Below are positions 1 through 64,000 of a stretch of DNA of 64,000 bases, one piece after another. How positions within the stretch are numbered: the first letter of the stretch is position 1; each line of letters opens with the position of its first letter. The translations under genes were made by a program, and so were the position numbers. This stretch comes from Macrostomum lignano (taxonomy: Eukaryota), in assembly GCA_002269645.1 (NCBI GenBank), contig NIVC01000975.1:1-64000 (forward strand), read 5' to 3'. The notes beneath the pieces are model-generated. The model did no database searches and was not told the DNA's origin. It was given only the letters and a program-made list of their open reading frames with translations.

Positions 1-3000
1 TAGACAGTTGAATTTAGCATCGGAGCGCCGAACTCCCCGTCGGCTGGTTGTTTGATGACGTAGCTAAAAACAAAATTTACTTTCGTTTAGTTTTGCTACT
101 TTCAGTAGTACACAGTTCTCGTTAGTTTAAGCAATACTCCTCACCGAAATTCCATTTTCTCAGCTAGGAAGTTAAGTACGTCCATTATAAATCCTTTGAT
201 TTGCACCGTGTGTTTGCGGATCTAGACACGTAGCTCGTCAGTGGTACTTGCTGCAACAAAAAATAATCATGCTCATATTTTGTTAGTTCATTAATGTGCA
301 ACAGTGAGATGCCTACCTCCGGTGCGCAAATGGTGATGGTCTCGTTCTTGAAGCCAGAAAGGTGTTGGGGAAGACCAGCTGCTCAGACCGGTAGCTGAAC
401 AGTTTGCTCAGCTCACGCGCTGGAACACGTCGAACGCGGCTGATCGAAGGAACTCCAGCGGTGAGGACTTCAACTTGTTGTAAGAAGCGACCAGCTCTAG
501 ACCCTGCGAGTCGAGGTGTCTGGTGCTGGCGTTGAAGGACGTTCGACCTCTCAGCTGTGGGATGGCGAACAGGTATGAGTAGGATTTGACTCGACTATTC
601 AGTTCTGTTAATCTAGCGAAGCTTCAATCTATTGCTAGCTCACAGCGATCAGTTGAGCCATCACGAAGCTACCGTGCCTCCAGGGTTGCAGAGGCAGACA
701 GGAGGCATTGCTGGGCTGGAATCCGGCAACAGCAGCGACTGATTCAGTGCGCGCAGATACAGCTTCCAAAACTTTTACAAATTGAACGTCCAAGGTCTGC
801 GGGGAGAGATGCGTTGATTCTATGTCCTTGCTTTTAATGGCACTGTTATACTCGATACTATTAGTATCAAATGCTATTTGAATAAAACTTTCATTCACTT
901 TTGGACTGGTTTCTCCTTGGCTTAAAATAGTGAGCTGTGGAGAGTGAGCTAACGTCCTTTTTTGTGAGTAGGCCTCAACAACTATAGCAGAATATCACGA
1001 GCTGCCTTTGAAATTGAGCTTTGTCTGCGTTCTGGGGAAGTGACTTTGCAGGTTGAACAATGGAAGGTCTCACATCCTTGATGCAATCCTCAGACATCTA
1101 CTCCTCGCATCATCACATCCTTGATGCAATCCTCAGACACTCTCGCATGATGCATCTCAGACATTCCGTATCTCACATCCTTGATGCAATCTCAGACACT
1201 TCTGTATCTCACATCCTTGATGCAATCCTCGACACTTCTGTATCTCACATCCTTGATGCAATCCTCAGACATGCTGCATCCATCCATCAATCCTCAGTGC
1301 TGCATCCATCGTCCATTGCCATCTCGAGTCCTTACTCCCAGCTCACCCGCAAGCTCCGGCCGTCTCCAACTTCAAGCAGGTCCGTGCAGGCGGTTGAGCA
1401 CTCGGCCGTGGCTCCTCTGAGCAGCGCCACATTGGCGCCAGCCGAGGCGGCCAGCGAAGCCGCCAGCGGGCCCGTGGAGAGGCCGCCGCCGTCCAGCAGC
1501 AGCCAGAAATAATTCTGCCCGAGCACCGCCGCGTCGGCCGCACGTCGCAGCGTTTCGATCGCGTTGGCCGGCGTTGCCAATAGCAACAGACGGCGGACTC
1601 GCTTGCGGACGAGGCTGCGCAGACGCGACGTCAGGTTGGAGGAGGCCGTAGCTGTCGAGTCCAGCTGCAGGCGAAGCTGCCGACTCCAACTCGAGACAGG
1701 CGGACTGCAGCCGCTCGAGCACTGCCTGATCTATATAGTGATGTTTTCGAACTGTTAATGACAGTACCGCATACAAAACTAGACAGCTAGTCCAACCTAG
1801 GACAGTCAACGTACTTTGTTCAGCGTCGTACAGTATCGCCGCGTAGCTTCCTGGCACGCGGCGAATCGACTGCATCGTTGCTACCGCCGCTCTGACAAAA
1901 TCCTCGGTCGATTGAGTACCGAAGATGGTGAAGCTTTCGCCTATTGTAATATTCAGATTGGGTTAATGTCTTTAAATTCAAATGTTTTTTGCGCAAATCA
2001 AGGGGCAACCATAGAAGTTACAGTGAGATGGCAAATGTACCTTTTTAAAGTTCTTAACAGAACTACCGGGGGTAATTTCCCCTGTTTTTTGCAATGCAGC
2101 CACATGAAATTCCAGAACACTGACTAAATTTCTTTTGCGCACCTTCTCAAACAAGAATCAAGTCACCAGTCCTCAGGACGCGTCGAGATATTCAATGATT
2201 CTGTCAAAAGGTTGGACTTTTCGTATAAGCGCTACTGAATTCAATACACCCGTAGCACTGAGCCTCAATGCGGCCTTATAAAGCCTTCAAATTTCAAACC
2301 GCATGTGTCTGCATGCTTCAGCTCTGACTTCGTTGGTCACTGGCCTTCACTCAGGTGGGAATTCAAAAGTGGCACTAAGTGACTATGGACACCCTGTTGC
2401 GAATTTCTCTAGTTTCGTTGTTCAAGCTTCAATAATGGGCAAACCTCAACTGCTAGATCTTCGTTCTCACTGCTTTGTCAGTCATGTCTAAATGAAAATC
2501 TAAAGGTGAAACTATAGAGCCACAATGGACCAAATGATGCTTGTTGGACCAGATAAATGCTGCTGTGCCAGCCTTGTTACCATAGACGAAAGCTCCACTA
2601 CTTTGGCAAAAATACCTTAGATTAAATTCAATGCGTGTACGCCCAAATGGGCTGCAAAATGCTATACTTTTTCAACCTTTTTCTTGCTAGACTTCGACAA
2701 AGCATGCGCTTACTTCAATTTGGAATTCGAAACGACTGTTGAAAATTGAAAATTCAGAGCTAAAATACTGGAAACTTTCTGTCTCACTAAACTTTTACCG
2801 CGAAACCCGGCATCCAGCCAAATTATCGCGATTTTGCGAGAGAAGCGTCATTCTGCGTCAGGCTCCATACCGTAGCTTCCAGTGGTCCTTGGCACCAAAC
2901 AACTGGATAGTTAAAGTTCTTGCGTTGACTCACCGCTCCAGTCGCAACCCAATTCGATTGGCAAAGCCAGCAGTGGAAGCTGCAGCGAGGTGGCCAGCGG

Positions 3001-3024
3001 TTCAGCTGTTTCAGCAGGCGGCAT
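1..3024 (-). pseudogene. Ionotropic glutamate receptor-like gene (N-terminal domain plus start of S1), multi-exon, with several frameshifts; continues past the left edge. Pseudogene or consensus-error region.
   Basis: Hand-spliced minus-strand exons with GT/AG ends and compatible phases. 1815-1940: ...FVRAAVATMQSIRRVPGSYAAILYDAEQ. ~1347-1750: VLERLQ...RLRSLVRKRVRRLLLLATPANAIETLRRAADAAVLGQNYFWLLL. 644-796: ...SCLPLQPWRHGSFVMAQLIA. 317-554: LRGRTSFN...LVFPNTF/GFKNETITICAPE. 145-250: ...KGFIMDVLNFLAEKMEF. <1-63: YVIKQPADGEFGAPMLNST. These match iGluR ATD and S1 motifs (GFxxDLLxxLAxxLNF, YxIxxxxDGxYG). Possible first exon 2934-3024 (ATG to GTGAGT donor) is less certain. Confidence 0.72.
1069..1270. 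repeat. 36-bp minisatellite, ~5 degenerate copies, in an iGluR-like intron
   Basis: Unit TCTCACATCCTTGATGCAATCCTC(A)GACACTTCTGTA. Confidence 0.85.
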
Positions 3025-3139
3025 CGGCCGGCTGAGATGATAGCGGCGAGGCCTGACTCGCTGCACACTTTTGGTGAATTTTTTATGCATTGCTGTAGAA
3101 TTAAGCTCTTTAGCTTAAAAAAAACTTACGACGACTCTT

Positions 3140-3497
3140 GAGCACATGACCATAATACTGTACACTGCTCACGCAGGGTGTACAAGCGTCCCCGACTTTC
3201 TAATCGTCAGGCATTTACACTCGCCTGTGCTTTGGGGGTTGGCCCTGATGATTGTGAACTACTGCGTGGCCCATCTGAAGGCTGCGGTACGACTGGTTAG
3301 TCCAAGGACGGGGGGTCGCCACACAAACCCTCAATTGCCCCAGCAAATGCTTGTCCTATTTTACAGCTGGGTGAACTGAAGCAATGCAGAGTTAAATATC
3401 TTGCTTAAGGACACAAATTGTTCCAAGTTGGTCGAGAATCGAACCCCCGACCTTTCATGGGTGAGTCCGACGCTCTAACCACAAGGCTACAACCCCT
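3140..3497 (-). mobile_element. tRNA-derived SINE with a CORE (MIR-like) domain
   Basis: Minus-strand head has A box TAGCCTTGTGG and B box GGTTCGATTC. Plus strand 3355-3414 (CCTATTTTACAGCTGGGTGAACTGAAGC...GTTAAATATCTTGCTTAAGGACACA) resembles the MIR/CORE antisense consensus CCCATTTTACAGATGAGGAAACTGAGG...GTTAAGTGACTTGCCCAAGGTCACA. The 3' tail is shared with the SINEs at 29.2 kb and 31.0 kb. Confidence 0.7.
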
Positions 3498-6400
3498 CTC
3501 CCAAACTCTATAGCATGCATGTAATTAGACCAGCCCATATCAGTGACCACTCACAAGATTTTGCCGCCTCCAACCCGTCCGATGTTCGGACAGTTATCGC
3601 TCTGACCTCGTGACCCGTCAGCAGCCTCCAGTTCTCGTTGACGCGGCGTTGCACAGCCAAGTTGATCAGCGAGTCGCTCAGCAGGTCCGCTCAGTTACTA
3701 CGGCGATTTTCAAGACGAGGGTGTCACCTAAGGGACCAGTTTACGACAAGATATAATTTGGTGATTAATTGAGTCGCCATAGCGATTTTTATCACAAATC
3801 TGTGTTACCTGAATGGTTGCCGTTCAGAACAATTAGATGCACCAGCAGACACAGCAGACTAGTTGGAGTTAAGTTCGTCTGGGTAGGCATTAATGAGGCA
3901 AGTCAAAAGCTGTATGTAAAATTAAAGCTGATGGCTTTACCCTGTCAGGCTTAAGTTTAAGTCTGTTTTAATAAGCCCAGCTCAGTTCTGCCCAAGGTAC
4001 GCTCGTATGCGATTGGTTCTCGCTAGAGCATTGTCGGTATGTAGGTGAGCAACTTTCCGTGTACTAGTATAATCCCAATCCACTGAGTGTTTAGTGTTTA
4101 TTCAACAATAAGGATTCAATGCAGTAAAGAGATCTACAGACAATCTTTGAAGTTAACTGCGTATTTCATGAGGATGTTGTTGAGGCCGAGATTCTTTATG
4201 AGAATATGGGAACTACATTAGCCTAAACACCAAGGTACATCGGCTGTTTTCTGTGTGCCTCTTCACAGTCTCCCCTCTAGTGTTGGCAATCAATCCATCT
4301 ATGGGGGAATTTTGTTTATCTAACAACCTGAGAGCGTCGATAGAATGGATTTCTCATATGCGCCGTCAGGACTGCGCAGTGCCTACACAACTGTATATGG
4401 CCCCTGGCATTGCCCGGCCATGTTGACTTAGGGAATTCGGAATGAATCTAAGCTGCCCAATACAGGCTGGGATCCGCGATTCAACACTATGGAAACAGTA
4501 ATTTGAACAGAATCCCTTTTGTTGATCCTATATAGTAAATAATATTGTATCATATTTATAATATCATACTCTATAACACATATGCAAGTCTTCTCTTCAG
4601 ATGAACACAGAGTAAGATGTACACAGAAACGTAAAATGTTACGCTTCATGTCCATACATAAAGTCCATGTGTGCATTAATAAAGCAATTTTTTAGACGGA
4701 TATAAATTTGTAAAGAAACGAAATAGAGAGTATATTTATCTGAATGGCTTCTGAACCGTGGCTATTGTGACAGTGTGATTCGTAGAAGCGTGTATCGTAT
4801 TTCTTTATTTTCATATGCATACCGTATTCTTTCATTTATTTTAACAATATTCGTACGTATTATTATCGCGCTATTTTTACTGTTAATTGCTTTGGTTTTG
4901 TAGCCTCGTATGTATTTATTCTATTATTTGTATTTCATTCATATCGTTATTATTTCTCGTAAAGTAGTTCTACCTATGTACATGTACTGACGTATGTTAT
5001 TCTTGCATGATATATTTATCGATTAATTTGTACATGTACATTGCGCGCCGCGTGGGGGTTGTTTGTCTGGGTTTTGGATTAAGGGTGTTGTTGTTATCTG
5101 TTTACCTTTAAATATATGCTTACACTGCAGTCAGCAGCCGCTCTCGCCCTTCCCCTTGCTTCGCTTCTAGACCTAGGCTCGCTAACCCTTAGCTGTGACG
5201 CTGTCTGGCCTCCTTACACCAACTCTTCCGCCGTCTACCTTGGCACACCAATTAGTTAATTAACTGATCCAGCAATTTTAAGTAGCACTAGCAAAAGTCT
5301 AAGGGTTGAAGCGGCTTGCCGATCTGCTAACTAATCGTGAACTATCTAAATTAACCGCTACACAAATCCATCTTATTCGCCTTATTCGTCACACTATATC
5401 TCATTACATAAAAACTTTTAAATACGTTTAATTTATCCAGGAGAGTAAGGATCGTTGCTGTTTGTCACTCTGATCATAGCATTTCTCCTCGATCATTTAC
5501 AGCTACCAACATATACTGCAAAGTTTACTGTTGTGTTAGCAACTATTAGAATAGCAGTATAGAATCCGCATGGTCATACAAAGTTTAATATTTAAGTAGA
5601 TAGATCATGTTCGCTTCATTTTCAGCAGTTTACAAATAAATTTTGACTCTTCATGAGCGGCTTGATCAATTTTTTAATTGAATTCATCTTATAACTAAAA
5701 GTCATAAGTTTTTCAGAAGGACTATTGGAAATAGATAATACATTTTCAGTCTGAGATGCATAGAAAAAACCTATGTTTTCATCGAATTCCAATTCGGTTT
5801 TGCATTACAAACCGAGTTATAATTTCAAGCGTAAAAAACTGAGGCCGTTTTTTGCTTTTTTAAACATCTTTCGTTTCCTAATCATAAAAATGAGGGGATA
5901 CAGGAAGATCTATCCCCGTATAACCTCCAAGCTACGCTAACAACGCTATGTCGTCGTGGTATGCTTACAACTGGCTTAGAAATACAGTTTGACAGGCTTT
6001 TTTTCTAAAAAAGGTTTGCGTAATCAATAAATTACGTTAAAAAAGAATAGTTATATCCTTCTTAAAAACAAAATGCAGTGCTCAAGTAGAGAAACTGAAT
6101 ATGTTTTGTTTTACCCTAAGAACCTAAAAACTTATATATTTAATTTTTTCGATAAAAATATACTTAGAAATGGCTCTCTCGCGCTGACTTACTGTGAATG
6201 AAATACACCCCAGTTGCTGAATCCCTTGTTAAACCAGGTCAACCAAAGTAAATTCTTTCTTAATTTTTTGCAAAACAACTTACGCCGCAGATTTCATGCC
6301 TAAGCTGCATAAAATGGACTGTCAAAAATTAGTTAGATTGATTGTCTGATACTCTAACTGTATGACTATAGCTTGATTATTTGATTGATTGATTGATTAT

Positions 6401-8069
6401 AGGCCTAGCTGAATATAAAAACATAAATGATTTCATGCTCATTGAATTACATAGTGATTTTATAACTTGCAAAATTGTTCCTGATATAAACTTTTATATT
6501 TATACAGAATTTAACTAGTCTAATTTTTAAAAAATTAACAGAGAAGTAATGTATTATTGTAATTTGTAAAGTAATGTATTTTTATCTTGGCATTACATAT
6601 TGTATAATAATTTTAATTATAATATTTATTCATTTTTTACTATTTCTTCCTCAATTTCATTGCATAAAATAGTATGAAAAACATTTATTCTATGTTTTTC
6701 TTAAATTTTATTCTTTGAGGGCCACACTCTAGATCATATCTCTGGATCTAGATAAAAAAATTGGGTGTGCATCGGCCTTGTATGCCAAAAGTTGGCATGC
6801 AAGACTCTTAAGAAAATAGTATATATGTATACCTGGTATGTATTTCATAGAATCATACCAAAAAGTTAGTGTTATTTATAAGTGAAAAAAAATCATTTTG
6901 AAAAATTCATTTTTAAGCATAAATTTCAAGCTTTCTAGTTTTTAAGTGCGTAACAATAGCATATATAAAAATGTTTATGTATGCCAGTTTTCCTTTTTCT
7001 ATTAAAGATTTTCTACTAAAGATAGTATAAGCAAGAATGATAAAAAAACAACCAAATTATTTATACAAAAAGGATTCTTTAATGCAATACAAAAAGGTCA
7101 CTTACCTTGTCAAAATAAAAAGGTCATTTATTGTTGCAATACTGGCATAGATATAAGAGTATAGGTATGCATTATTTTTTGGCATGTATTTTTAACTATT
7201 CAATTTTTGTTTGGGCCTGCACCAAGCATTATCTAAACTATGTCTTAGTAGGGGACCTACAAATTATTTTTTATATTATAAGAAGTAAAAAAATAGAATA
7301 AGGAAAAAAGTATATTAAGACAAATAGCGAGAAATACATAAAAAACTGAAATAAATAGTTTAATGGAAAAAATGATAAAAAATAAAGACAAAGAAAGAAA
7401 AGAAGAGAGAAAAATCAATAGAAGCAGAAATATATAGAGATTTTAAAAATGAAAAGAAAGATTATAGCCTAATAGTCTACAAACAAACAAGCAAGATTTT
7501 CATTTTTAGTATATAGACAGAACTTATATATCAATGCCAATGGCCAAAAATAGTCATATTAATCTCATATACTAAAAATTTAAGGCTAAATTGGAATCTT
7601 AGCTTAGGTTTGATTGTGCAATTAATGCCTTTGAGTCTTTACCCCTAAGGCAAAGCACAATGAAATATACATGCCAAATATATGAGCCTATATATAAAGT
7701 TAAGACATATACTTATTAAGTATATGCCTATGTAAAAACATATATGTATCTGCATACCTGTAGATCTACTTAGGGAAGTTGGTAGAATAAACAGTAATAT
7801 CTTTTCTTAATTCAATTGAAAGTAACAATGTTGTATAAATTATACCATGGTATATATAGCCTCCTTTGTCTTCAAGTAACTTAAAACTAGAGAAAAAGGG
7901 AGGTGGAAGTAGATAAAATGAGAGCAAGACAATAAATTAGATAGTAAGGGAGCAAGACAGAAGTAGATAGGAGAGCAGAGGCGTGTTACATGAAAGGAAG
8001 AAAGAAGGAAGTGTTACATGAAAAAAGGGCCAATTAGATTCAATGAATGCATCCACCAACATTGCATAG

Positions 8070-8876
8070 TCGCCAAAGCCGCCGCCGCCACCGTCGCCAT
8101 TGGCGGCAGCAACAGCAGCAACAGCGGCTCCAAGCTGCAGCCTTGAACTGCCTGAGCTGCCAAGGCGCCGCAACAGCGACACTCCGGTGACCGTCTCGCT
8201 TCAGCTAGAGGTCAGCAACCATCCGCCAGAGTTGTTGGCATCCCTGAATGCCCTCCGTTGTGAGGCTGCCTTCACTGATGTCGCCCTAGAGGCGGACACG
8301 TGCACACTGCACGCGCACCGAGCCCTGCTAGCGGCCGCTTCGCCCTACTTCCGGGCGATGTTCTCCAGCCAGTTCAAGGAGGGCGCCGCTTCTACAGTCA
8401 GCGTCACCAGTGTATCCGGGGAGACCCTCAGGCTCATAGTGGAATACGTGTACACCAGCAAGATAGAGATCACCACTGACAATGTGCAGGATTTGACTGT
8501 CGGCTGTAAACTATTGCATTTCCCTTTGATACTTCATCAATGCGTCAGCTTCCTGATGCATCATTTGGACTCGACTAACGCTGTAACCATGGAGCAGTTC
8601 GCGGCGGCTTACGATTTTGTTGAACTACGGGAAGAAGCTCGACAACGCGTGTTGGAAAATTTTGCCAGCCTAGCAGAGTCGAACGAACTGGCCGAGTTGA
8701 CCTTGGAACAGCTGACCGGCTGTCTGCAGTCGGACGATCTGTTTGTCCGATCGGAGGACGAGGTCGCTCGAGCTGTGCTGCGCTGGGTCGGCCACCGGCC
8801 GGTTGAGAGATCGCAACATCTGAGCGGCCTGCTTCTGGGCTCTCGGCTGAGCTGTTTGAGTCGAGAATTTATTCAG
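8070..8876 (+). CDS. Kelch-like (BTB-BACK-Kelch) protein, first visible coding exon (BTB + BACK); start codon probably in an unseen upstream exon
   Basis: FTDVAL...LHAHRALLAAASPYFRAMF (BTB) and LQSDDLFVRSEDEVARAVLRWV (BACK). Acceptor GCATAG at 8069 has an in-frame stop just upstream. Phase-0 donor CAG|GTCTGT at 8876/8877. Confidence 0.88.
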
Positions 8877-8954
8877 GTCTGTGTTTTCCCAATGAATCGA
8901 TTGGTAGATACGTCATTGACCTTCATTTGTAATCTTTACCTGGGACCTTAACCA

Positions 8955-9268
8955 TCTTTGTCACCTTGGCTAGATTAGTGGAATCCTGTCTGTGTGACCT
9001 TGACTAGATTAGTGGAATCCTGTCTGTGAGACCTTGACTAGATTAGTGGAATCCTGTCTGTGTGACCTTGGCTAGATTAGGGGAATCCTGTCTGTGTGAC
9101 CTTGGCTAGATTAGGGGAATCCTGTCTGTGTGACCTTGGCTAGATTAGTGGAATCCTGTCTGTGTGACCTTGGCTAGATTAGGGGAATCCTGTCTGTGTG
9201 ACCTTGGCTAGATTAGTGGAATCCTGTCTGTGACCTTGACTAGATCAGGGGAATCCTGTCTGTGTGAC
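8955..9268. repeat. 34-bp minisatellite, left part, interrupted by the LTR element
   Basis: Unit GACCTTG(G/A)CTAGATTAG(T/G)GGAATCCTGTCTGTGT, ~9 copies. Confidence 0.92.
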
Positions 9269-9509
9269 TGTTGTGTATTGAACGCGTGGGTTTTTTTGCG
9301 AGCGAGAGTTGAGAAAAAAGAATTGTGGAGTCTCGACTGACTCCGCCGCTTTATATTTGTTAGTAAATGAAGCGTGCACGTTGGGTGTATACACCTGGCA
9401 GATTGGCTATATGTTACGCAATGATTTGAGTTGAATACAATTCTGTTGAAACATAAATACGGTACGACTGAAGTACTCAATACTTGTACTTAGTACTCAC
9501 GCCACAACA
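9269..9509 (-). repeat. 3' LTR
   Basis: TGTTGTG...CACAACA; no differences from 13472-13712 seen by eye. Confidence 0.96.
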
Positions 9510-9517
9510 TCCTCCCC
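9510..9517 (-). promoter_or_regulatory. Polypurine tract (short)
   Basis: Minus strand GGGGAGGA directly abutting the 3' LTR. Confidence 0.7.
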
Positions 9518-9616
9518 ACATGAGATTCCCCTAAGTAATCGCATGTCAGTTCGGTACATCATACACGGTTCAGTTCGGGTAGCGCATTGGCGGGCGACGC
9601 TCGCGCTCTGACCTTC

Positions 9617-12600
9617 TCAGCACCGGCGGGGGTGCCGGCGGTCCCCAGCGAGATCATCAGGCGGTCCTGGCGGATCCACCTCCGGGCCGCCGCCACCTTC
9701 GTCGAGCTGCGCGTCGCCGTCGTCGTCGCTTCCTTTGCCAGGTCCGGCCGGCACGCAGCGCCGCAGGTGCCACCGCTTGCCGTTTTCGAGCAGCACAGTT
9801 GTCTTGAATCGCTTGCGAACCCGGAACGGCCCAGCGAGCTTCGGCTCCAGCTTGCCAGGTGCCACCGGCTTGGAGATGTGCACCCAGGAGCCGTCTTGGA
9901 TGACCGCGGTCCGCGCCGCCGATGCATGCCGCCGACGGTCGGTGTCGCTCTTTGCTCGCTGCTTTGCCGTGGCGATCCGGTCATGAGCCGACATCGTCCG
10001 CTTGGCTTCCGAGTCCGGTTGGAGTGCGAGCAGCGGGGTGCGCATTGGTCGGCCAGTCATGAGCTCGTGTGGACTCGAACCCGTGACGTGCGTTGGGGTC
10101 GCCCTATAGGCCGCGACGACAGCTCGGACGGCCTTGCAGAAGCTCCACCCGGCGACCAAGTGCGCCGTCACGCCCTCGCCGAGAGTGCGGTTGAATCGCT
10201 CGACGTTGCCGTTTTGTTCTGGACAGTACACTGCCGTTCGCTTGTGTTCGATCGCTAGGCTCGCCAGGTACTCGTCGAACTCGCGGCCGAACTGGGGTCC
10301 ATTGTCGGTTGTGATGTTCTTCGGGATGCCCCACCTCGACCAGATGACCTCGAGGAAGTCGACGACTACCTTGGTTGTGACCGATTCTACGAGCGCGACT
10401 TCTGGCCATCGGCTAAACTGATCGATGAGCACGATCGCGAATCGCTGGTGACGCGGCGCCACTCTGAACTCTCCGCAGATATCGAGTTGCAGCTCCTCCC
10501 AGGCTCCTGCTGGCGTGCTGGTGATTGTCATGGGCGGAACGCTTGGTCGAGACGCCTTGCCAGCCAGCGCGCAAGCCGTACAGTCCTTCACCGCCGACTC
10601 GATGTCCTTGTCGATACCGGGCCACCAAGCTGCAGATCGGCACCGCTGCTTGGTCCGCACAATTCCGTGGTGGCCTTCGTGCGCCATATTGAGAACCCGG
10701 TTCTGCAGTGTAGCTGGGATGACGGTAGCCTGGCCACGAGCCACGCAGCCGTCGCCGAACAGGTAGAGTTCGTCCTTTGCGCGGTAGTAGGCTTGCAGCT
10801 CCGGTGCCAGTTGCTTGGACGCCGGCCACCCCTCCTTGATGAAGCGAGAAACCGCTTGCAGGACTTCGTCGCTGGCTGTTTCTTGGCGCACCTCGTCCAG
10901 GTTGTCTGCTGGAGCCAGCTGCGCCATCAGGATTCGGCCGATCTCCTGGTCGTCCGTGTTGCTCTGCGGATCTTCCTGGACGTTTGGTTGTTGCCTAGAC
11001 AGCAGGTCGGCGATAGTGTTGTCTCGGCCGCGTACGTAGCGAATGGTCACCAGGGGGTATGCCCTAAGACGCTCTGTCCACCGAAGGATGCGCAGCGGCC
11101 GGACTCCTTGACTGCCCGCGGTCAGCAGAGTGCTCAGCGTGCTATGGTCTGTGTAGACGGTCACTGGCCGGCCATAGGTGAACAGGTGCCACTTCTCGAC
11201 CGCCCATACGACAGCCAGCGCCTCCTTCTCCCCGACCGAGTAGTTCCGCTCCGGTGAAGTGAGGGACCGCGAGCTGTAGGCAATCGGGTGCTCCTCGCCG
11301 AGCTGTATCTGTGCCAGCACGGCGCCGATGCCGTGGGCACTGGCGTCGCATCGGATGATTGTCTCGGATTTGGGGTCAAATGCCTTTAGGACTGGCGCCA
11401 TGGTCAGCTGCCTCTTGATTTTCTGGAAAGCGCCATCTTGCTCTGGACCCCACGACCACGGCTCATCTTTGCGTAGCAGCCGGCGGATCGGCTCCGTGGT
11501 TTCCGAGTAGGCATGGACGAACCGGCTGTAGAAGTTTGTCGCTCCGAGGAATGCAGCTGCCTCCTTGGTGTTACTCGGCTGAGGCGTCTCCTTGATTGCC
11601 TTCACGTACGAGTCGATCGCTTGGATGCCGTTGCCGGAAATGCGGAAACCATGGAAGTCCACTGCCGGTTGGGCGAAGACGCACTTATCGTTGAGCACGA
11701 TGTTGTTCTCTCGAAGACGTTCTAGTGTCCGACTCAGGTTGTCGTCGTGCTCCTTCTTTGTCTTGCCGCGCACCAGGATGTCATCGACTGCGTTGACCGT
11801 TCCTGGCAGGCCTTGCAGGATGCGAGCCATGGCCTTCTGGAAGAACCCTGCCGCGCTGCTGAGGCCGAACGGGACGCGGCAGAACTGGTACAGGCCTTCG
11901 TCCGTGATAAAAGCTGTTAGGTATCGACTGTCGTGGTGAAGTTCGAACTGGAGGTACCCTGTCTTCATGTCCAGCTTCGAGAAGACTTGTGATCCACGGA
12001 ACTCGGCCGCCAACTCATCGATAGTCGGCGTCGGGTAGGCGTCCGCGACGATCGCCTTGTTGACGTCTCGTAGGTCGATGCAGAGTCGGATTCTACCGTC
12101 GCTCTTGGGGGCGATGACCATGTTGCTCACCCAGGCACTGGCGCTGATCTTCTCGATGATTTTCTCCGCCTCCATTCGGTCAAGTTCCGCTTTTACCGCC
12201 TCCTTCATGGCGAGCGGGATCTTGCGGCGAGCCTGGATCACCGGGTGGGCATCCAGTTTCAACTTCGGTCGGTGCACGATGCCCTTGGCTCGCCTGATTG
12301 GCCCGAAGAGGTCCTTGAAGCTGTCCTGGGGTTTTGAGCCCTCGTCACCGAGATGGTTGATTTGAAGCGACACGCCAAACTTCGGGAAGTCGGAGCGCCC
12401 AAGAAGGCTTGAACTGCCCTCTGCGACTTGAAAACAGACTGAGGCCGTCTTGTCCTTGAACGTGATCGGGAGCGTCGCTGTCCCGTAGGTCCTGATGTGC
12501 GAGCCGCCGTAGGCCACGAGTCGTGCTGGAGGTCCGCTTCCCTTGGTTGCGTGTCGTCGAACTCTCTGGAAGTCGGACCTGCTGATCACCGACACGGAGG

Positions 12601-13459
12601 CACCGCTGTCCAGCGTCAGCGTCAGCAGCTCGTCGCGGACCGCGCATTCGATGTTGTGGACGGCAGTCGGATCCTGGTTCGCGACTTGCAGGATGGTGCT
12701 CACCTCCTCGCCGACTGTTGCCACCGTCTTGCTTCGGCATACAGCGGCAAAGTGGTTTGGCTTATTGCAGTTGTTGCACTTTTTTCCCATTGCTGGGCAC
12801 TTGTGCGCCTTGCTGTAGTCGCCGCCGCATCGCCTGCACTTCTCGCTGTCCTTGCGCGTTTTGGGCTTGGCTCTGACTTTCTGCTTTGAGATGGCGTGCA
12901 CTGTCTTTTGAGACGTCCCTGATGTGCCGTTGAGGACCTTGGCTTCGTTGATGGCTGTCTCGATTTGGTTGGCGAGCTGCAGGGACTTCTCCAGTGTCAG
13001 GTCGTCTGGTTCCATCAGCAGCCTTTCACGGATACGTGGCATGCACGTTTTCTCGATAAGCTGATCGCGGACCATTTCCTTCGTCAGGTCCTTGAACGCG
13101 CAATCGGCCGCGAGCTGCTGCAGATCTCTGACGAACTGCTGCACCGGCTCCCCTGGTCGCTGCTCCCTGCACCGAAACCTGTAGCGAGCTCCGATGACGC
13201 TCTTGTTCGGCACGAAAATTTTGTCCAGTTCTTCGAGCAGCTTCTTCATGTCGTTCGCCTCCACGCTTTCCGCCTGCCGTTGGCCTTCCGGCCCGAGGCA
13301 GTGTCGAAGGACGGCCATTTGTCTCGCCTCCGACGTTTTGTCTAGTTCCGTTGCTGTTGAATAGATCGCGAACTGACTTTTCCACCTTGGCCACGGGCAG
13401 CTTGGCTCGCCCGGGCTAGCCAGGTACGGCGTTGGTGGGTTGAGACTGAAGTCTGCCAT
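9617..13459 (-). CDS. gag-pol: Gag-Pol polyprotein, single frame, 1280 aa from the ATG at 13459
   Basis: Two Gag Cys/His knuckles (CRRCGGDYSKAHKC, CNNCNKPNHFAAVC). Protease LDSGAS. RT (RLCIDLRDVN, PFGLSSA, AVDD). RNase H (CDASAHG, YTDH). Integrase HHCC and DDE (IDQFSRW, TDNGPQF, VERFN). Domain order PR-RT-RH-IN is Ty3/Gypsy. Confidence 0.96.
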   Translation of the reverse strand: MADFSLNPPTPYLASPGEPSCPWPRWKSQFAIYSTATELDKTSEARQMAVLRHCLGPEGQRQAESVEANDMKKLLEELDKIFVPNKSVIGARYRFRCREQRPGEPVQQFVRDLQQLAADCAFKDLTKEMVRDQLIEKTCMPRIRERLLMEPDDLTLEKSLQLANQIETAINEAKVLNGTSGTSQKTVHAISKQKVRAKPKTRKDSEKCRRCGGDYSKAHKCPAMGKKCNNCNKPNHFAAVCRSKTVATVGEEVSTILQVANQDPTAVHNIECAVRDELLTLTLDSGASVSVISRSDFQRVRRHATKGSGPPARLVAYGGSHIRTYGTATLPITFKDKTASVCFQVAEGSSSLLGRSDFPKFGVSLQINHLGDEGSKPQDSFKDLFGPIRRAKGIVHRPKLKLDAHPVIQARRKIPLAMKEAVKAELDRMEAEKIIEKISASAWVSNMVIAPKSDGRIRLCIDLRDVNKAIVADAYPTPTIDELAAEFRGSQVFSKLDMKTGYLQFELHHDSRYLTAFITDEGLYQFCRVPFGLSSAAGFFQKAMARILQGLPGTVNAVDDILVRGKTKKEHDDNLSRTLERLRENNIVLNDKCVFAQPAVDFHGFRISGNGIQAIDSYVKAIKETPQPSNTKEAAAFLGATNFYSRFVHAYSETTEPIRRLLRKDEPWSWGPEQDGAFQKIKRQLTMAPVLKAFDPKSETIIRCDASAHGIGAVLAQIQLGEEHPIAYSSRSLTSPERNYSVGEKEALAVVWAVEKWHLFTYGRPVTVYTDHSTLSTLLTAGSQGVRPLRILRWTERLRAYPLVTIRYVRGRDNTIADLLSRQQPNVQEDPQSNTDDQEIGRILMAQLAPADNLDEVRQETASDEVLQAVSRFIKEGWPASKQLAPELQAYYRAKDELYLFGDGCVARGQATVIPATLQNRVLNMAHEGHHGIVRTKQRCRSAAWWPGIDKDIESAVKDCTACALAGKASRPSVPPMTITSTPAGAWEELQLDICGEFRVAPRHQRFAIVLIDQFSRWPEVALVESVTTKVVVDFLEVIWSRWGIPKNITTDNGPQFGREFDEYLASLAIEHKRTAVYCPEQNGNVERFNRTLGEGVTAHLVAGWSFCKAVRAVVAAYRATPTHVTGSSPHELMTGRPMRTPLLALQPDSEAKRTMSAHDRIATAKQRAKSDTDRRRHASAARTAVIQDGSWVHISKPVAPGKLEPKLAGPFRVRKRFKTTVLLENGKRWHLRRCVPAGPGKGSDDDGDAQLDEGGGGPEVDPPGPPDDLAGDRRHPRRC

Positions 13460-13470
13460 CCTCGTCGCCA
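13456..13470 (-). promoter_or_regulatory. Primer binding site, complementary to the 3' end of tRNA-Ser(GCU); overlaps the gag ATG
   Basis: TGGCGACGAGGATGG, 1 nt from the 5' LTR, is the reverse complement of ...CCATCCTCGTCG-CCA, the conserved metazoan tRNA-Ser(GCU) 3' end. Confidence 0.85.
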
Positions 13471-13471
13471 A

Positions 13472-13712
13472 TGTTGTGTATTGAACGCGTGGGTTTTTTT
13501 GCGAGCGAGAGTTGAGAAAAAAGAATTGTGGAGTCTCGACTGACTCCGCCGCTTTATATTTGTTAGTAAATGAAGCGTGCACGTTGGGTGTATACACCTG
13601 GCAGATTGGCTATATGTTACGCAATGATTTGAGTTGAATACAATTCTGTTGAAACATAAATACGGTACGACTGAAGTACTCAATACTTGTACTTAGTACT
13701 CACGCCACAACA
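13472..13712 (-). repeat. 5' LTR, with candidate TATAAA at 13553-13558 on the minus strand
   Basis: 241-bp copy matching 9269-9509. Confidence 0.96.
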
Positions 13713-14066
13713 GTGACCTTGACTAGATTAGGAGAATCCTGTCTGTGTGACCTTGACTAGATTAGGGGAATCCTGACTCTTGACCTCGACTAGATTAGGG
13801 GAATCCTGACTCTTGACCTTGACTATATTAGGGGAATCCTGACTCTTGACCTTGACTAGATTAGGGGAATCCTGACTCCCTTGACTAGATTGGAATCCTG
13901 TCTGTGTGACCTTAACTAGATTAGGGGAATCCTGTCTGTGTGACCTTGACTAGATTAGGGGAATCCTGTCTGTGTGACCTTGACTAGATCAGGGGAATCC
14001 TGTCTGTGTGACCTTGACTAGATTAGGGGAATCCTGTCTGTGACCTTGACTAGATCAGGGGAATCC
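13713..14066. repeat. 34-bp minisatellite, right part
   Basis: Same unit as 8955-9268, plus shorter variants (...GAATCCTGACTCTTGACC). Confidence 0.9.
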
Positions 14067-14115
14067 TTCACTTCACGACTTTCAACTCGCCACCCCACCG
14101 GCTGTCTCCTTGCAG

Positions 14116-14596
14116 TCCGAGCTGCTCCCATCGCCGCTGCTGCGAGACTTCAGCTCCGAGCTGCTGACTCAGCTGACTGGCCATCTCAGCCTGGAAGAGT
14201 CCCCGGATGCGACGCCGCGACCTTCAACTCTGCGCCGCGAACAGCTGGTTGTGCTGTCGCACGACTATTTGGAGGCCTACAACCCGGCCAAGGACAAGTG
14301 GTGCCGCATCGCCTTCCCGGCTGGCGGCTTCCGCCCGACGGCGCGCGATTCCGCCGTCTGCGTACTCGAGAATGAAATCTGGCTGACTGGCGGCGTGGAC
14401 TCCCAGGGCCGCGCCTTGCCAGATGTTGTCCGCTACAGTCCGCTGACCAACGCCTGGTCCGAGGGGCCGCCCCTGCTGTCCGCCCGTAGCCGGCACACCT
14501 GCGTTTGCGTGCGGGGCAGCCTGCTGGTGATGGGCGGCGTCGGGCTGGACGGCCGAATGTGCACCGGGGCCGAGGTGCTGCGGCTCCGGGCTGGGG
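14116..14596 (+). CDS. Kelch-like protein, middle exon (end of BACK and kelch repeats)
   Basis: Acceptor CTCCTTGCAG| in phase 0 joins ...SREFIQ|SELLPSPLL. Kelch motifs LEAYNPAKDKW, EIWLTGG, RYSPLTNAWSEGPPL, LLVMGG. Phase-1 donor G|GTGAGT. Confidence 0.9.
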
Positions 14597-14619
14597 GTGA
14601 GTGGCCTCTGGGGGGGGGG

Positions 14620-15020
14620 AGGCAGACAAGCAGAGACAAACATTAAGATAGACAGACAGGCATCCACTATGACAGACACTAGGACAGGCATTAAGGCAGG
14701 CAGACACTAAAAGAAGCACTGCTTAAGGCAGACACTAAAGAGATATACGGATAGATTAATCCATCAAATGGACAGACGATTAAGCAGGCAGACATCTGTG
14801 TGTGACATCACTAAGACGGACAGACAGACAGACAGACAAACATCACTAAGACAGACAGACAAACAGACAGACATCCATCACTAGGACAGACAGACAGACA
14901 TCACTAAGACAGGCAGACAGACAGACAGACAGACATCACTAAGACAGACACACAGACAGACAGACACACAGACAAACAGACATCACTAAGACAGACAGCC
15001 GCTACGACATCCAGACAGAC
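14620..15020. repeat. GACA-rich microsatellite / low-complexity region
   Basis: (GACA)n interspersed with CATCACTAA. Confidence 0.8.
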
Positions 15021-15329
15021 ACGGGGAGCTGGGGAGCCAATCCCGATATTCTACTGAGTTGTGCCCCCAGAAAATCTTTAGTTTCTGCAGACATCTGCTG
15101 CCAGTTGCCATGATTTTAATCCGTAACTTTTCAATCCGCTTAGCGTTTGGCCTTGAAGCAGTTTTTGTATTGAATTGTAAATTTATTTATAAGTATTGAA
15201 AAACCTTTGCAATTTTTTCAGTCTTCACTACATTCTTAATCGTTTGATTGGAGCTCTCGCAGCTTGGCTGAGGTCGCGAACTTCTCAAAAATATCTCTAT
15301 TCTTGTCTGAATCTCTATCTCCTCCTCAG

Positions 15330-16930
15330 TGTCTACCTCTCGCTCCCACTCTCTACCTCTCTCCCACTCTCTACCTCTCTCTCCCACTCTCTACCTCTCT
15401 CTCCCACTCTCTACCTCTCTCTCTAACTCTCTCCCACTCTCTACCTCTCTCTCCCACTCTCTACCTCTCTCTCCCACTCTCTACCTCTCTCCCACTCTCT
15501 ACCTCTCTCTCCCACTCTCTACCTCTCTCTCCCACTCTCTACCTCTCTCTCCCACTCTCTAACTCTCTCCCACTCTCTACCTCTCTCCCACTCTCTACCT
15601 CTCTCTCCCACTCTCTACCTCTCTCCCACTCTCTACCTCTCTCTCCCACTCTCTACCTCTCTCTCCCACTCTCTACCTCTCTCCCACTCTCTACCTCTCT
15701 CTACCTCTCTCTCCCACTCTCTACCTCTCTCTCCCACTCTCTACCTCTCTCTCCCACTCTCTAACTCTCTCCCACTCTCTACCTCTCTCTCCCACTCTCT
15801 AACTCTCTCCCACTCTCTACCTCTCTCCCACTCTCTACCTCTCTCTCCCACTCTCTACCTCTCTCTCCCACTCTCTACCTCTCTCTCCCACTCTCTACCT
15901 CTCTCTCCCACTCTCTAACTCTCTCCCACTCTCTACCTCTCTCTCCCACTCTCTAACTCTCTCCCACTCTCTACCTCTCTACCTCTCTCTACCTCTCTCT
16001 CCCACTCTCTACCTCTCTCTCCCACTCTCTACCTCTCTCTCCCACTCTCTACCTCTCTCCCACTCTCTACCTCTCTCCCACTCTCTACCTCTCTCTCCCA
16101 CTCTCTAACTCTCTCCCACTCTCTACCTCTCTCTCCCACTCTCTAACTCTCTCCCACTCTCTACCTCTCTCCCACTCTCTACCTCTCTCTCCCACTCTCT
16201 AACTCTCTCCCACTCTCTACCTCTCTCTCCCACTCTCTACCTCTCCAACTCAGTCTCTGCCTCTCTCTCCCACTCTCTAACTCTCTCCCACTCTCTAACT
16301 CTCTCCCACTCTCTAACTCTCTCCCACTCTCTACCTCTCTCCCACTCTCTACCTCTCCAACTCAGTCTCTGCCTCTCTCTCCCACTCTCTACCTCTCTCT
16401 CCCACTCTCTAACTCTCTCCCACTCTCTACCTCTCTCTCCCACTCTCTACCTCTCCAACTCAGTCTCTGCCTCTCTCTCCCACTCTCTAACTCTCTCCCA
16501 CTCTCTACCTCTCTACCTCTCTCTACCTCTCTCTCCCACTCTCTACCTCTCTCTCCCACTCTCTACCTCTCTCTCCCACTCTCTACCTCTCTCTCCCACT
16601 CTCTACCTCTCTCTCCCACTCTCTAACTCTCTCCCACTCTCTACCTCTCTCTCCCACTCTCTACCTCTCCAACTCAGTCTCTGCCTCTCTCTCCCACTCT
16701 CTAACTCTCTCCCACTCTCTAACTCTCTCCCACTCTCTAACTCTCTCCCACTCTCTACCTCTCTCCCACTCTCTACCTCTCCAACTCAGTCTCTGCCTCT
16801 CTCTCCCACTCTCTACCTCTCTCTCCCACTCTCTATCTCTCCAACTCAGTCTCTACCTCTCCCTCCCCCACTCTCTACCTCTAACTTTCAGTCTCTACCT
16901 CCAACTCCCAGTCTAACCTCTCTCTTTCTC
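15330..16930. repeat. CT-rich 18-20-bp minisatellite, ~1.6 kb, in a kelch intron
   Basis: Unit CTCTCTCCCACTCTCTA(C/A)C. Confidence 0.93.
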
Positions 16931-16968
16931 CCTCTCAGCCTCTACTTCTCACCCCCCATTCACCGCAG

Positions 16969-17477
16969 GCCAGGCGGTGTGGGAGCCGGCCGGCCAGCTT
17001 CCAGAGCACGCCTGCCGCAAAGAAGCCTCGGCCACTGCGCTCTCCTCCTCCTGCCTAATAGAAGTCGGCGGCGTGAAAGTAATGAACGGCAATACGCTGA
17101 TCATGAACACCCTAGACCAGCACCTGGTCAATGACAAAGGAGTTGAGTACACTGGCGAGTACTATGTACTGCCGGAGAAACTTCGGTGCGCCCTGCTAGC
17201 GGTGATTGACAATCTGGTATTGATTCTGTCCAGTCAGACTGGCAAGTTCTGGTGTCTGGAGCCGATGCGCAAGTCTGTCAGATCGCTGCCAGCACTGAGG
17301 CCGGAGCCAACTCAGCCACTGCTGTGCGCCACTGTCTGCGACCGACGGCTATATTGCGTTGATCGGGGGCATCCGCACTCCATTGCCGTGTTCGACCCCG
17401 AGTCCAGCTGCTGGTCAACTGTGCGGCCGCCTAAATTGTCTACGGAGATTTTGCATTGCGTCACTCTGCAGCTGTGA
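16969..17477 (+). CDS. Kelch-like protein, last coding exon (divergent kelch repeats)
   Basis: Acceptor CACCGCAG| in phase 1 gives ...LRAG|GQAVWEPAGQLP. Contains RLYCVDRG...AVFDPESSCWSTV. Stop TGA at 17475-17477. Confidence 0.85.
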
Positions 17478-17549
17478 GGATAAAACTCTTTCTCTGTGTT
17501 TCTTTGGGCTGTTTCTTGTATCGTAGATTAGCGTGCGCGCATTCACTCA

Positions 17550-18110
17550 AGATTCACACGAATCATACATTCACTCAAATCAGCGATTCACACGAATCAC
17601 ATTCACTTGTTAGTGATTCACACGAATCACTCATTCACTCAATTTAGTGATTCACTCAAATCACTCATTCACTCAAGTTAGTGATTCGCGCGAATGACTC
17701 ATTCACTCAAGTTAATGATTCACGTGAATGACCCATTCATTCAAGTTATTGATTCACACGAATCACTCATTCACTCAAGTTAGTGATTCATGCAAATCAC
17801 TCATTCACTCAAGTTAATGATTCACGCGAATGACCCATTCATTCAAGTTATTGATTCACACGAATCACTCATTCACTCAAGTTAGTGATTCGCGCGAATC
17901 ACCCATTCATTCAAGTTATTGATTCACACGACTCAAGTTAGTGATTCGCGCGAATCACTCATTCACTCAAGTTAGTGATTCACGCCAATGACCCATTCAT
18001 TCAAGTTAGTGATTCACAGTAATCACTCATTCACTCAAGTTAGTGATTGGCACGGATCATCCATTCACTCAAATCAGCGATTCACACGAATCACCCATTC
18101 ACTCAAGTGA
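17550..18110. repeat. ~34-bp tandem array with internal inverted arms, just 3' of the kelch stop
   Basis: Unit CACACGAATCACTCATTCACTCAAGTTAGTGATT; arms GAATCAC and GTGATTC. Confidence 0.85.
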
Positions 18111-19065
18111 GTCACAGGGATCATTCTCTTAACGACTCAAAACCCCCTCCTGTTTTTCATGATTGAAATTCAAACTTCTCATTGAAGACTTGGCCACTTA
18201 AGAGTTCATGTCACGATACAAGTAATACAATGGTTTTTTATGCAACTGCAGTTTAACAAATCCGTGTTTCCTTACTTTTTCGATTCGGTTTCAATAATGC
18301 ACAATGAATGAATGTTGAATGTAGACTGTGTTTAGTCATCTACTAGTTTGTGTGTTTATTTCTAGTATATATGAGGCACATATGTGTCTTGTGATTTGAT
18401 CAAGTGTTGTAAATCGTATTAATATTATTATTATTATTATTATGTAATATGTATAAGAGCAATTTGTTTCAGTTAGGATAATTTCCCAACTTGTATTCTC
18501 TCAACAGGAAGCATTCTTTCTTAGAAAGTAGTGCCACTTGTCCCCTTTCTCAGAAAGGTTTTCGCCACTTTGAGTGCGTGTCTGTGTTTGCTATCTGCTT
18601 TTAGTCATTCCGGAAACTGGGACAAAGGGAGTTTCAGAATTTTTTCAATTGCTTTTCAACATATTAATTAAGGACTGTTTTGTAGTATTTTTTCTGATCT
18701 GTACTATTGATAGCTAATTTTGCTTTGTTTATTATGTATAAATTTATGTTTTTGAATATTTGACAGCATTAATTTTCTGCATGTATTCCGTATTGCTTGT
18801 GTTGTGATTTAGATTTAGAAATATCCGAAGTTCCTGATTTTGTAAGTAAATTTATAATATTTTAAAAGCACTTACAATTAGCATCGAGTACGTTCTGTAA
18901 ACTAAATAAACCTCCTATACTTTTTGTTCAACGTTTTGCCCGCTTCTTGCTTTCAGTGCATAATATCGCGCATAACTGAACTCGTTAAATTGCTGTGTTG
19001 GGTCTTCGCCTACTCATTTTGCGGTGGTTTACTTGTTATGATTTCAATTCAGCGTGCTGTACGAC

Positions 19066-19371
19066 ACAGGCAGGCAGACAGACAGACAGACAGACAGACA
19101 GAAAGACTGTAGACAGACAGAAAGACAGAAAGACTGTAGACAGACAGAAAGACTGTAGACAGACAGAAAGACTGTAGACAGACAGAAAGACAGACAGACA
19201 GGCAGGCAGACAGACAGACAGACAGACAGAAAGACTGTAGACAGACAAAGACTGTAGACAGACAGAAAGACAGAAAGACTGTAGACAGACAGAAAGACTG
19301 TAGACAGACAGAAAGACTGTAGACAGACAGAAAGACTGTAGACAGACAGACAGACAGACAGACAGGCAGGC

Positions 19372-19406
<35 letters not shown>

Positions 19407-19755
19407 AAGACTGTAGACAGACAGAAAGACTGTAGACAGACAGAAAGACTGTAGACAGACAGAAAGACTGTAGACAGACAGACAGACAGAAGACTGTAGA
19501 CAGACAGAAAGACAGAAAGACTGTAGACAGACAGACAGACAGAAAGACAGACAGACAAACAGAAAGACTGTAGACAGACAGAAAGACAGACAGACAGACA
19601 GACAGAAAGACAGACAGACAGACAGACAGAAAGACAGACAGACAGACAGACAGAAAGACTGTAGACAGACAGCGCAAGTGCATCTGCAGATTGCAGTTTT
19701 TACCGATAATTTCTGCAGTGTAATTTCGCTACTATAGTCTTTCTGTCAGTCAGTC

Positions 19756-19792
<37 letters not shown>

Positions 19793-19951
19793 GGCAGGCA
19801 GGCAGGCAGACAGACAGAAAGACTGTAGACAGACGGACAGACAGAAAGACAGACAGACAGACAGACAAACAGAAAGACTGTAGACAGACAGCGCAAGTGC
19901 ATCTGCAGATTGCAGTTTTTACCGATAATTTCTGCAGTGTAATTTCGCTAC
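19066..19951. repeat. (GACA)n / GAAAGACTGTAGACA compound microsatellite with a duplicated 61-bp unique segment
   Basis: GCGCAAGTGCATCTGCAG...TAATTTCGCTAC occurs at both 19672-19732 and 19891-19951. Confidence 0.88.
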
Positions 19952-21613
19952 ACCGCCTCGCCTTGCCCCAACCCCTCCCCCCCTCAGTGCCGCTCTGATT
20001 CCACTTTGTTATCATACCCTCTTTGACTACAGTGCGCTTGAACGAACTGTTTCAAGTGCGGTATTTCATACTCTTAATTATCTTCTAGTATGCAATTCAC
20101 GTATACGTAGAGGTGCACACACAAGCCCTAGCTGCAGGTTATATGCGCAGTATTAAAGCTGGTGCACTGCTAGCACAAACAGTCTAAGAATGGAAAACTT
20201 GATTGAGTTGAAAGTTGACTTGCAATTCTCTCACTCTCCCCTGTCTATTCTCTCTCTAACTAGTCTATCTAGTAATGAGTTAGCTTTGAATATGGGCTTA
20301 CCTCTATTGTATATAATAAAAGTGTATCTGCATTTTACGGCGGTGGGTGATTCTGTGGCCGCGTTATAAATAGAACTCATTGTGCGTCATCGGCTTAATC
20401 GTTCCAGATTTATGCTTTAGTGTATGCACAAGACTCCTTTTATTGTACTTTTCTATCGTGAAGGTGAGTTGGACCAGACATGACCATGATCGCTTTCATA
20501 ATATGAAATGAAAGACTTACCACTTCTAACAGTAGAACTACCAAGGGGGGTTCCCGACGGCGTCGTGGTGATTACGGAATTATGCTTAAGAGACTAGCTG
20601 AGGATGTAGTGAAATTCGCAACACAGGGTGTCCATAGTCGCCTGCAGTGCTATCCATTGAAGGTCCAGAAGCTTGTTCGCTCGCTCGCACTAGGGCAAAC
20701 CCGCTATAACCCACTAAGACAGAGTGTACATGCCTGGTATGCCTTGATTTTTCTCTTCGTTTTGTTGTATTTTTTATATCTGTTTTTCACAGTCTTACGC
20801 TCGTAGCTATAGCCAGATTGATAAAAACAATATTAATGCCTGGGACAAGACTCTACTATGCACTACAGATTCGGGGCAGCAGGGCCTAATTGGCACGGGA
20901 ACACGAAACACTCGCTCTGTCCTGCCGCCCCTCTTTCACCTATAGCTCGAGTTCGAGAGTTGAGACGCCAATCATAATCAATATTTTTCTCTCCTCTTGG
21001 CCTCTTTATCAGCGAGACTACACCCCCTCTCAAGTCACGATCCCAGCTGCTCCTGCGAGTCTAATTAGCGAGCTCAATCAGCTGCAGCTGCTCATCCTCT
21101 GATCATGAAAAACACGCCAGACTACTCCACTGTGCTCAATCAGACGTTTTTTACATGCCTTCTCCACTGCTTTTTCTTTAGGGGTGGTGAGGGGGTTTAA
21201 GTAAGCCTTTGCCTTTTTGTTTTAATTAACCAAATTAACAGTACCAACTTTAACTCGAGTACATATTGCTTCTCAGGGCCTTTCCCCAAGGTGCCGGAAA
21301 TAAATATCAACTCAAAGCGCAAACTGCAAAACAATTGTTTCGTTCCTCCAAAAAATTAATCAATATCTCCAATAACTAGGCAATTTCCAAACTTTATAAA
21401 AAAAATCACTTTAAAACAAAGCGAAAAATAACTGCAAGCAAACAGCAGACTCCGTGTACCATCGAATTGACTGCCGCGAGAAATAACAAATTAAGTCTAT
21501 TTCGAATGATTTAAAAGAGGGATTGTAAAACTAAAAAACACCTCACTTCCAAGATGAACTACTAGAGAACATGCTACTCGTACTTTAAGTAGCCAGTAGT
21601 GCATATTGTTAAC

Positions 21614-24238
21614 TCAGGGACGGAAAAACCGTCTCAGATCGGCCAACTGCTTTGAAAACCCGACGCCGCCGCCGCAGCCGCCGCCTCTGCCGTCGATGCC
21701 GCATTCCAGAGCTGCGCCTGACAGTGACGCCGCCAAGCAGACGAGAAACGCTTGAACATCGCCAAAGTTCTCGCTCTTGTCGCCGCCGTCGAACCAGTCG
21801 CTGTTGCTGTTGTTCTCGCCGACGTTGTCACTAGCTGCTTCGTCTTCGACTTGTCCAGCAGCGCTCGCAGCCACCGAGGCTGACAGCACGGAGAAAAAGC
21901 CGGGACACAGAGCCCGCCTGACCAACTGCTGACGTTGGTTCGCCGCCGGCACCGCCGTGTTAGAGTCCGCAGCCGAGCAGATCAGCAGACAGGCGGTCAC
22001 CAGCGGGCAGACGGCAGATAGCGGGTTGGAGTCGGAGAACTCACTTATCGCCTGCAGACAGCGGTGCAGGCAGTAGCGCAGCGGCTGTCGCGACTCCGGC
22101 AGCTGGCGAACGCTCAGTCTCGACTGCCAGGCCTCCAACCATTCGATCCCACCAACGTCCGGGTCCGCTGTCGAGTTGCTGTCCAGTTCAAAGTCATCGC
22201 GCTGCCGACACCAGCGGGCAAACTGACGGCCGTTGTTCGTTCGCAGGTCATACTTGGCACCGAGCCGCCAGGCCTCTGCATCTTCAAGCTCGTCGACAGC
22301 AGCGGCGCCGCCTCCGCCGTCGAGCCGACGCTCCGCTCTGGCGAGGCTCTCCTCGAGCGAGCGCGGGCGTCCGCTCGTGTACTCAATTCGAAACACCTCG
22401 TCCCTGGTCAGGTCGAACACTCGGCAGATCCGGCGGACCCAACCCACGGCGGCCGAGAAGTAGATTAGGCCGACCTCCGCCTTCCGCCTGTCCCCACCAG
22501 TCGACTGGCAGCTGGCTACGACGGCGTGTCGAAAGGTCAGCCTGTGACAGTCATCATCGTCATCGTAGTCGTTCTCGTCAAAGTCGTCCACGCCGATGTC
22601 ACTGACGTGTCGCCGGTAGCTGACCGAGCAACCGGGCTGCAGCTCATCGGCAGTGACGACGCGTCTCACCGTGTAGCCGTCGGCGTGCTTGGCGCAGGCA
22701 GCAGCCAGCGGGCAGTCGAAGTCGGCATGCTGCAGCGATACTCCGATCCGCTGGTGAAAACTGGTCCGTCGAGTGTCGACAAAGCAGCGGAACTCGCACA
22801 CAGGGTCGCGGTCGACGTTCTGCGGTGCGTGCCCGTAGATCAGCAGTGCTGCTGTAATCATAGCACCGCTGCAACCGTCCGAAGGCTCAACACGCTGCAG
22901 CTCCGTCAGCAGGCCAGGCGGCTGGCCGTCAATCGACACAACATCGCCGACGCGCAGGTCGCTCAGCGGCACGGAATCGACGCCGTAGCTGCTGTTGGTC
23001 CCAACGCTCCCCGCGCCGCCGACGCTGTCAGCCAGCACCAAAGCCTCCAGCGGGTCACGAGCTGCGGCTAGCGTGGCTGCAAAGCTCAATGGCGACACTG
23101 TGCCGGCCTGAAATACGGCGCCAAGAAATGCGGCGGCGCGACGTTCCACACGTTCAAGAGGCAGCGCCGGCGTCGGACTGGACGTCAGACGGTGGCGAAG
23201 TGCCGGATAGGCTGCCGGATAGGCGGTCACGGTGCGGCGATGGGCGAACTCCAGCTTGGCAGCGTTCACCTCGACGGATAGCACCATCAGCCGGAGCGCT
23301 AAGAGGTTGTGCCGACGACCTACTGCGCGGACTTCGGCGTGCACCGAGCGTGCAGACGATTCGCTGCCATCAGCCGCCGTGGCGCTAGTCGGCCAGTTGA
23401 TGTGGTCACCGGCGCGCAGCTCGGAGTGTTCTTCGAAGACGGTCAGCGAGGCGAATCGCTGCACAGCGGAACCGGCCGAGTGCAACTTGCACCAGCGAGC
23501 GAACTGACCGGCATTGTTGCCAAGCATCGAGTGTCCGGCGTGTCCGAGGCAGCTGCGCGCCCGGTCAACGGTCTCCCCGGCCGGTCGGCAGGCGGAAGCC
23601 GGGTAGCGTCGAATAGCGACTCCTCCGCCGTCCAACCGGAAGTCGTCGCGCAACACGCGGATGCCACCGAAAAGGCTCGGGCGGCCGAAGTGAATGGCGC
23701 GTAGAAGACGCGGCTGCCCAGTGGCTGGGTTGCGCTCCACCGACTCGGCCACGACCAGGTGCAGCAGGCGGTAGTAGCGCAGCTCGACAATGTCACCTGG
23801 TTCCGGTGGCGTATCTGGCGTTACGGCGATCTTCACGGAGGCCGGCGCCATGTCGTTGCCATTGGCAACGCAACAGTCGGTTCCAAATTGTCGGCGCCAG
23901 ATTCTACTGGCCAGACGCGGCTCCTCCAGCAGCGGTGCCAGATCGCGCGCCAGACAGCAGCGCAATTCGCGGAGGGCTACGCGAACTGCTCGTTCTGGCA
24001 AGTCGATGAATTGCTGTTGAACGCTGTCCTGTTGGCTTTTCGACTGACTTGATCGAAGCGCCGGAAATGTCGTTTGCTGAACCGGTGTCGTTGGCAGCAA
24101 CAGCGGGGACGTTGGCAGCCAGAGATTGCGCAGCGCCTGACGGCATTCGAACAGCTCTACTGGGAGGTCGAGGCTGGTGCTGGAGGCTGTGTCGAAGGAG
24201 TGTGAGGCGCTAGGGTAGGTGGCCCTTCTCGACTGCAT
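21614..24238 (-). CDS. 874-aa single-exon protein with tandem LRAT-like (permuted NlpC/P60) domains lacking the catalytic Cys
   Basis: Long GC-rich ORF with GCCATG context; pyrimidine-rich acceptor AG at 24253-24254, 14 nt upstream. Repeated PGD/AGD/VGD/PGC domain starts. Motifs LLHLVV...AIHF...ETVDRARSCLG...SMLGNNAGQFARWCK and FRHAVV...SLARAERRL...YDLRTNNGRQFARWCR resemble the LRAT signature YxLxxNNCEHFxxWC. Confidence 0.75.
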   Translation of the reverse strand: MQSRRATYPSASHSFDTASSTSLDLPVELFECRQALRNLWLPTSPLLLPTTPVQQTTFPALRSSQSKSQQDSVQQQFIDLPERAVRVALRELRCCLARDLAPLLEEPRLASRIWRRQFGTDCCVANGNDMAPASVKIAVTPDTPPEPGDIVELRYYRLLHLVVAESVERNPATGQPRLLRAIHFGRPSLFGGIRVLRDDFRLDGGGVAIRRYPASACRPAGETVDRARSCLGHAGHSMLGNNAGQFARWCKLHSAGSAVQRFASLTVFEEHSELRAGDHINWPTSATAADGSESSARSVHAEVRAVGRRHNLLALRLMVLSVEVNAAKLEFAHRRTVTAYPAAYPALRHRLTSSPTPALPLERVERRAAAFLGAVFQAGTVSPLSFAATLAAARDPLEALVLADSVGGAGSVGTNSSYGVDSVPLSDLRVGDVVSIDGQPPGLLTELQRVEPSDGCSGAMITAALLIYGHAPQNVDRDPVCEFRCFVDTRRTSFHQRIGVSLQHADFDCPLAAACAKHADGYTVRRVVTADELQPGCSVSYRRHVSDIGVDDFDENDYDDDDDCHRLTFRHAVVASCQSTGGDRRKAEVGLIYFSAAVGWVRRICRVFDLTRDEVFRIEYTSGRPRSLEESLARAERRLDGGGGAAAVDELEDAEAWRLGAKYDLRTNNGRQFARWCRQRDDFELDSNSTADPDVGGIEWLEAWQSRLSVRQLPESRQPLRYCLHRCLQAISEFSDSNPLSAVCPLVTACLLICSAADSNTAVPAANQRQQLVRRALCPGFFSVLSASVAASAAGQVEDEAASDNVGENNSNSDWFDGGDKSENFGDVQAFLVCLAASLSGAALECGIDGRGGGCGGGVGFSKQLADLRRFFRP

Positions 24239-26522
24239 GGCGGACGGATGAGCTGACTAAAAGAGGAAAGTACGAGCGGGGAAAAAGTGCTTTGACTGTA
24301 CGAGTTCGACCATATTTCAAGTATAAATTGTGCTGCAAGGGAATTGTTTAAAGAAATGGCCATGAATGCGACGGTTGCTTTTAAGCTACTTTTAGTAATA
24401 TAGCAATGTAGGTAAAGCAGTTTTTGTAATCTTTTTGCCGTTTTGTGCACACTTTTTAGGCCTACGTTTGAATTTGTTGGGGATTTCAAATACCTTTTAA
24501 ATATCTTTCATATTATTGCTTAAATAATATTATATAAAGTTGCATACCTTTATCTCCGTCGAATTAACAGTTTAAGAGAAATCATTAGAAGTATTGAAAC
24601 TGGTTCCAGTTACTGAATTTCAAATAGTATAATAACTTTAAAATGTGATGGCACTCACTCACCCGAACATCGGCTTGTATACTAATTCAGCACTTTATAA
24701 AGAGGACACGGCAATCAATAATGTACATTAAGATCAATGCACAAACTTTTATGTACAACGCATGCGCACTTATCTTATCTTTTCCTGCCCCTCCGGCCCC
24801 TTTGTCGCCCTAGCCGAAACCTCATTTAGTTGATTTCACAAGCCCTCTCAACCACCCACCCCACTCCCAAGTCGCTCATTCCCCCGCGATACTGTCTGAT
24901 TGGCTGGCTGAAGACGTAGTAAAAATTTAGAGCCAAGAAGAGCGACAGGCAGGTCAAGACTACTGAGGAAAAAAATCAATTGAACACCTTCACCATACGA
25001 GCGCAGTGGCCCTTCGGTAAAGATATTCCAGAGGTCAGAATTTAGTGTAAACAGAAATTTTCAATCTTGTTTGCCACTGCCAGAAAAACAGAAGATCGAT
25101 AAAGGACGTTGCTTCGTTTTTGTTTGATGGCTTTAGATCGATATAAGCTGGACCGATGCTCTTAGTGTCTGGTGTCATTCAAGACCCCTAGATCTTGTTA
25201 ATTTACAAACACAAGATGTCAATCAAATAAGAAATGCAAATTCATTCAGTGAGAAAACTTTTTAGACGATTTTCAAGAAAGTTTTACAAGGAAAGTCAGT
25301 CTAATTATAATGAAGTGGCAGCACACTCTCCATACATCATTCCCTTGTATGCAAAAAGTGCAAGTTTTTCTGATGAGGCGGCGTATTGAGAGGAAGCAGC
25401 AAACTTCCCTAAGCTCATCACTTCACTCCCCCTCTCCCTTCCCCCTCTCTCTCCCTCTTTTTTTGCGTAGAATTTCTGTCGCACAAAAGGCAAACTATAA
25501 CAACAGCAGCAGCAGCAGCAGCAGCAGCAGTTCATAAGCTAAAGGCTTCAAAAAAAAGACGTTGGGTCTTCATCAGCTTTACTCTCTCTTTTCTCAGCCT
25601 TCCCAGCTTTGCCTTTTGCTTCTCTTCTTTGCACTCTTTATACGTAGTTATATAGTTCTAGGGGGCGCCAAGCCTATATAATACATAGGTCGCATATTGG
25701 CCCAGCCTCTATTATTGCTCAGGGAACTTACGCTCGTATCTAGACAAGGCCAATCCTTCTCTAACCGTCATTCAAATTTGAGACTGACTGAGTATAGTGT
25801 GAGATACCGCCATGCAGTGAGAGAGATTGTGGGACAGAGAGATAATCGATAGACTCTCCCAGCAGCGCCCATGCAGCGAGACAGCGGTTCAATTAAAATC
25901 TGTCAGTTTACAACCCTCTCCCGTGAGAGTCAATTTTTCCCAAGTCCAAGAAGCTAGCAGCGATTTCGAGCAGGCTGTGCGCAGTGCAATGCAATATATC
26001 GAATTCCTTCACCAGATTTCTAAGGCGGGAGAAAAAAAAATCAATTTCATTTTCTCTGACAGTTTTTGTTGTGAATTTCTGCGCCCGGCTAATCTCAGCC
26101 TTGGCTCTGACCTGATCCTCTAGCAGTAAAAGTTCAAAGGCGAGCGTAAAATTCCACGCAACTTCGCCTTCTCCTCTAACCAACCCTCCCTGCAGCTCCT
26201 TCCCCGCCTAGCAACCAGTAAAATCTATCAAATGTCAATTTTCATAAGTCGCAACCGCAGTTCCTCTCCTACCAATCAATAAACTCCTCCTTTCCCTTTG
26301 CTGCCAGCCGACTCGGAGGTCGAAAGCGAAATTCTAACCGAGTTCAGTCTCTCATTATTAATTCAGCTAGGCCGGGAATTAAGCTTTGCCCCAAATCCCA
26401 ATTAGAATCCGTGCTAGCATTCTAATGCCTATGCAGAATTACCTCCACTGACTTCAATTTCGGACTTGGAATGAAAGTACAAGTTTTTAACTGTTAATTA
26501 TGTCTTCAAGATACTTAAATCG

Positions 26523-26663
26523 CTCACCCCTACCTCTCATATCTAGCACTCTATCTCTCACCCCTACCTCTCATATCTAGCACTCTATCTCTCACCCCTA
26601 CCTCTCATATCTAGCACTCTATCTCTCACCCCTACCTCTCATATCTAGCACTCTATCTCTCAC
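26523..26663. repeat. 34-bp tandem repeat, ~4 copies
   Basis: Unit CTCACCCCTACCTCTCATATCTAGCACTCTATCT. Confidence 0.9.
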
Positions 26664-27429
26664 CTATATCCACTCTATCTGACTCTATCTCTCATACACA
26701 CGAGCGTATCTTCTTTTCTATCAAGCTAATTTGAGATGGCTACGTTATCCAACAGCCTCAACACTCCTGTGGCAGACAAAATATTTGAGCGAATTATTAT
26801 TTTTTTCATCTTCTTTTCTAGCCTTGCCCAGAGAAAACTGACGACCTAGAAAAAATGATGACTAAAATTGCTAGAACCAGATCAATCCAGATTGATCGAC
26901 AGAAATCCTATCCTTTAGTGGCGACGCGACAAATTCCCAAGTAAAATGAATCCCCCAAGGCAGAGCAGCTCCTCGCGCATTCGTTATTAGTCGTTAGGAT
27001 CATCTCCACATCAAACATTGCTTCATCAAATTCGAAAATGTTCTCGGATTTTCTGAGCTTAAAAATTCGGAAACTGGAATGAACCGAGGCATCAAGTCTA
27101 AGATCTTTGGTTCTCACGAGAAGTTTGAGCAGTTCGGGGCCTCGAGTCAACAGATCGATGCCCACTTAAAGCAAACTGCTAGATCGAGGATAGAAACAAG
27201 TCTGAAAATTGTTGGAAACCGAAGAAAGTGAGTCATTTGCTTTAGAGTTGGCTTCCAAATTGCTCTTTTTAGTTGTAAGTTTGTTTTGTTTAGCCAAGTT
27301 TACGAGGTAGTTTAGCGTATTCTGCATGCACAGCTTTAATTTTTCGAGGTTTGTCTGAGAAGTTCTGTGTACTTGTATTTTGTTATAAGTTTTGTGGCTC
27401 AGGAAGTTGCACACTCTTTCGAGTGAAGT

Positions 27430-28320
27430 GTCTCCAAATATGCACCCTCAGCTTCCAGACTTCAGGCCTCCTGGCTCATTGTTCATCGCAGTGACGATGC
27501 TTTTCTTCTGTAGGCCCTCATCGATTCCTTGATGCGAGTAAAAAGGAGGAAGTCGAAAGGACTGACATCCGGGTAGTACGGCGGATGCGGAAGAATTTCT
27601 AGCCATCCTTGATGACTCAATGATGCAGGCCTCTTGTCACGAATGGCCCTTCAAACCTTCACAATGACTAACAAGTAGAAGTCGCCATTCACCGCCTGCC
27701 CTGCTGGCACTGGCTGGTTCAAGCGGCAAACTCTTGACGGTCAACGAAGGTGATGCGCTTGATCTTCAGCTGGCCCATGGACCGAGCGACCTCCCATCGA
27801 TTCCGATGCTTCTTGCGCTTGATCTTCAGCTGGGCCATGGACCGAGCGACCTCCCATCGATTCCGATGCTTCTTGCGCTTGATCTTCAGTTGGGCCATGG
27901 ACCGAGCGACCTCCCATCGATTCCGATGCTTCTTGCGCTTGATCTTCAGCTGGGCCATGGACCGAGCGACCTCCCATCGATTCCGATGCTTCTTGCGCTT
28001 GATCTTCAGCTGGGCCATGGACCGAGCGACCTCCCATCGATTCCGATGCTTCTTGCGCTTGATCTTCAGCTGGGCCATGGACCGAGCGACCTCCCATCGA
28101 TTCCGATGCTTCTTGCGCTTGATCTTCAGCTGGGCCATGGACCGAGCGACCTCCCATCGATTCCGATGCTTCTTGCGCTTGATCTTCAGCTGGGCCATGG
28201 ACCGAGCGACCTCCCATCGATTCCGATGCTTCTTGCGCTTCTAGCTTAACACATACGCTCGTAGTCTGTTATCCGTTACAGCCCGTTTCTGTTATCCGTT
28301 ACAGCCGACCGAATGAAGTT
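27430..28320 (-). mobile_element. Decayed mariner (Tc1/mariner DD34D-type) transposase remnant
   Basis: Minus-strand fragments QLKIKRITFVD, PVPAGQAVNGDFY, HQGWLEILPHPPYYPDVSPFDFLLFTRIKESMR (cf. WEVLPHPPYSPDLAPSDFxLF) and GAYLE, broken by stops and frameshifts. TIRs not confidently located. Confidence 0.8.
27754..28240. repeat. Near-perfect 60-bp tandem repeat, 8 copies, inside the mariner remnant
   Basis: Unit TGCGCTTGATCTTCAGCTGGGCCATGGACCGAGCGACCTCCCATCGATTCCGATGCTTCT; about 2 substitutions across the array. Confidence 0.97.
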
Positions 28321-29204
28321 ACTCGTACAAGTAGTTGAGGTAAAAAAAGCAAATTCTCGGTCTAATTTGGAGCGCAGCTCCAGACCCAGAAATAAAACCA
28401 GACTCTAATTTTGAGTCTGGGTCGTCAGCACAGTTTTCAGCCATTCCTTTCCTCTCAAAGGTGTCGCTATATGGGCATAAAACTGGGAACTGTCTTCCAG
28501 CAAGTCATATTCATATTCCCAATATTCACATTCTGCCTGCTTGACTTCCTCACCCGGCCTTTCATCCCCCCGCTCCTAGAAGAAGGAAAAGTCCCCCCCC
28601 CACTCTCTCTATCTCGCTTCGTTTTTTAGACCAAAGCACGCAGAGAGACGGAGACACGGGAGTGACAGGGAGGGGCATCTCTCTTCATCATAAAACTCTC
28701 GGCTTACTTTTGCAGAAAATCAGCGAGCCATCATTATTATAGGCCATGGGAGAATTCACTAGGAAATCAGAGAGTTCGTCTTTTCCTCACGCACTCGTAG
28801 GACCGTCTGCGTCCTGACGAGAGGAATCCATGCCGAGTGTTACAGCCGGTGCTGGATGCTGGCCTTCTGCACATGATTCCTTCGATCCCATCAGCTAAGC
28901 TGCTCTGGAATTAACATTGCCGAACCTTTCCTGTCTTCTTTGCTACTCGCATTGCATTCATCGGCTGATTCTGTTTCGGCTGCTTGGTCTAAATATAGAC
29001 TGACGGCAAATCATACTGCATTATACTTTGATGCTTTGATCTTTCTGACTGCGTGGCGAGAGCAATGCTGGCTGTGTTAGTGCTTGCTGGGTGGGGCTTT
29101 TGTGTCTTCGTGAATTACCTTAATATAAATATTCGAAGGACGGATGTGGGTCGCCCTGGTGCAACATCTTCGGCAACATTATTCTGCCCATTCCGCTGAC
29201 TCCT

Positions 29205-29449
29205 CCTGAGCACATGCAGGAGCGCCAATACTGTACGCTCACATAGGGTGCACAGCGGCCCTGACTTTCTAATCATCACGCATGTACACTCTCTCTGTGC
29301 CTTGGGGGTTGGCTCTCATGGCTGCGAATCGCAAAACAACCCCAAGGCCAATTTTTGTGCACACAAGCTGCAAATGAGTCTGGCCGCGCAGGGAATCGAA
29401 CCAGGGGCCCCGGTGCGAGAGTCCGACAGGTTTGAGCTGCTCTGCCCCC
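29205..29449 (-). mobile_element. tRNA-derived SINE (same tail family, no CORE domain)
   Basis: B box GGTTCGATTCC. Body GAGAGCCAACCCCCAAGGC...GTGTACATGC...AAAGTCAGGGCCGCTGTGCACCCT is shared with 30996-31255 and 3140-3250. Confidence 0.72.
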
Positions 29450-29466
29450 TGAATTAATGCTTTAGC

Positions 29467-29992
<526 letters not shown>

Positions 29993-30995
29993 GTCACTTC
30001 ATATTACAGCAGTTTTAAGACTTTTGGTTTTAGACACGAATGTCGATTTTCGTGTGAAATGAGCAGCTACCTGCACTTTTAAATTCCACCCTTGATAAAG
30101 TAATCTGAGAAAAGAATGGAAGGGGTCTGTTTTTAGCTAGCGAAATCAACTTAGTCTCAATTTACCTAATTACGGTTTCGATGCATTGTTTTGAGCTGTT
30201 CAGTCAGTCGATTCAGAATTGATTACAGATAAACAGGGGTCTCAACTCGACAGTTTTGAGTAGCCAGCTAGCCAGCTATTGTTCATGAATATTTATATCA
30301 TTTCTAACAACTTTCATAATGCCATAGCTAGTGCTGACGGTTTTTAGCTTGGGAGACTTGAGCTTCAGACAATGTTCTACTCAGCACACGCAAGCCTAAG
30401 GCTCTGTCTCTATTCCCTATTGGCATTTCAGGCTGATCCGCATTCTGCTGAGGCAGAAGCAGAGAGAGAGAGGGAGAGAAGAGAAAGCAGAAAGACTCCC
30501 AAGTGCTGTTTCCTCGCTAGCACCTCTAATTTATTTCTGGCCCAATAATGTCAAGAGTAATTTGCTGGATTTTTAGCTACATGTTTCTCCCAGCCTGTTC
30601 CGCCGTCTCTTTGCTCGAGGATTTGCGAGAAAAAAACCAACTTTGCGACGCAGTTTGTAATTTCCGTTGGCTTGGCTTGACTTGGCCCGGAATGCTGAGC
30701 CTAAGCTTCTTCATTTTGAGTTCTAATTGTTTTCAGCTAGCTAGAAAAAAAACCTTGCGAGCTAAAAAAGTTGTAATTAATTAATTAATTTACTTCTTAC
30801 ATTTTTGCAGTATTTCTTATGAAAATTTATGTACATCAATGGACATTAGTCAGTATAGCATGGAGTTATTAAATAAAAGGCTATTTATTTACGAAAATGT
30901 TAATTAAAACTTCCTGGAAAGTAAAAAAAATAAAACTCTGTGTTTTATCACTGTAGGCTCTGAAAAGACAAATAAACACACCATAGGGTTAAATA

Positions 30996-31255
30996 GGGGG
31001 CCGTAGCCCAGCGGTAGCGCAGCTGCTCTGGTGTGCCAGCGACCCAGGCTCGATTCCAAGTGCAGTCACATTAATTTGGGGCTGAATTGGAATCTCGGCT
31101 TGGCTCTGCTCGTGCAATTAACGGCCTTGAGAGCCAACCCCCCAAGGCGCAGTGAAGTGTACATGCCTAACGATAATATAAAGTTAGGGCCGCTGTACAC
31201 TCCTGTGTGAGTGTGTGCCTGCGTACGTATCCGCGCGCTTGTGTGCCTGCTCAGG
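30996..31255 (+). mobile_element. tRNA-derived SINE
   Basis: Head GGGGCCGTAGCCCAGCGG (A box) and GGCTCGATTCC (B box variant), followed by the family body GAGAGCCAACCCCCCAAGGCGCAGTGAAGTGTACATGC...AAAGTTAGGGCCGCTGTACAC. Confidence 0.72.
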
Positions 31256-32259
31256 GGAGTCGGCGGAATGGGCAGCAATGCCTCTCGCCGGTTGTGTGCC
31301 AATGTCGCTTAAAGTGCGCCAGGGTGCACACAACCCCCCCTGCCTCTCATGAAAAAATAGGGTTAAATATGAAGCTATTTGTTTACATCCTGTATTAAAC
31401 GCGTTTATTGCATAATATGCCGATTTTATTTATTTAAGTTGTTTACATTTGCTTCGGACGAACCTAAATTTTTTATTCGTTTTGAAGAAACATTTACCAT
31501 TGCAATAGGCGTTAATGAAAAAATCTTAGATATATAATTCTTCTCTCAGCTCAGTGGCCCTTTGCCGATTTTTTTGCTTTCTCTTCCTATCTTTTGTTGC
31601 TGTTTGTCCTGGTGCCTGACTCGGACGACACCAAAGGCTGCTATTTTCTTGATATTATTAAAATAAGAAATACAATAAAAATATTGCATTTAATAATATA
31701 CCGAATATATTTGCATCCGTATTAGCATACTGTGTCAATTAATTAATATTCAATAGTTCGATTGAATTAAGCACAAAATAAGTTATATTCAAGTGAACTT
31801 GACTTTACTGAAGCATGCAAAATTTTTAACAAAAGCAAATTTCAATTGATCACAGCTAACATAAAATAATTCACAGAGTATGGGACTTATTACATAACCA
31901 TTTTCACGTACTGATATTAATGTTGCAAAAGTACATTTTAAACATAACAATAGCTATTCAATAAAGTCCGAAATTGTAAATTTAAAACGCCCCCCCCCAT
32001 AGCAGAAAAATCAATTAGAAAAATGAGAGAAATTTTAATTCTGTAAATACAGGTAAATAGAAATAGAAGTCAGCTCAAGGACATAACAATTAACAAGTAA
32101 TAAGGAATTAGACAGAGATTAGGAAAGTTTGTTATAGAGCTAGATAGACTGTTTCGTTATCAAATTATTAGAGGTAAAAAGCAAGGAAACGAGATGGTGG
32201 AAAGGAGATAGATTAAATAGATTAAAAGAGGGGAATAAATAAAAGAGAAGAAGGAATGA

Positions 32260-32810
32260 GGATGAAGCGGGTAGGGAGATGAAGGGAGGGAGATGAAGGG
32301 AGGGAGATGAAGGGAGGGAGATGAAGGAAGGGAGATGAAGGAAGGGAGATGAAGGGAGGGAGGTGAAGGGAGTGAGATGAAGGGAGGAAGATGAAGGGAG
32401 GGAGATGATGGGAGCTGGGAGCTGAGGGAGAAAGATGAAGGGAGGGAGATGAAAGGAGGGAGATGAAAGGAGGGAGATGAAAAAGGATGAAGGGAGGGAG
32501 ATTATTGGAAGAAGACGGAGGGACGGAGATGAAGAGAGGGAGATGAATGGGAAGGAGATGAAGGGAGGGAGATGAAGGAATGAGATGAAGGGAGGAAGAT
32601 GAAGGGAGGGAGATGATGGGAGCTGGGAGCTGAGGAAGAAAGATGAAGGGAGGGAGATGAAAGGAGGGAGATGAAAGGAGGGAGATAAAAAAGGATAAAG
32701 GGAGGGAGATTATTGGAAGAAGACGGAGGGACGGAGATGAAGAGAGGGAGATGAATGGGAAGGAGATGAAGGGAGGGAGATAAAGAAAGAGAGATGAATG
32801 GATGGAGATG
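32260..32810. repeat. GA-rich 14-bp minisatellite with a higher-order ~190-bp duplication
   Basis: Unit GATGAAGGGAGGGA; the block GGGAGATGATGGGAGCTGGGAGCTGAGG...GATTATTGGAAGAAGACGGAGGGACGG occurs twice. Confidence 0.88.
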
Positions 32811-33701
32811 CATTGAAAGTGAGCAGAGTGTAGCAGATACAGATTTAGTGTATTGGTTAAAAATAGAATAATTCCAGACTTTAAAGAAAACGCCACAAGA
32901 AGCAAATAGCTATTGAAAAAATTAGACTTGCAGAAATATCAATGTTAGCGGCAAACTTTGAGATTAAAATTGAACTGCTCATAATTTATGTACATTGTTA
33001 TGAATCGCAAGGTAGTTTTAATGCAGATGTGAACAGTTTATCAAAAAAACAAATATATTCGAACTGACTTGCTGAGCTGTAGTTAAATGAATACAAATTA
33101 AGAACAGTTAAAATTTTGACAAATTGTAATTACAATATAGGATTATCGGCGCTAGTTAACGGATTTGAAATATCAATAAAATTTGCAATAACAATAGAAT
33201 AATTTGGTAAATCACAAGACTGCAGACAAGTTGAATTTATTGTGTCTGTGTTAAACACAATCAGACAGTCGGTAAAGTACAAAGTGCTGTTCAATGCTTT
33301 TTTCTACTTGAGCCAGTCACTGCGGATTTCCAAACTGCTACAGACGAACCAACAGTAAAAGAGGGCATGAAGTCGCTGCTAATGGCTCCAAGTGAACCGT
33401 TGTCAAGCATCAGAAATGCATCAATGATCCCGAAACCCGATGGGGCTTTTAAACTTCTTTGTGGTCTTACGCATGTCGAACAGAAGGACTTCCGAAGGCG
33501 TTGGTTATGTATTTGCAGAGACAATCCTTAGCTTTGCAAAATGCATTCAGTCCAATACGAAAGATGCCTCTCTTTCAATAGTAGGTTCTTTAGTCAGACT
33601 TAAACTTCAAAAATTAATAGTAACTTTCGATTTTTGCGTAAACATTTAGAACATTCGAGTGCCATGCGATAATCCCGCATTTTGGTAGGAAAAATGTATG
33701 A

Positions 33702-33707
33702 TTTATT
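33702..33707 (-). terminator. Candidate polyadenylation signal of the Cys-loop receptor gene
   Basis: AATAAA on the minus strand ~170 nt after the constant-exon stop. Confidence 0.45.
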
Positions 33708-33877
33708 ACCACTCCACTTTACGATCTACTTAAGAAGTTCTTAAGAAAAGTCAGAGCGAATGGACCTGAGACCTGGCATCCGCTGAGACAACAGTGCTCA
33801 AAGATCACCCAAAACACGGTCCCTTTGTGTTCAGTGCCCATGCAACTTCGGGTCACCAGCTGATCCGTCAGCCTCTC

Positions 33878-34364
33878 TTACGCCTTGTCCGCCTCCCCCG
33901 TGTCGATCTTGACAACCAGCACAAGATAGTAGAGCCAATAGAAACAGTTGTACAGCAGGAAGCAGGCCGGGAACAGGAACCGGCTGTAGGCGTCGATGTC
34001 GGAGTCCGGGGAGGGCACCGGCGAGGCCGTCTGAGCGGCACCGCCTCCGCTGGCGCCTTTGCCGCCCTCCTCTACGCTGACCACCAGAAGGTCTTCGAGC
34101 TCCTCTGGGAAACCCGGATAGCCGTGCGCGTTGCCGGCGGAGGCTACGGCGGCTGAGCCGGGAGTCGGCAGGCCCGGTGGCGGACCCCGGATGACGGCGA
34201 GTCGCTGGAGTTCCGAGCGAACCACGCAGCGAATCTCCTGCTGCCAGTTCTCCATTTTGGTTCGACGGGCGCGGAATGAAGCGACGGCGAATTCGATCAG
34301 GGCGCCGATGACGAACATGATGCTGGCGATGATCCAGATGTCTATAGCCTTGATGTACGCCACT
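33878..34364 (-). CDS. Cys-loop (GluCl-like) receptor shared terminal exon: M2-M3 loop end, M3, intracellular loop, M4
   Basis: Acceptor ...GCTAAGAGCTCCCCAATACCTCCTCCACCAG|A GTG GCG TAC restores LPR-VAYIKAIDIW with a phase-2 donor. M3 is DIWIIASIMFVIGALIEFAV; M4 is DIDAYSRFLFPACFLLYNCFYWLYYL. Stop TAA at 33878. Confidence 0.95.
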
Positions 34365-37300
34365 CTGGTGGAGGAGGTATTGGGGAGCTCTTAGCATCTG
34401 TGTGTTTGCATTGCGATTCGAATGATGGGTCGAAGTCTTCCAAATGAGATAAATAGCCTATTTTATTAGCCTCTCAGAGCATGTAGATGAATTTATGCGA
34501 TGTATTATAATGTCTCAACTATAATCAATTAATAGTATTAACATTCAATCTCTAAATTTATGCAAATTAGTGCTGAAAATGATTTTAATATCTTAGTTCA
34601 ATTTTCAGACTCCGTCATCAGCTCATAGCCGATTTACTTGCAGATTGTTGTGAATCCAGGGCCCCCGAAAGAAGAGCTGAACTGAATTCCCCTAGACCGA
34701 GCCGACGAGTGCCCTCATGCAGAATTCCCCATCAAGTATTCGAGTGAGTGGCTGCGTCGGGACTGCACCGTTCCCTCCTCTCTCCCTACTCCTCTTGGAT
34801 TCCTCAAGCCAAGATTTTGCAGTCCCTGCCAGTTGGTCTCTCCGCGGGTTTCCTGCTTCCAGGCAGGCACAGAAACTTGGATAGCCGCCCCTAGAAGTCC
34901 TTCGTTTCTCTCTGTCTCTCTCTCCTCTCTCCTCGGGCATTTCGGAATCGGAATTCGGGCTCTGGGGTGCCGGTGGGGCTGAGTTAGAATCGCAGGCCAG
35001 CATAGACTTCAGTCGAAATGTCGCCTTCTGAGAGAGCTGAACTACCTTCGACTCATTTTCTCTACTCCCTCCCGCAGCCGTGCAGGCCACTGCTAACTCC
35101 ACTCCTCGCTGTCTAAAACTCCCCCTTTCAGATTCTCTCCCTCCGCTGTTCCTCGAACCTGCGTTGAGTTCAAACTCCCCTCACACAGTCCAAGAAACGA
35201 GGTGGAGGGACTTCGGTCGAGGGTGGAAAGGGGGGAAGATTTGAGACAGCGGGAGTCGCAGGCAGAGTCTCTGGAGAGCCGCTGACAGGATGACAAGAGT
35301 GAGTAGTCGAGGATTTTGTTTTGGTCAGGAGAGGCTCAACGTGAGATCGAACCGTACCTCAATTCAAACTGAAAATTTCCGGCCTCAACTGCCACTCTCC
35401 AGCCATGATAACGACGCTTTCTCAGCCTCTTCGGAATGCCAATTCTTGTAGAATCAACAAATATAAAAGCTCAAAATCTGACAACATCCCGTTTTTTAGC
35501 TCAAGACGTCAAGGCTTCTCTTGTTGTTGCCATTGGACACGATGCAGCTGCTATAGCTAAAATGTTAAACACTGGTGAAGGGACTTTGGCAGAGCTATGG
35601 GCAGGGCAGAAACGATGCATCGGCATCAGCAAGTGAGTTATCGATCTGCTGTGAGCTGTCGTCAGCACAGGCAGTGAGGGAGAAGACACTGAGGGAGTGA
35701 GTAGGCGGAGCTGGAGGAGAGAAAGATGGGAGCGAGAGAGAGAAAAGAAAACTACAAAGCAGCATCCAGTAATTTTCAAAGCAACGATGCATCCCACGGC
35801 GCTATTAGCAATTTTAGGCCCTAATAATGAAGGCCGAAATGAGTCAAACACGACAGGGGGCTCAGAAAGTAGCCGAGTCTACTCCTGACTTACTGGAATG
35901 TTTACAAGGCTGATGAAATGTACTTTATTTGTTGTGCATATACATCCTCAGATTCGTTGCATCCGATTATTTTTTGGCGAAAATTTTCCACTCCCGTAAA
36001 CGAGAAGAAACAAGGCAGTTTTCTTGGCAACATTCGGCCAGCCAGGGCTGCATGGTCAGGAGGTTGGGGGGGGGGCGAAGGAGGTGAAGCCACGGGCCGG
36101 GGGAAGGCTGACGAGCTGACGAGCCGCTGCATGTCACATCCGCTTGACAACAGGGAGATCAGCCGGGGCGTCAGAAACAGCTACAACAACAGCAAAAGCA
36201 GAAGAAGCAGAACCAACAGCAACACCTAGAAGACTGGCAGAACTGTTCCTTGCCGCAACTCTCGCAATGCGCCTTCTTGCTTGGAGAACGGTATAAGGGG
36301 ACAGTGAAAAGAGGCAGGGGGGAGAGGGCGTGGCTGATTGAGCCCCGGGGAGATACAGAGCCGCTGCAGTTGAAAGGCCTGTATAAACAGAGCCCCCGGG
36401 GTTCCCCTAGTTGGTCGTCCGGTCCATCAGGAGTGCGATTCTGTGAAAAAAAGGGAAGCTGCTTTGCTTTGCCGAGACATGCAGGGGCAGCGAGAGAGAA
36501 TTTAAAAAAAGAGGAATACAGACGCGGAAAAATATACAGACAGGGACCTTGGAATGGAGAGAAAGTGTAGGCGCACTGTTTCAGTTTTCGGAACTGGAAC
36601 AGCTGCCGCTGCCTCTACTGATTGCCTCAGGGGGAGTAAGGGAGCTCTTGCTCTGGTCCGAGCTGACCACTGAGCTCAAAACCTTTCAGCCTTTCCCCCA
36701 GCCAAGAAAAGAGATTTTCTTTTATAAAGCGAAAACACTTTAAAACGGTCTTTTTCCTATTTTCATAGAAACTGGCATGCAGTTACTAAGCTGACTTGGG
36801 CGAGTCGGCCGAGTGGGGACTCGAGAGCGCGGGGGGGTTCTCTTCCACTTCAATCCAATTCCGCTGCTGCGTCAGCTCGAGAATGAGCATTCCCAGAGAA
36901 GCAACTTTTCTCTCTCTCTCTCTCTAAGGCCGGTTAAACACGCATCTCCTTAGGCTAAGCGGGCAGTCAGAGAAACTGGGAGAGCACTGCTGCCAGCCTG
37001 GGGTCAATCAGGCTGAGAGCTGGACCCTGAATGTGAACAAGAGTGGACGGGAGTGCTGAGTCCACAATGTGGTTGTGTGTGTACTGGGGGGGGGAAGTTA
37101 GTTGATGCAGTGGAAAATCAGAGGGGAAATTTGTCGATTGGTCCGAAATTCGACAAATAACTTCAGAATTCGGTTCTGGTTGGGACTTGCGCCGCTCTCT
37201 TTCCTGGCTCGCTGTGTTTGCACAAACTCCCGGATAGCAAACTCAAAAAGACGGTTGTTCTTCATCTTTTACTTCTTTCTGTCTCTGTCTTTTCTTTTGC

Positions 37301-37772
37301 TTTTTCATGCCAGCCTCCTTGGCACGTATTTTTGGGACTTTGGTGAATCAACAAATCATTTAGTATTTTCGGGTACGTGATGCCTTGCATAGAAAATGAA
37401 GAAAGAATTTTTTTGAGCAGCATCCACCATCACATATTTAACTTTCACTGTGATAGCTCAGACTGTGATAGCAAAGTTTCGATCTTCTTGGTAATTTCTC
37501 TCCAAACTTGATAGTTTTTATCGTCTAAAGCCCCTCCTAGAGGCTAAGGCTCAGTCAACCGCATCATCATTTCTCAGCTGAATCCATTTTTCCAGTTCTT
37601 GGTTATGCAAAGTAGGCGGCTGGTTTGCGAGATTTACGGCCGGGACGTGGCCAGATGATTGAGCAGAGAGGCAGCGACAATACGTCAAGGATATGGAAAT
37701 GAGCATCGGGATACGATCCCACGGGCTCAATTTCCCTAGAAGGATGGGCCCTCGTCTCCTGACTAGTCTCAC

Positions 37773-38788
37773 CTGGGCAAATTTCCCATCACGGTCGAAG
37801 CCTGAGTGAGAATGCCCAGCAGAGTGAGCAGTCCCAGAGTCACCCTGGCGGGCACGGCCTCAATGTTGACCCAAAAGTTCAGCCAGCTGACTGTCACGAT
37901 GAGGATAGAAGGGATGTAGGTCCCAGCAAGGTAGCTGCTCAGCTGCCTCTCCAGTTTGAACTCCGCCTTGAGGCAGGCGTAGGCGCCAGTGCTGGTGGCG
38001 CTGCCTTTGGTGCAGTCGATGGTCTTTGCTTTGCCGGGCGTGTTGAACTCGGCAATCTGCATTGAAGTGTCCAGCTCCACCGGCTGTTTGTCCTTGTCCT
38101 GCTTCCACTTGAACAGCAGATTCTTGGTTGTGTAACCGTAACTGCCGATGTTGACGAAGCAGTTCTGCATGTCCATGGGGAATGTCTGCAGCTGCATCTG
38201 GCAGGAGAACTTCATGGTAATCTTCTGCGAGTACAGGATGTCACCGTTCGGACCCACTCGGATTAGATAATTTGGCTGCGTCATCTTGTGCAGGTAACCC
38301 TCTTTTCCGTTGCGAAAGAAAAGATCCGGCAGCCACAGCTGCTCCTTCTTGGCCGGTATAGCGATGGAGTCATTGTAGAACTTAAACTGCGGGATATTCT
38401 CCCAGCTGAGCCGGTGATCGCGCCAGAACTGCCTCAGGTACATGTCCAAGCTGAACTCCATATTGATGACGTCGACCTTGTTGATGCTGAGAATTTTCAT
38501 GTTCACGTCGACTTTAGTCGGCGGCTCAAACGGTTTTCCACCTTCAACCAGCGGCGGCTGCGGCTTGCCGCCCATCGTATCAATAACTTCCACTGGCCGC
38601 TGGTGCTTGTTGTAGTTGGTAAAGATTTTCTCAACAATGCGGTCTACTATGTTGGTGTAGTTTGAGGCCGTGGTGCCCGCCGAGGCCGGCAAGGGCTTCA
38701 GCAGCAGCAGCGGCAGCAGCGGCAGCAGCAGCGACAGCGAAAGCTTCGTGCACCGCCGGTTGCAGTCTGGCGCCGCCGCCGTCGCCAT
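37773..38788 (-). CDS. Cys-loop receptor variable exon V3 (proximal): signal peptide, ligand-binding domain, M1, M2
   Basis: Signal peptide LSLSLLLPLLPLLLLKPLPASA. Loop A WLPDLFFRNGK. Cys-loop CQMQLQTFPMDMQNC. Second Cys pair in loop C. Anion-channel PAR motif. Donor CCC AG|GTGAGA. Spliced to the constant exon it gives 1503 nt, a 500-aa ORF. Confidence 0.95.
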
Positions 38789-40733
38789 GCCGACACTCTC
38801 CGCTCGCGGTTGTCCACTTCTGAGTCAGGCTGCGTTGCTGCTTGATTGTCGGACCCGAAGACTACCTGAATAGCCCTGGTTGATCCCAGAACATTTGATC
38901 GGGATTATGACGACGAGGTGATGGTGCTTGGAAGAAGACGGATGCCCAGTCGCGAGGCCTGCCAGCTTTAGGCGTTTTTTAGAGGTCCGGGTAAGTTGAG
39001 TTCAGACGGGTACCGGATTGGCACGGTGACTGCCTGCCCCCACTCTGCCCCGAGTACGCTCGGCCAATGACGGGGCGACCTCTCTCCTTCCCTCAGAATA
39101 CTGGATGAAAAAGAGGAGTATTTTACACTCGCTGATCTATTATTCCCCGTGGCTACAATTTTGTTATTTCTAATGAATCCCTGAACCCTTCTTCAGGCTT
39201 CAATGTGTCCACGCACCTAATAAGAGATTTTATCAACTGCCTGTTTTATTCCCGCACTAACTTCAGCATCTCGCATCAGCACGACAAAAACCGCGTTGCT
39301 GCCATCGCTGTAGAAACGAACTGATGCGGTGCTGTCTCTATCTGCACGAACTGTTACAATAACACTGTATACAGTTTTATGTCCATCAAGCAACATCCAA
39401 GTGTCGCATCTGCTTCTAAGCCACCCGCGGCTCCGCAGCTTAGATTAGTTGAGATTAAGCGAGAGTTCGCGCAAAATAAAGAGGCCTGAATGACAGGTTA
39501 GAGGAAATTAACTAATATTCAGGCAATGGGACATTGTGTGCGCGCGTGAATTAACGCGAGGAGAAGAAGCCCAGGTGCGCATGTGCGTGTGTGTGTGTGC
39601 AGCACAGGGTGTTACAAAAATGCTGTGTGGTCTTCTCACAGCAGCAGCAGCTGGTGTCAGTCACACAGCTGATGACAGGCGTAAAGTCAAGCCACTCAGG
39701 CTGAAATCACCTTTCCGGTCCAAAGGAGGAACAGAGGCGAGTATGGAGAGATGGCTTGGCTGGAGGGACAGGCGTGGAACAAGGGAGAGAGGCAGGGTCG
39801 GGTTGAGAGACACGGCGCGGTGTATAGAATTCCGGTTGAGTTGATGCAGCTGCGTCAATGTTGGGACCGCGAGGGAAGCTGAAGTCTTCTCTCCTAAAAG
39901 TTCCCGAAACTCCCTCCTGACAAGTAAAAAAAGTATTACAGTGCACAGACAGACGGCAGCGCGATGGCTATGAATATAGAATCCATTGCCATTAAATGCG
40001 CGTTTCACTTGGTCAAGGGAGTTGCAATTTAGTATGAATAATTTGATACACGAGTCTGGCGAACCGGGAGCCAATGTGCGTGTTTATGCTAAGCATGGAC
40101 TTCCGCCGAAAACTGCCTAGGAAGGGGTGGGCTCAGGCAAAAGTGTGCTCGACGGAGCCTTTGGACCAAGGAGACCTGAGACCTGGGACGCAGAACAGTT
40201 TTTTAAATTCTGGATCCATTTTCAGGCGTAATGGTTTCAAGCTCAATCGAATGTCCACCAAATAAACATTTAAAACATGTCAATAAGGGCTCGTAATACG
40301 AACGTATAGTTAAAAAAAACTTTTAAATGCAAAACCCAAAAATATTGCATGTTCCCAAACTTCTGCCGAAACTGGACTCTTCTCTTTAGAGCTTAATCAA
40401 CTCCCGAAGCTTAGAGAGCAAAAATTTACAAGTTCAATGAAGCCTATTTTTATATTTTACAAACTGACGTGCTAAATCACTACTTGTAAGTAGCATATGC
40501 AGTATCAGTAGCCCTACTAAATTTGATATCAATAAGGCCGATCCGGAATTTAAGTCGAGAGGTTTTTCCAGCTCGCGGATCGCTTGGGTAGCTCAAGAGA
40601 GTCAAAGAATTCGAAGATCTGTGGCTCAGTTGTCCGTGGCAATTCGAATGGGACACGGATAGCTACTAGTTGGTCCAAGTTACAAGCGTCTGAGCTGTTT
40701 AGGGATAGTTTGCATAGCTACGCCTATTCTTAC

Positions 40734-41554
40734 CTGGGCAGCCAGTTAGCAAAAGTACAAATGTGAGCCAAAATGCACAGCAGCGTTAGTAATAGCAGCA
40801 GAGTTCGCGTCTGAAGCGCCGCTGTGCCGAACCAGAAGCTTAGCCAGCTGATTGACACGATGATCATCGATGGCACGTACACAGCCAACAGGTAAGGGAC
40901 AATGTGGCGCTTCAGTTTGAATTCCACTTTCAAGTAAGGATAGAAACCGGAGGAGGTAGCGCTGCCTCTTGAACAGTCGATGAGTTCCAGCTCAGCAGGC
41001 GCTTGAAACTCGCTAATCTGCATCGCGGAGTCTAACTCAATAGCTTTTCTGTATTCTGTGTTGTGCCACCGCAGTAACTGACGATTCGTTGTGTGGCGAT
41101 AGCTTCCGATGTGAATTCTACAATTCTGCGTATCAAATGGAAATGTCTGCAGCTGCATGTGGCAGGAGAACTTCACTGTGGTCTTCTGCGAGTAGAGGAC
41201 GTTCCCGTTGCGCTGAACCTTGATGAGATGGTTCGGCTGAGCCATCTTGTGCTGGTAGCCTTCGTTGCCGTTCCAAAAATACACATCAGGCAGCCACAGC
41301 GTGTCCTTCGCATTCGAAAAGTCGATGGAATCAAAATAAGATTGGTACTGCCGAAAACTCTCCCAATCCAGTCGGCGGTCTTGCCAGAACATTCTCAGGT
41401 ACATTTCGACACTGAACTCCATGCTGACTGGGTCAATGTTGCTGATTCTCAAAATCTTGATTGTCAAATTCACTTTGACAGGTCCATCTTGATACATTGG
41501 CACCTGTTCTTTGTAGTAATCAAACTTCCTGTCGAAAATTGGTCCCGGAAACAA
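40734..41554 (-). CDS. Cys-loop receptor variable exon V2 (divergent; no signal peptide or ATG visible; atypical subunit or decaying cassette)
   Basis: Cys-loop CHMQLQTFPFDTQNC, M1 YLLAVYVPSMIIVSISWLSFW, donor CCC AG|GTAAGA in the same phase. In-frame TGA at 41555-41557 upstream. PAR is replaced by QTR. Confidence 0.75.
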
Positions 41555-41796
41555 TCAGGAAAATTTTCGTCCCCACTTTCGTTCAGAGATTTCAAAACAA
41601 TTTTTATGGATGATAATTGCAGCAAATTTGGCACTTGCAAGCGAAATGCTAGCTAATGCAGTGTCCCTAAAAGAATAAGCTGGTTGCTTTGGTCACACTG
41701 TCTTCTCTTTATATCTTCGAGCAATCATTGAGTTATGTGATGGAGCCTTAACAGGTGAGAGGATGCTGACTGACAAATCTGACTCAGTCTCATTGG

Positions 41797-42754
41797 CACA
41801 GGGGCGTCGCCATCGGAGGGGGGACATGAGGACATGCCCCCTCCAGTAAAAGCTATGGGGGGACATGCTACCCCACCTTGTGACTCGTGGTTGAAATCAA
41901 TAATTTTGCTTCAGGGCGACAAAACATCGCGCCTACTGCGCCAAAATGAGTGCCTGCGGCGCGAAAATGAGTGCCTGCGGCGGTTAGATAAGTGCCTGCG
42001 GCGCTAAAATGAGTGCCTGTGGCGCCAAAATGAGTGCCTGTGGTGCCAAAATGAGTGCCTGCGGCGCTAAAATGAGTGCCTGCGGCGCCAAAATGAGTGC
42101 CTGCGGCGCCAAAATGAGTGCCTGCGGCGCCAAAATGAGTGCCTGCGGCGCCAAAATGAGTGCCTGCGGCGCTAAAATGAGTGCCTGCGGCGCCAAAATG
42201 AGTGCCTGCGGCGCCAAAATGAGTGCCTGTGGTGCCAAAATGAGTGCCTGCGGCGCTAAAATGAGTGCCTGCGGCGCTAAAATGAGTGCCTGCGGCGCCA
42301 AAATGAGTGCCTGCGGCGCCAAAATGAGTGCCTGCGGCGCTAAACGCTAAAATGAGTGCCTGCGGTGCCAAAATGAGTGCCTGCGGCGCTAAAATGAGTG
42401 CCTGCGGCGCTAAAATGAGTGCCTGTGGCGCCAAAATGAGTGCCTGTGGCGCCAAAATGAGTGCCTGCGGCGCCAAAATGAGTGCCTGCGGCGCTAAAAT
42501 GAGTGCCTGCGGCGCCAAAATGAGTGCCTGCGGCGCTAAAATGAGTGCCTGCGGCGCTAAAATGAGTGCCTGCGGCGCTAAAATGAGTGCCTGCGGCGCT
42601 AAAATGAGTGCCTGCGGCGCTAAAATGAGTGCCTGCGTTGAAAAAATGAGCGCTGACGACACCGATTCTGAAAATAATGTACATGTAGGAATTTATTCAT
42701 GTACATGTTCATGTAGAATACACCCACCATAAAACCCATGGCGGCGCCCCTGTG
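41797..42754. mobile_element. MITE-like element with ~17-bp TIRs enclosing a 21-bp tandem array
   Basis: Left end CACAGGGGCGTCGCCAT; right end ATGGCGGCGCCCCTGTG (1 mismatch). Subterminal GGGGGACATGAGGACATGCCCCC hairpin. No clear TSD. Confidence 0.65.
41930..42645. repeat. 21-bp minisatellite, ~33 copies
   Basis: Unit AAAATGAGTGCCTGCGGCGC(C/T). Confidence 0.96.
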
Positions 42755-45407
42755 ACATTTCAGGTAGTGAATCCATTCCCAGGAAAGACTCCGGAAGGTG
42801 TTGTACTGGTGACTACGAAACTATATTAGTTATCGTTCATTCAGTCACAATAAGTCTGTCTTGTTTCTGTGTCAGCTCAAGTTGTTCGTTGATCCGTCAC
42901 GGCAAGAATATTGCTGCATCGACAGTTATAAAAAAGGTGTAAATTCTGTTAGTCAGCTGCGCAGACTGACAAGCACACGGATTTAATTTGTTGAATTGGG
43001 TTCAAGTACAAACTTCTTCAAACTTCAGTGGACAGGCCGACAGCTGACTAGCAAACATTGGCTTATTTTTGTAGCCATGTCTAGAATTTTCCTCATCAGA
43101 ATACTGCGCAGTTCCACGAAAGAAGGACTTGTAAGTTAACTAATGAAGCTTCTAATAAACAATTTTTGCCTGCGAATTTTTCCTACCATATTGTCCTTTC
43201 TGGGAGTCGGCTGCAGCTCAGTTGCTCGACTGAGTAAATTCAATTTAAAGACGCTTGGGAAACTTTTCTGCTTTTCGTCTGCTGGGTTGAGCAATCCGAA
43301 TCTGCGACAGAATCGACAGGACGCGAGTGAACAACCATGGCTCATCGACTTCTTCATCCGGGCAGCTAATTAGAAAAGAAGAATGCCAGGCCTCCGTGTC
43401 TGGGGTTCAGATTCGGTTATGGCCTGATTGAACAAGTTCTACTCATTTACTGTAAGTTTGACTACATTTTTACCAAATCCGTGGGGCAGGACTTACTAAT
43501 CAAAAATGCATGCCATTCTGAGCCAAACTCTGGCCCCAGTAGCCCCTTTAGCAAATCGAAAATCAACTGTAACTCGAGACTAATTTCCATGGACTGCATG
43601 GCTAGAATTGGTAAATTGACACCGTATGCACGGCGACTTGAGCTGTGCGTTGCTCAAGGCATAAGAGGAACCTTTTTTATACAACAGCAGGGACCTAGCT
43701 GTGTTCCTGTCAAGACAAGCAATAGTTATCACTAACTAAGGGGCTGCTATAGAGAGGATCGATTCAAAAATACTGTAATTAAGCGAGTCTATTCGGTAAG
43801 ACTTAGCAACTAAGCAACTAAGACAGGGAATCTATCCACTCAATTGATAGAACGCGCCTCTTTCTGCTTTTCTGCCAGCCAGAGACGGTTTCGATTGATT
43901 TTACGATCTTTTGCAACCGTCTGCTCCTGCGCTTGAGCTTAGATGCATTATAGCAGAAAGATCTTCTGAGGAGGTATGAGGGGAGGGCATGATGGCCCAT
44001 TGGAGTGGAAAAGAATTAGCCTTTGATTATAGGCCGAGCCACCGATCTCATCGTCAATGAGCAGCTCGCGGCTGAATGCGCGGCTCGCTCACGTAGTACG
44101 GTACAGGTATTGGCCAAGCGATTTTCGCTGTTAGTACTATACTAGCATGATATGATTTCATGTTCCCATATTGTAGAGTATAATAACGGTATTATGGCTT
44201 GTTAAGCTACAGAGGCTGCAATCTAAGATCCCCGAATCCCACTATCTCCCTATCCTTTCATCAATGGGCTGCGTGTCCATCAATGACAGCTGTTTCTACT
44301 GCAGGTTTACAGAGAACATTTCGTTCTTAAGGTTCGATTGTAAGGCAGAAAGTCGCACGATGTCTGATCACTAATACACGCACCTGTCCCATCTCTGTCA
44401 ATACATTTAATGTGCACCCCAAGTCAGCAGAGACCGCCGAGCTTCATTCCATTTGGTAGCGAATATCGTCATGCAGTAATGCAGTTGTCAATGTTGACAC
44501 AGCGGGGTTAGGTTAGTGCAAACAGCTGGATCGGGGGGGGGCATATGTGAGTTTTAAAACCTAATATAAGACAGCAGAAGTTGAAGGTAGCTCATGCACT
44601 CCCTATTAGCTACCATCGCAATTCTTTACTCTTACGAGTGCCTCGTTAGTCTCGGAATGAGACTTTGAGTAGAAAAAAAGTTCAGAGAGTCACGCCGCAA
44701 AGGAAGTGAGACAGCCCCCCTGCTGCTAGCCCAGCCTCTGCTGCTATGGTGGGCGCGCAGCTTTCTTCTTCTCTTTAGTCAAAGTTTAGTCGCAAAAAAC
44801 GTTAAGAGGCAACGAGGAATGCTCTGACTGCCTGGAGAGTGTGGCGATGCGTTGAAAACAGCGCCAACCTCCCCCCTCTCTCTCTAATCCCTTCTCCCCA
44901 GGCCTGGCAATTAGTGTGAGCAGGCCCGTTGCAACTTTCGGACTTTTCTCTGTGAGTCTCTGAGTGACCAGCTGCTTGGAGCAGAGCACGATGAACTGTG
45001 CACGTCTGGCGTCTGTGTGTGCGTGCGTGCCCAGAGCCGAGAGAGACGTGACGCACCAACAAGGGGCACGCGAAACGAAAGCGAAAGTTGAGGAGAGAAA
45101 GAGGAGCTCGCTATATAGCAAGAGAAAGAAAAGCAAAAGATGTCGCCGAAGATTTCCTCAAAGTTTCTCTCCGGAGAGGAAGACTTGAAGTTTGGGGATT
45201 TGAGTCGAGAGTGCGGGAAGAAAAAAGGTAACGAAGATCGGGAGAGAGACCTGAGGGGCAGGCCTGAACAGGTCAAGAAGGCCTTCTCTAATTGCGATCA
45301 GATTGCCGCCATGTGAGCCTTCCGTTGTGTATTACTTATTCAAGCAAATTAAAAATAGCACCGAGGTGTCGACTGAGGGCGCATGACTCAGCGAGGCTGA
45401 CTCTTAC

Positions 45408-46354
45408 CTGGGCAAGTTGTTGATGACGGACATGCCCTGGGTTAGGATGCCGAGCAGAGTGAGCACGCCGAGGGACACGCGAGCCGGTATGGCCTCAACG
45501 CTGATCCAGAAGTTCAGCCAGCTGACTGTCACGATGAGAATCGCGGGAATGTAGGTGCTGGACAGGTAACTGCCGAGCTGCCTCTCGAGGTTGAAGACAA
45601 CCAACAGGCAGGCGTAGGCGCCGGTGCTGGTGGCGCTGCCCTTCGTGCAGTCGATGGTCTCGGCGCTGCTCGGCGTGTTGAACTCCGAGATTTGCATTTT
45701 GTCCAGCTCCACTGAGGCTTTATTCTCGTCTCGTTTCCATCGAAACAGCAGGTTTCGAGTTGTGTATCCGTAGCTGCCAATATTCACAGTGCAGGTCTGC
45801 GTGTCCATCGGGAACGTCTGCAGCTGCATCTGGCAAGCGTACCGCATTGTAACCTTCTGCGAGTACAGGATGTGCCCATTCGGCTCAACTCGGATTAGAT
45901 AATTTGGCTGCGTCATCTCGTGCAGGTAGCCTTGCTTTCCATTGCGAAAGAAAAGATCTGGCAGCCACAGTTGCTCCTTCTTGGCCGGTATAGCGATGGA
46001 GTCATTGTAGAACTTGAACTGCGGGATATTCTCCCAGCTGAGCCGGTGATCGCGCCAGAACTGCCTCAGGTACATGTCCAGCGTGAACTCCATATTGATG
46101 ACGTCGACCTTGTTGATGCTGAGAATTTTCATGTTCACTAACACGAGTGTCGGGTCTTCCTCCAGTTTGCCGTCCTTGTTCTGCCTGCTGGCCGGCACGG
46201 GTCTCTGGTGCTTGTTGTAGTTGGTGAAGATGTGCCCTACGATTCGGTCCACAATGTTGGTGTAGTTCGGCTTCATTCCAGCTTGGCCTGATGCGGTCCC
46301 GAGCATCAGGAGAACCGAAGCTGCAACTAGTGTTGCTAGGCCCAGCGGCTGCAT
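45408..46354 (-). CDS. Cys-loop receptor variable exon V1 (distal): signal peptide, ligand-binding domain, M1, M2
   Basis: ATG at 46354 (GCCATG), signal peptide MQPLGLATLVAASVLLMLGTASG. WLPDLFFRNGK, Cys-loop CQMQLQTFPMDTQTC, PARVSLG. Donor CCC AG|GTAAGA. Spliced to the constant exon it gives 1434 nt, a 477-aa ORF. Confidence 0.93.
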
Positions 46355-48280
46355 GGCAACGTGGCAGTGGTTCTCCGCTGAGTTGCAGACCACCGCGTCT
46401 CCCTGCTACTTGTATGCAGGCCTCGCAGCTGAGGGCACCACAGCTTTGGCTTTTGTCCTTATGCGCTTCTTTGTCTGGCTTCCGGCCCGGGTTTAATCCA
46501 GCCGCGCGCTCAAGTCAGCTCGCTCTCGCTCCACCGTGCCGGATTAAAGTCGAGGCGCTCCGGGCCTCTCCCGAGCCCTCCCGGTCTGAATAGAAGTCTT
46601 TTGTCTCTCCCTCTAGCTGGCTTTCTCAACCCAAGTGTGATGAGGCTTGAGAGTTTTGCAAACGAAACCTGAATTCTGAGTTGCTGGGTTAGGAGAGACT
46701 TTTCGCGTGCTCCTGCTGTACCTGCCCGCCCTGCCTCCTGGCTCTCGCGTTTCCTCAACGGAACCGGAGCTCTGGCGGCTGCGAGTAAGGAAGGTACAAA
46801 GCTATCGTGGGGGATGTTTTTGTAGGAAAAGCTGCTGGATAGTTGCGGGGAGAAATCTTTTGGCGGAAGGCCTGGGGAACGGCTGAACTTTAGGCAACGG
46901 GGGGGAGGAGGGGAGCCTGAATGGAGGAGACTTCAATCGTCTAAAGCAGGTGGCAAAAAAACTGAGAAAGGACGAGGACGGGGAGCTATTTTGCCTTTTC
47001 CTTCATTGCCAACCTCCTCCCTCAGCATCCAGCCCGGCGGGCTCCAACCGCCTCTCGCGCCTCAGAAAATGGAAGTCTGTTGGCTGCAGGCGCGGACTCC
47101 GGCACTGCACAGCCAGCCCGGCCCGTTCCTCAGCGTGGGAACCAATAGCAGAAGTCCGATGGCACAACTAAGAAGCTTTCCGCGAAACGAATGAAGATCC
47201 ACTGCTGCTTAAGCGGAGCAAAATGTTGAGGGTTGAGAACTGGGAACTGGGAGGGGGACTGGCATGGCCCCTCCGGCCAATTCCATTCTACATGTTCTGC
47301 TTGCGCTTATGGTAGTCCTATCTATCTACCGGTTTGGAAAACTCTTCTCATCGATATGTTGGGCTGGGAAATCTCGGATTTTCTCAAGAGAGATTCTATT
47401 ATTAGATCGTTTGATCCAGGGGGAGGGGAGGGGCCAGTCGCTCTAAAAGGGAGGACCTTTCTTTTCTCATTTTGCTTCTCCTTGTACCAGAGAGGCGGAA
47501 TTTGGGAAATGTCAGCTGTCAAGACTTCGGACTTCCCAGGCCACCCCCTCCGCCCCTTGGGGCTGGTCGGAGTACAAGAAGGTCTGAGGAACAGAGGGAG
47601 GCCGCAACCGGTTATGCATCGATCTAGTTAGAGACGATTTAGTGCGAGACTTTAGAAAAGCGATCTGAACTAAAAAGCTGCTGTCAGAGACAAAGAGTCT
47701 CAACTTCGATTGCCTGCGGCAGAGACCTAAAACTGTTGAACCTCGGTGACTTTCTCTAGCAGTTAAACGTTTTCGTTTCTAAGAATAGTTACCTACCGCC
47801 TGAGTTTTTTTAATTGGCTTAGTTCAAATGCGGTGAATTTCTCTTTAAAACTGACCTCGCGTGTCCTGCAGCCTACCGGGTTCTCTGAACTGATTGACTG
47901 GGAAGAAAAATGGAAAGCCACACAATTTGACAAACGCAGCCTACTGATTTGGCCTTGCGCTGTAGGGCTGATGCTGAAATATGCGACTGCTTGGCACGAG
48001 GCTGCAAGCTGTGAAGCACCTGACCCAAGCTTGGGGTTTTAGCGCGTGTGGGCGTCATCTGTGCAGCGCTATAGAGCGACCTTGATTGCGACTGCTGACT
48101 GTCACGTTTGGCGGGATGAAAAACTGGGATCCATCGTTTGTTCCTGAACACATCCAGTTCGACAAACTTTTCTTAGCGCTAATTGGCAGGTTGCAAGACC
48201 AGTTTGACATTTCTGTTCGGTCGATGAAATCTAGAGGGAAGATTTACATGTAGTCTTGACAACCGAGCGGTGCGAAATTA

Positions 48281-49080
48281 ATGAGTAATCTCAATGAGAT
48301 TCTCAATCTAGATGTCAGGAATTTCATTGAAATTTTCAATTACAAGTGAGATAAATCTCAATGAGATTGTCAATCTATATGCCAGGAATCTCAATGAGAT
48401 TCTTAATCTACGAGCTAGATGAGATGAATCTCAAAGAGATTCTTAATCTAGATGAGACGAATCTCAATGAGATTGTCAATCTAGATGCCAGGAATCTCAA
48501 TGAGAATCTCAATCTAGATGCCAGGAATCTCAGTGAGAATCCCAATCTAGATGAGACGAACTTTAATTTGATTCTCAAACTGGATGCCTGGAATTTTCTT
48601 GAGTTTGTCAATTATAGGTAAGATGAATCGCAATGAGATTCTCAATCTAGATGAGACGAATCTCAATGAGATTGTCAATCTAGATGCCAGGAATCCCAAT
48701 GAGATTCTCAATCTAGATGAGATTAATCTCAGTGAGATTGTCAATCTAGATGCCAGGAATCTCAATGAGATTGTCAATCTAGATGAAATGAACTTCAATT
48801 TGATTCTCAAACTGGATGCCTGGAATTTCTTTGAGATTGTCGATTAATAGGTGAGACGAATCTCAATGAGATTATCAATTATATGTGAAATGAATCTCAA
48901 TGAGATTCTCAATCTAGAGGCCAGGAATCTCAATGAGATTGCCAATCTAGATGAGATGAATCTAAAGAAAAATCAATGAGGTTCGCAGCCTAAATGAGAC
49001 AAATCGAAGGGAATATCAATGAGATTTTCAATGTAGATGCCAAGAATCTCAATGAGACTCTCAATCTAGATTCAAAGAAC
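48281..49080. repeat. ~33-bp degenerate array built around the palindrome AATCTCA-A-TGAGATT
   Basis: Unit approx. GAATCTCAATGAGATT(G/C)TCAATCTAGATG(CCAG/AGAC). Confidence 0.85.
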
Positions 49081-50129
49081 CTCAGTTAAACTGTTGAATG
49101 AAATTTCAGGGATCTTTTAGGGGAGATAAAAACCTTAAAAAAGTGACTCATCAACTCTGTGCTGCTAAGTAAGCTACGAGCCGTATAAAATCGAAGGCTT
49201 AAAAAAACTTGAAAATTTAAGATTTTGTTTAAACTAGGCTCCATGGGCAGAATTATATGCATGTGAATACAGGCATTGATGAGGCTCGCTTACAGCCTTC
49301 CCAGTAATCCCCCATAGGGATAAGAATGGAGGGAGATGGGGGTAGCTCTGGCCATACAGAATCTCACAGGCTAAGGTGGCAGTGACCCCCTTATTGAGCC
49401 AATATAATATCCTCTTGGCGAGTTTCACACCTTTATAATTGGGGGGGGGGGTGTTTTATTGTCCACAGCCAGCCACTTACTTCTTCAAGCAGCTGTGGCA
49501 GTCTGTGTGTGTGAGAGAGAGTGGCGAGAGTGAGAGTGAATGAGAGAGAAGCATTGTTGCCACAGCTTTTGGCAGGCTGAGGCTAGAATGATGAGGGAAG
49601 CTGGCGAGACCGGGGGCTACATCAGGGGATAAGGACTAGATGAGACCTGTGTGTGGGGAGTATTTTGCAAGCTCTAATGATGCGTACAGTGGGATCTCAT
49701 GAGAGAGCAACTCAAGTTGCCGTTTCAGTTGAGAAAGCATCCATGGCGTGAATTTGTTGGGCAGGTGCACTAAGATGCGTCAGGCGCCCCCTCCCAGTCT
49801 TAGGTGAATGAAGGTTCATTAGTTATTCATGAGGACTCTGCATGTACCTAACACCCGATTAAATCTTATGAAGAAGGTTTCCCTTACAAAAATTGTTTAC
49901 AGAGTGCCTACTGGTCTTATACTTATCTACCACTGGCAGAAATTGCCTCTAGAAGTTTGATTGAGTTTTCTGCCGAGAACTGAAAAATCCTTCTCAGAAT
50001 TCTCCTCGTAGTCTCTCTCTCCTCTCCTTCCCTCTCTCCCCCTTCGTCGCCGCTCAATCCGGTTCAGAGCAATCTGATTTTTTGAAAGTTTCTGTCTAAA
50101 TATTTTTCTGTCCAAAGTTCCACATGTGT

Positions 50130-50695
50130 AGAATCTCACCCCTAGACTGGGAGTCTAGAATCTCACGATTAGACTGGGAGTCTAGAATCTCAACCTTAGA
50201 CTGGGAGTCTAGAATCTCAACCTTAGACTGGGAGTCTAGAATCTCACCTTTATACTGGGAGTCTAGAATCTCAACCTTAGACTGGGAGTCTAGAATCTCA
50301 ACCTTAGACTGGGAGTCTAGAATCTCACCCTTAGACTGGGGAGTCTAGAATCTCAACCTTAGACTGGGAGTCTAGAATCTCACCCATAGACTATGAGTCT
50401 AGAATCTCACCCTTAGAAGACTGCGGGTCTAGAATCTCACCCATAGACTATGGATCTAGAATCTCACCCTTAGACTGGGAGTCTAGAATCTCACCCTTAG
50501 AAGATTGGGAGTCTAGAGTCTTACCCTTAGACTGGGAGTCTAGAATCTTACCCTTAGACTGGGAGTCTAGAATCTTACCCTTAGACTGGGAGTCTAGAAT
50601 CTCAACCTTAGACTGGGAGTCTAGAATCTTACCCTTAGACTGGGAGTCTAGAATCTCAACCTTAGACTGGGAGTCTAGAATCTCATCGTTAGATT
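50130..50695. repeat. 27-bp minisatellite, ~20 copies
   Basis: Unit GACTGGGAGTCTAGAATCTCA(C/A)CCTTA. Confidence 0.93.
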
Positions 50696-51348
50696 CGGTA
50701 TGTTATTAGTTGTCCAGAAAGGCACCACTGCAGAAGCTTGAAAATAGACTTCAAAAAGTACATATAGTTAGTCACCTATTGAACACACGCGTCTCAAATT
50801 GAAAGTACACTTTCAAGCTGAAAAGTGGCCATGCCAAAAATAGCACAAAAAGTTTTGAAAGCGTTTAAACTTTCCAAATTGAATCGAAAAATGAGAGCTG
50901 ACTCTGTAACGGGGAAAGAGAGCAATGCTCAACATGTGCTAGCTTTTCACCGCCAACTTTGAGTCAAGTCCTTATAATATGATAGAGTATTCACGATATA
51001 ACAGAATCGAACAGAGACAGAACAAAATGCACGCGATCACGCGACGCAGGCAAAGAGTTCGAGTTGCGCCTCGCGGGACTTCCTAATAAGATCTTGATGA
51101 AAGTTGCTAGAGCCTTGGCTGAAGCACGTATAGCAGCAGATTGAGGCAGCGGCATGACAGGCCCTTCTGTGCATTTCGCGCCCTAATAAGAGCTGGGGTC
51201 CATGAGACAGCAATATCACCCCTGAGGGTCAAAGTCTGATTCAATACCATTGCTCGCTAGAACGTGCCATTGGACTATCAGTGATGCCAAAATTCAATGC
51301 AGCTCAACTGACCGAAAGAGTGCTTGTCGATGCAAAAAAATTCAATAA

Positions 51349-54265
51349 TCACACAGCCAGTAAGAGAGTCACACAGCCAGTAAGAGAGTCACACAGCCAG
51401 TAAGAGAGTCACACAGCCAGTAAGAGAGTCACACAGCCAGTAAGAGAGCCACAAAGCCAGTAAGAGAGTCACACAGCCAGTAAGAGAGGCACAGCCAGTA
51501 AGAAAGTCACACAGTCAGTAAGAGAGTCACACAGCCAGTAAGAGAGTCACACAGCCAGTAAGAGAGTCACACAGCCAGTAAGAGAGTCACACAGCCAGTA
51601 AGAGAGTCACACAGCCAGTAAGAGAGTCACACAGCAAGAAACAGAGTCACACAGCCAGTAAGAAAGTCACACAGGCAGTACGAGAGCCACACAGCCAGTA
51701 AGAGAGTCACACAGCCAGTAAGAGAGTCACACAGCCAGTAAGAGAGTCACACAGCCAGTAAGAGAGTCACACAGCCAGTAAGAGAGTCACACAGCCAGTA
51801 AGAGAGTCACACAGCCAGTAAGAGAGTCACACAGCCAGTAAGAGAGTCACACAGCCAGTAAGAGAGTCACACAGCCAGTAAGAGAGTCACACAGCCAGTA
51901 AGAGAGCCACACAGCCAGTAAGAGAGTCACACAGCCAGTAAGAGAGTCACACAGCCAGTAAAAGAGTCACACAGCCAGTAAGAGAGTCACACAGCCAGTA
52001 AGAGAGTCACACAGCCAGTAAGAGAGTCACACAGCCAGTAAGAGAGTCACACAGCCAGTAAGAGAGTCACACAGCCAGTAAGAGAGTCACACAGCCAGTA
52101 AGAGAGTCACACAGCCAGTAAGAGAGTCACACAGCCAGTAAGAGAGTCACACAGCCAGTAAGAGAGTCACACAGCCAGTAAGAGAGTTACACAGCCAGTA
52201 AGAGAGTCACACAGCCAGTAAGAGAGTCACACAGCCAGTAAGAGAGCCACACAGCCAGTAAGAGAGTCACACAGCCAGTAAGAGAGTCACACAGCCAGTA
52301 AGAGAGTCACACAGCCAGTAAGAGAGTCACACAGCCAGTAAGAGAGTCACACAGCCAGTAAGAGAGTCACACAGCCAGTAAGAGAGTCACACAGCCAGTA
52401 AGAGAGTCACACAGCCAGTAAGAGAGTCACACAGCCAGTAAGAGAGTCACACAGCCAGTAAGAGAGTCACACAGCCAGTAAGAGAGTCACACAGCCAGTA
52501 AGAGAGTCACACAGCAAGAAACAGAGTCACACAGCCAGTAAGAGAGTCACACAGCCAGTAAGAGAGTCACACAGCCAGTAAGAGAGTCACACAGCCAGTA
52601 AGAGAGTCACACAGCCAGTAAGAGAGTCACACAGCAAGAAACAGAGTCACACAGCCAGTAAGAGAGTCACACAGCAAGAAACAGAGCCACACAGCCAGTA
52701 AGAGAGTCACACAGCCAGTAAGAGAGTCACACAGCAAGAAACAGAGTCACACAGCCAGTAAGAAAGTCACACAGGCAGTACGAGAGCCACACAGCCAGTA
52801 AGAGAGTCACACAGCCAGTAAGAGAGTCACACAGCCAGTAAGAGAGTCACACAGCAAGAAACAGAGTCACACAGCCAGTAAGAGAGTCACACAGCAAGAA
52901 ACAGAGCCACACAGCCAGTAAGAGAGTCACACAGCCAGTAAGAGAGTCACACAGCCAGTAAGAGAGTCACAGCCAGTAAGAGAGTCACACAGCAAGAAAC
53001 AGGTCACACAGCCAGTAAGAGAGTCACAGCCAGTAAGAGAGTCACACAGCCAGTAAGAGAGTCACACAGCCAGTAAGAGAGTCACACAGCCAGTAAGAGA
53101 GTCACACAGCCAGTAAGAGAGTCACACAGCCAGTAAGAGAGTCACACAGCCAGTAAGAGAGTCACACAGCCAGTAAGAGAGTCACACAGCCAGTAAGAGA
53201 GTCACACAGCCAGTAAGAGAGTCACACAGCCAGTAAGAGAGTCACACAGCCAGTAAGAGAGTCACACAGCCAGTAAGAGAGTCACACAGCCAGTAAGAGG
53301 GTCACACAGCCAGTAAGAGGGTCACACAGCCAGTAAGAGAGTCACACAGCCAGTAAGAGAGTCACACAGCCAGTAAGAGAGTCACACAGCCAGTAAGAGA
53401 GCCACACAGCCAGTAAGAGAGTCACACAGCCAGTAAGAGAGCCACACATCCAGTAAGAGAGTCACACAGCCAGTAAGAGAGTCACACAGCCAGTAAGAGA
53501 GTCACACAGCCAGTAAGAGAGTCACACAGCCAGTAAGAGAGTCACACAGCAAGAAACAGAGTCACACAGCCAGTAAGAGAGTCACACAGCCAGTAAGAGA
53601 GTCACACAGCCAGTAAGAGAGTCACACAGCAAGAAACAGAGTCACACAGCCAGTAAGAGAGTCACACAGCCAGTAAGAGAGCCACAAAGCCAGTAAGAGA
53701 GTCACACAGGCAGTACGAGAGCCACACAGCCAGTAAGAGAGTCACACAGCCAGTAAGAGAGTCACACAGCCAGTAAGAGAGTCACACAGCCAGTAAGAGA
53801 GGCACAGCCAGTAAGAAAGTCACACAGCCAGTAAGAGAGTCACACAGTCAGTAAGAGAGTCACACAGCCAGTAAGAGAGTCACACAGCAAGAAACAGAGT
53901 CACACAGCCAGTAAGAAAGTCACACAGGCAGTACGAGAGCCACACAGCCAGTAAGAGAGTCACACAGCCAGTAAGAGAGTCACACAGCCAGTAAGAGAGT
54001 CACACAGCCAGTAAGAGAGTCACACAGCCAGTAAGAGAGTCACACAGCAAGAAACAGAGTCACACAGCCAGTAAGAGAGTCACACAGCCAGTAAGAGAGT
54101 CACACAGCCAGTAAGAGAGTCACAGCCAGTAAGAGAGTCACACAGCAAGAAACAGGTCACACAGCCAGTAAGAGAGTCACACAGCCAGTAAGAGAGTCAC
54201 ACAGCCAGTAAGAGAGTCACACAGCCAGTAAGAGAGTCACACAGCCAGTAAGAGAGTCACACAGT
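51349..54265. repeat. 20-bp minisatellite, ~145 copies (2.9 kb)
   Basis: Unit CACACAGCCAGTAAGAGAGT, with recurring variants such as CACACAGCAAGAAACAGAGT. Confidence 0.98.
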
Positions 54266-55377
54266 CCTTACGATAGATATTAACAGACCAACCTTAGCTA
54301 CTTTTAGCTTGTGGAGCTAACTGATTATTATTTTGTAATTTTTTTCCAACAGCGGGTCCGTGTTCGCTATAGTACGGTGCATTTCACATTTCACATTTCA
54401 CATATGCAATAGCTGCCATGACATTGATAATGTAGAGAGCCGTTAGTCATACCGTAATGCCCTACTTAAAGTAATATTCTAATAAAATTAATTTTAACTC
54501 GCACTCTATTTTTAGAATGAGTCATGATGAGTCATGTCTATTTTTAGAAATTCTATTTTTTAGAATGAGTCACGTGCAAACAGAAGTGACTCAGAGCCCT
54601 ACGTAGGACCGACGTTTATTTGATCAAGGAACCGGTTCTCGGGAGTTGTATTCGCTTAATTCCATATATGGAAATGATCAAACATTCATGACCTCTTAAT
54701 CAAACATCCGTGACCTAAGTAAATAGCCGATTTTAAACCAGTTTTTCACCAACGTTTTACCATAAATATAATCGAAAATCCGAGTCAACAATTCAGACTC
54801 GGAGCGGTCTCAAGGAAGACTTTGGAATACGTTAACCAAAGAAGACTCATCTCTGAGAGAAGAAATCCGGATAGATTGGTAAGCGTTTACCCGATTTGGT
54901 TTATTTTTACTAGCGCTAATAAGTTGATTAATTGAGTTTACGAGAGCCACTTATTGTCGACACATTTGAGAAAGGCCTCCTTGTTTCCTAGGATACATTC
55001 CTAGAGGATTATTGAGTTGATTTGAGTTATCCGTTACTTTGTTTATATGATTTTGTTTATACCTAGGCACTTGTTCCCCAGTGTCTAGAAGTGGGAGTTT
55101 TTGAGTGACTGATCACCACTCAGTATAAACTCTTCAATAACAGCAATATTCTTCAATTCCATTGCAAGATCACAACGTTGTCAAGGAATTGTCTAAATCC
55201 TTAAATACGTTTTTAAAAATTACTGATTAAACTGAAAATTAATTAAAAACACCAGCGTCATCCCAATGCATACTCTTAACTCGAAGGCTTTTTCTTAGCT
55301 CCTACTTCAAGTAGTAGATCCACGACACTTGACTAGCGACCCTAATGCTAACTCAAACCCAGAACCCAAATTTAAAA

Positions 55378-55962
55378 CTGAAACCCAAACCCAAAAACAA
55401 ACCCAAATTATTGGCCCAGCCCCAATCCAAACCCCAACCCAAACCCAAACCCCACCCCAAACCCCAACCCAAACCCAAACCCCAACCCAAACCCCAACCC
55501 CAACCCCAACCCCAACCCAAACCCCAACCCAAACCCCAACCCCAACCCCACCCCAAACCCCAACCCAAACCGAAACCCCAACCCAAACCCCAACCCCAAC
55601 CCCAACCCAAACCCAAACCCAAACCCAAACTCGAATCCAAACCCCAAACCCAAACCCCAACCCAAATCCCAACCCAAACCCAAACCCAAACTCGAATCCA
55701 AACCCCAAACCCAAACCCCAACCCAACCCCAACCCAAACCCAAACCCCAACCCAAATCCCTACCCAAACCCAAACTCCAACCCCAACCCCAACCCAAACC
55801 CAAACTCAAACCCAAACCCGAATCCAAACCCCAACCCAAACCCAAACCCAAACCCAAACCCCAACCCCAACCCAAACCCAAACCCAAACCCCAACCCCAA
55901 CCCCAACCCCAACCCCAACCCCAACCCCAACCCTAACCCCAACCCCAACCCCAACCCCAACC
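55378..55962. repeat. Telomere-like hexamer array (AACCCC/AAACCC), left part
   Basis: Degenerate hexamers with a single CCCTAA unit. Confidence 0.9.
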
Positions 55963-56285
55963 CAGGGACTTAAACTAATTATGTTTAATGTTAAAGCTTA
56001 TGTTATTAGCGATGATGCTTGTGCAGAAACCCTAGACATTTCAATAGGGCGTTTGCTATGTTAAATTTCCGTAAAAGGGGGTCCTGTAAAAAAAGCTCAC
56101 TGCTCCTATCAGAATGAAGGTTGACAAATTTGTATCTTGTAGAGGGATAAATTCTGTACAGGATGGCGAAAAACCCAGCTTTCTACGTTCAATATAAGTT
56201 CTAGGGAGCACTAGAAAAAACCAGCCTCCAACTATTTTCTGCAATGATTTGGCCACTTTTCCGTCCCTAGTTTAAGTAGTCCCTG
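55963..56285. mobile_element. 323-bp hAT-like MITE inserted in the hexamer array
   Basis: Left end CAGGGACTTAAACTA; right end TAGTTTAAGTAGTCCCTG (reverse complement CAGGGACTACTTAAACTA). Flanked by CCCCAACC on both sides, though that 8-mer is common in the array. Confidence 0.65.
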
Positions 56286-56908
56286 CCCCAACCCCAACCT
56301 AAATCTAAAACCAAACCCCAACCCCAATCCCAACCCCAACCCCAACCCCAACCCCAACCCCAACCCCAACCCCAACCCCAACCCCAACCCAAACCCAAAC
56401 CCCAACCCCAACCCCAACCCCAACCCCAATCCGAATCCGAACCCGAACCCAAACCCAAACACCAACCCCAACCCCAACCCCTACCCCTACCCCAACCCCA
56501 ATCCCAACCCCAACCCCAACCCCAACCCCAACCCCAACCCAACCCAACCCCAACCCCAACCCCAACCCCAACCCCAACCCCAACCCAACCCCAACCCCAA
56601 CCCCAACCCCAACCCCAACCCCAACCCCAACCCCAACCCAACCCAACCCCAACCCCAACCCCAACCCCAACTCCAACCCCAACCCCAACCCCAACCCCAA
56701 CCCCAACCCAAACCCAAACCCCAACCCCAACCCCAACCCCAACCCCAACCCCAACCCCAATCCGAACCCGAACCCAAACCCAAACACCAACCCCAACCCC
56801 AACCCCAACCCCAACCCCAACCCCAACCCCAACCCCAACCCCAACCCCAACCCCAAACCCAAACCCCAACCCGAACCCCAACCCCAACCCCAACTCAAAC
56901 CTAAACCC
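56286..56908. repeat. Telomere-like hexamer array, right part
   Basis: Mostly pure (AACCCC)n. Confidence 0.92.
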
Positions 56909-57403
56909 AAAGATATTTAAGATTAGAATAACAGGGACAGACTTTGCGCACAACAAACAGATATGCACAGAACTGTTTCGTTCTGTTCTCACAGACAGGC
57001 AGGCTGCGTTCAGAACTGTCTGCATTTTTGCAAACTTCATGCCCGAAGCTCGAATGAGCTCCGCCCCATCCCCCCCTCTCAAGGGCGGGCAGGTGTGGAA
57101 GCTCTGTGCAAATATATTTAATTTCCTCTCCTCGCTTTTTGTGTCCATTTGTGAGACCTCATGACTGCATGCAGATTTAATTAGACATTCGATACTTGTA
57201 TATAAATGCAGTGCGCAGTGTATCTGCCAGTGTAAGATACACAACAGTTTTCTAGTGCGCAAATACATTTATATTGGCCCCAGCCAGTTGGTTTGGTTAC
57301 CTCTTAACAGGACACGTTGATTTCGAAAGCTATAAAGGAATTTCGGTTCGATAACTCACTTACGTTTCAGTAGTCAGTCCGTTTCAGACTTCATGATTTT
57401 TTA

Positions 57404-57890
57404 ACAACAGCAACAACAGCAACAACAGCAACAACAACAGAAACAACAGCAACAACAGCAACAACAGCAACAACAGCAACAACAACAGCAACAACAGCAA
57501 CAACAGCAACAACAGCAACAACAGCAACAACAACAGCAACAACAGCAACAACAGCAACAACAGCAACAACAACAGCAACAACAGCAACAACAGCAACAAC
57601 AGCAACAACAGCAACAACAGCAACAACAGCAACAACAGCAACAACAGCAACAACAACAGAAACAACAGCAACAACAGCAACAACAGCAACAACAGCAACA
57701 ACAGCAACAACAGCAACAACAACAGAAACAACAGCAACAACAGCTACAACAGCTACAACAGCAACAACAGCAACAACAACCGAAACAACTGCAGCAAAAA
57801 CAACAGAAACAACAGCAACAACAACAGAAACAACAACTAACAACAGAAACAACAGCAAAAACAACAGCAACAACAACAGGAACAACAATA
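57404..57890. repeat. (AACAACAGC)n 9-bp / trinucleotide-type repeat
   Basis: Long AAC/AGC array. Confidence 0.93.
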
Positions 57891-57918
57891 ACGGACACAA
57901 GAAAACGGAAACAACATC

Positions 57919-58418
57919 ATGCTCTGCTGTCTTCCACCCAGAACTCGAGACAGCAGTGAAGAGAAACCGGTGAGTACAAAACTCCCAATGAGATTAGGCT
58001 CTCTTGTATACTATGCATACTAAACTATACAATGCAGTGCATCCCACAGTCTCCCGCAGTTCCTAGAAGCTCAGCAGTCAGCGAGGCCCTCGCCGAAGAC
58101 ATGCGGCAGTGGGAGGCAGCTCAGACGCGACTTAATGACTTCCTCCGCCGGCGACGCTCCGCAACCTCGGCGGCTTCTCAGGCTGAGGCCGCTGACGATG
58201 GCGAAGGCGAAGCTCGACGAAATCTGAGGGCAACCGTCTACGCTGACATCGACAAGAAGGCGCTGGACGAGCCGGGCACCGCATCTAGGGGCCGACGCTG
58301 TGCATCAGCTGAGGCCGCTGGCGACCCAGGCGAGGCTGCGACTCTGGCGGTGCGCGGAGACCGAAAATCTGGAGGCGATGTCGTATATGCTGACATTGTT
58401 GGCGTTGTCAGAAACTGA
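57919..58418 (+). CDS. Putative small two-exon gene (57919-57969 + 58050-58418, ~139 aa) with N-terminal MLCC and two VYADI motifs; could be the 3' end of a larger gene
   Basis: Strong donor CCG|GTGAGT, 80-nt intron, phase-0 acceptor CCCACAG|. GC-rich exon flanked by microsatellites. Confidence 0.45.
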
Positions 58419-58645
58419 CTGACTGACTGACTGACTGACTGACTGACTGACTGACTGACTGACTGACTGACTGACTGACTGACTGACTGACTGACTGACT
58501 GACTGACTGACTGACTGACTGACTGACTGACTGACTGACTGACTGACTGACTGACTGACTGACTGACTGACTGACTGACTGACTGACTGACTGACTGACT
58601 GACTGACTGACTGACTGACTGACTGACTGACTGACTGACTGACTG
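58415..58645. repeat. (ACTG)n microsatellite
   Basis: Nearly pure tetranucleotide array starting at the stop codon of the small gene. Confidence 0.97.
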
Positions 58646-59043
58646 ACTGACTGATTGACTGACTTTTTTACACTGACAGTGTGGCCGCTGTCAGTAGGAT
58701 GTACAGCACATTGTACTATAAGTTGTCAGTGCAATTTTAATTTATTCAAATATTGCAATACCTTAAATTTTAAGCCATCTAAATGTATTAATGCATGCAT
58801 CATTGAAGCTGTGTAAACATTCAAGTGAGAATATTAATCTCCTTGTTAGCTTACTTGTATACAATTGCTTTGGCAAATCATAGCGCAAATTACTATTAGT
58901 ATTGAAAATCCTGTTAATTTTAGCAGGCTAAACGAAAGATTATGTATAAACCAATACCATAGCACATCTTAGTTTAAATACACTCGTAATCTTTGGGGTT
59001 AAACTAAAGAACCCCAAGCAACTGAAAAGCAACTTAACAAAAC

Positions 59044-60015
59044 CACCGGTGATTCTAGGACTCTAAATTGCTGGATCTTCCTGATCTTTGATGTAGCTCC
59101 CACCGGTGATTCTAGGACTCTAATTGCTGGATCTTCCTGATCTTTGATGCAGCTCCCACCGGTGATTCTGGGACTCTAATTGATGGATCTTCCTGATCTT
59201 TGATGCAGCTCCCACCGGATATTCTGGGACTCTAATTGATGGATCTTCCTGATCTTTGATGCAGCTCCCACCGGTGATTCTGGGACTCTAATTGATGGAT
59301 CTTCCTGATCTTTGATGCAGCTCCCACCGGTGATTCTGGGACTCTAATTGATGGATCTTCCTGATCTTTGATGCAGCTCCCACCGGATATTCTGGGACTC
59401 TAATTGATGGATCTTCCTGATCTTTGATGCAGCTCCCACCGGTGATTCTGGGACTCTAATTGATGGATCTTCCTGGTCTTTGATGCAGCTCCCACCGGAT
59501 ATTCTGGGACTCTAATTGATGGATCTTCCTGATCTTTGATGCAGCTCCCACCGGTGATTCTGGGACTCTAATTGATGGATCTTCCTGGTCTTTGATGCAG
59601 CTCCCACCGGTGATTCTGGGACTCTAATTGATGGATCTTCCTGGTCTTTGATGCAGCTCCCACCGGTGATTCTGGGACTCTAATTGATGGATCTTCCTGG
59701 TCTTTGATGCAGCTCCCACCGGTGATTCTGGGACTCTAATTGATGGATCTTCCTGGTCTTTGATGCAGCTCCCACCGGATATTCTGGGACTCTAATTGAT
59801 GGATCTTCCTGATCTTTGATGCAGCTCCCACCGGATATTCTGGGACTCTAATTGATGGATCTTCCTGGTCTTTGATGCAGCTCCCACCGGATATTCTGGG
59901 ACTCTAATTGATGGATCTTCCTGGTCTTTGATGCAGCTCCCACCGGTGATTCTGGGACTCTAATTGATGGATCTTCCTGGTCTTTGATGCAGCTCCCACC
60001 GGTGATTCTGGGACC
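59044..60015. repeat. 56-bp minisatellite, ~17 copies
   Basis: Unit CACCGGTGATTCTGGGACTCTAATTGATGGATCTTCCTGATCTTTGATGCAGCTCC; no spacers. Confidence 0.97.
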
Positions 60016-60601
60016 GGTACGCAGCCAGTCACGTGACAACAAATAAAATTCGCCCCACCGAAAAAGCAACGAATTCAGCCTCAAACAGTGCTACTAAAGA
60101 GTAGGCACCTAGTAATTTTGGATTTTTGAGCAAAGCAGATGCTATTAAATGGCAGTCCTTATTAAATGGAAAGCAGGAAACTGACAAAATGAAGCTTAGA
60201 CAATTGTAAATAAATCATAACCAAAATGCATCATTCTAATTGAGGTAAATTCGTCATTTAAGCACCAGGCGCTGTCAAACAACTCAATTAGCGAAGAATT
60301 ATCTTTGATGAAGCATTCAGACTCCATCGACTTCTATCCCATGTTCATTGCTAATTAAATTTCACTTACACTACAATTTCACTTTTCGGAATGTCCCGCC
60401 TCCTCCACTGCTGCCTCTCCGCGCACTTTTGTATTTACAGCAGTCAACAGAAGCACTAAAATGTTACCGAAACTGAAATACATGAAAAGGCCGCTACAGC
60501 TGGTGCCCCGGTGCTTCAATCAGGGCTCCCCCATCAGGACCCCGACTGTCCACAGCCCTCCCTGCTCTGCCGGATTTCCGCGCCGCTGTCACCCGGGCCT
60601 G

Positions 60602-60947
60602 TCAGTCAGTATTGACCGCCTCCTCCTGCTGCTGCTGCTCATCAAGAGACGAGCTGCTCAGCCTCTGCGCTTCATCAGCGCCGCCTCCCGAATGCTGCAG
60701 CCTCTCCAGTCGTTGCTGCCGCCTCCGCCGCCGCCTCTGCAGCCGCAACGATGCGTCCCCGAGCCCAAGCAGCTCAAAATGGGCCGCTACCGCTGCCGCC
60801 GCGCGCTCTTGAAGGTGCTGAAGCTCCTGCAGGGAGGGCTGGCGTTCGGGCTGGCACTCAGGCTGGCATTCGGGCTGGTATTCGGGCTGGCATTCGGGCT
60901 GGCCTTCTGGCGGTAAGTCTGATGTCCAATCTGCCAGCGGAGACATC
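60602..60947 (-). CDS. Terminal exon of a low-complexity protein (QPEC repeats), probably spliced from the 61171-62240 exon
   Basis: Acceptor AAACAG|G completes the phase-2 Arg codon from the upstream exon and keeps the frame (MSPLADW...). Confidence 0.55.
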
Positions 60948-60993
60948 CTGTTTCATGAGGGGTTGGCAAACGGGGTGAACATCTGAAACATCA

Positions 60994-61168
60994 GTCCGCC
61001 CCATCCTCAGTCCGCCCCATCCTCAGTCCGCCCCTTCCTCAGTCCGCCCCATCCTCAGTCCGCCCCATCCTCAGTCCGCCCCATCCTCAGTCCGCCCCAT
61101 CCTCAGTCCGCCCCATCCTCAGTCCGCCCTATCCTCAGTCCGCCCCATCCTCAGTCCGCCCCATCCTC
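60994..61168. repeat. 16-bp minisatellite, ~11 copies, filling an intron
   Basis: Unit CAGTCCGCCCCATCCT. Confidence 0.93.
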
Positions 61169-61170
61169 AC

Positions 61171-62240
61171 CGCCTCGCCGCCTCGCCCTGCAGGCTGCCC
61201 GTGTCAAAAACCACTAGCGAATTCAATGCGCTGGTCGACACGGCGAGAGCGGCGGCCGCCGCCGATCTTTGCAGCGCCGTATCCGAGTCTCCGACTTCGC
61301 TCCGACAGCCAGGACCGGCGCTGGAGGCGGCGTCTCCGACCTCGGCAGCTTCGCAGAGCTGCAGCGGCTCCTCTGTGGTTGTCGCAGGAGTACCAACGGC
61401 GCTGACGCTGTCGAGAATCTCCGAGTCGGCCTGCGAGTCCGTGTCCGTGTCACCGAGCTGCGGCGGCTGGTGCGTTGGCTGGTGCGTTGGCTGGTGCGGT
61501 GGCTGGTGCAGTGGCTGGTGCGGTGGCTGGTGCAGTGGCTGGTGCGGTGGCTGGTGCGTTGGCTGGTGCGGTGGCTGGTGCGGTGGCTGGTGTGATGTTT
61601 GAGACGTCACGGCCGCAGCTATCCAAGACGGCGCTTCCTGAGCTGGTCGGAGACTTCTCCGCCGGTGCCGCAGCAGGTCGGCGAAGTCCGGCGAGCCCCA
61701 CAGCGCCGCCTCGTCTTCGGGATCCGCGGCCGCCGCAGCCGCCGTAGCCGCTGCCGCCGCATCAGCCTCGGATGGTCGGCGGCCCTCCGCCGCGGGCCGC
61801 AGTCGCTGCCTTGTCAGGCGGATGACCGCCTCAAAGTTGTCCGCCAGGCCGAAGCCGGACGAAGATGATGCCGCGGCGGCCCCGTTGGGGTGCCGAAGGC
61901 GGCTCCTGAAGTCACCATCGAAGGCCGCCGAGGCTGCCGCGGTTGCCGTACGAGCGCCGGCCACCGGGCGGAGACGACTGCGGACCTCCTCCAGCACGGA
62001 GCGGCCCGCCTCCACCGAGCCGCTGATTGACACGATCAGCTGACGGGCGGCGTCGTCACTTCGGGAGACTCCATGAGCGCCTCCACCGCCCCTGCCACCA
62101 CCACCGCCGTCGTTACAGCTGTCCCTGAAGTTGCAGCCGCCGCTGGCCGATGAGAGCTGAGGCTCGGGAGACAGCGAGCTGAGCTGCCCGCTGCTGGGCT
62201 GCTGAACTGCCGGGCTGCTGGAGCCGCTGCTGCTGGTCAT
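61171..62240 (-). CDS. Large low-complexity (Ala/Ser/Gly-rich, HQPP repeats) exon of an unknown protein; possibly the same gene as the ankyrin exon
   Basis: 357-aa GC-rich ORF ending at donor AGG CG|GTGAGG; candidate acceptors at ~62250-62260. Confidence 0.55.
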
Positions 62241-63138
62241 TGAGTCCTTCTGAATCTACAGAGCTCCCTGCAGAATTCTTTTATCAGGTGACGAAGCTAT
62301 CAAAGAGCCGACAGCCGACTGTCTTCCGGACCTGATGCCTCCAATATCCGACTGAGCTGCTATCAATTAAATTTTTTAACAGTCAGTAAATGAAAACAAA
62401 ATAATTAAGTTGATGAACTTGCAATCGATCTACAAGCGTATGAGCTCAATCTCACAGAAAGTGCACAGAAGAAACACATTCTTGCTTGGCAGTCTCGGCC
62501 ATAGACATCGTTTTTGAACTTTTCCTTGCGTCTTTGATCAGCCTTTAGGAGGAAATTTCCAGGTTTTGCACGTGTTGCTTCAGTGCTTCATTTCCTCTCC
62601 TGAGTAGTGTCTTGCATCTGCGCTGAGAGTTGAGCATCGATTTGTTAGCAAGGTGCGAGAGGCTCGCACAAGCGGGAATGGGGTTATATATTCAAGTGTC
62701 TGGGACGCCATCGTTGCTAATACTAGCGCTCTCCGATATCGAGTGCTGTTAGAAGGTAACGTTGGCGCAGTTCAACCGGCTTGCTAGAGTCTGCGTCCTC
62801 TACTTCCAGTCAGTCTGCCGCTGTCTGATTCCTGGAGAATCACTAAGCTGCTACGTGTTCCTTCGAGTGCCAATTGACCATTGAGATGAGTCCAAAGCTC
62901 AAGAATGTTGGAGCGGAGAGGTGAACAGACAGGAGAATCTGGTGTACAGGCTGATAAGTACACAAACTGGCCTGTACCCGGTAAGCATTCGGTAGAGCCG
63001 AGATGGTGCGATCGCTCAGTAGCTTTCGCCATGGCTAACAAGTCCAGCATCAGATTCTTCATCGGAATCACCTGGCTGGTGAGGATCAAGAGGCAGTTCG
63101 AGACTTCAGCAACATGCAGGCCGCGGAATTCACATGTT

Positions 63139-63737
63139 GGGGACCAGCTCAGGAGTATGTTCGCTACATGTGAATCACGGGACCAGCTCAGGAGTATGTT
63201 CGCTACATGTGAATCACGGGGACCAGCTCAGGAGTATGTTCGCTACATGTGAATCACGGGACCAGCTCAGGAGTATGTTCGCTACATGTGAATCACGGGG
63301 ACCAGCTCAGGAGTATGTTCGCTACATGTGAATCACGGGACCAGCTCAGGAGTATGTTCGCTACATGTGAATCACGGGGACCAGCTCAGGAGTATGTTCG
63401 CTACATGTGAATCACGGGGACCAGCTCAGGAGTTTGTTCGCTACATGTGAATCACGGGGACCAGCTCAGGAGTTTGTTCGCTACATGTGAATCACGGGGA
63501 CCAGCTCAGGAGTATGTTCGCTACATGTGAATCACGGGACCAGCTCAGGAGTATGTTCGCTACATGTGAATCACGGGACCAGCTCAGGAGTATGTTCGCT
63601 ACATGTGAATCACGGGGACCAGCTCAGGAGTATGTTCACTACATGTGAATCACGGGGACCAGCTCAGGAGTATGTTCGCTACATGTGAATTACGGGGACC
63701 AGCTCAGGAGTATGTTCGCTACATGTGAATCACGGGA
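63139..63737. repeat. 39-40-bp minisatellite, ~15 copies
   Basis: Unit GACCAGCTCAGGAGTATGTTCGCTACATGTGAATCACGG(G). Confidence 0.96.
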
Positions 63738-63829
63738 ACTGACATGCCAAGCGTTCTATCACAAAGAAAAACTCTCGACTTGCGCGCCTGTCCGGCCAGT
63801 GACACCAATGCCTGCCGCTTGCTTGTACT

Positions 63830-64000
63830 TTGGCTTAAGAATCCAAGGGTCAGCACTGGCCGCCAGCAGCAGCCGCAGCAGGTCGTCGGAGCCAGCTCGG
63901 ATGGCCATCTGAATGGCCGTCTGGTCGTCTTCAGCCAGCTGGTCCGCCAGCTGGAGATGGTCTCGCTGAACCGTCATGTACGGCGGGCTGGAGCCGATGT
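63830..64000 (-). CDS. Ankyrin-repeat exon, partial, continues past the right edge
   Basis: GSSPPYMTVQRDHLQLADQL and DQTAIQMAIRAGSDDLLRLLLAASADPWI match the ANK pattern GxTALHxAxxxGxxxIVxLLLxxGADxN. Confidence 0.65.

What the first reader, a model, noticed from the sequence alone, without database searches (positions are those of the whole stretch)
33878..46354. Protocadherin/UGT1A-style variable-constant Cys-loop receptor locus: three alternative ligand-binding+pore exons share one M3-M4 exon
Seen in sequence: three tandem minus-strand exons each encode ECD+M1+M2 and end at the same codon with the same phase-2 donor (CCC AG|GT at 45408, 40734, 37773). I found only one M3-M4 exon, at 33878-34364; its acceptor restores LPR|VAYIKAIDIW. 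No M3/M4-like frame is visible between the cassettes. V1 and V3 have their own ATG and signal peptide and splice into full ORFs of 477 and 500 aa. Established knowledge: pLGIC subunit diversity usually comes from separate genes or small alternative exons, while variable first exons joined to a constant region are typical of clustered protocadherins and UGT1A. Inference: promoter choice, alternative SL trans-splice sites or mutually exclusive splicing makes a subunit family with different binding sites and pores but identical M3, intracellular loop and M4. I am not aware of this layout being described for a Cys-loop receptor.
Basis: partly seen in the sequence, partly recalled or inferred. Interest (0 to 1): 0.93.

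Follow-up and report, generated by a model that had tools for sequence, protein, structure and literature searches.

The report
Flatworm chloride-channel gene with alternative front halves
[quoted passage not shown] The same layout is kept in three sister loci, so one gene very probably makes two different channel subunits that share their rear end.

Summary
On the minus strand lie three large ECD+M1+M2 exons: V1 45408-46354, V2 40734-41554 and V3 37773-38788. All three have phase-2 GT donors. There is one M3-M4 exon, 33878-34364. Sensitive searches find no other M3/M4 in the window or in any sister locus.

The genome is Macrostomum lignano Mlig_3_7. The layout recurs in all copies of this locus and, as two V exons plus one C exon, in three paralogous loci.

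- **Two V classes.** "a" (V1-like) and "b" (V3-like) exons predate the locus duplications.
- **Selection.** Both classes are under strong purifying selection. Their middles are homogenised by gene conversion within each locus.
- **RNA evidence.** My in-silico splice of the distal a-exon to the shared C exon of paralogous locus C is letter-for-letter GenBank protein PAA70662.1/PAA71747.1. That protein comes from an RNA-seq-guided annotation.
- **V2.** It is probably degenerate. It has no ATG or signal peptide, its PAR motif is lost, M1 is deleted in two of three copies, and constraint is relaxed.

There is no RNA evidence for this locus itself, none for any b-exon junction, and none for how a V exon is chosen. 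I found no published description. The nearest known case, C. elegans unc-49, is the mirror image. Novelty: new variant of a known kind.

The parts
45408..46354 (-). V1, the a-class variable first coding exon. It encodes ATG, signal peptide, extracellular ligand-binding domain, M1 and M2, and ends ...QGMSVINNLP(R). The donor is CCCAG|GTAAGA, phase 2.
   Evidence: Pfam LBD and memb hits. The three copies of the locus differ by 3 synonymous and 1 non-synonymous codons. It is orthologous to the Va exons of loci B, C and D.
40734..41554 (-). V2, a divergent ECD+M1+M2 ORF and probably a decaying or non-canonical exon. It has no ATG or leader. A candidate acceptor ttttcgacag|G puts the first exon base at 41528. 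The donor CCCAG|GTAAGA is kept.
   Evidence: It is about 48% identical to every other V exon and occurs only in locus A. Pfam finds the LBD only. PAR is QTR and loop-C Cys is Tyr. C647 and C724 carry an 81-nt in-frame deletion of M1.
37773..38788 (-). V3, the b-class variable first coding exon. It encodes ATG, signal peptide, ECD, M1 and M2, and ends ...QASTVMGNLP(R). The donor is CCCAG|GTGAGA, phase 2.
   Evidence: It is orthologous to the Vb exons of loci B, C and D. Copies differ by 8-10 synonymous and 0-2 non-synonymous codons.
33878..34364 (-). The constant exon. Its first base completes the Arg codon. It then encodes M3, the intracellular loop, M4 and the stop codon. The acceptor is cctcctccaccag|A.
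   Evidence: It is the only M3/M4 match in the window. Its protein is identical in the three copies, which differ by 5 synonymous and 0 non-synonymous codons.
33702..33707 (-). AATAAA, a candidate polyadenylation signal 173 nt after the stop codon.
   Evidence: This is a motif match only.
34365..45407 (-). The intron that a V1-to-C splice would remove (11,043 nt). It contains V2, V3 and a 21-bp tandem array.
   Evidence: Inferred from the splice sites. By analogy, the 7.2-kb Va-to-C intron of locus C is used in GenBank CDS PAA70662.1.
45971..46139 (-). Gene-conversion tract in V1, about 98% identical to V3 38339-38507. The rest of the two exons is 65-85% identical.
38339..38507 (-). Gene-conversion tract in V3, the partner of the V1 tract.
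41931..42637 (.). 21-bp tandem repeat array (33 copies) in the V1-V2 interval. It is not coding.

Best explanation
The region is one complex gene of Macrostomum lignano for anion-selective Cys-loop receptor subunits of the flatworm GluCl/GlyR-like clade. It is built as variable 5' coding exons plus one constant 3' exon.

V1 (a-class) and V3 (b-class) are alternative first coding exons. Each supplies its own start codon, signal peptide, ligand-binding domain, M1 and pore-lining M2. Each ends at the same codon with a phase-2 GT donor. Either donor is spliced to the single acceptor of the C exon, which adds M3, the cytoplasmic loop and M4. When V1 is used, V2 and V3 are removed as part of an 11-kb intron.

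The products are two subunits. They differ in the N-terminal region, in the segment I place at loops F and C, and in M2 and the M2-M3 linker. They share M3, the cytoplasmic loop and M4.

The a/b pair arose by duplication of the V exon before the locus was copied into four paralogous loci. Both classes have been kept by selection since then, while gene conversion within each locus homogenises the middle of the ECD. V2 is a third, older duplicate confined to this locus and is probably losing function.

Shown: the anatomy, its conservation, the selection, and an RNA-derived a-exon+C CDS in a paralogous locus.

Inferred: that V1-to-C and V3-to-C are both spliced in this locus. How the V exon is chosen is also inferred. 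The candidates are separate promoters, or competition between the cis donor and the spliced leader.
For: 1. Anatomy is as described.

2. There is no other M3/M4 anywhere in the window or in the Va-Vb intervals of the sister loci.

3. The whole-genome search shows the same layout in all three copies of this locus (C975, C647, C724). It shows Va-Vb-C in loci B (C110, C691, C762), C (C1142, C1215 twice) and D (C1037, C4852, C1484).

4. Every Va and Vb has its own ATG plus hydrophobic leader and a GT donor in the same phase. Every C exon has a pyrimidine-rich ...cag| acceptor. These fit the M. lignano consensus of GT[G/A]AG donor and CAG acceptor.

5. Class signatures are fixed. All a-exons end QGMSVINNLPR and all b-exons end QASTVM[GA][NS]LPR. 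A tree of the exon ends splits a from b with 96/98 support. The exon middle groups by locus with 97-100 support, and the AU test rejects an a-class clade there at p=3e-49.

6. Purifying selection is strong. NG86 omega between loci is 0.04-0.21 for a-exons and 0.09-0.27 for b-exons. Between recent copies, a-exons show about 31 synonymous to 2 non-synonymous codon differences. C exons show at least 13 synonymous to 0-1 non-synonymous.

7. The in-silico product of locus-C Va plus C, skipping Vb (474 aa), is exactly GenBank PAA70662.1 / PAA71747.1 (sequence). That annotation was built from RNA-seq (StringTie/TACO) and a de novo transcriptome (PMC5730564).

8. A second GenBank CDS, PAA70668.1, uses the same Va donor. 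It lands on an exon of a repeat inserted in the Va-Vb intron of copy C1215b. This shows that transcripts starting at Va run into that intron.
Against: - I could not see any transcript or read for the window's own locus. None of A-V1+C, A-V3+C or any b-exon+C product is in the 15-billion-protein collection.
- The absence of b+C models could mean that b-exons are rarely or never spliced to C. It could also result from the annotation's --isoform-frac 0.75 filter. That second reading is my inference.
- No conserved promoter element, TATA box or SL-acceptor motif was found upstream of V1 or V3.
- The PAA70662 evidence is second-hand, because it is a deposited model, and it comes from a paralogue 80-87% identical to this locus.
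- I chose the partitions for the mosaic tree after seeing the sliding-window identities.
Confidence: 0.74

Rival explanations
1. Only one V exon per locus is productive. It could be the distal a-exon, as in the deposited model, or the proximal b-exon, by adjacency. The other V exon would be a silent partial duplicate sitting upstream of the gene or in its intron.
For: Only a-exon models exist in the databases and no b+C product was found. There is no RNA evidence for the window's locus.
Against: - Both classes keep open frames, start codons, leaders and in-phase donors in 4 loci with about 3 copies each.
- Omega between loci is 0.04-0.27 for both classes.
- Recent copies differ almost only synonymously.
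- V2 shows what relaxed constraint looks like here: a deletion, lost motifs and 2 synonymous to 4 non-synonymous changes.
- Class-specific ends have been maintained against gene conversion.
Confidence: 0.12
2. The a-exons (V1) encode truncated ECD-M1-M2 proteins without M3-M4. These could be modulatory or dominant-negative subunits. The mRNA would be unspliced, since a stop follows the donor at once (AGG TAA), or spliced to non-receptor exons.
For: - PAA70668.1 is Va plus a 66-aa repeat-derived tail.
- The in-frame stop lies inside the donor consensus.
- Older gene models end Va with unrelated tails.
Against: - The exact Va+C CDS is in the RNA-based annotation.
- The stop follows simply from the GTAAG/GTGAG consensus.
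- The repeat-derived tail exists in only one copy, which carries an insertion.
- There is no canonical poly(A) signal within about 1 kb of the V1 donor.
Confidence: 0.06
3. Read-through concatenation. V2 (acceptor ttttcgacag|G) and perhaps V3 (ctgactcag|A, 36 nt upstream of its ATG) are used as internal exons. Both candidate acceptors are in phase with the upstream donors. The products would be tandem ECD-M1-M2-ECD-M1-M2-M3-M4 proteins, whose membrane topology would still be consistent.
For: Phase compatibility and open frames across both candidate junctions, read directly from the sequence.
Against: - A phase match has a 1-in-3 chance.
- Neither site matches the M. lignano acceptor preferences well.
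- No such long protein exists in the databases.
- The deposited locus-C model skips Vb.
- V2 is degenerate.
Confidence: 0.03
4. Assembly artefact. The private M3-M4 exons of V1 and V2 would have been collapsed or lost in the redundant, repeat-rich Mlig_3_7 assembly.
For: The assembly is redundant and error-prone. Examples are a low-quality fourth copy on C889 with 110 gaps over 6.2 kb, frameshifted copies on C762, C3883 and C1141, and only 64% error-free bases by REAPR.
Against: - At least twelve independently assembled copies in four loci show the same V-V-C order.
- The whole-genome search with the C exon finds no orphan M3-M4 exons of this subfamily.
- The window has no gaps.
Confidence: 0.02

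Closest known systems
C. elegans unc-49 GABA-A receptor locus (Bamber et al. 1999, as summarised in PMC6920096). The avr-14 GluCl gene has a similar arrangement; that statement rests on my own knowledge.
   Same: One complex pLGIC locus yields several subunits by joining a shared block of exons to one of several tandem, duplicated alternative blocks. In unc-49 the products (B and C) co-assemble.
   Different: The arrangement is the mirror image. unc-49 shares most of the N-terminal extracellular domain and varies the rest, including all transmembrane segments. Here the whole ECD, M1 and M2 vary, and M3, the loop and M4 are shared. Choice therefore has to happen at the 5' end, by start site or SL, not by 3' exon-block choice.
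Clustered protocadherin and UGT1A loci, and chelicerate sDscam (multiple variable first exons joined to constant exons; PMC1885805, PMC7811963, PMC9258826).
   Same: Tandem large first coding exons each have their own start and signal peptide and a 5' donor only. All join one constant region that encodes the C-terminal, cytoplasmic part. Gene conversion occurs among variable exons.
   Different: There are only 2 working variable exons per locus (3 here, counting V2), compared with 10-60 in those loci. No conserved promoter element was detected. Promoter choice is not demonstrated. The protein family is different, and the constant part here includes two membrane helices.
Schistosoma mansoni SmGluCl-2 and SmGluCl-3 (Dufour et al. 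2013, PMC3757052).
   Same: These are the closest functionally characterised proteins, with about 50% identity to V1+C and V3+C. They form homomeric glutamate-gated chloride channels. They share the PAR motif, the Cys-loop and the loop-C Cys pair.
   Different: The schistosome genes are single-exon genes. They have no V/C intron and no alternative halves.
Solved structures: zebrafish GlyR alpha1 (6ubs and others) and C. elegans GluCl alpha (3rhw).
   Same: phmmer E-values are 1.6e-73 and 8.9e-68 over ECD to M3, and M4 also aligns. This is the ordinary anionic pLGIC fold.
   Different: Sequence relatives only. They carry no information on gene layout.

Membership tests
Anionic Cys-loop receptor (pLGIC), GluCl/GlyR-like | Neur_chan_LBD followed by Neur_chan_memb | tested here: met
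   V1+C scores PF02931 at 2.2e-45 and PF02932 at 3e-28. V3 matches both. The C exon matches PF02932 positions 52-128. V2 matches PF02931 only.
Anionic Cys-loop receptor (pLGIC), GluCl/GlyR-like | Cys-loop C-x13-C, second (loop C) Cys pair, and the PAR motif before M2 that marks anion selectivity | tested here: met
   Read. V1 has CQMQLQTFPMDTQTC, DCTKGSATSTGAYAC and IPARVSLG, and V3 is equivalent. V2 fails two of the three in the window allele: loop-C Cys is Tyr and PAR is QTR.
Anionic Cys-loop receptor (pLGIC), GluCl/GlyR-like | Four transmembrane helices M1-M4 in one polypeptide | tested here: met
   This is met only after splicing V to C. M1-M2 lie in the V exons and M3-M4 in the C exon.
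Anionic Cys-loop receptor (pLGIC), GluCl/GlyR-like | Gated by glutamate and conducts chloride | not testable with these tools
   Inferred only from about 50% identity to SmGluCl-2, which is glutamate-gated.
Variable-first-exon / constant-exon locus (Pcdh, UGT1A type) | Tandem array of homologous large first coding exons, each with its own ATG and leader and a donor but no private downstream exons | tested here: met
   Met for V1 and V3 and for Va/Vb in loci B, C and D. Not met for V2, which has no ATG or leader.
Variable-first-exon / constant-exon locus (Pcdh, UGT1A type) | Each variable exon is actually spliced to the common constant exon | tested here: inconclusive
   Distal Va+C of paralogous locus C is exactly the RNA-derived GenBank CDS PAA70662.1. 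No product with a b-exon, and none from the window's own locus, is on record.
Variable-first-exon / constant-exon locus (Pcdh, UGT1A type) | Each variable exon has its own promoter, and choice is made by promoter selection | tested here: inconclusive
   No k-mer is shared by the eight upstream regions beyond what shuffles give. There is no TATA box or YTNCAG within 200-400 nt of the V1 or V3 ATG. TATAAAA lies 55-75 nt upstream of the ATG in B-Vb and D-Vb only. TSS data are needed.
unc-49-type complex pLGIC locus | Shared N-terminal exons joined to alternative C-terminal blocks | tested here: not met
   The orientation is reversed here: variable N-terminal exons and a shared C-terminal exon. 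It works in a similar way but is not the same layout.

The most novel reading that the evidence does not exclude
The a/b pair is a built-in two-subunit system. One locus would deliver either of two subunits with different binding sites and pores but the same M3, cytoplasmic loop and M4. The choice would be made at the 5' end, by separate promoters or by competition between the V1 cis donor and the spliced leader for downstream acceptors. The two subunits would be deployed in different neurons, or co-assembled as obligate partners as UNC-49B and UNC-49C are. The arrangement would have been preserved through four locus duplications while gene conversion is kept out of the ligand-binding loops and M2. 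If so, this is the first variable-5'/constant-3' Cys-loop receptor locus.
Probability: 0.3. Interest if true: 0.8.

Novelty: new variant of a known kind. Interest (0 to 1): 0.64.

Why it matters
Subunit diversity of pentameric ligand-gated channels is normally explained by separate genes or small alternative exons. Here the whole ligand-binding domain and the pore-lining helix appear to be swapped as one unit onto a fixed M3-loop-M4 module.

- **Modularity.** The module boundary at the M2-M3 linker would be tolerated by evolution in four loci. This is a natural experiment on pLGIC modularity.
- **Comparison with unc-49.** The locus offers the mirror-image case for studying how complex receptor loci arise and how isoforms are chosen.
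- **Annotation.** Automatic gene finders gave the a-exons unrelated tails or truncated them (P0005, P0113, P0114). Subunit counts in flatworms, whose GluCl-like channels are studied as anthelmintic targets, may therefore be wrong.
- **Tractability.** M. lignano is transgenic-tractable, so the choice mechanism could be tested directly.

Tried and rejected
- **Sequence allowance.** Some Va-Vb intervals in loci A (other copies), B and C are therefore only partly read. Locus D and the window are complete.
- **Protein collection.** Three homology searches, including a junction-centred 224-aa query meant to catch transcript fragments, found no M. lignano protein with a b-exon. They also found no protein spanning a V/C junction other than cluster member P0112.
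- **Other flatworms.** Orthologue proteins from Logan, ENA and NCBI gave no pair sharing an identical C-terminus with different N-termini. No comparative evidence outside M. lignano was obtained.
- **Supplements and text.** Searches for Mlig000841, Mlig026840 and PAA70662 found nothing.
- **Promoter element.** The search for a shared upstream element was negative.
- **Possible M3 relic.** A 17-aa match just after the locus-C Va donor (E=2.6) was inspected and dismissed as chance.
- **C889 as pseudogene control.** The copy with stop codons was first considered as a control. It is a low-quality contig end with 110 gaps, so it was not used.
- **Whole-exon tree.** The tree of whole V exons was unresolved because of gene conversion. 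Partitioning the alignment resolved it.
Full report
**1. Observation**

The window carries four minus-strand open frames of a Cys-loop receptor: 45404-46405 (V1), 40730-41554 (V2), 37769-38824 (V3) and 33878-34390 (C).

- The three V frames end ...LPR, with donors CCCAG|GTAAGA, CCCAG|GTAAGA and CCCAG|GTGAGA. The last exon bases are 45408, 40734 and 37773.
- The C frame is preceded by cctcctccaccag|A at 34364. Any V donor therefore completes an Arg codon and continues VAYIKAIDIW.
- V1+C is 477 aa and V3+C is 500 aa. Each starts at its own ATG with a hydrophobic leader.
- Pfam finds Neur_chan_LBD plus the first part of Neur_chan_memb in V1 and V3. The C exon matches the following part of the membrane profile, positions 52-128 of 233.
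- The window has no N.
- tblastn at E<=10 and HMMs of M3 and M4 find no second M3-M4.

**2. Where it comes from**

The genome (764.4 Mb, 5269 contigs) is Macrostomum lignano Mlig_3_7. The best database relatives are M. lignano proteins with BOX15_Mlig locus tags, and the size matches the published assembly (PMC5730564). That assembly is known to be redundant, because the DV1 line has extra chromosome copies. This explains why nearly every locus appears about three times.

The protein family is the flatworm GluCl-like clade. Identity to S. mansoni SmGluCl-2 is about 50%. SmGluCl-2 forms glutamate-gated chloride channels and is a single-exon gene. The closest solved structures are GlyR alpha1 and GluCl alpha.

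**3. The layout is conserved, not accidental**

Whole-genome searches with the C exon and with V1 gave the following.

| Locus | Contigs | Layout |
|---|---|---|
| A | C975 (window), C647, C724 | V1-V2-V3-C |
| B | C110, C691, C762 | Va-Vb-C |
| C | C1142, C1215 (two inverted copies) | Va-Vb-C |
| D | C1037, C4852, C1484 | Va-Vb-C |

- A low-quality fourth copy of locus A lies at the end of C889.
- No orphan M3-M4 exon of this subfamily exists anywhere in the genome.
- None is hidden in the Va-Vb intervals that I could read.
- Every Va and Vb has its own ATG and leader and a GT donor in the same phase.
- Every C exon has a pyrimidine-rich cag| acceptor.

**4. Two ancient classes, selection and gene conversion**

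- All distal exons (V1, Va) end LGILTQGMSVINNLPR and share RPVPxxRQxxDGxxEED near the N-terminus.
- All proximal exons (V3, Vb) end LGILTQASTVM[GA][NS]LPR and carry a longer N-terminal insert.
- A tree of the exon ends separates class a from class b across the four loci with 96/98 support. By my alignment-position estimate, these ends cover the N-terminal part, the loop F/loop C region, and M1-M2.
- The middle of the ECD groups by locus with 97-100 support, and an a-class clade is rejected there at AU p=3e-49. I chose the partitions.
- So the V duplication predates the four loci. Gene conversion within each locus has since homogenised the middle. In the window the tract is 45971-46139 paired with 38339-38507. 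The ends stay class-specific.

Selection:

- NG86 omega between loci is 0.04-0.21 for a-exons and 0.09-0.27 for b-exons.
- Between the recent copies of each locus, a-exons differ by about 31 synonymous and 2 non-synonymous codons.
- Non-synonymous codon differences between copies are 0-2 per pair for b-exons in loci A-C, but up to 11 in locus D. They are 0-1 for C exons.

Exons without a private M3-M4 that stay under this constraint in four loci must be translated as part of something. The only M3-M4 available is the shared one.

**5. RNA-level evidence**

I spliced all eight V+C combinations in silico and looked them up by exact sequence.

- One is on record. Locus-C distal Va plus C, skipping Vb, is 474 aa. 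It equals GenBank PAA70662.1 / PAA71747.1 (BOX15_Mlig000841g2/g5, UniRef100_A0A267FF10).
- The GenBank annotation is a genome-guided transcriptome built from StringTie/TACO, a de novo assembly and the TBONE pipeline. The model therefore rests on RNA.
- A second CDS on the same contig, PAA70668.1, uses the same Va donor. It continues into a 66-aa tail that maps to a repeat of at least 40 copies. One copy sits in the enlarged Va-Vb intron of C1215b. So transcripts that start at Va do run into that intron and take the next usable acceptor.
- No b-exon product and no product of the window's own locus is on record.
- TACO was run with --isoform-frac 0.75, which may have removed a less abundant b+C isoform. 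That is my inference.

**6. V2**

- V2 is found only in locus A and is about 48% identical to all other V exons.
- It lacks an ATG and leader.
- It fails the Pfam membrane profile.
- It has QTR in place of PAR, and Tyr in place of the second loop-C Cys in the window allele.
- Both other copies carry an 81-nt in-frame deletion that removes M1.
- Allelic changes are 2 synonymous to 4 non-synonymous, more in C724.
- Its long open frame and omega of about 0.2 against the other V exons suggest it was functional for much of its history.
- It has a candidate acceptor, ttttcgacag|G, with first exon base 41528. This is in phase with the V1 donor. I regard that as probably a coincidence.
- My estimate is that V2 is a decaying exon, with a probability of about 0.75-0.8.

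**7. Mechanism**

- Most likely (0.74), V1 and V3 are alternative first coding exons joined to one C exon.
- The two subunits would differ in binding-site loops and in M2. The M2 differences are 2' S/T, 5' V/L, 15' G/A, and 16'-20' MSVIN against STVMG. M3, the cytoplasmic loop and M4 would be identical.
- How the exon is chosen is open. I found no shared upstream element, no TATA box and no SL-acceptor motif next to V1 or V3.
- A canonical AATAAA lies 173 nt after the C-exon stop. None lies within about 1 kb after the V1 donor.
- The rivals are: one class silent; truncated a-products; in-frame concatenation; assembly error. They are listed separately with their evidence.

**8. Comparison and novelty**

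- The closest known receptor locus is C. elegans unc-49. It shares the N-terminal part and varies the C-terminal blocks, so it is the mirror image of this locus.
- The logic of variable first exons joined to constant exons is that of clustered protocadherins, UGT1A and sDscam. Promoter choice, their defining mechanism, is untested here.
- Literature searches found no Cys-loop receptor locus of this kind and nothing on these M. lignano genes.
- The Va+C model has been in GenBank since 2017 without comment.
- I class the finding as a new variant of a known kind, with interest about 0.64. It is well supported by comparative evidence and one deposited RNA model, but it lacks direct transcript proof at this locus.

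Noticed in passing
window 9617-13609 (-), with 34-bp tandem arrays at 8955-9268 and 13713-14067: A 1330-aa open frame with RT, RNase H and integrase domains, so an LTR-retrotransposon pol of Ty3/gypsy type. It is apparently intact and is flanked on both sides by arrays of the same 34-bp unit.
   Followed up: partly
window 8070-8951 (+): A 293-aa open frame with BTB/POZ and BACK domains, probably an exon of a Kelch-like gene. It lies next to the retrotransposon.
   Followed up: no
window 21614-24256 (-): An 880-aa open frame in a 65% G+C stretch with no Pfam match. It is unexplained.
   Followed up: no
window 51349-54264, 15312-16925, 59043-60014, 63139-63737 and others: Very large tandem arrays, for example a 20-bp unit in 146 copies. 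They account for the strong GC and AT skew blocks in the composition profile, and are typical of this repeat-rich genome.
   Followed up: no
G000 C1215:99.7-115 kb against 61-69.7 kb; repeat exon at C1215:106030-106227: Contig C1215 holds two inverted copies of locus C. In one, the Va-Vb intron has grown from about 4.8 kb to about 11 kb and carries a copy of a dispersed repeat (at least 40 copies in the genome). The annotated CDS PAA70668.1 splices Va onto an exon of that repeat, which truncates the receptor.
   Followed up: partly
G000 C1142:10282-13330 and 16239-19308: The Vb-C unit is present twice in tandem and identical, downstream of one Va. This is either a very recent duplication or an assembly repeat.
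   Followed up: no
G000 C762:188494-189422; C1484:102439-103455; C3883; C1141: Some copies of the b-exons or a-exons are frameshifted or have an altered N-terminus. With this PacBio-era assembly I cannot tell real pseudogenisation from indel errors.
   Followed up: no
locus C Vb donor region (e.g. C1215:62998 downstream): About 45 nt into the intron after the locus-C Vb donor there is a degenerate second copy of the exon end (ATGGCCAATCTGCCCAAGTAGCAGG). This is a small local duplication of the splice-site region.
   Followed up: no
window 38789-38826 (-), just upstream of the V3 ATG: The motif ctgactcag|A lies 36 nt upstream of the V3 ATG. It is in phase with the V1 and V2 donors, and the frame is open from there into V3. 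If it were used as an acceptor, V1-V3 fusions would stay in frame. This is probably chance.
   Followed up: partly
G000 C177 / C178 (about 392-421 kb and 49-78 kb): Another, more distant pLGIC subfamily shows several ECD-like exons on both strands near a single M3-like hit. It might be another multi-exon complex and was not examined.
   Followed up: no
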